IMG/VR virus record: IMGVR_UViG_3300024289_000512 | Location: 1 to 28,063 of that record | Length of the DNA stretch: 28,063 bases | From: a virus | Taxonomy: Duplodnaviria; Caudoviricetes | Strand: one strand, 5' to 3' | Notes under the pieces: model-generated | What the model was told of the DNA's origin: nothing | The model's database searches: none | Seen by the model: the letters and a program-made list of their open reading frames with translations, nothing else | In this document: one piece after another, positions 1 through 28,063 of the stretch | Layout of the letters: every line of letters starts with the position of its first letter | How positions within the stretch are numbered: position 1 is the stretch's first letter | Program-made: the position numbers and the translations under genes

Positions 1-441
1 ATTACCATTTGCTAACAGCTCTGCCATTTTGTCATATGCCATTTTAGCAAACATTTCGCAACCTACAGCAGGTACAATGCGTAAATCGCAAACACCTTGT
101 CTGCGATATGGTTCTACTTGCACACGCTCCGCATTGCCATCGTGTTCTGGATTTGAACTCCAGCCACTCATTTCTTTAAAACGATCCAGCATAGGGTCAT
201 CTTCTGCAATTACCAAAGTATGGTCAAACATATAGTCTGCCCACTCTTTGAATACCTTTAGTCCACCAAAGTCCATACACCAATTTTTGTCATCTAGTGT
301 ATCACATTCAAATATGAGTTTGATACCAATTGAATATCCGTGTAGTGTTGAGCAGTGACTATGTGTGGCACGCCATTGTCTAAAACAGCATGATAAGCCG
401 CGATCGTTTCCGTAAGTTTTTGTTGAATAGAATTTTGCCAT
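1..441 (-). CDS. queD: 6-carboxytetrahydropterin synthase (QueD/PTPS family), 3' end runs off the window
   Basis: Not in the ORF track. Manual translation from ATG at 441 gives MAKFYSTKTYGNDRGLSCCFRQWRATHSHCSTLHGYS...WCMDFGGLK...FDHTLVIAEDDP...VGCEMFA, containing the QueD motifs C-x-x-LHGY, DFGxLK, FDH and GCE. SD AAGGAG at 453-448. Confidence 0.9.
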   Translation of the reverse strand, partial: MAKFYSTKTYGNDRGLSCCFRQWRATHSHCSTLHGYSIGIKLIFECDTLDDKNWCMDFGGLKVFKEWADYMFDHTLVIAEDDPMLDRFKEMSGWSSNPEHDGNAERVQVEPYRRQGVCDLRIVPAVGCEMFAKMAYDKMAELLANGN

Positions 442-510
442 TGTTATCTCCTTTAGATTAGCAATGGCGGCAGAATTTATATTGCGGGATGACGCCTAAG
501 GCCGCATAAT
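442..510 (-). promoter_or_regulatory. Structured 5' leader of queD, candidate cis-regulatory RNA
   Basis: GC-rich leader AUUAUGCGGCCUUAGGCGUCAUCCCGCAAUAUAAAUUCUGCCGCCAUUGCUAAUCUAAAGGAGAUAACA. Stem UGCGG/CCGCA; loop GGCG is complementary to downstream CGCC. Confidence 0.5.
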
Positions 511-513
511 GTA

Positions 514-541
514 ATTATACAGTTTTGTATTATAGAGTCAA
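514..541 (-). promoter_or_regulatory. sigma70-type promoter for queD
   Basis: TTGACT (541-536), 16 bp, TATAAT (519-514). Confidence 0.75.
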
Positions 542-543
542 CA

Positions 544-1998
544 TTATTGGCGACTAATTGTGCCAAATGGTAACCATTGTCCTGGAGCGCCGCCGTCAAT
601 ACAAACCCAACCAATATAGTTGTCTACAGTTGGATTGGAATTCCAGCAGATATCTCCTTTGCTGAATGAACCGCTATTTGGCGCACTCGTACCAGTTACA
701 AATTTTTTGTTTGCAAATTGAATATTTCCACTAACAGCAAAATCAACACCCTCTGGTGGCGTATTGATTCCTACAGTCATTTGACCGAATACTTTAACTG
801 GTTTTCTATTGTCTTGTTTATCGCCAATAGCAATTTCGTTTCGATCTGCGTAAAATGTTTCTTGTCCTAATACTTCGAGTACAATTTTTTGATTTGATGC
901 TAAACGACTGTTTGTGATAGTAAATTCATTTCCGTCATTAAACAAAATGTTTTTAGCATTAATAACAGAACGTGTAGCATTGATTCTTTCAAAGAAAGTT
1001 GCTTCGCCTTCTACATTTAATTCTTCTAAAGTTCCTAATTTAGAAATGTTTGATTGTGTAACAGAGCTTCCTAGTCCTTTTGATGAAAGTAATGAAACAC
1101 CATTAATCATGTAACTTTGATCTTCTGCTAAGTCGATTGATTCAGTACTCCATAATCTATCTGGGCCAGCCATCATGATAAACTGACGCATATTACCAGT
1201 TCCGGTCCAAATAAGTCCTTGACCGTAGATTGCTCTATCTCTGCTGGTTTTAAATTCTAAAGGTTGATATCTGTCAATTCTGTTATCAGCAACAACAGTA
1301 TCAACAGTTAGAGTTCCGTAGATTCTAACATCAGCATTTTTAGTTGATTCGTTTCCAAACACAACTTGCCCGTTACTCTTTATAGCAATTCTTGGTAAGT
1401 TATCAGTTACTAGTTCTAGATCGTGATTAGTATAAGTTCCTATTTGTGCTAGGTTGTCTCTAGGAGAACTGACTATTACTTCTACGTTGTTATCAACAAC
1501 ACTTAAAACGCCGTTAGGGTTGTCTGTGTTTAGACCTAAACGTCCAAAAGAACTATTGAAATGTGCAAAATCTCCAACAGTTGCATCGCCTGTAACTGTA
1601 AGTTTACGCAATGAACCTAATTCTTTTAAGTTACTTCTTGTAATTGAGCCGCCAAGACTTTCTTTGTCAATAACAGGTATATTGTCGATTCGATATGATT
1701 TATTTGCTGCAAGGTCAATATCAGCATCAGTCCATAATCTTGCACCCGAACGATATGCCAGCTGAACTGATCCTGTTGGCCATGTCCAGTGTAAACCCTT
1801 GCTGAATAGTTCTGTTTCTGATTCAACCGTCCAGTTAATATTTTCAAAAACAATATCAATTGGTGGCTGATCTTGGTCCAGCACTTTTAACGAGTTTACA
1901 GTAAGTGTACCTTCAACACTTACATCACCCTGTACTTTTTCTACAGAGAGTGTTTTAATAATGATTTTGTCGTCTTGGATCGTAAAAATTTGGCTCAT
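544..1998 (-). CDS. Putative virion structural / tail-fibre-like protein with an internal duplicated module
   Basis: 484 aa, rich in beta-strand residues (G/N/T/V). Repeated module GLxWT...LW...IDLA...SYxI...LGxSxTxSNLxxLGxLxxLxVxG. C-terminal GTSAP...GDICWN...GWVC...GQW tip typical of phage fibre proteins. Late-type box upstream. Confidence 0.6.
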   Translation of the reverse strand: MSQIFTIQDDKIIIKTLSVEKVQGDVSVEGTLTVNSLKVLDQDQPPIDIVFENINWTVESETELFSKGLHWTWPTGSVQLAYRSGARLWTDADIDLAANKSYRIDNIPVIDKESLGGSITRSNLKELGSLRKLTVTGDATVGDFAHFNSSFGRLGLNTDNPNGVLSVVDNNVEVIVSSPRDNLAQIGTYTNHDLELVTDNLPRIAIKSNGQVVFGNESTKNADVRIYGTLTVDTVVADNRIDRYQPLEFKTSRDRAIYGQGLIWTGTGNMRQFIMMAGPDRLWSTESIDLAEDQSYMINGVSLLSSKGLGSSVTQSNISKLGTLEELNVEGEATFFERINATRSVINAKNILFNDGNEFTITNSRLASNQKIVLEVLGQETFYADRNEIAIGDKQDNRKPVKVFGQMTVGINTPPEGVDFAVSGNIQFANKKFVTGTSAPNSGSFSKGDICWNSNPTVDNYIGWVCIDGGAPGQWLPFGTISRQ

Positions 1999-2017
1999 AA
2001 TAAAGTCTCTTGTCCTG

Positions 2018-2025
2018 TATTTATC
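2018..2025 (-). promoter_or_regulatory. T4-late-like promoter box (GATAAATA)
   Basis: One mismatch to the T4 late consensus TATAAATA; lies between a terminator and a structural-looking gene. Confidence 0.55.
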
Positions 2026-2049
2026 TTAGACTAAGAGTATCCTACAGCC

Positions 2050-2077
2050 AAAAAAAAGCCCAGTTAACCTGGGCTTT
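2050..2077 (-). terminator. Rho-independent terminator
   Basis: AAAGCCCAG-gttaa-CTGGGCTTT hairpin running into a T tract, immediately after the stop at 2082. Confidence 0.85.
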
Positions 2078-2081
2078 AATC

Positions 2082-3275
2082 TTATGCTACTTTGAGTAGC
2101 ACAGTTTCTTCGTTAATGCGTCCGTTCATTTTAGTGTCTGTAGCATTAATTTCGTCTAAGAATTTACGCAACTGTACTTTACCTGCAGCTTTAAATTCTT
2201 TGAGCTTTTCTTCAGGCTTACGAATAGTTTTTTGTATGCTAGTATGCTCGTTGAATCCTGTAATTGTAGTGCCTTTAACACCGAGTTCCATGTATTCGTT
2301 GGCAACATATTTGCCAAGTTTACGTGTTTTAGTGTTAAACACCCACAATTCTTTGCTACCAATAATGTCTGCTGGATTGATAGATACCAGCTTCAAAGGC
2401 TCGTCAGTCTTCTTGAACTTGAGTTTAGCAACAATTTTATCTTTAGGAACAACTTTAGCCTTACGTGGCTTACGATTAACTTTGGCTTCTTGCCCAAGCA
2501 TATCACACGCACTCATAATTTCTTGATAGAATGCAATCAAATTTTTAATTTGTTTGCGACTGCGATGGCTGTAACCTTCGCGCAACTGTTCGTCGGCGTT
2601 ACCACTAGCAAGTTCTTCAAGTTCTGCCAAGTCACGGCTGTAAAAACTTTTAATAATACGTGCATGGGCAGCTTTGGCTTCTTTACCTTTGAGTAAGTTC
2701 AAAACTTTAAATGCTTTAGGATCAAAATTTTCTGGATCTGTTTGAAAACTTTCAATAGCGTCTTCAATTTCTTCAGTCATTTTGTAAGCAGATTCACGTA
2801 CACGATCTTGGATCGATGGGGTAAACACCGCAGGTTTTTCAACTTTGGTTTCTGCTTCTTCGTCAATGTCGTCTTTACCTTCACGAATCACTTCGTTAAT
2901 GCGTTCGCGCAACCAAGCGGCTGTATCGCGCCCATTGTTAAAATCTGCACGAACAGCAGGCATACCGCGAAGCAGACAACTTGCGATTGCACCCATAGTT
3001 CCGCCACAACGATTATCTTTGGTTTTCTTAAATGATTGGATGTCGTCTTTGGTGCAACCAATACTAGTCATCCATTTGATAACAGCAGGCTTCAAATCTT
3101 TACTGCTAAATTCCAAACGGTAGTAGTCCATAGCATTACGGAATTTTTTATTAAACTCGTCAGCAGATAGACTCTCAGCATCGTCCCAAGTTGGACTATG
3201 ATCTTTGGGTGCTTTGGTACGATGTGCAATCACTTGCTTTTTGGTTACACGAGTTTTGGTTGCAGCTTTAGCCAA
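2082..3275 (-). CDS. Phage hypothetical protein, basic C-terminal domain
   Basis: Long ORF. Start reassigned to TTG at 3275 because SD AGGAG lies 6 nt upstream and a promoter sits at 3335-3307. Confidence 0.75.
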   Translation of the reverse strand: MAKAATKTRVTKKQVIAHRTKAPKDHSPTWDDAESLSADEFNKKFRNAMDYYRLEFSSKDLKPAVIKWMTSIGCTKDDIQSFKKTKDNRCGGTMGAIASCLLRGMPAVRADFNNGRDTAAWLRERINEVIREGKDDIDEEAETKVEKPAVFTPSIQDRVRESAYKMTEEIEDAIESFQTDPENFDPKAFKVLNLLKGKEAKAAHARIIKSFYSRDLAELEELASGNADEQLREGYSHRSRKQIKNLIAFYQEIMSACDMLGQEAKVNRKPRKAKVVPKDKIVAKLKFKKTDEPLKLVSINPADIIGSKELWVFNTKTRKLGKYVANEYMELGVKGTTITGFNEHTSIQKTIRKPEEKLKEFKAAGKVQLRKFLDEINATDTKMNGRINEETVLLKVA

Positions 3276-3306
3276 TTTATGCTCCTGGTTAATTAACAAT
3301 ACAAGT

Positions 3307-3335
3307 ATTATAGCACCGAAATGTACTTATGTCAA
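3307..3335 (-). promoter_or_regulatory. sigma70-type early promoter (perfect consensus, extended -10)
   Basis: TTGACA, 17 bp, TATAAT, with TGn directly before the -10. Confidence 0.85.
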
Positions 3336-4703
3336 GCTCTTGCATTCAGCATACAGCTCCGCTAATTCTGGAAATGTGTCCAAAAAATTGGTATTTCTGC
3401 GTTTATCGTGCTCATCAAAAAACAAAGCAAAATCTTTTAGATAATTGGCTTCTCGTTGCTCACCAAACAAGTATTGGATTCGCTCCAATTTAGAAACTTC
3501 CCAACCGTGGAATCCTTTACCATCACAGTAATTTGACTCCATAAATTTTATTTGTTTTGCTATTTGAGCCTTGTATTCTAACGGAAGTATTCTAACACTC
3601 ATCCATTTTGGATTATCCAAATAAGGAATGTCTAAATTGATTGAACGATCCGGGTCGTAGTGTTTTAATTTCATTAACAATACATCTTTTAAAAATTCTG
3701 TGTATGAAGTAACAGAAAGAGCATTGTAAGTTGACATTATACTAAAGTTTGCTTTCGGCACTTCGCTTAAGAATCTATGACAATTGTCTAGCCATGTGTC
3801 GTAGTTCATGCCGTTTCTGATATATTCAGCTTTTGCGCCATACGCTTCGGCACTTGTAAACAACGTAAATCTTTTAACAGCATTTGTTTCTTGAATGATT
3901 TTAATCTTGTCAAGAAATTTATCAAATAGTTTGTCAGGTAAAACACAATTACTGTTAATAGCAAGTTCTAAATTAGGGTTAGGGTTTTCAATAATATAGT
4001 CAAGAACTTTAAAGGTATCTTTACTCATTAAAGGCTCACCACCTGTGATACGGAATGTATGAAGTGTTGGATAAATTTCCGGCCACCATTTCCAAAATGC
4101 TTCAACATATGGATTATGTTCCTTGATAGGAATAGGCATTTTACCTTGATGCTTAGTGTGTTCTAAATTATTGTATTGAAGTGTAGTAGGATACCCACCA
4201 AATTTTTCAATTTCTTCCATCCACTTGCTAGAAATGTGTGGACTACAATAGGCACACTTAAAGTTACAAGCATGACTAAAACTAACTTCAAGATAAGTTG
4301 GCTTTATGTTATGTTCCCAGCCTGCTTCCATCACATCAAAATAACGAGACTTGCCTGCCCATTCGTCTGTGCTTTTATAGATCCTATCACTAAAGATATC
4401 TGAATCGGTTGGCGCAGAGTCTTCAACTTGCCAGCAAAAATGACACTCTTCTGGTCTACTACCAGTCATCATCATTTTACGTTGTTCTTTTTTAAACTTT
4501 GTATTGTGTAAAGCACTAGGATCCTCTAAAATTTCTTCTAAAGGAATTTGATGTGTATTTGGATGATGGCAACTATGTGTATGTCCGTTTTGCAAATGCA
4601 AAGTGACTTGAAGCCACTTTGCAAGACACATACCAGGACCGGTTCGATCTAATATTGTTTTAGCTTTTCGAAGCCAAATGATTCTTTCATCTTTCATGTC
4701 CAA
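3327..4703 (-). CDS. Radical SAM protein with N-terminal twitch/SPASM-like Cys domain
   Basis: CNFKCAYC (CxxxCxxC) and ITGGEPL; N-terminal CLAKW...SCHH...CHFCW. Confidence 0.9.
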   Translation of the reverse strand: MDMKDERIIWLRKAKTILDRTGPGMCLAKWLQVTLHLQNGHTHSCHHPNTHQIPLEEILEDPSALHNTKFKKEQRKMMMTGSRPEECHFCWQVEDSAPTDSDIFSDRIYKSTDEWAGKSRYFDVMEAGWEHNIKPTYLEVSFSHACNFKCAYCSPHISSKWMEEIEKFGGYPTTLQYNNLEHTKHQGKMPIPIKEHNPYVEAFWKWWPEIYPTLHTFRITGGEPLMSKDTFKVLDYIIENPNPNLELAINSNCVLPDKLFDKFLDKIKIIQETNAVKRFTLFTSAEAYGAKAEYIRNGMNYDTWLDNCHRFLSEVPKANFSIMSTYNALSVTSYTEFLKDVLLMKLKHYDPDRSINLDIPYLDNPKWMSVRILPLEYKAQIAKQIKFMESNYCDGKGFHGWEVSKLERIQYLFGEQREANYLKDFALFFDEHDKRRNTNFLDTFPELAELYAECKSLT

Positions 4704-5527
4704 AGACTCTCGCGAATCTTGATAAGACGAATCATCATTTCTTCCTCTTCCTTAGTATATGCTTCTTCAATTTCTCGAAGTTTTTTATGTGCTTCATCGC
4801 TCATCTTTTTAAGTTCAGGGGTCTTATCGGCGCTACCAAAACTTAAACGACCACCGTTGGCCGCACGACTTGCTTCACAGTAAGCACTCCAACCACTGGC
4901 ATCGTACGCATCAGGGCGATTGCGATATGTCACAGTCCACCAAGTATAAAGCTCGATAATTTCTTTGGCGGCCTTGGCTTGATAAGTTGGTTCAGCTAGA
5001 TGTTTTTCACCTTCGTCAAGGAACTCTTCGTTGGTTAATGTAGTAGCCCAGCGTAGATATTCAAGCCCAGCTTCTGGGCAACGCCATGTACGCCAACGCA
5101 ACCAACCTTTACGGTACCATGGAACATTGAACTTAGTCTTAGCTTCATCACTCCAAATGCAGTGATGCCACGCTTGTTCTATTTCAACAAAATCCACAAG
5201 CTCGTTGAACAAACAAGGAAGAAAGCGATTGCCAACGTCGCTCCAATTACCAGGTTTAATGTCTCGAGGATGTGCGGTAAGACGATGGCTGTGACTAACC
5301 CAGCGATTATTAATATAATAGCGTATGTCATTTAGACGATCCGGAATGTAATAAACAAATTTTTGAAGATAGTCGAGTCCTTCTTCGGCAATCCACCAAC
5401 GAATAGGATGTGCGGCTTTTGCACGATCTTCCCAGTCGTTCCATTCTTCACTGGTGCCGCACTTGAGCTTTGGTGTGCCACGCAACCAATCCGCAAACGG
5501 TCCGATTGTCCAATAATGACTACGCAT
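4694..5527 (-). CDS. Trp-rich phage hypothetical protein
   Basis: 277 aa ORF tightly packed in the operon, overlapping the next start. Confidence 0.75.
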   Translation of the reverse strand: MRSHYWTIGPFADWLRGTPKLKCGTSEEWNDWEDRAKAAHPIRWWIAEEGLDYLQKFVYYIPDRLNDIRYYINNRWVSHSHRLTAHPRDIKPGNWSDVGNRFLPCLFNELVDFVEIEQAWHHCIWSDEAKTKFNVPWYRKGWLRWRTWRCPEAGLEYLRWATTLTNEEFLDEGEKHLAEPTYQAKAAKEIIELYTWWTVTYRNRPDAYDASGWSAYCEASRAANGGRLSFGSADKTPELKKMSDEAHKKLREIEEAYTKEEEEMMIRLIKIRESLWT

Positions 5528-5529
5528 TT

Positions 5530-6228
5530 TTAATCCTTTTTATCACCAAACAACTGCAATAGACTTAAGAAAATATTGATAAAATCTAGGTACAGAGTCA
5601 ATGCACCGGTCACTTCTGCGGCAGGGCTCGAATCAGTACTAACAATTTCTCGAATTTGTTGTGTATCATAAGCAGTTAGGCCCATGAAGATCACAATAGC
5701 TAACGCACTAATTACCATTTGCATAACTGTGCTACCAATAAAAATATTGATAAGACTAGCAATAACAATGGCAATCAAGCCAACAAACATAAATTTACCT
5801 AGGCTATCTAGATCCTTTTTGGTAAAGTAACCATAGAAGCTCATAGTACCAAACAATACTGCTGCGCCCATAAATGCACTAACAATACTGTGCATAGTAT
5901 AAACAGCAAAGATAACAGCAAAGCTCAAGCCCATCAAAGCCGCAAAACCTGCTAGAAGTGCAATAGCAATTTCTTTTGGCGGGTTAGCGTTAAGGGCAAT
6001 AGTAACTCCAAAGACTGCTAATAGCGGTGCAAAGATCACCACATAGTGCATAATACCTGTGAAGAAAAATTTCACAAGCTCGGGACTAGTTCCTACAAAG
6101 AAACTGACCATCATGCTGACTAAAGTAGCAAGTCCCATGTAGCCATAAACACGGCCCATAGCTTGATTTACTTCGCCAGCGGTGCGATAGTTAATAATAC
6201 CATCGCTTGCATAGTTATGTCCAAACAT
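5530..6228 (-). CDS. Bax inhibitor-1 / YccA family membrane protein
   Basis: About 7 hydrophobic helices; motifs VYGYM, YGYFTKKDL, AYDTQQIR, GALTLYLDFINIFLSLLQLFG. Confidence 0.93.
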   Translation of the reverse strand: MFGHNYASDGIINYRTAGEVNQAMGRVYGYMGLATLVSMMVSFFVGTSPELVKFFFTGIMHYVVIFAPLLAVFGVTIALNANPPKEIAIALLAGFAALMGLSFAVIFAVYTMHSIVSAFMGAAVLFGTMSFYGYFTKKDLDSLGKFMFVGLIAIVIASLINIFIGSTVMQMVISALAIVIFMGLTAYDTQQIREIVSTDSSPAAEVTGALTLYLDFINIFLSLLQLFGDKKD

Positions 6229-6231
6229 AGT

Positions 6232-6603
6232 TTACTCCTTAGTTAAAAACTTATTTAATTCGGGCGGTGTCCAGCCCACGGGTTTTAAGACTTTACCATC
6301 TTCACGTTTACGAACTTTGCCAGTTTCTTTATCAATCTTAGCAAAGTTAGTTCGCATGACTTCTTTCCACGCACCCTCAGCATCTGCACCCATGCTGTGT
6401 AGTGCGCCAATAGTCACAACTAGTATGTCTGTTAGTGCGTCTACAATTTCTACGCTATCGCATTTGGCAATGGCTTCGTCTAGTTCTTTCTTTTCTTCTT
6501 CAATCAACTTAATGTACAAATTAAATTGATCGACACTCCAATTATCTACAACCTGATCACAAGCCCTCATAAACTTTTCTTGATCACGAAATGGATTAGT
6601 CAT
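6232..6603 (-). CDS. MazG-like / PRA-PH all-alpha NTP pyrophosphohydrolase
   Basis: LIEEEKKEL...EIVDALTDIL...EVMRTNFAK...REDGKVLKP. Start moved to ATG 6603 (SD AAGGA), which removes the overlap with the upstream gene. Confidence 0.85.
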   Translation of the reverse strand: MTNPFRDQEKFMRACDQVVDNWSVDQFNLYIKLIEEEKKELDEAIAKCDSVEIVDALTDILVVTIGALHSMGADAEGAWKEVMRTNFAKIDKETGKVRKREDGKVLKPVGWTPPELNKFLTKE

Positions 6604-6613
6604 ACATTTTTCC

Positions 6614-6859
6614 TTATATTGTATTGTTAATTTCCGGTTCTTTACCTTCTGTACAGGGAATCGGCCTGCCATAAAAATCTAGCATGAGCGTCCCCCAAAT
6701 TCTACCGTTGTCTTCGAACTCTACAAAGATCCTTCCATAGGCACAGAATGTTCTTGTTTCAGTTACGGGCTTTGGCTCTCTGACAACATTTACAGCTAAT
6801 CCAAGCAACAAGGATATGCAAACGGTCCAGACAACCAATGCCCAATGAAAAAATTTCAC
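6614..6859 (-). CDS. Small single-TM hypothetical protein
   Basis: N-terminal hydrophobic segment; GTGA overlap with the upstream stop. Confidence 0.65.
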   Translation of the reverse strand: MKFFHWALVVWTVCISLLLGLAVNVVREPKPVTETRTFCAYGRIFVEFEDNGRIWGTLMLDFYGRPIPCTEGKEPEINNTI

Positions 6860-7104
6860 TTTAGTGCTTCCATAGTCTGCCGCTTGGCTTCTTCCTTAAC
6901 TTCTTCTTTGTGGATTGTTTGTAATCCACGAAACATTTCTTCAACAACATGTATAATAGCGGCCTTACCGTCATCTGTCAAGTGACTGTATTCTGGACTT
7001 ACACTACTTTCGTGCCAAACACGTTGATTTTTTGCTAACTCAAGCATTGCACCATACAACATATCCTTGTGCATACTGCGACGAATATCAAATCTTTTCG
7101 CCAT
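6856..7104 (-). CDS. Hypothetical protein (MAKRFDIRR...)
   Basis: Start reassigned to ATG 7104 (GAGG upstream); the longer version would overlap the ligase by more than 200 bp. Confidence 0.7.
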   Translation of the reverse strand: MAKRFDIRRSMHKDMLYGAMLELAKNQRVWHESSVSPEYSHLTDDGKAAIIHVVEEMFRGLQTIHKEEVKEEAKRQTMEALK

Positions 7105-8410
7105 TGTCAAACCCTCTAAAATGTAAGAAGCGCGGAAACCGTAGAGAATAACTTCCATCCTGGTTTTGTGTGATAGCGTCAGCACGGACTTCCACAATTT
7201 GACCAATAAGGGTTTCACGAGACTCCCAATAATTATCACGATCGGAATCACTAAAACCAGAACCGACGTTAACTCGAATTGACTTTCCATCATCCTCACC
7301 TTCACAAACTAAGGCACCCAATTTACCTACGTTACGACCTGTGCCTTCTTCAACAGCCGTAACAGCTAACGATACTTCAATAAACGGTTTTAGTTTAAGC
7401 CAGCTGGCAGTTCTTTTGCATTCATAAGGCGCATTAGGGTCCTTAATCATGATGCCTTCATAGCCGCCTTCTATTGCCTTTTGATTAATTTTTCTATATT
7501 GTTTGCGGCCTGCACTAGTATCGAGATCAACTTCTTCGTGATCTAAACAAGTAACATTGGGCAAGTCTGCTTGATGTTTTTCTACCCAAGCCTTGACATA
7601 GGCACTACGAGTTGTTTGATCTTTGTCCCACCGACCTTCTTGAAACTTGTCAAAAGGACATAAATCAAATAAATGCAGAACAGCATCGTCTGCAGCAACA
7701 TCACTCTTGCGATGCACTTGTTTCATAAGGTCTTGAAAACTACTAGACATAACTTCGCCGTCTAACACTAGATCGTACTTAGGAGGGTCTTTCTTTACAA
7801 CGGAACTGATTTGTTCTTTAATTTTCTCAAAGTTAACTAGCTCTTTACCATTGCGACTGAATTGATCCACACGGCCATCAGTATGGACGATAGTAATAAC
7901 GCGAACGCCATCGAGTTTGACTTCGATAAGTTTTTTTCCAGTAACTTTGGATTCATGATTAGCACTATCATGAGCAAGCTGGCAACTAAAAACAGGAACT
8001 GCATATTGAGGCCACTTCTTTTCTACAACTTTGTTAATGGTCTTTTCGCTTGTACCACAGCGAAGATCCTTGATAAGAATACGGCGGTACCAACCATTCC
8101 ATTCTGATTTAGTAGATTGCTTTATGGCTTCAGCAACGGCATCACGGGCATCGTTGCCGGTGAGGTGACGATCACGTAAACTGATAGCAAGACTAATAAA
8201 ATTGTTCCAATCAAGCCCAAGGCCGTCTTCATCTTTCTTCTCCGGTATTTGTTTAAGTCCAAAAGTTATCATCGAATCCAGAGCAAGACGACAGCCTTCA
8301 AAAAATTGATTGTTGCCTGCTTCTGCTTGTGCAAGAATAATTGCTTCTTTGTTCAAACGGCTAGGATGATCTTCGAGAGAAGAAATGACAAACTGGCAAG
8401 GATCGCTCAC
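7088..8410 (-). CDS. lig: ATP-dependent DNA ligase
   Basis: Motifs EVKLDGVR (I), LDGE (III), EGIMIKD (IV), WLKLKP (V), SLRFPRF (VI). GTG start at 8410 with SD GGAG. Confidence 0.95.
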   Translation of the reverse strand: MSDPCQFVISSLEDHPSRLNKEAIILAQAEAGNNQFFEGCRLALDSMITFGLKQIPEKKDEDGLGLDWNNFISLAISLRDRHLTGNDARDAVAEAIKQSTKSEWNGWYRRILIKDLRCGTSEKTINKVVEKKWPQYAVPVFSCQLAHDSANHESKVTGKKLIEVKLDGVRVITIVHTDGRVDQFSRNGKELVNFEKIKEQISSVVKKDPPKYDLVLDGEVMSSSFQDLMKQVHRKSDVAADDAVLHLFDLCPFDKFQEGRWDKDQTTRSAYVKAWVEKHQADLPNVTCLDHEEVDLDTSAGRKQYRKINQKAIEGGYEGIMIKDPNAPYECKRTASWLKLKPFIEVSLAVTAVEEGTGRNVGKLGALVCEGEDDGKSIRVNVGSGFSDSDRDNYWESRETLIGQIVEVRADAITQNQDGSYSLRFPRFLHFRGFDNGEKI

Positions 8411-8441
8411 AATGAACTCCAATAGTTAACTTGATGTAACT

Positions 8442-8470
8442 ATTATACAGTCTATATATCAGTATGTCAA
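8442..8470 (-). promoter_or_regulatory. sigma70-type early promoter for the ligase operon
   Basis: TTGACA, 17 bp, TATAAT. Confidence 0.85.
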
Positions 8471-9187
8471 GTGATTATTAGTACGAAATGGCTTGCCTGC
8501 ATAAGCGTATTCTAATTGGCGCATAATTTTTAGCTTCATTTGTCGTACTTTTGGGTGATCGTGGTTATTATTAAAAGCGGCTAGGAATCGTTGCCACATG
8601 GTTTTTCTTTTACGATTGGGTTGATTTTTATCAAGATATTCTGCGATTCCTTTTGGATCCCAACCAAACATGTCAATCATATCGCAGGCTAAGTTAAAGG
8701 CGTGTGCGCCCATCTCGTCTCTATCTCCATAATATTCCTGTTGTTTGCGATCTTTGGCGTACTGAGCTGTACTTTGATACATAGGAATTGGTTTAAAGTT
8801 ACGAGCACGGAACTGTCGTGTGTGTATAATTTCATGCAACATAATATCCGAAAAAACTACACAAATTCGTTGCCAACGATATAGTGATAGTTTCATAGAT
8901 TCAATGTCTGGAGGAAATGCTAGTTGAACTTCGATAAAACGACTATAGCCTTTGCGGTCATAGTCTGAATGGTACATGCCTCCTATCCAAATTTCGTTAC
9001 CTTTTGCTTCTTTAAAACGTTCGCTAGTAACACGAATTGGAAGATGTTTTTTAAGATGTTTGCTAATTTTGCTAGAGATTTCGTCAATAGCTACCCGTCT
9101 GCCTACAAACTCGCTTTTAAGTTTGTAAAGCATTGAGTACAGCGTTTCGCGGTCCAGTAAAGACCAGTTGAATGCCTTGCGGGCCAT
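8459..9187 (-). CDS. HExxH zincin-like putative metallopeptidase (paralogue A)
   Basis: HEIIHTRQFRAR...YYGDRDEMGAHA; SD AGGAG. Confidence 0.6.
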   Translation of the reverse strand: MARKAFNWSLLDRETLYSMLYKLKSEFVGRRVAIDEISSKISKHLKKHLPIRVTSERFKEAKGNEIWIGGMYHSDYDRKGYSRFIEVQLAFPPDIESMKLSLYRWQRICVVFSDIMLHEIIHTRQFRARNFKPIPMYQSTAQYAKDRKQQEYYGDRDEMGAHAFNLACDMIDMFGWDPKGIAEYLDKNQPNRKRKTMWQRFLAAFNNNHDHPKVRQMKLKIMRQLEYAYAGKPFRTNNHLTY

Positions 9188-9222
9188 AGCACACTCCTAC
9201 ACAGTTGTATTTATAGTGTACT
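9188..9222 (-). promoter_or_regulatory. T4-type late promoter TATAAATA inside an RBS-sequestering hairpin
   Basis: Exact TATAAATA at 9215-9208; flanking arms AGTACACT (9222-9215) and AGTGTGCT (9195-9188) pair over 8 bp. Confidence 0.7.
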
Positions 9223-9246
9223 ACGGCTACCAATTATATACGCACT

Positions 9247-9837
9247 TTATGGGCGTTTTGTAACAATTTCGTCAACCAAGCCAAAATCAACAGCTTCTTG
9301 GGCACTCATAAAGTTGTCTCGTTCCATAGCTGCATAAAATTCGTCAAAAGTTTTACCCTTTGAATTATGATTAACATAAATCTGGGTAAGATTTTGCTTC
9401 ATTTTTAGGATCTCTTTTACTTGGATTTCCATGTCTGTTGCTTGCCCGCCAGCACCACCGCTAGGTTGGTGAATCATGTGACGTGCATTTGGAAGCATTT
9501 TACGTTTGCCAGGAGCACCTGCTTGGGCTAGTAGACTGCCCATACTGCAAGCCTGTCCCATTACAATAGTCGCAACGTCCGGACGAATAAACTGCATAGT
9601 ATCGTAGATTGCCATACCAGCGGTAACAACACCGCCAGGACTATTGATGAAAAAACTAATATCTTCATTGCCTTGACTCTCCAAAAATAAGAGCTGTGCT
9701 ACGATAAGACTAGCACTATGCTCGTTAACATCCGTGTCTAGCATAACGATACGGTCTTTTAATAGACGACTATAAATGTCGTAACTGCGTTCTCCACGAG
9801 CTTCTTGCTCAATTACCATTGGTACCAAATGTGGCAT
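9247..9837 (-). CDS. clpP: ATP-dependent Clp protease proteolytic subunit
   Basis: LVPMVIEQ...[21 protein letters not shown], and catalytic-triad motifs ACSMGS, MIHQP, ERDNFMS. Confidence 0.97.
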
Positions 9838-10013
9838 TACTCTTCTCCAAAAATATAAGCGGCCATTTTGCGCTCAGTTGTAGCTTCATCTTTCATAGCG
9901 CATTCAAAACAGATATTTTCATCGTTTGGACCGTAAGGTCTGCACTCATCTACTTTTCCGCACATTTCGCAAACTTCATCAGGTTGCTGTGCAATAAATC
10001 CTCGACCGCTCAT
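9837..10013 (-). CDS. 58-aa C4 zinc-finger protein resembling the ClpX N-terminal zinc-binding domain
   Basis: Missed by the ORF track. [62 protein letters not shown] overlap upstream and TAATG overlap with clpP. Confidence 0.75.
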
Positions 10014-10495
10014 TCTTCAATACCTTCATACTCTGCAAGTTGTTTGCGGAAAACTTCTAGTTGTTCCATTAGGTTAACAAGTCCGTCGTGATTCATAGTG
10101 ATAGCACTATATCCCATTTTGAATTCTAGTCGATTCTCGCTAGTCATACCTAGTGTGTAATAAGTTACAGCAGGCTTTTTAGGTTCGGGTGGAAGATAAC
10201 CACCACCATCACCTCCGCCGTACTCTGTAGTTTCCTTTTGTTCAGGAAATGGAATTACATTACTGGGTTTCTTTTTAATCCAATTTAACATTTTTCTATC
10301 CCATTCTACATCCATGTTAAGCCAACGTCCAACAGGTGGACACCAAAAAGGCATTGCTAATACTATAAGCCACACTAGTTGAATAAGCTCTGGTCTAATG
10401 TCTTTGTAGTATAACGCAACAGGCAAGCCAATACCTAGATAAATGGCGCCTGTCCAAAACATCCAGTAGCCGCCTGTGCGTTCAAATAACTTCAT
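10010..10495 (-). CDS. Membrane protein, 2 TM plus soluble C-terminal domain
   Basis: Two hydrophobic helices; ATG 10495 follows the SPFH stop. Confidence 0.7.
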   Translation of the reverse strand: MKLFERTGGYWMFWTGAIYLGIGLPVALYYKDIRPELIQLVWLIVLAMPFWCPPVGRWLNMDVEWDRKMLNWIKKKPSNVIPFPEQKETTEYGGGDGGGYLPPEPKKPAVTYYTLGMTSENRLEFKMGYSAITMNHDGLVNLMEQLEVFRKQLAEYEGIEE

Positions 10496-10496
10496 G

Positions 10497-11294
10497 TTAC
10501 TTGCCAATCACCACTTGACCTTTAAAGTCGTAGGGCACAACAACAGTATTGACTTTACCGTTCTTGATACCTTCGGCAATGTCTGCCTGTGCCTTAGCCT
10601 GCATGTATGCAATACTTTGGGCACCTTGGTTGGCTAGAGCTTGCATACGACGAGCTTCTGCTTCGGCAGTCTTTACTTCAACTTCTTTCTGCTTGAACTC
10701 GTTCTTGGCACGAACAAGAGCATTAGCAGATTCAACAACAGAGTCTGCTGGCACAATGTTACGAATTAACACTTGGCTAACAGTAATAGCACCGTCCAAT
10801 TTCTCATCTACTAGAGTCTTTTGGATTTGTTCGCGAATAGCCTGCTCCATCGGCTGACGATTATCAGCCATATCCAATGCTTCGTACTTTCGTGCTTCTT
10901 TATAGATAGCATTACGAGCGGCATTGTAAATGTAATTAAACATCAAATATGTGTCGCCGTCGTGCTTGATGTGGAAGGCTTTTGACTTGCTATTGTAAAG
11001 TTCAGCAACTTGGCTTTGGTTCAAGTTATAGATAACAATAGCATCAAAGTCTTTCATGGTGCTGTTATCTTTGGCAATAGGAGTCATGTCGTCAAGTTTG
11101 ACGTTAACATCTTTGACTGGGAATGTAAGAACATCACCAATAATAACTTGGTTAAAACTACCGGGTAGTAGCTCTTCATTTTTAACTTGCTTGTCAAAGC
11201 CAACCCGCAAGCCAACTTCACCAGTTTCGATACGAGTACAGCCTGTAGCAAGAACTGCGGCGGCAATAAGACCAAGGGTTGCGATACGTTTCAT
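10497..11294 (-). CDS. SPFH/Band 7 (prohibitin-like) protein with lipobox
   Basis: LATGC lipobox, RIETGEVGL, C-terminal coiled coil (KTAEAEARR); SD AAGGA. Confidence 0.88.
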   Translation of the reverse strand: MKRIATLGLIAAAVLATGCTRIETGEVGLRVGFDKQVKNEELLPGSFNQVIIGDVLTFPVKDVNVKLDDMTPIAKDNSTMKDFDAIVIYNLNQSQVAELYNSKSKAFHIKHDGDTYLMFNYIYNAARNAIYKEARKYEALDMADNRQPMEQAIREQIQKTLVDEKLDGAITVSQVLIRNIVPADSVVESANALVRAKNEFKQKEVEVKTAEAEARRMQALANQGAQSIAYMQAKAQADIAEGIKNGKVNTVVVPYDFKGQVVIGK

Positions 11295-11306
11295 GTTTGT
11301 GTGTCC

Positions 11307-11483
11307 TTAAAATAAAATAACGATTGTTGTCATCACTGCTACTGCTAACAGTGAAACAATTATACTATAGCCAAGTGTCTTTGTCAAAGACCATTTTTCC
11401 TTTCCACTTAATGCTCGCCAGCTGACAATACTAAAATGGATTAGAACCGCAAAGACTATGAATACTAACCAAAGTCTAATCAT
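11307..11483 (-). CDS. 58-aa two-TM membrane protein
   Basis: Missed by the ORF track. MIRLWLVFIVFAVLIHFSIVSWRALSGKEKWSLTKTLGYSIIVSLLAVAVMTTIVILF; SD AAGGA, ATGA overlap. Confidence 0.75.
   Translation of the reverse strand: MIRLWLVFIVFAVLIHFSIVSWRALSGKEKWSLTKTLGYSIIVSLLAVAVMTTIVILF
11359..11387 (-). promoter_or_regulatory. sigma70-type promoter embedded in a coding sequence
   Basis: TTGACA, 17 bp, TATAAT, upstream of the SPFH-to-clpP genes. Confidence 0.8.
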
Positions 11484-11614
11484 GGATTTTCCTTTTTTAC
11501 TTCTTCTTTTTTACGTTCTATAGGAGGAGGAAAGTATGGCTCTATTACATAGTGGTTGGCACTCCACCAACCAAATGCTGTAACAAAGCCATAAAAGAAT
11601 ATCTCAAGGACCAT
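11480..11614 (-). CDS. 44-aa single-TM protein
   Basis: Missed by the ORF track. MVLEIFFYGFVTAFGWWSANHYVIEPYFPPPIERKKEEVKKENP; TAATG and ATGA overlaps on either side. Confidence 0.7.
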   Translation of the reverse strand: MVLEIFFYGFVTAFGWWSANHYVIEPYFPPPIERKKEEVKKENP

Positions 11615-12168
11615 TATTGATCCAATTCTTTAAATGCCTCCGGAGCACGTTTGATAGCCATTTCTTGAAGTTTGTGCTGTTCTTTAGCACGTTTCAAGAT
11701 GTTAGCATCGCCTGTAGGGAGAGCTACTAGAACATAGGTACGGAACCATTTACCTTCCGGTACTCGTTTAATTTCTTTAAGTTCAACGCCAGTAAGGTCA
11801 ACTTTGTCGCAAGAGCTACGACTTACCATTTCATTAATGCTAGTGGCAGAGTTTTCGCCTTCTGAACGATAGACCTTGTTACGCATACTCATTGTACCGC
11901 CAGCAGTCATACAGATTTTTCTGTAGGCATCGTCTTTAGCCAGCAAGTCTGCATAACTAAAGTCTGTGCTACGGCCTGTGCCTGCTTCATATACGGCACT
12001 GGTGCTGGACGGAACTTCATACATCCACTTTGGAGCCTTATCAATAGCACGTTCAACCAATTTTTCTTGGCGTTCACGTTCCATGTCAGCTCGTTTGCCG
12101 TAAGGATCAGTTGTACCGCAAGCAGCCAATACAGCAACAATCGGCAATAAGGTAAGTATTTTTTTCAT
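11614..12168 (-). CDS. Lipoprotein (LPP20-like)
   Basis: MKK, hydrophobic core, LAAC lipobox; APKWM...AGTG...A pattern. Confidence 0.75.
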   Translation of the reverse strand: MKKILTLLPIVAVLAACGTTDPYGKRADMERERQEKLVERAIDKAPKWMYEVPSSTSAVYEAGTGRSTDFSYADLLAKDDAYRKICMTAGGTMSMRNKVYRSEGENSATSINEMVSRSSCDKVDLTGVELKEIKRVPEGKWFRTYVLVALPTGDANILKRAKEQHKLQEMAIKRAPEAFKELDQ

Positions 12169-12290
12169 TATTTTCCACTCATCTTTTCTTTAGTCCATTC
12201 AGCGGACGATTTGATATCCTGACCAACACCTGCTACTGTAGAGCAAGCGGTCAGGGCCAGTGCTACCATTAATGCAAATACTACTTTCAT
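12168..12290 (-). CDS. Entericidin EcnA/B-family small lipoprotein
   Basis: Missed by the ORF track. MKVVFALMVALALTAC-STVAGVGQDIKSSAEWTKEKMSGK matches the entericidin pattern C-x-T-x-x-G-x-G-x-D-I; SD AGGAG. Confidence 0.8.
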   Translation of the reverse strand: MKVVFALMVALALTACSTVAGVGQDIKSSAEWTKEKMSGK

Positions 12291-12415
12291 TTTGCCATCT
12301 CCTGACTCTGTGTTTTAACTGTGTCTACACCTTTGTCTAGCATACGAGCAATGCCGGAAAACCCAACAGTAGCTAGTACCAATCCAAAGATAGTGCCTGC
12401 GATAAATGCCTTCAT
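12287..12415 (-). CDS. 42-aa single-TM protein
   Basis: Missed by the ORF track. MKAFIAGTIFGLVLATVGFSGIARMLDKGVDTVKTQSQEMAK; SD GAGG, first gene after a promoter. Confidence 0.72.
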   Translation of the reverse strand: MKAFIAGTIFGLVLATVGFSGIARMLDKGVDTVKTQSQEMAK

Positions 12416-12450
12416 AAAGTTTGCCTCAATATGTTGTTAAACATGAGTAT

Positions 12451-12479
12451 ATTATATGTGAACTCAAGTCAAATGTCAA
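12451..12479 (-). promoter_or_regulatory. sigma70-type early promoter
   Basis: TTGACA, 17 bp, TATAAT. Confidence 0.85.
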
Positions 12480-12480
12480 G

Positions 12481-13005
12481 TCACCATTTGTCCACAACTG
12501 TCCAAAGTTCATCATTTTTGCATATGACTCCTTTGGAAAACTGTAAACGTCCATTGTTATAGCGTTCACTAAAGTATCGACATTTGGTTCCTTTGAACAT
12601 AAAGTAACCTTTTTTGGCTACAGTACCAAATTCTGTTTCCAAACCTTCGTCACCAATTCTCAAAGGACGATTTCGTTGTGCGCTTTCGCTACACACTAAC
12701 ATAGTTTCGGACTGGTACTTGCCGCCTAGTCGCATGTTCAATTCACTCAAACCATATTCAATGGCTTTTTGGCAACTAATCTCTGGATCTCCGTAGTCTT
12801 CGTGTGTCCAATTTACATTATGTTTTTCACCGTCGATTATAATGCTAAACTTAACTTGACACTTTTGGTTACTTTTGATTTTAACCAAATCGTCAATATT
12901 GCCCATTTTGCGATCAGCAGTAACTTTACTAACCTGACGCACTTGGCAGTCTTCAGCTAGTACTGTTTGACTAATCAATGCCAAAAGAATGAGAAGTTTT
13001 TTCAT
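12481..13005 (-). CDS. Secreted/periplasmic Cys-containing hypothetical protein
   Basis: Signal peptide MKKLLILLALISQTVLA; start at 13005 gives an ATGA overlap. Confidence 0.7.
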   Translation of the reverse strand: MKKLLILLALISQTVLAEDCQVRQVSKVTADRKMGNIDDLVKIKSNQKCQVKFSIIIDGEKHNVNWTHEDYGDPEISCQKAIEYGLSELNMRLGGKYQSETMLVCSESAQRNRPLRIGDEGLETEFGTVAKKGYFMFKGTKCRYFSERYNNGRLQFSKGVICKNDELWTVVDKW

Positions 13006-13256
13006 TGTTCGCAATTATAAACAAACCACCACATGTGTTCTTTGAGCAAGGCATTATATTGCCTGTCTATGGCAGATAATTGATCAGGGTCTTCGTTGAA
13101 GTTTTTTATTTGCTGAATTCGTTTAAGCTCTTTAAACTGCTCATTCTTTTGTTTGCAAGAAAGTTGCCAGTTTAAAAGTTGTTCGTAAGTGGGCACAGGT
13201 GCGCTGTTACTGCACCCTGCCACTGTTGCAATCAACAAAGTGATTAAAAGTCTCAT
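13002..13256 (-). CDS. Small lipoprotein
   Basis: MRLLITLLIATVAGC lipobox. Confidence 0.72.
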   Translation of the reverse strand: MRLLITLLIATVAGCSNSAPVPTYEQLLNWQLSCKQKNEQFKELKRIQQIKNFNEDPDQLSAIDRQYNALLKEHMWWFVYNCEQ

Positions 13257-13699
13257 TGAGCTTTGTCATTGAGTTCTACGTTAGACAACGCTGCAATAGT
13301 TTGGAATTTATCCCAAGCCATTTTTGCAGCAGGATTATTTTCTAGCTCGTCGTTCGGCAATACTGCTTCTAGCCAAATATAAGGCATACGTCGAGGATGG
13401 GCACCAAACTGGCGAGGTTGGTGGAATTTACCTTGTTCCCAAAGTTCAATACTGACACTACGGAAACGGTCTTCGTCTTCGTCTTTGTATTTGCCCCATT
13501 CAGGAAGACTGCCGCTGAACAATCCACGCATAGAGTGGGTATCGTTGCCACCGCCGTATCCTTGCCAAATACTCTGCCACTGTTTGTCATCTCGTGGGTC
13601 AAAATCGGTTCTGGCTATAATAATCAAAACATCATCGATGTCAACTACGCCTTCGACAATATCTCGAACGCAACGGCTGTAACTAAGACCAATTTTCAC
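13253..13699 (-). CDS. Phage hypothetical protein
   Basis: 148 aa, 4-bp overlaps at both ends. Confidence 0.75.
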   Translation of the reverse strand: MKIGLSYSRCVRDIVEGVVDIDDVLIIIARTDFDPRDDKQWQSIWQGYGGGNDTHSMRGLFSGSLPEWGKYKDEDEDRFRSVSIELWEQGKFHQPRQFGAHPRRMPYIWLEAVLPNDELENNPAAKMAWDKFQTIAALSNVELNDKAQ

Positions 13700-14019
13700 T
13701 TTATTTCCAATCTTACTTGTTTAATTGAATCCCATCGGAAACTCTTCCAATGTTTGTTTTCCAAATCATACACAGGGCAAACATCTTCATTTACCTTGCG
13801 CTCTTTCTTTTCTTTAGGAAAGTCTATTGGATTGTCTGTGTTAGTATAGTGTTTTTCTTCGGTTAAGTCAACTGGAACGAGTGACGGATTGGTTGTACAC
13901 TCCATCACACGTTCAGTACCGTCCTTTTTGGTAAAAATAACAGTCACAGGACCAAAAGCCAAATGAGATTTCAACCATTTTTTAAATAGTTTAAATTCTT
14001 TTTCACTCAGCGTTGACAT
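13696..14019 (-). CDS. WYL_2-like (Sm/SH3 beta-barrel) protein
   Basis: VIFTKKDGTERVMECT...VYDLENKHWKSFRWD motif. Confidence 0.75.
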   Translation of the reverse strand: MSTLSEKEFKLFKKWLKSHLAFGPVTVIFTKKDGTERVMECTTNPSLVPVDLTEEKHYTNTDNPIDFPKEKKERKVNEDVCPVYDLENKHWKSFRWDSIKQVRLEIK

Positions 14020-14173
14020 TTCCTGCTTCCAGTTCTTCTACACGATGACGCAAACGAATAATTTCTTGCTCTAGTCCTTCGATATGAGCCGCGACTTTAT
14101 CCATAAATTCAGCTGTGTTGTTGCCTGTAGTTCGCAACATGTCAACAACTGTTAGCTTTTTTTCCTCTGCCAT
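14003..14173 (-). CDS. 56-aa coiled-coil protein
   Basis: Missed by the ORF track. MAEEKKLTVVDMLRTTGNNTAEFMDKVAAHIEGLEQEIIRLRHRVEELEAGNVNAE; SD GGAGG. Confidence 0.75.
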   Translation of the reverse strand: MAEEKKLTVVDMLRTTGNNTAEFMDKVAAHIEGLEQEIIRLRHRVEELEAGNVNAE

Positions 14174-15025
14174 TTAAACCTCCAATAAAATATTAGGATT
14201 CCATCCTGTGTCTTCACTATAGCCATCGCTATGATAACCACGTGGGTTGCAAACAATGCGAGTTTCGCCAATCATGTAATCAAAACAGTGATGGGTGTGT
14301 CCGTGTGTCCACAGTTTGATCTGTGGCCGATCCAAAATAAACTCGCTCAAGTCGCTGTGGTAAGCACCGTTCATAATAGTTTCTGACTTATACGATTCAT
14401 GTACACTTTGGAAACTAGGACTATGGTGTCCAACTACAACAAACTTTTCATCATGACGTTCTGCTACTACAGTTTTGATGTAGTCAAGCATATGACGATG
14501 ACGAAAAACAGTATCAATGGGCTTAAGGTTAGTGTAACCTTCGGTTTCCTTTTTAATGATACGGAAGTCGTTCATCATGTCACGCACCGCATGAAGTGTC
14601 AGCGGATCGCCTTTGTTCATGTCAGTCCACAACGTTCCACCGATGAATGTTACATCGTCGATAGTCTTAGTACCTGCTTCTAAGAAGTAGACATTAGGAA
14701 ATTTAGCACATTCGTCTTCTAGGACTTTAAGTGTACGATTCCACTTGCCATGATAAAATTCGTGATTTCCGGCCACATAAATGGTATGTGGAAACTGGAA
14801 TGAACAACGCTTCAAAAAATCACGAAACGTTTGGACACGCTTTTGCTTACGGCCTAGTTCTGCGAACGAACCGTATTCGTAGATGCTAGGAACAACAGGA
14901 TGGTCGTAGAGATCCTCGGCGATCATAATGTCACCGCTAAGGATCAAAACGTCATAGTCATTGTCGTTTTGTATATTGATGTCACTGAACTCAAGATGGA
15001 GATCACTGACTAATTTGATACGCAT
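14174..15025 (-). CDS. Calcineurin-like metallophosphoesterase
   Basis: SDLH, SGD, AGNHE, GHH and HGHTH motifs. Confidence 0.92.
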   Translation of the reverse strand: MRIKLVSDLHLEFSDINIQNDNDYDVLILSGDIMIAEDLYDHPVVPSIYEYGSFAELGRKQKRVQTFRDFLKRCSFQFPHTIYVAGNHEFYHGKWNRTLKVLEDECAKFPNVYFLEAGTKTIDDVTFIGGTLWTDMNKGDPLTLHAVRDMMNDFRIIKKETEGYTNLKPIDTVFRHRHMLDYIKTVVAERHDEKFVVVGHHSPSFQSVHESYKSETIMNGAYHSDLSEFILDRPQIKLWTHGHTHHCFDYMIGETRIVCNPRGYHSDGYSEDTGWNPNILLEV

Positions 15026-15589
15026 TTAGTCCTCTGTTTCTATAAATGCCTGAGCGTCTTCTTTTGTTATACGTCCGGCTTTAACTTCCTCTAAAACATG
15101 ACGCAATGCTTCTTCAACGAATTCGTTAAAGGTCATATCACGATCATGTGCCATTTTCATGTATTTTAACAGATCTTCATCCGAAAAGTCAACCGGAACT
15201 TGTACACGGGTGTCATAGTCCTCGCCCGCTTTAATAGCTAGGCATTTTTGGATAAAGTCGTCGTCTACATCCAAATCTACATATTCAACATCATCCCATG
15301 CTTCATTTAAATTCACGCCTCGAGACTTTGCTTCTTTGTCGTGCTTCTTTTTGTATTCTGGATTAATAATGCGATATGCACGATCGTTAGTGTAGTCGCA
15401 AACTTCTACTTCATATACCCGTTGACTCTTAGTGCTAAACACAATATTGAAGCTGTAGCCGCCAGGACCGTTAACACCGTTCCAGCTACTCAGCTGATAG
15501 CTGTTTGAACCATAGCAACTCCAACCATAATCACCACCTTCAGTGATTTTATAGTCAACTAATTCCATCCATTCTTTCATTGTAATCAT
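15026..15589 (-). CDS. Phage hypothetical protein, possible C-terminal ribbon-helix-helix-like segment
   Basis: 187 aa; C-terminal VPVDFSDEDLLKYMKMAHDRDMTFNEFVEEAL. Confidence 0.7.
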   Translation of the reverse strand: MITMKEWMELVDYKITEGGDYGWSCYGSNSYQLSSWNGVNGPGGYSFNIVFSTKSQRVYEVEVCDYTNDRAYRIINPEYKKKHDKEAKSRGVNLNEAWDDVEYVDLDVDDDFIQKCLAIKAGEDYDTRVQVPVDFSDEDLLKYMKMAHDRDMTFNEFVEEALRHVLEEVKAGRITKEDAQAFIETED

Positions 15590-15759
15590 TTGTAAACCTT
15601 TGTATCAAAAATGATTAATGCACCTATGATAAGAAATAAAATTCCAGTCATAGTGTGACCAACACTAACATCAGCAAGTCCAGTAAGGACGTTTAAAACA
15701 CCAATTGTATAGCCAATTGGTTTGCGGTATCTATCAAATAATTCTACAAATTTGTTCAT
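15586..15759 (-). CDS. 57-aa two-TM membrane protein
   Basis: Missed by the ORF track. MNKFVELFDRYRKPIGYTIGVLNVLTGLADVSVGHTMTGILFLIIGALIIFDTKVYK; ATGA overlaps at both ends. Confidence 0.72.
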   Translation of the reverse strand: MNKFVELFDRYRKPIGYTIGVLNVLTGLADVSVGHTMTGILFLIIGALIIFDTKVYK

Positions 15760-16391
15760 TGTTCATATCCTTGTTTAAGTATTGCACGTTCTTGTTCCCA
15801 TTCAGCCATTTGTTTAGCTCGTTCTTGTTCACGCTTGTCTAAGCATGGTTGGCACATTGTTCGAACCCACCCATTATCACTGCTACGTTCGGCAGTATTA
15901 CCACATGATTCGCATGTACACCCACTCATGCTTTCGGCCATACGCACCATACCGTCAATGACATCATCACCGCCAGTGTAGTAAAACCGTAGTGTGCCAA
16001 ACTTTTCTTTAACTTGATCCAGCGTTACTTGAGGAATTTCTGGAGGAACTTCTTGTAACGGTTGAGTCATAAACTCTTCTGCACGTTGTTTAATGTAGTC
16101 TGCACTAATGCCTTTGTTAGCATATTCTTCGGCCATCAAGTCTGCAAACAATTCGGCATTACCTGATTGCCCCGCTTCACGGATTTTGTTGAATCTAATA
16201 ACAACTTCACGCTGACGGTTCCGCCAATCGATATGATGCTGTATATTACCCATGAGGTTATTAATGATGTTAAACCAACCATCACCGCAATCAAAACCCC
16301 AGCACATACAAGTTTCTGTCATGGGCTTATTACGATTAACCATCATCTTGGGATAGTTTTTACACAGTTGTTCGTCTAGTTCTTGTCTCAT
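15756..16391 (-). CDS. Phage hypothetical protein with C-terminal zinc ribbon
   Basis: CGDGWF, QVKEKFGTLRFY, CESCG...CQPC. Confidence 0.75.
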   Translation of the reverse strand: MRQELDEQLCKNYPKMMVNRNKPMTETCMCWGFDCGDGWFNIINNLMGNIQHHIDWRNRQREVVIRFNKIREAGQSGNAELFADLMAEEYANKGISADYIKQRAEEFMTQPLQEVPPEIPQVTLDQVKEKFGTLRFYYTGGDDVIDGMVRMAESMSGCTCESCGNTAERSSDNGWVRTMCQPCLDKREQERAKQMAEWEQERAILKQGYEQ

Positions 16392-16639
16392 TGTTCCTCC
16401 GGAACTTCTACGAAATCTTTAATAATTAGATCTAATGCTTCAATCCTACGGATATTACCTGCTACATCTTCTGGATGAAGCCAATAACCCGTAGGATTAC
16501 TTTCAGTTTTAGGATTCTTTTTCCATTTTTTCAATTCGCTTTTCAAATACGCTCTGTAGTCTCTAAGGTTAAGAGCAGTAATTCGATCAGCAGTTTCACC
16601 ATCGATCCATTGATGCGGTTTATGTTTAGACTTGCTCAT
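16388..16639 (-). CDS. Hypothetical protein
   Basis: 83 aa, ATGA overlaps at both ends. Confidence 0.7.
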   Translation of the reverse strand: MSKSKHKPHQWIDGETADRITALNLRDYRAYLKSELKKWKKNPKTESNPTGYWLHPEDVAGNIRRIEALDLIIKDFVEVPEEQ

Positions 16640-17322
16640 TGCGCTACCTTTACATAATTAAGCCTAGTTACATCATTTTCGTGTTTCCAATGTTTATGAT
16701 AACCTTTTACTTTGGCTTTGACAATGACTGCTGGACCAATTTCAAGATTAGTCTTACTGACCCAAGCGGCCATTTTGTTGTTAATTATAGCATCAATATT
16801 AAATCCTTCAAAGTTTTTTGACTTAACTGATGAAATAATTTCTGCATCCAAATCTTTAATCCAAGTGTCTATGTCTGCCAAATGGCCTTCATCGACACTC
16901 TTTGCAGCTTTTTTAACTTTGGTTTGTGCAACATCTCGAATCTGAACACTAGGCAAACAGGCAACATAACCAAATTGATTTTGCTTTACAGTTTCACCAT
17001 TCAAAATGGTATTCACATTGGTTTGGAAATCGTTTTCGCCTTCGATAGCTCCAAACATGAATTTTCGAAAATGCTTTTTGACATCCTCTGCCCTAGTAAT
17101 ATCCTCTTCGGTTATTTTAAGTGGCATAGGTGCATCCTTAGGATCAGCAGTCCAGATTGCAGGATCCAGGGTGCAGAGCATGAGAAGTTTATTTGAGTGT
17201 TTGGTAAACAGAAACTTACCGTCTTCTGCCCAAATATTTTCATTTTCTTTGATATATGCGCCATTAATCCGTTGAGCTGCACAAGCCAGCTCAAGAACTT
17301 GTTGGGTTGGGTACTCTTTCAT
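16636..17322 (-). CDS. Hypothetical protein, possible C-terminal OB-like fold
   Basis: Start moved to ATG 17322, because the track's TTG at 17382 is the -35 box of the promoter. Confidence 0.7.
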   Translation of the reverse strand: MKEYPTQQVLELACAAQRINGAYIKENENIWAEDGKFLFTKHSNKLLMLCTLDPAIWTADPKDAPMPLKITEEDITRAEDVKKHFRKFMFGAIEGENDFQTNVNTILNGETVKQNQFGYVACLPSVQIRDVAQTKVKKAAKSVDEGHLADIDTWIKDLDAEIISSVKSKNFEGFNIDAIINNKMAAWVSKTNLEIGPAVIVKAKVKGYHKHWKHENDVTRLNYVKVAQ

Positions 17323-17353
17323 GTCGCTCTCTGGGTGAGTTAATATACTGTGT

Positions 17354-17382
17354 ATTTTACATGAAAATGAAGTCAGTGTCAA
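17354..17382 (-). promoter_or_regulatory. sigma70-type early promoter
   Basis: TTGACA, 17 bp, TAAAAT. Confidence 0.75.
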
Positions 17383-18022
17383 CCTTCTTTAGTCGTACAT
17401 AGACTTTTTTGATTAGCTGTTTTATAACAGGATCATTTTGGTTTGGGAATTCACCTTTATACATGCCCAAACAAGGACTGGCATATTGGTTATGAAATCT
17501 CAGCCTGCTTAGTGTTTCTACATTGTGCAGATAGCGGAGTGCTCGTGTCTTGCCTAAACTACGGCAAAGTTCTATTGCAATAGAAATAGAGTAAGCATCT
17601 ATTTCTTCAGGATCTGCCAAATACTCTTTGTGTTCAGGACCTCGTTCAACACCTAATTTAAATTTACGTTTTCGATATTGCCTTTGGTGCCGCAATTCAT
17701 GAACAACAGTATCGAAAATCTGTATTAGTAATTCTGTAGAATGTTTTGGGAACCAAACGTGATCTTTTGGAAAGTTATGAGTAATAACTAGTTCGATGCA
17801 AACATCACCTTCTTCATCATCTACTGGGTCGTAGTATCCGTTGGCATAAAACACTTCGGATAATAAATTCTTGTCTCGACGAGTTTTAACTTTAAGTTCA
17901 ATATCGTTGAGTCTGAATTCTTTTCGAACTTGGTTGAGCAACTTTTGGAAACTTAGGCCTGATTTTGTGCTAGATCTTATTGAATTGCATATAGCACAAA
18001 TAGTTTCCATTACGCTGTTCAT
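17357..18022 (-). CDS. HExxH zincin-like putative metallopeptidase (paralogue B)
   Basis: HELRHQRQYRKR...YLADPEEIDAYS. Confidence 0.6.
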   Translation of the reverse strand: MNSVMETICAICNSIRSSTKSGLSFQKLLNQVRKEFRLNDIELKVKTRRDKNLLSEVFYANGYYDPVDDEEGDVCIELVITHNFPKDHVWFPKHSTELLIQIFDTVVHELRHQRQYRKRKFKLGVERGPEHKEYLADPEEIDAYSISIAIELCRSLGKTRALRYLHNVETLSRLRFHNQYASPCLGMYKGEFPNQNDPVIKQLIKKVYVRLKKVDTDFIFM

Positions 18023-18024
18023 AG

Positions 18025-18243
18025 TTACAACCTATAAGTTACCCTACCTTTTGTTAAATCATAAGGGCTAACTTCAATTTTAACCGAGTCCCCTAAAATG
18101 ATTCTTATCTTGTGTTGCTTTAATTTTCCGCCCATATAACAAAGTAAAGTATTAGGCATGTTATCTACCTTAACTCTAAACATGTTTCCGGGTAGTACTT
18201 CGTCAACTTGTCCAACTAGTTCAATAATATCGTCTTTTGCCAT
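18025..18243 (-). CDS. infA: Translation initiation factor IF-1
   Basis: 72 aa, MAKDDIIE...G.V.E.LP...FRV...GKLKQHKIRIILGDSVKIEVSPYDLTKGRVTYR. Confidence 0.96.
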   Translation of the reverse strand: MAKDDIIELVGQVDEVLPGNMFRVKVDNMPNTLLCYMGGKLKQHKIRIILGDSVKIEVSPYDLTKGRVTYRL

Positions 18244-18422
18244 TATACTTTGGTGACGACGATTTTACCGTCTTCAACTTTAATATCCAATGTGTCTCCT
18301 TCTTTCCAGCCTGTAAGTTCTAAAACTTCATCTGGAAATTTCATCATAACATTATCAGGATCTCCAGGAATTTCCTGAAAAATATCCTCTGCTGTAAAAA
18401 TAAATTTTTCGTTTTGTTCCAT
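18243..18422 (-). CDS. AbrB/MazE-like swapped-hairpin protein (59 aa)
   Basis: Missed by the ORF track. ...NVMMKFPDEVLELTGWKEGDTLDIKVEDGKIVVTKV; TAATG overlap with infA. Confidence 0.75.
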   Translation of the reverse strand: MEQNEKFIFTAEDIFQEIPGDPDNVMMKFPDEVLELTGWKEGDTLDIKVEDGKIVVTKV

Positions 18423-18428
18423 AGGTTG

Positions 18429-18436
18429 TATTTAAC
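18429..18436 (-). promoter_or_regulatory. Late-like box (GTTAAATA)
   Basis: TAAATA core in a 20-bp intergenic gap, 6 nt before an SD-less ATG. Confidence 0.5.
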
Positions 18437-18442
18437 TATAAA

Positions 18443-18838
18443 TTAGTTGTCTTCGTATGGTACTGGAAACCAACCTAGTCTGTCAAGATCTGTGGCAATC
18501 TCATCTGTAATAGTTCCTTCTGGTACGTATTTCTTTGCGGCCATATAACGATCGCCTTCTTCCAGATCATAAGTAGCAAGTCCGCCCATGCCACTACAAT
18601 ACCAATCCATATAGTCGCCACCTTGGTTTCTAAGACGTGCTACAATGCCGCCGGCGCCGCGCCAACTGGCATGCCATAAATCTTTATCTCGGTCTTGTCT
18701 AATAGCAGGCCACAATTCTTTTGGGCACCATTGCATATTACACCATGCCGCATATAAATTTTGAGCATAGTCGTCCCGAGACCGAATCTTGTTTAAGATT
18801 TCGGCGTCTCGATAAATGTCTTCAACTAAATCCCTCAA
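18443..18838 (-). CDS. Phage hypothetical protein
   Basis: 131 aa; YAQNLYAAWCN...SWRGAGG...DYMDWYCSG. Confidence 0.75.
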   Translation of the reverse strand: MRDLVEDIYRDAEILNKIRSRDDYAQNLYAAWCNMQWCPKELWPAIRQDRDKDLWHASWRGAGGIVARLRNQGGDYMDWYCSGMGGLATYDLEEGDRYMAAKKYVPEGTITDEIATDLDRLGWFPVPYEDN

Positions 18839-19149
18839 TGGTATGCACCTCTAAAACAATGCAGAACTTCGTGTCCTAAATTATGAATACTTGCCATTTT
18901 TGGAGTGTAAATTACACATTCTTTGCCCTCCCAAAATGAACAGGCTTGAACATCAAAACGCCATACTTTACCACCGCGTTTTTTATTTTCGGCAGCACAT
19001 GCCGCATTGACGTCTTTGACTACAACCCATTTTAGATGAACTTGTGATACTTCATTTTGAGTTACGTCAAATTTTGAATCTGGATCTTGCCAGTTCCATG
19101 CCCAAGCGGTATTAGCAATAAGTAGTAAACCAAAAAGTGCCTTTTTCAT
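18835..19149 (-). CDS. Small secreted protein with HExxH motif
   Basis: Signal peptide MKKALFGLLLIANTAWA; GHEVLHC; SD GAGG. Confidence 0.7.
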   Translation of the reverse strand: MKKALFGLLLIANTAWAWNWQDPDSKFDVTQNEVSQVHLKWVVVKDVNAACAAENKKRGGKVWRFDVQACSFWEGKECVIYTPKMASIHNLGHEVLHCFRGAYH

Positions 19150-19173
19150 CTGTGCCTCTGTGTGTTGTTAATA

Positions 19174-19286
19174 TGGTGTAGACGGTAGGATTCGAACCTA
19201 CAAAGCCGTCATATTGACTAGGCCCAGGCCCCCTGTGGCCGTTCGTTACACCACAGGGGAGGTCTACCAATTCCACTCACGTCTAC
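19174..19286 (-). ncRNA. 113-nt tRNA-like RNA with non-canonical anticodon arm
   Basis: Acceptor stem GTAGACG/CGTCTAC plus A-CCA; D-loop GGAATTGGTAGA; T-arm GTAGG-TTCGAAT-CCTAC; long variable arm; 10-bp stem with 12-nt loop in the anticodon position. Confidence 0.85.
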
Positions 19287-19292
19287 TTGCAT

Positions 19293-19321
19293 AGTATATA
19301 TTCAATTCTGGGCAAAGTCAA
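19293..19321 (-). promoter_or_regulatory. sigma70-type promoter for the tRNA-like RNA
   Basis: TTGACT, 17 bp, TATACT; G1 of the RNA is 7 nt after the -10. Confidence 0.8.
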
Positions 19322-19348
19322 GTTATTTTGGTACCCGTATAAACTACA

Positions 19349-19356
19349 GTTAAATA
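19349..19356 (+). promoter_or_regulatory. Late-like box (GTTAAATA) for the radical SAM cluster
   Basis: Identical 8-mer and identical 6-nt spacing to the ATG as at 18429-18436. Confidence 0.5.
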
Positions 19357-19362
19357 TCAGTA

Positions 19363-20331
19363 ATGAATTTTAACCAAATACCTTTTGAAAATATTGTTCG
19401 TTTTGGACAGAGAACTATGTTGGACCGACCACTATTTTCTGTGAGTTGGATACTCGGACGTTTTTGTAATTATAATTGCAGCTACTGTTGGCCTTATGCA
19501 CGAAGTGATAGTGTTGACCATCGAACACTGGAAGTCTACACTTCTGTAGTTGATGAAATAAAACGACAAGCAAGAGCTAATGGTTTTAACGAATTTCACT
19601 GGAGTTTTAGTGGCGGAGAGCCAACTGCTTATAAAAATCTTTTGGATCTAGTACAGCACTTGGACGAAAAAGAAAGTTCGTACCAAAGTATCCATATGAC
19701 TACTAATTTAAGTCCAGGAAGCAAATGGTGGAAAACTTGGTGTGATAAAACAGGACTGTTACAACGTAGAAGTATAACTGCCAGCTTCCACGACGAGTTC
19801 GCTAAAGAACAAGAGTTTGGCGATAAGTGTTTACAGTTACAATACGAACTAGTTCATGTTACTATTAACCAAGTAATGGTTCCTGAAAAGTTTTATGAAC
19901 TGTATGAGCGTATGGAACGTTTCCATAAACGTGGAATTAATGTAACTCTTAAACCACAAAGTGATCCAACTGCTAGTCATATAGTAGACGGATATACCGA
20001 TGACATGATTAAACTAATGCAAGAAGGATTCCCACAAAAGTCGCAAGGAGAAGAAGTTTATCAAATTCGCCTAAATGACGGAGTGAAAGACTACTACTTT
20101 GACCAAGCAGAAAGATTTAATGCTTTTGGATTTAATAAATTTCAAAATTGGACTTGCAATAGTGGTTATCAAAGTGTTATAATTAGAGGTAACGAAGTTA
20201 AGCGTAGTTACAGTTGCCATGACGAACCGTTAGGTACACTAGAACACTTTGAATTATTTAAGGAACCTAGACGCTGTATTACACCTACTTGTGTAAGCTC
20301 AGCGGATAGTAAAATACCAAAATGCAAATAG
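19363..20331 (+). CDS. Radical SAM protein with C-terminal Cys (twitch-like) domain
   Basis: CNYNCSYC and FSGGEPT; C-terminal CNSG...SC...C-x-x-x-x-C. Confidence 0.9.
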   Translation: MNFNQIPFENIVRFGQRTMLDRPLFSVSWILGRFCNYNCSYCWPYARSDSVDHRTLEVYTSVVDEIKRQARANGFNEFHWSFSGGEPTAYKNLLDLVQHLDEKESSYQSIHMTTNLSPGSKWWKTWCDKTGLLQRRSITASFHDEFAKEQEFGDKCLQLQYELVHVTINQVMVPEKFYELYERMERFHKRGINVTLKPQSDPTASHIVDGYTDDMIKLMQEGFPQKSQGEEVYQIRLNDGVKDYYFDQAERFNAFGFNKFQNWTCNSGYQSVIIRGNEVKRSYSCHDEPLGTLEHFELFKEPRRCITPTCVSSADSKIPKCK

Positions 20332-20939
20332 ACTTAGAACATTTACACTACTGGATGTGTGCCATTCGCGAAAGCAAAGATCCTATGCGTACTCTTGATG
20401 CTTTCTGGCAAGGGCAGTTAAAAAGTAAAGACTGGTTAATTGAAAACTTGGTCTATTACATCTACCCAGAACGTAACAAGGAATTAGACTTTCCAGTAAG
20501 TGTTGACATACACGGAGGTTGGGTAGGAGTTTTAGCCAGTATGTTGTTTCAATCTGATCTTCCTATCAGCAACATTCGTAGCGTTGATATAGATCCTAAC
20601 TGCGAGTCTGTTGCTACGATGATGAACAAAAAAGAAGAAATAGAAGGACGTTTTAGAGCAGTAACAGCTGATATGTGTACACTACGCAGTGATGCTGATA
20701 TTATTATCAATACCAGTTGCGAACACATTACACAAGATCAATATGATCTGTGGCTCAGTGGACATCCTCACAACAGTTTACTAGTTCTCCAGAGCAATAA
20801 TTACAACATTCCGGAGCACGTTAGAATTGCCAACGACTTAGAAGAATTCAAACAACAATGTCATGTCAAAGTGTTATGGGCAAGAGAACTAGTTTTACCT
20901 TTATACACAAGGTTTATGATTATAGGTCAAAATGTATAA
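20322..20939 (+). CDS. Class I SAM-dependent methyltransferase-like protein
   Basis: Gly-rich motif I VDIHGGWVG, acidic SVDID, TADM, IINTSCEH. Confidence 0.75.
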   Translation: MQIDLEHLHYWMCAIRESKDPMRTLDAFWQGQLKSKDWLIENLVYYIYPERNKELDFPVSVDIHGGWVGVLASMLFQSDLPISNIRSVDIDPNCESVATMMNKKEEIEGRFRAVTADMCTLRSDADIIINTSCEHITQDQYDLWLSGHPHNSLLVLQSNNYNIPEHVRIANDLEEFKQQCHVKVLWARELVLPLYTRFMIIGQNV

Positions 20940-21903
20940 TTTAAACCAAATCAAAACAGTTCATTTGGAAGTAACTAGCCGATGCCAGGCTACTTGTCCT
21001 ATGTGTGCAAGGAATATTCAAGGGTTAGATAATCCTTGGTTAGAATTAGATGAAATTACTCTTGATCAATTCAAACAATGGTTTCCTGTTGATTTTATAA
21101 AACAGTTAGATAGATTGTATATGTGTGGTAACTTAGGTGATCCTATTGTTGCAAAAGACACACTGAAGATTTTTCAATACTTAAGAGAAACAAATCCAAC
21201 TATTTCTTTAAGCATGAATACAAACGGCTCTGCAAAGAGTTGGCATTTCTGGAAAGGACTTGCTGGATTAAAAGTACATGTTCGATTTGGTATTGATGGG
21301 TTAATTGATACTCATAGTTTATATCGCATTGGTACAGACTGGGTAAAAATTATAGACAATGCTAGACTGTTTATTAATGCAGGAGGTGAAGCAACTTGGG
21401 ATATGCTGGTATTTGAACATAACGAGCACCAGGTAGAAATTTGTAGAGAATTAAGTGAACAGTTAGGTTTTAAAAACTTTGTATCTAAAAATACATCTCG
21501 TTTTAGAGAGGACAAGTTGCAGGTGCTAAACAAAGATGGCACAACTAGTCATGTATTATTTCCTTCTATTAAAAGCAAAAAAATATCTAAGTTACTTGGA
21601 ACAGACGAACCTGCAGAAATTTCCTGTAAAGTTTTGAATGAGAAAAGCATATACATTAATGCTAAAGGACAAGTGATTCCTTGTTGCTGGCTTGATTATA
21701 ATGCTATGTTGCCTATACACCCATCTCGAGTAGACATGTTGGATAAAGGTATTAAGTTTGAAACTTTAAAAGAAAAAACACTAGATGAAATTTTCGGTGA
21801 AAAAACATTTACCACTATTAGAGATAGCTGGGGTACTAGTCCAGTCCGCGAATGTAGTAGACAATGCGGAAAAATTGATAAATTCAATGAGCAGTTCAAT
21901 TAG
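20932..21903 (+). CDS. Radical SAM protein with C-terminal SPASM/twitch domain
   Basis: CQATCPMC, GNLGDP, NTNG; C-terminal C...GQVIPCC...CSRQC. Confidence 0.9.
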   Translation: MYNLNQIKTVHLEVTSRCQATCPMCARNIQGLDNPWLELDEITLDQFKQWFPVDFIKQLDRLYMCGNLGDPIVAKDTLKIFQYLRETNPTISLSMNTNGSAKSWHFWKGLAGLKVHVRFGIDGLIDTHSLYRIGTDWVKIIDNARLFINAGGEATWDMLVFEHNEHQVEICRELSEQLGFKNFVSKNTSRFREDKLQVLNKDGTTSHVLFPSIKSKKISKLLGTDEPAEISCKVLNEKSIYINAKGQVIPCCWLDYNAMLPIHPSRVDMLDKGIKFETLKEKTLDEIFGEKTFTTIRDSWGTSPVRECSRQCGKIDKFNEQFN

Positions 21904-21908
21904 GATAA

Positions 21909-22742
21909 ATGATGGAAACCGGAATAGTAAAATGGTACAATGATGCTAAAAAGTATGGCTTCATTACTGCCGACAAAGATAATGCAAACATCTACGCAGA
22001 ACGATGGGATATTAAAAATGATCCGCAAACTATGTTTGAATTGCAACGTGTAGAATTTGACAGGATTGAAACTGATACAGGTCTGAAAGCAATCAACATT
22101 AACGTTATTCAACTTGAAGAACATAAGATGCTAGAGCTTCCTCGTATTAGTGTTTTTGATAACTTATTAACTGCTGAGTTTTGTCAACGTTTAATAGAAA
22201 AACATTCTCAAGCAGGAATGAACCCTAACAGCGGTTATCAAAGCCGTGTTGAATCCTATGCACAAGTTACAGAAGAAGTAGAGGATCGGGGAATTAGTTT
22301 AGGAGTTGATCCTTACGATTACGATGTATTGGCAACAGCTATTGTGCAAGCCGCACGAATTCCTTATAGTCACATAGAAGCCATCGATGTATACAATTAC
22401 GAAACAGGACAGTTTCTTGCATACCATCATGATTACCCTTATGATCCAAGACAGATTAATTATTACAAGTACGGCGGTGACAGAGTAGGAACTGGAATAT
22501 TCTATCTAAATGACAATTTCAAAGGCGGCGAAACTTACTTTCCTAAACACAACGTAACTGTAAAACCAAAGACTGGCTCTTTCTTGTATTTTCAACAATG
22601 TTATGATGAAGCAACAAATTGGTCAACTATTCATGAAAGTACAAAAATAACTTCAGGCACTAAATGGATTGCCAGTTGCTTTTTTAGTGACAGACCTCGA
22701 GTAGGCTGGAGTCCAAGAGACCATTTGTATGATAATAAGTGA
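21909..22742 (+). CDS. Cold-shock domain fused to a prolyl-4-hydroxylase-like 2OG-Fe(II) oxygenase
   Basis: N-terminal GIVKWYNDAKKYGFIT (CSD RNP-1). C-terminal YHHD...YLND.F.GGETYFP...VKPKTGS...IHES...GTKW (HxD...H...K). Confidence 0.88.
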   Translation: MMETGIVKWYNDAKKYGFITADKDNANIYAERWDIKNDPQTMFELQRVEFDRIETDTGLKAININVIQLEEHKMLELPRISVFDNLLTAEFCQRLIEKHSQAGMNPNSGYQSRVESYAQVTEEVEDRGISLGVDPYDYDVLATAIVQAARIPYSHIEAIDVYNYETGQFLAYHHDYPYDPRQINYYKYGGDRVGTGIFYLNDNFKGGETYFPKHNVTVKPKTGSFLYFQQCYDEATNWSTIHESTKITSGTKWIASCFFSDRPRVGWSPRDHLYDNK

Positions 22743-23415
22743 TTGGAAACCTTTTTACAAATATGACAATGACGGTACTCCTAATTGCATGTCGCAACAA
22801 ACATATGAGCCGTTAATAAGTCCTGACGGAAAAACATTCTGCGCCAACTACGATTGGCAAAACAAATATCAACGTATGTGGCAACCCAATCGTGTTGGTT
22901 ACACAGACGAAGTTGTTGATTATTTTTTCTTTAAAGAAATAGAATATGCACAAAAGTTTAGTAATCGTTCATGGGCTCCTGAAATAGTTGATATAGACCG
23001 TGTGAGTAAACGAATATTTTATAAATGGTACGGACCAACTTGTAACGAAATACTCTATACAGGCAACGCACTTCCAAGCGATTGGAAACAACAAATTCGC
23101 AACATTATGATAGATGCATACTCTAGTGGAGTTTACAAACTTACTATGTATCCTCATTGTCATTTTTATGACAGTGATGGCAGGATGCATGCCATAGATA
23201 TGTACGGATGCGTAGAGGTCGATGATCCTTTTATTGAAGCCAAATACATGGATGGAATTATACATAGTACAGCTCAATTTAGATTAGATGAAACGGGTGA
23301 TTTAGTTAACGGTAAGTATAATTTAGAAACTATGTTTAAGCAATCACTTGGCGTACATGTTAAATGGGGCAAAGAAGATATGCGTTTTATATATGAGGAA
23401 ATGTTCAATGCCTAA
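22729..23415 (+). CDS. Divergent protein-kinase-like fold protein
   Basis: FKEIEY (alphaC Glu), WAPEIVD, SSGVYKLTMYPHC (catalytic-loop position), AIDMYG (DFG position). Confidence 0.5.
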   Translation: MIISDWKPFYKYDNDGTPNCMSQQTYEPLISPDGKTFCANYDWQNKYQRMWQPNRVGYTDEVVDYFFFKEIEYAQKFSNRSWAPEIVDIDRVSKRIFYKWYGPTCNEILYTGNALPSDWKQQIRNIMIDAYSSGVYKLTMYPHCHFYDSDGRMHAIDMYGCVEVDDPFIEAKYMDGIIHSTAQFRLDETGDLVNGKYNLETMFKQSLGVHVKWGKEDMRFIYEEMFNA

Positions 23416-23980
23416 AAGAGTTGGATCTACACTAGGATTAATTGACTGGGAAAAAGTTATAGCAGACATACAACCTCATGCCGGAGACTTTAATAGTGTG
23501 ACCAGCGTTGTAGACAGAAGTGAGGCTTCGGCAGTTGGTGATCAAGAATTATTAGGATCTTATAGAGAAGTTATTGGTACTTGGGAAAAAGCTGGCTACG
23601 ATTTAAAACAAATACAATGGTACGACTACTATCCCCAAGAACATTTTGATATAAGTGTGCAACAAGTATTTGAACAGATGTTTAACATTAAACCACGCAG
23701 GGTATTTGTTAGTGAAGTTATGCCAGGTCGTTGTGTGCCTTATCACTGGGATGTAGAAGATCACGAAAAAGAATGGTTAGCAGAAGGCGAACTTGTTCGC
23801 TATGTTTGTTTTATGGATAAGCCAAAATTTGGTCATGTTCTTATATTAGAAGATGAGTGTTTTTATAATGTTGAACAACACGAAATATATGAGTGGAATT
23901 GGTACAGGTCACATCATGCCGGCACTAACTGTGGATCAGAGCCATACTATCTATTTCATTTCTTAGGAACTAAAAAATGA
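23408..23980 (+). CDS. Asp/Asn beta-hydroxylase-like cupin oxygenase (copy 1)
   Basis: PGRCVPYHWD...HHAGTNCG; start moved to ATG 23408 (SD GAGGA). Confidence 0.75.
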   Translation: MPKRVGSTLGLIDWEKVIADIQPHAGDFNSVTSVVDRSEASAVGDQELLGSYREVIGTWEKAGYDLKQIQWYDYYPQEHFDISVQQVFEQMFNIKPRRVFVSEVMPGRCVPYHWDVEDHEKEWLAEGELVRYVCFMDKPKFGHVLILEDECFYNVEQHEIYEWNWYRSHHAGTNCGSEPYYLFHFLGTKK

Positions 23981-24486
23981 TTGAATTTGTAGGTATATGT
24001 CCAATAGCATGGCAAGCACTAATCCAACATCTTGAAAAACAGCAACCGTATGTCGGGCCTAAACACAAGGAAGGTGACGATATACCAGGTCTAAACGAAG
24101 TTACAGACTTATGGAAAAAAGCGGGGTATGGTCCAACAGTTAGTTGGGATATGTTTTATCCCGGAGATCATTTTGATATTAAAATAGTAGACAAGTTTGT
24201 TGAATGGGCAGGTATGGAGTCTTACACTAATGCGTGGGTTAGTCGAATTCATCCAGGTTACTTTGCTCCGCAACACTGGGATGTGCAGGATGACGAACCT
24301 TTACCAGACACTATTCGTTTTCATGTACATATGAGTCAACCACAGTTTGGACATATTTTTATAGCTGAGGATAAATGTTTATATAATCAGCATCAAGGAG
24401 CCACATACAAGTGGTCTAGTCGTAAGGCATGGCATGCAGGAACTAACTGTGGACTAGTTCCAAAATACATTTTTAATATTTGGTAA
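23977..24486 (+). CDS. Asp/Asn beta-hydroxylase-like cupin oxygenase (copy 2)
   Basis: PGYFAPQHWD...WHAGTNCG; ATGA overlap. Confidence 0.75.
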   Translation: MIEFVGICPIAWQALIQHLEKQQPYVGPKHKEGDDIPGLNEVTDLWKKAGYGPTVSWDMFYPGDHFDIKIVDKFVEWAGMESYTNAWVSRIHPGYFAPQHWDVQDDEPLPDTIRFHVHMSQPQFGHIFIAEDKCLYNQHQGATYKWSSRKAWHAGTNCGLVPKYIFNIW

Positions 24487-24490
24487 TATC

Positions 24491-24673
24491 ATGGAAGAAA
24501 AAGTAGTCATTACAGAACAATTTTATTTAGACAAGTTTATGGAAATTCAAAGGCAAAATGTAGTGTTGTCTAATTTGCTTAGAGATATTCATGCAGATTC
24601 ATATCTTAGAAAAGCAGTTGAACATAAATTAGGCTCTAGTGCATTTGATATTTTAAAAGATACGCCAGCCTAA
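24491..24673 (+). CDS. 60-aa hypothetical protein
   Basis: Fills the gap; TAATG-coupled to the next radical SAM gene. Confidence 0.7.
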   Translation: MEEKVVITEQFYLDKFMEIQRQNVVLSNLLRDIHADSYLRKAVEHKLGSSAFDILKDTPA

Positions 24674-26082
24674 TGAATAAAATTAAACAGTGGCAAGATA
24701 AAATTGAAACAGTTTCAGGAAGTAAAACTTTCTGCATACTACCATGGATACATTTTGCAACACGCCCTAACGGTGATATGAGATTGTGTTGTAGTGCAAA
24801 TGCCAGCGGCGCCGGAGAAGATCATACCGTTGGTTTAGTTAAAAACGAACGAGGAGTTCCAGCTAACTTTGGACGTGAAACTCCTATGAGCGCATGGAAC
24901 AACGAGTACATGCGAGATGTTCGTTTAACAATGTTAGAAGGTAAAATACCTGCCAGTTGTAGTAAATGTATTGCTGAAGAGTCTCGAGGTGTTGCCAGTA
25001 AACGCATTTGGGAAACAGGCTCTTGGATGGAAGAAGGTATTGATGTAGAAGAATTGATAGCTCAAACAGCAGAAGACGGTACTGTGCCAGAGAAGTTAGT
25101 TTATCTGGATCTTAGATTAGGTCATACTTGCAATTTAAAATGTGTTATGTGCAGTCCGCATGATAGTAGTCAATGGGTGGGCGAGCATAAAAAAATATAT
25201 CCTTTGTTTCAAGCAAAAGAACTTAAAGAACAAATGGCTTGGGACAGGAAAGATTTTAATAATTTCTGGCACGAGAATCCAGACTTCTGGAAAGAAATGT
25301 ATGCCCAGATTCCTAACCTAAAACAAGTATACTTTGCAGGCGGCGAACCTTTAATGATTAGAGAACATAAATGGTTCTTAGAAGAAATTATTAGACAAGG
25401 ATACGCAGATAAGATCCTTATTCGTTATAACACAAATGGATTATTAGTAGATGATGAAATTATCGAATTATGGAAGCAATTCAAAAAAGTTAAAGTCGGC
25501 TTTAGCATTGATGCTGTCGGTGACCGCAATTATTATATACGTTATCCTAGTGACTGGGATACTATCGTACGAAATCTTCACAAGCTGGACAACACTCCCG
25601 ACAACATCCAAGTTAGTATTGCCACTGCTATACAAATATTAAACATCAAACACTTGGCAGAGTTTGCTAAATGGAAAATAACACAAAACTTTAAGAAAGT
25701 AAATTTAGAAAATACTGTAGGTGGCATTCAAGCTGGTGGCGGCATTTTTAATATGCATCTCTTATACATACCAACATTTTTAAGTATTAGGCTATTACCA
25801 AAAGCAGACAAAGAAGAAGTGCGTAAGAGTTTTGGCGAACTTGCTAATTGGTTGCATACTAACTACAGACAAGATACTGATTTTTGGAAAAAGAATCCTT
25901 ATGGTTGGAAACGATGGCTAGCAGTATTAGATTTTATGGATGCCGAGGACCACACAGCCCAACTACCAGCATTTCGAGAATATATAACTACACTTGAAAA
26001 ATCAAGGGGAACAGATTTTAAATCTACGTTTCCTGAACTATCACACTTGCTAGATTATTCAGTCGAAGCTTCTTGTGTTTAA
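24673..26082 (+). CDS. Radical SAM protein with N-terminal twitch/SPASM-like domain
   Basis: N-terminal CILPW...G...LCC...CSKC; core CNLKCVMC, FAGGEPL, YNTNG. Confidence 0.9.
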   Translation: MNKIKQWQDKIETVSGSKTFCILPWIHFATRPNGDMRLCCSANASGAGEDHTVGLVKNERGVPANFGRETPMSAWNNEYMRDVRLTMLEGKIPASCSKCIAEESRGVASKRIWETGSWMEEGIDVEELIAQTAEDGTVPEKLVYLDLRLGHTCNLKCVMCSPHDSSQWVGEHKKIYPLFQAKELKEQMAWDRKDFNNFWHENPDFWKEMYAQIPNLKQVYFAGGEPLMIREHKWFLEEIIRQGYADKILIRYNTNGLLVDDEIIELWKQFKKVKVGFSIDAVGDRNYYIRYPSDWDTIVRNLHKLDNTPDNIQVSIATAIQILNIKHLAEFAKWKITQNFKKVNLENTVGGIQAGGGIFNMHLLYIPTFLSIRLLPKADKEEVRKSFGELANWLHTNYRQDTDFWKKNPYGWKRWLAVLDFMDAEDHTAQLPAFREYITTLEKSRGTDFKSTFPELSHLLDYSVEASCV

Positions 26083-27079
26083 AGATAGGGTCTTTTAAAA
26101 CTTCTTGAAAGTTTTTAAATTCAGGGTGTGCAGAATTCCAAACAGTTCGTTGCCTATAAGTTTCTGCATCCCATGTATTCCAGTCAATAGCTAGTTGAAA
26201 TCCTATACTATAAAATCTTGGATATCGATGTAGTATCAAGTTTGCATAATCAACCATTTCTTTGTAATTTAAATCCTGTACAACAAACTGTGTCATAACA
26301 TAAATGTTAGGGAAGTTTTCTAACTGATGGTTAATATAATCGCAGTTATCTAATAGTGTTTGCCAGTGTCCGCCGACCCTAACAATATTATAAGTAGTTT
26401 CTTTCGCAGCATCAAAACTAATTCTTAAGGCTCGTATCTTGTTGTGCCATTTTGATATTCTGTTCCAGTTTGTAGGTGTAAGCAACACTCCATTAGTTTG
26501 CAGATCTAGTATAACATTAGGCCAAGGTGTTGGATCAAACGTAGTTAAAAAATCTCTAAAAATCTTCGATCCAAACGGATCTCCGCTGCCTGTTATTTCT
26601 AACACAATTTCTTTATCGTGCGGCTTGTCAAATATAAAATTAATAATTTTTTTGTGTAGTTCTTTTTTACGTTCATATTCAGGCCCGCTAGTGTCATAAA
26701 TTTTTCTAGTTCTGCAACTAGGGCAACTTAGATTACAACTTAAATCATTTTCAAAAAATATCTGTGATGGATATTCGTCTGCTTCTGGAGTTCCAATTCT
26801 CTCAGGTAAGCTGTTATCTGCTATATCGTTGCAAACAGAATGATTGCAAAATTTAAAACTAAAATCAAGTATTGAATTTCTTATTTGTTTGGCTTTTTCA
26901 CCGTGCCAAATTTCTTCCAGTGTATTGTCGTACAAGTTGCCTACTTGTTGCGGAAGCCAAGAACTACAACAAAGCCAACAACTACCATCTTCTTTAATGG
27001 CAATTGATTTAAAGGGCCGTTCACAAAACTTGCCCTTTAAGTCTTTTACAATAGGAATTATTTGACTAGTGAGGCCCAT
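26024..27079 (-). CDS. Radical SAM protein with N-terminal SPASM-like domain
   Basis: CERPF...DGSCWLCC...VGNLYDNTLEEIW...C-x-x-x-x-C; core CNLSCPSC, GSGDPF, QTNG. Confidence 0.88.
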   Translation of the reverse strand: MGLTSQIIPIVKDLKGKFCERPFKSIAIKEDGSCWLCCSSWLPQQVGNLYDNTLEEIWHGEKAKQIRNSILDFSFKFCNHSVCNDIADNSLPERIGTPEADEYPSQIFFENDLSCNLSCPSCRTRKIYDTSGPEYERKKELHKKIINFIFDKPHDKEIVLEITGSGDPFGSKIFRDFLTTFDPTPWPNVILDLQTNGVLLTPTNWNRISKWHNKIRALRISFDAAKETTYNIVRVGGHWQTLLDNCDYINHQLENFPNIYVMTQFVVQDLNYKEMVDYANLILHRYPRFYSIGFQLAIDWNTWDAETYRQRTVWNSAHPEFKNFQEVLKDPIFKHKKLRLNNLASVIVQET

Positions 27080-28062
27080 ATTACTTTAAAGTCTTCTTGA
27101 TCTTTTGCTTTAGGTGTACACATACCACAGCCACAACGCTGATTAGGACAAATGATAGGAGTTGGATTTTTTAAACGTTCTTTTAAATCTGCAATAAGTT
27201 TTTCACTATCTTTAAGATTACCAATTGCACCTATTTTTTCACCGTGTAATGCTCGACAAGTTTGATGGTGATATACGTCTCCAAACTCTTGATTAATATG
27301 TAGGAAATACCAATCAACAGTACAACTCCAACCTTTGAAGTGATTGTCAATTAGTTTAATGTCTTGCCATTCATTGTCAACTTTTCCTACAAGGCATCTG
27401 CCTCCACAACATTTACGTCCAATATTTGTTCCTTCGTTACTGTCGCTTGCGGAACCTTTGAAGTTAGTTTTCTTCCAAAACCACTCCTGTTGTTCTTTAC
27501 TGTACACATGACTAGTGCGTCTGTTATTTCCGTCGGCATCTATAAACCAACCACTAATGGCTCTGTTACCATCTCCAATAGGTACGGGGTTATATTTGAT
27601 ACCTTTAGAATCTAGGAAGTCACAAACTTGTGTAACTTCGTCCCAATAGTCAACATGCAGCATTACATTCACTTGTAGCCATAGATTAGTTTGTGAAATA
27701 TCAACTATGTTTTTTAGAACACGATCTTTTAGTTTTTTATCTGCTTCTGGATGATAGCTGATAGATAAACCAAATAGATTATCTAAGACCGTGTCCATTC
27801 TTTTATAGTGCCAGGTTCCATTGGTTGTTAGACTTAAACGCCACCTGTCGTCAATGTTTTTAATTTCTTTAATTAACTTCCAAAAGTTAGGATTGTTAGT
27901 AGGCTCGCCACCTGTGAAATCAATGCCTGGATCATACACAGGATTGACTCTGTGGGCTGTGTAAGTTTCGTACCACTCTTTTGCAAAGTAAAATGTTTTT
28001 AATAAGTCTCCTAAGCTAGAGTGTTTACTATAGTTGTTGTGTCTAGTTGCATCGCAGTAAGT
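27058..28062 (-). CDS. Radical SAM protein, 5' end outside the window
   Basis: The frame stays open upstream of the track's start to the window edge (TYCDATRHNN..., the tail of CxxxCxxC). FTGGEPT, TTNG; Cys-rich C-terminus CCGGRC...CPNQRCGCGMC. Confidence 0.88.
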   Translation of the reverse strand, partial: TYCDATRHNNYSKHSSLGDLLKTFYFAKEWYETYTAHRVNPVYDPGIDFTGGEPTNNPNFWKLIKEIKNIDDRWRLSLTTNGTWHYKRMDTVLDNLFGLSISYHPEADKKLKDRVLKNIVDISQTNLWLQVNVMLHVDYWDEVTQVCDFLDSKGIKYNPVPIGDGNRAISGWFIDADGNNRRTSHVYSKEQQEWFWKKTNFKGSASDSNEGTNIGRKCCGGRCLVGKVDNEWQDIKLIDNHFKGWSCTVDWYFLHINQEFGDVYHHQTCRALHGEKIGAIGNLKDSEKLIADLKERLKNPTPIICPNQRCGCGMCTPKAKDQEDFKVIWASLVK

Positions 28063-28063
28063 A

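What the first reader, a model, noticed from the sequence alone, without database searches (positions are those of the whole stretch)
19174..19321. tRNA-shaped 113-nt RNA with a rebuilt anticodon arm and dedicated promoter
Seen: GUAGACG-UGAGUGGAAUUGGUAGACC-UCCCCUGUGG-UGUAACGAACGG-CCACAGGGGG-CCU-GGGCC-UA-GUCA-AUA-UGAC-GGCUU-U-GUAGG-UUCGAAU-CCUAC-CGUCUAC-A-CCA. The 7-bp acceptor stem, T-arm, GG D-loop and encoded CCA are intact. The D-stem is irregular. The anticodon arm is a 10-bp stem with a 12-nt loop instead of 5 bp and 7 nt, and the variable arm is about 9 bp with a bulge. Full pairing argues against simple decay. The promoter places +1 at G1, so no 5' leader removal is needed, and no terminator follows. 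Known: discriminator A73, this D-loop and a long variable arm are tRNA-Leu-like, and bacterial LeuRS largely ignores the anticodon. Inference: a non-decoding tRNA mimic. It could be a decoy for anticodon nucleases or tRNA-sensing defences, an aminoacyl donor or substrate for the adjacent divergent enzyme cluster, or a stabilising 5' element for the operon.
Basis: partly seen in the sequence, partly recalled or inferred. Interest (0 to 1): 0.82.

Follow-up and report, generated by a model that had tools for sequence, protein, structure and literature searches.

The report
Anticodon-less leucine tRNA mimic, jumbo phages
Giant freshwater phages carry a conserved gene for an RNA shaped like a leucine tRNA but with no anticodon; it is likely loaded with leucine and predicted to stay out of protein synthesis, and would then hand that leucine to an enzyme that tags proteins for destruction.

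Summary
Confirmed. Window 19174-19286 (-) is a 113-nt tRNA-shaped gene from a T4-like freshwater jumbo-phage lineage, one of 214 distinct 101-119-nt RNAs found in viral and metagenome contigs. None was found in prokaryotic genomes, cultured phages or Rfam.

Acceptor, T and variable arms covary. The 'anticodon' arm is a freely varying hairpin, usually capped by 3-5 nt, so neither decoding nor intron removal fits. A sigma70 -10 box lies 6 nt before nucleotide 1 in 181 of 218 upstreams.

The E. coli LeuRS identity set and A51-U63 occur in 27 of 27 copies fetched without RNA selection. None of 18 ordinary phage tRNA-Leu has A51-U63, which predicts about 0.9 kcal/mol weaker EF-Tu binding.

Best guess (0.33): a leucylated, translation-excluded donor for host L/F-transferase feeding phage-encoded ClpS/ClpP. 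Close rival (0.27): a decoy for acceptor- or variable-arm-targeting defences. Function is untested. This scan noted the same kind of RNA on another genome (e1-6119966).

The parts
19316..19321 (-). sigma70-type -35 hexamer (TTGACT)
   Evidence: T-35 in 90, T-34 in 94 and G-33 in 87 of 95 distinct family upstreams
19293..19298 (-). sigma70-type -10 hexamer (TATACT); 6 nt to G1, predicting transcription start at nucleotide 1 with no 5' leader
   Evidence: best -10 site at this offset in 94 of 95 (ties included) and 181 of 218; nucleotide 1 is a purine in 212 of 214
19174..19286 (-). 113-nt anticodon-less tRNA-Leu-like RNA (whole gene)
   Evidence: family model R1 scores it 101.3 bits, and the best non-family RNA scores 51.8
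19280..19286 (-). acceptor stem 5' strand (pairs with 19184-19178)
   Evidence: 6 of 7 pairs show changes on both sides
19260..19277 (-). Leu-type D-arm: A10-U25, G11-C24, bulged U, G12-C23, A14 A15, G18 G19, A20a
   Evidence: D-stem 3' strand CCT in 177 and GCT in 37 of 214; the GCT copies have C12 and no bulge; motif present in 27 of 27 unselected copies
19230..19259 (-). elongated 'anticodon' arm, 9 bp plus 12-nt loop here; hypervariable and non-decoding
   Evidence: 147 distinct arms among 197 two-armed folds; apical loop 3-5 nt in 166 of 197
19203..19229 (-). long variable arm: G45 + 3-nt linker, 5 bp, 2-nt bulge, 4 bp, N-U-A triloop
   Evidence: N-U-A triloop in 195 of 214; lower stem 98.9% paired, 4 of 5 pairs with two-sided changes
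19185..19202 (-). U48 and T-arm with G49-C65, U50-A64, A51-U63
   Evidence: U48 in 214 of 214; A51-U63 in 93 of 93 and 27 of 27, in sets whose patterns did not fix these positions
19174..19177 (-). discriminator A73 and encoded CCA
   Evidence: A73 in 214 of 214 and CCA in 201 of 214; in the metagenome set, not selected on either, ACCA in 96 of 102
18835..19149 (-). 104-aa ORF directly downstream with no terminator between, likely co-transcribed; a neighbour, not part of the RNA
   Evidence: no Pfam hit; relatives follow only subtype A (25 of 27 loci)
19363..20331 (+). divergent radical SAM gene; frequent but not obligatory neighbour
   Evidence: PF04055; adjacent in 60 of 78 RNA-first loci
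9247..9837 (-). phage-encoded ClpP, relevant to the proposed N-degron use
   Evidence: PF00574, E 2.7e-75

Best explanation
This is a conserved single-copy phage gene for a tRNA-Leu-shaped RNA with no anticodon, which is likely transcribed from nucleotide 1, likely leucylated by host LeuRS, predicted to bind EF-Tu weakly, and would serve as a leucine donor for a non-ribosomal transferase, most likely the host L/F-transferase that feeds the phage's own ClpS-Clp protease. Shown: the fold, the loss of the anticodon loop, the fixed promoter position, the Leu identity bases, A51-U63, single copy, and phage clpS/clpP genes. Inferred: (1) host sigma70 polymerase starts at G1, so RNase P is not needed; (2) the AU-rich trailer is cut and trimmed to CCA; (3) LeuRS charges the RNA; (4) the long arm bars ribosomal decoding and the T-stem lowers EF-Tu capture; (5) a transferase takes the leucine and creates N-degrons on host or phage proteins. 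Steps 1-4 are fairly well supported (about 0.65 together); step 5 is the weak link.
For: LeuRS set: A73, A15-U48, G18G19 and A20a define E. coli leucine identity, and the anticodon and variable arms are dispensable (PMC9976931, passages). The set is present in 27 of 27 copies fetched only through the neighbouring protein, in 17 of 18 phage tRNA-Leu, and in 18 of 148 other phage tRNAs by a rough parse. Best canonical matches to family model R1 are tRNA-Leu. EF-Tu: with Table 2 of PMC3239215, 99 family T-stems give -9.4 to -9.6 kcal/mol, against -9.8 to -10.8 for 13 of 14 computable phage tRNA-Leu; A51-U63 is in 0 of 18 of these. L/F-transferase ignores the anticodon and variable loop, prefers G3:C70 to C3:G70, and loses to EF-Tu in competition (PMC4105747, passages). 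The family has G3-C70 in 151, A3-U70 in 57, G3.U70 in 6 and C3-G70 in 0 of 214, whereas 12 of 18 phage tRNA-Leu have C3 (sequences). ClpS occurs in 8 of 10 long records carrying the RNA; both misses end before the syntenic position (inferred from coordinates). G001 also encodes a ClpA/ClpB-like ATPase and ClpP, and its ClpS aligns with the NDD motif and His of solved ClpS (that these bind degrons is recalled). RNA-run contigs join the unspliced RNA to downstream genes; two stop 10 and 20 nt short of +1 where DNA contigs go on (weak hint).
Against: No transferase gene travels with the RNA: PF03588 in 0 of 10 records; PF04377 in 1 of 5, below cut-off; the RNA is near 1 of 80 loci of that ATE_C-like family, the query's own. 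The host is unknown, so its Aat/Bpt is assumed. The window's copy has A3-U70, not G3:C70, and the second E. coli determinant A4:U69 is in only 21 of 214. The EF-Tu effect is modest (about 4-5-fold) and equals ordinary tRNA-Phe bodies (-9.4). ClpS can act on primary degrons without a transferase (recalled), and I had no control group of related phages lacking the RNA. The donor model does not explain the conserved variable-arm length and N-U-A tip. The variable-arm junction (4-nt 5' linker) differs from canonical tRNA-Leu and could hinder LeuRS. The 214 sequences share ancestry, so invariant bases are not independent events. One RNA contig (X15) runs past +1 to 19385.
Confidence: 0.33

Rival explanations
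1. Early decoy or competitive inhibitor for host defence enzymes that attack the acceptor end, elbow or variable arm of tRNA rather than the anticodon: Septu/retron PtuAB nucleases, aminoacyl-tRNA acetyltransferases, CCA-modifying toxins. A leaderless, EF-Tu-poor, non-decoding RNA could be sacrificed without harming translation.
For: [quoted passage not shown] The variable arm is the constrained accessory part: N-U-A tip in 195 of 214; helix span sd 2.8 nt against 4.9 for the anticodon arm. A host-type promoter starts at nucleotide 1. 15 of 209 copies directly precede tRNA-Ser(GCT), another long-arm tRNA.
Against: No direct link in the data. The cited nucleases target tRNA-Tyr, not tRNA-Leu. 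The arm is about 8-9 bp, much longer than the natural Leu arm it would imitate. These phages already carry 27-40 ordinary tRNA genes that could serve as decoys.
Confidence: 0.27
2. Regulator or scaffold: the RNA binds an unidentified phage or host protein through the variable-arm tip, or modulates LeuRS or the stringent response as an uncharged tRNA look-alike.
For: The conserved tip and fixed arm length look like a protein-binding handle. Single copy is kept after relocation.
Against: No partner co-locates. The obvious candidate, a DUF2828/DUF7788 protein at the tRNA cluster, has its own CAGCAA-stem RNAs; 0 of 214 family members contain that motif, and G002 has the RNA but neither the protein (80% complete record) nor such stems in its tRNA cluster. 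No aaRS, SmpB, RtcB or TROVE hit among 298 scanned ORFs of G001; TROVE in 0 of 5 records.
Confidence: 0.2
3. Cis-acting 5' module: a stable tRNA fold at the start of a strong early transcript protects it or marks a processing site for the downstream mRNA or tRNA operon.
For: Always first in its transcription unit; terminator-like site within 70 nt in 0 of 208; trailer 82% AT; RNA contigs join it to downstream ORFs.
Against: Downstream content is interchangeable: the Hc1 histone-like gene set (29 of 30 subtype-B loci), the 104-aa/AbrB-like/IF-1 set (subtype A), or tRNAs. This role does not need invariant A73, A51-U63 or the variable-arm tip.
Confidence: 0.1
4. Intron-containing tRNA that is spliced to a decoding tRNA.
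For: ARAGORN with intron and pseudogene options can force a call on many copies.
Against: Those forced calls scatter over at least 11 isotypes in the visible output. Position 33 is U in only 14-15 of 99 and there is no common anticodon. No joints in 6 RNA runs. True anticodon-insert tRNA-Leu(UAA) genes found in other phages keep the flanks of a canonical loop and look different.
Confidence: 0.03
5. Decaying tRNA-Leu pseudogene without function.
For: Not needed for decoding: ordinary Leu tRNAs are present in the four records whose tRNA clusters were read.
Against: 17 of 26 pairs show compensatory change and 95% of cells pair. The promoter offset is fixed, there is one copy in each of 5 long records, and it is kept when moved.
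Confidence: 0.02

Closest known systems
Class II tRNA-Leu of bacteria and phages (Rfam RF00005)
   Same: 7/5 acceptor branch, Leu-type D-loop, A15-U48, A20a, A73, CCA, long variable arm; top canonical hits to model R1 are tRNA-Leu. One phage tRNA-Leu(GAG) even has an extra D-stem base (L409).
   Different: No 5-bp/7-nt anticodon arm; variable arm about 8-9 bp with an N-U-A tip; A51-U63; predicted leaderless start. RF00005 scores in two records were 29.3 and 27.5 against a cut-off of 29, and no gathering-level match in the window or six other loci.
Non-proteinogenic tRNA-Gly of Staphylococcus aureus (dedicated aminoacyl donors)
   Same: Altered 49-65/51-63 pairs to escape EF-Tu (PMC9976931, passage); this is what the RNA is proposed to work like.
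   Different: Those are host tRNAs for cell-wall synthesis with a known acceptor. This RNA is phage-encoded, Leu-type, lacks an anticodon, and has no identified consumer.
Phage T4 species 1 (rnaC) and species 2 (rnaD) stable RNAs
   Same: Phage-encoded, 119-139 nt, in a tRNA cluster; rnaC has a T-arm and an acceptor-like end.
   Different: No Leu-type D-arm and no match to R1 at E<=0.001, while T4 tRNA-Leu scores 38.3 bits.
YrlA bacterial/phage Y RNAs (Chen et al. 2014, PMC4201824)
   Same: Mimic the D-arm, T-arm and elbow of tRNA; occur in phages (passages).
   Different: YrlA is permuted, carries a Ro60-binding module and lies beside Ro60. This RNA is co-linear with tRNA and ends in a free NCCA; TROVE in 0 of 5 records.
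allo-tRNAs and irregular tRNAs (Mukai et al. 2017, PMC5389517)
   Same: Non-canonical cloverleaves, some charged but not used in translation, some near toxin-antitoxin genes (passages and section 16).
   Different: Those have 8/4 or 9/3 branches and anticodons; this family is 7/5 without an anticodon. The paper's supplement (irregular tRNA figures) was not read.
tmRNA (RF00023)
   Same: tRNA-like ends match at 15.3 bits.
   Different: Has a D-stem, no tag frame or pseudoknots, G3.U70 in only 6 of 214; G011 has a separate tmRNA.

Membership tests
Decoding tRNA-Leu (RF00005) | 7-bp acceptor, 5-bp T-stem, T-loop, NCCA end | tested here: met
Decoding tRNA-Leu (RF00005) | 5-bp anticodon stem with 7-nt loop, U33 and a Leu anticodon | tested here: not met
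   loops of 3-5 nt in 166 of 197; 7-nt loop with U at position 2 in 3 of 197
Decoding tRNA-Leu (RF00005) | LeuRS identity bases A73, A15-U48, G18G19, A20a | tested here: met
   27 of 27 unselected copies; definition from PMC9976931
Decoding tRNA-Leu (RF00005) | Is leucylated in the cell | not testable with these tools
   needs an aminoacylation assay
Decoding tRNA-Leu (RF00005) | T-stem tuned to Leu-class EF-Tu affinity (about -10.3 kcal/mol) | tested here: not met
   calculated -9.4 to -9.6 for 99 copies
Intron-containing tRNA | Removing an insert restores a conserved canonical anticodon loop | tested here: not met
Intron-containing tRNA | Spliced form in RNA data | tested here: inconclusive
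   no joints in 6 RNA runs, but only assembled contigs were available
Non-proteinogenic (donor) tRNA | EF-Tu-weakening T-stem pair | tested here: met
   A51-U63 in 93 of 93 and 27 of 27, against 0 of 18 phage tRNA-Leu; effect modest
Non-proteinogenic (donor) tRNA | An identified aminoacyl-tRNA-dependent transferase that uses it | tested here: inconclusive
   none phage-encoded; host unknown
E. coli L/F-transferase preferred substrate | G3:C70 | tested here: inconclusive
   151 of 214, but the window's copy has A3-U70
E. coli L/F-transferase preferred substrate | C72 + A4:U69 + C68 set | tested here: not met
   A4-U69 in 21 of 214
YrlA Y RNA | Permuted order with Ro60-binding module, beside a TROVE gene | tested here: not met
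   co-linear tRNA order; no Rfam hit; TROVE in 0 of 5
tmRNA | Tag reading frame, missing D-stem, G3.U70 | tested here: not met
allo-tRNA | 8/4 or 9/3 acceptor branch | tested here: not met
   7/5 in all parsed copies; the parser would not find other branch types
T4 species 1/2 RNA | Sequence or structure homology | tested here: not met
   no R1 match on rnaC or rnaD

The most novel reading that the evidence does not exclude
Jumbo phages have evolved a purpose-built aminoacyl carrier: a tRNA-Leu stripped of its anticodon and detuned for EF-Tu. It supplies leucine to the host's N-terminal transferase so that a phage-encoded ClpS-Clp arm can destroy chosen proteins. It would be a natural answer to how L/F-transferase competes with EF-Tu, and a virus-supplied cofactor RNA for protein degradation.
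Probability: 0.25. Interest if true: 0.9.

Novelty: new variant of a known kind. Interest (0 to 1): 0.7.

Why it matters
Default ARAGORN and Rfam gathering miss this gene in the window, yet it is kept as a single copy across a large lineage of freshwater jumbo phages. About 290 IMG/VR stretches match the stricter pattern and about 390 metagenome stretches match a looser one. It is a natural anticodon-less tRNA whose conserved bases read like an instruction set: charge with leucine, avoid EF-Tu, present a fixed hairpin tip. Each step can be tested in vitro with standard enzymes. A positive donor result would address the open question, stated in PMC4105747, of how non-ribosomal transferases obtain aminoacyl-tRNA against EF-Tu. 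A positive decoy result would define an RNA counter-defence against tRNA-targeting immunity. Either way it is a ready scaffold for orthogonal, non-decoding aminoacyl carriers.

Tried and rejected
Cultured phage relatives: blastn of three variants found only T-arm fragments of ordinary tRNAs or nothing.

Cellular copies: all 67 pattern matches in 185,579 prokaryotic genomes are chance hits. 62 lie at ARAGORN-called ordinary tRNAs, and 5 without a call have only 1-5 acceptor pairs. The pattern required TGAG and ACCA, so divergent cellular copies are not excluded.

Alternative D/T fold as a conserved switch: compatible with near-invariant columns but with only 1 two-sided change in the two D/T helices. 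It is predicted in 0 of 36 no-bulge copies and 15 of 214 overall. Rejected as the conserved fold.

DUF2828/DUF7788 protein as partner: the structure model was too poor to search (mean pLDDT 48; no fold search run), there was no PDB sequence hit, and it has separate CAGCAA-stem RNAs.

ATE_C-like phage protein as consumer: found in 2 loci only, not in the window, and not associated with the RNA.

Host identification through ClpP gave only 60-62% matches to various proteobacteria; the host remains unknown.

Expression: runs were contigs only, so strand, ends and level cannot be read. No silent-stretch control was laid, all six RNA runs are riverine 2018 and may be one campaign, and the DNA runs may be this window's source. 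Three of six RNA runs gave no near-identical contig across the arm.

Literature: seven novelty searches listed no description of this family. Subscription papers, bioRxiv supplements and large supplementary lists of candidate viral RNAs were not checked.

Full report
OBSERVATION. It folds better than all 200 shuffles (z -3.15). Default ARAGORN and Rfam gathering find nothing in the window. At the E-value threshold only its tRNA-like ends touch the tmRNA model, at 15.3 bits against 47. A TTGACT-17-TATACT site ends 6 nt before G1 and no terminator-like site follows. Two details change. The anticodon arm is 9 bp plus 12 nt, because U25 closes the D-stem. And this copy's minimum-energy fold mispairs the D- and T-arms (-46.1 vs -38.4 kcal/mol for the cloverleaf), so the cloverleaf has to be argued from relatives.

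CONTEXT. The window encodes radical SAM enzymes, IF-1, ClpP, DNA ligase and a metallophosphatase. A 345-kb relative carrying the RNA (G001, 94% complete) has T4-type capsid, portal and terminase genes and 30 tRNA matches. Runs holding the window's DNA are freshwater or riverine. The host is unknown.

FAMILY. I fetched 80 of 245 loci through the neighbouring radical SAM protein alone. Of 69 with at least 300 nt upstream, 58 hold the RNA: 57 by the parser, plus L080 seen. Pattern scans of viral contigs and metagenomes raised the set to 214 distinct RNAs of 101-119 nt in 447 partly redundant loci; 5 loci of the last two scans did not parse. Three scans stopped at 120 rows, so the set is a sample. 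A covariance model built from 74 copies separates members tested (80-108 bits) from other long Leu-like RNAs (at most 52) and from ordinary tRNAs, whose best hits are tRNA-Leu. One divergent member scores 57. Each of 5 long records has exactly one copy. No copy was found in prokaryotic genomes (0 of 67 matches), in cultured phages or as an Rfam family; one member just passes RF00005 at 29.3 bits.

STRUCTURE. On the 74-row alignment, 95.0% of cells pair, 17 of 26 pairs change on both sides, 0 of 500 shuffles reach this, and slid partners give 29-54%. Relatedness inflates such counts, and the MAFFT register of the anticodon stem is imperfect (76% paired). The D-stem swaps G12-C23 for C12-G23 in 37 of 214. 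The alternative D/T fold is not conserved. Of 214 copies, 197 fold with two arms between D and T. The first arm has 147 different sequences and a 3-5-nt cap in 166 of 197; only 3 have a 7-nt loop with U in second place. Caps include UUCG- and GNRA-type loops. No anticodon is shared, and forced intron calls scatter over many isotypes. The second (variable) arm is more constant, about 8-9 bp, and ends in an N-U-A triloop in 195 of 214. Its inner three pairs hold in 99% of cells against 59% with shuffled partners, although the anchor was chosen to favour pairing.

TRANSCRIPTION. The best -10 hexamer lies exactly 6 nt before nucleotide 1 in 94 of 95 distinct upstreams, ties included, and in 181 of 218 in the larger set (198 at 5-7 nt). 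Nucleotide 1 is a purine in 212 of 214. By standard sigma70 geometry (established knowledge) transcription starts at nucleotide 1. No terminator-like site follows in 0 of 208 cases checked, and the first 8 nt of trailer are 82% AT. CCA is encoded in 201 of 214; 8 of the 13 without it sit just before tRNA-Ser(GCT), which suggests normal tRNA 3' maturation (inference). Metatranscriptome contigs cover the unspliced RNA joined to downstream genes in 3 of 6 runs. Two stop at 19276 and 19266 while DNA contigs continue, and one runs on to 19385. No joints were seen. Contigs show neither strand nor ends, so this is a weak hint of expression only.

NEIGHBOURS. The divergent radical SAM ortholog is adjacent in 60 of 78 RNA-first loci. 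Where the RNA is not beside it, 2 of 5 fragmentary records hold it elsewhere. Downstream genes fall into two unrelated sets that follow the RNA subtype: a 104-aa ORF, an AbrB/MazE-like gene and IF-1 (25-27 of 27 loci), or an Hc1 histone-like gene and others (29 of 30). 20 of 209 copies directly precede a tRNA. The RNA is therefore a self-contained gene, not a cis-element of one operon or of the enzyme island.

IDENTITY. E. coli leucine identity is A73, A15-U48, G18G19 and A20a; anticodon and variable arms can be deleted (PMC9976931, passages). All 27 copies found without selecting on RNA sequence keep the set, CCA and A51-U63. The set marks 17 of 18 tRNA-Leu of five host phage records and 18 of 148 other tRNAs by a rough parse; 4 of 170 tRNAs did not parse. 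Several of these phages use 77-78-nt tRNA-Leu without a long arm, consistent with a host LeuRS that ignores the arm (inference). A51-U63 is absent from all 18. The three-pair model of PMC3239215 (part 2 of 6 of the text, Tables 1-3) gives -9.4 to -9.6 kcal/mol for 99 copies and -9.8 to -10.8 for 13 phage tRNA-Leu. That is about 0.9 kcal/mol weaker, real but modest.

MECHANISM. The conserved bases predict an RNA that is born mature at its 5' end, is leucylated, cannot decode, and is held loosely by EF-Tu. Such a molecule is available to non-ribosomal enzymes. I commit to the donor reading at 0.33. E. coli L/F-transferase ignores the anticodon and variable loop, prefers G3:C70 and is out-competed by EF-Tu (PMC4105747, passages). 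The family never has C3-G70, which 12 of 18 phage tRNA-Leu begin with at position 3. The phages encode the downstream half of that pathway: ClpS in 8 of 10 records, the two misses being truncated before the syntenic site, and ClpP and a ClpA/B-like ATPase in G001. Against it: no transferase gene in 10 records, the window's own copy has A3-U70, A4-U69 is rare, there is no control lineage, and the conserved variable-arm tip is unexplained. The decoy rival (0.27) explains the tip and the early promoter, and has a precedent in variable-loop-cutting Septu and retron-Eco7 (PMC13096335, passages), but no direct support. A decoy for anticodon nucleases is unlikely because the anticodon loop is gone. 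A scaffold or regulator role (0.2) lost its best candidate partner: the DUF2828/DUF7788 protein has its own CAGCAA-stem RNAs, a lead from scan note e1-9800276 that I partly checked.

COMPARISON AND NOVELTY. It works most like the EF-Tu-avoiding donor tRNAs of staphylococci and is built from class II tRNA-Leu, but it fails the anticodon test for tRNA. It also fails the defining tests for tmRNA, YrlA (PMC4201824, passages), allo-tRNA (PMC5389517, passages and section 16; supplement not read) and T4 species 1/2 RNAs. A review of non-canonical tRNAs has no occurrence of 'phage' (PMC7609411, passages). The one 'anticodon-less' hit concerns Schlafen cleavage products (PMC13434031, one passage). Seven searches listed no description of this family; subscription papers and large supplementary RNA lists are outside that check. 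I saw it after forming this reading, and it is not independent support.

VERDICT. A real, conserved, apparently undescribed family of non-decoding tRNA-Leu mimics (about 0.9). Its consumer is unproven. New variant of a known kind; interest 0.7.

Noticed in passing
L270:118-235(-), L288:1490-1606(+), L310:1501-1616(-), L330:115-235(-), L352:227-349(-), L372:290-408(+): Phage tRNA-Leu(UAA) genes with a roughly 30-37-nt insert containing a hairpin of about 10 bp placed inside the anticodon; removing it would give a canonical tRNA. They look like mini-introns.
   Followed up: partly
L276/L322/L340, L296, L304, L308, L313, L318, L339, L343, L364, L368, L376, L383: Other 102-125-nt phage RNAs with a Leu-type D-arm, 7/5 branch and A73-CCA but non-canonical middles; many also have A51-U63. 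They score 32-52 bits on R1, so they are separate lineages, possibly convergent.
   Followed up: partly
L602:13121-17315, L408, L409: Short (77-78 nt) tRNA-Leu genes without a long variable arm; all four tRNA-Leu in this stretch of the complete 383-kb record G011 are of this type.
   Followed up: partly
L401:13661-13953, L408, L409, L602:10208-19456 (- strand): Families of CAGCAA-stem small RNAs interleaved with tRNA clusters and running up to a DUF2828/DUF7788 gene; some carry T-loop-like cargo. Absent from G002's cluster.
   Followed up: partly
L604:1345-1797(+); L040:8209-8646: Stand-alone 151-aa ATE_C-like protein (Pfam E 1.4e-4, below cut-off) inside radical SAM/oxygenase islands; a large viral family (Atlas cluster of 3698 members). 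Possible aminoacyl-tRNA-dependent tailoring enzyme.
   Followed up: partly
L404:2175-2474, L397:10512-12785, L400:3620-4207; window 9247-9837: Phage-encoded ClpS, ClpA/B-like ATPase and ClpP, plus DnaK, DnaJ and Hsp20: a near-complete protein quality-control set.
   Followed up: partly
L408 (G004), L330:1043-1118: tRNA genes with CUA (amber-reading) anticodon, called 'Pyl' by ARAGORN.
   Followed up: no
G001 and G004 tRNA clusters (L401, L402, L408, L410): No tRNA-Tyr called in the stretches read, although most other isotypes are present.
   Followed up: no
L603:11530-11935(-): Permuted tmRNA gene in jumbo phage G011.
   Followed up: no
window 19363-28062 and 3327-4703: Island of six radical SAM genes (five at 19363-28062, one at 3327-4703), a cold-shock-domain/2OG-oxygenase fusion and uncharacterised ORFs; a TAAATA motif (T4 late-promoter-like, label recalled) lies just before the first gene.
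   Followed up: no
window 18025-18422(-): AbrB/MazE-like gene and translation initiation factor IF-1 downstream of the RNA, conserved in 26-27 of 27 subtype-A loci.
   Followed up: partly
window 18835-19149(-): 104-aa ORF with a hydrophobic N-terminus and an HEVLH (HExxH) motif; no Pfam family.
   Followed up: no
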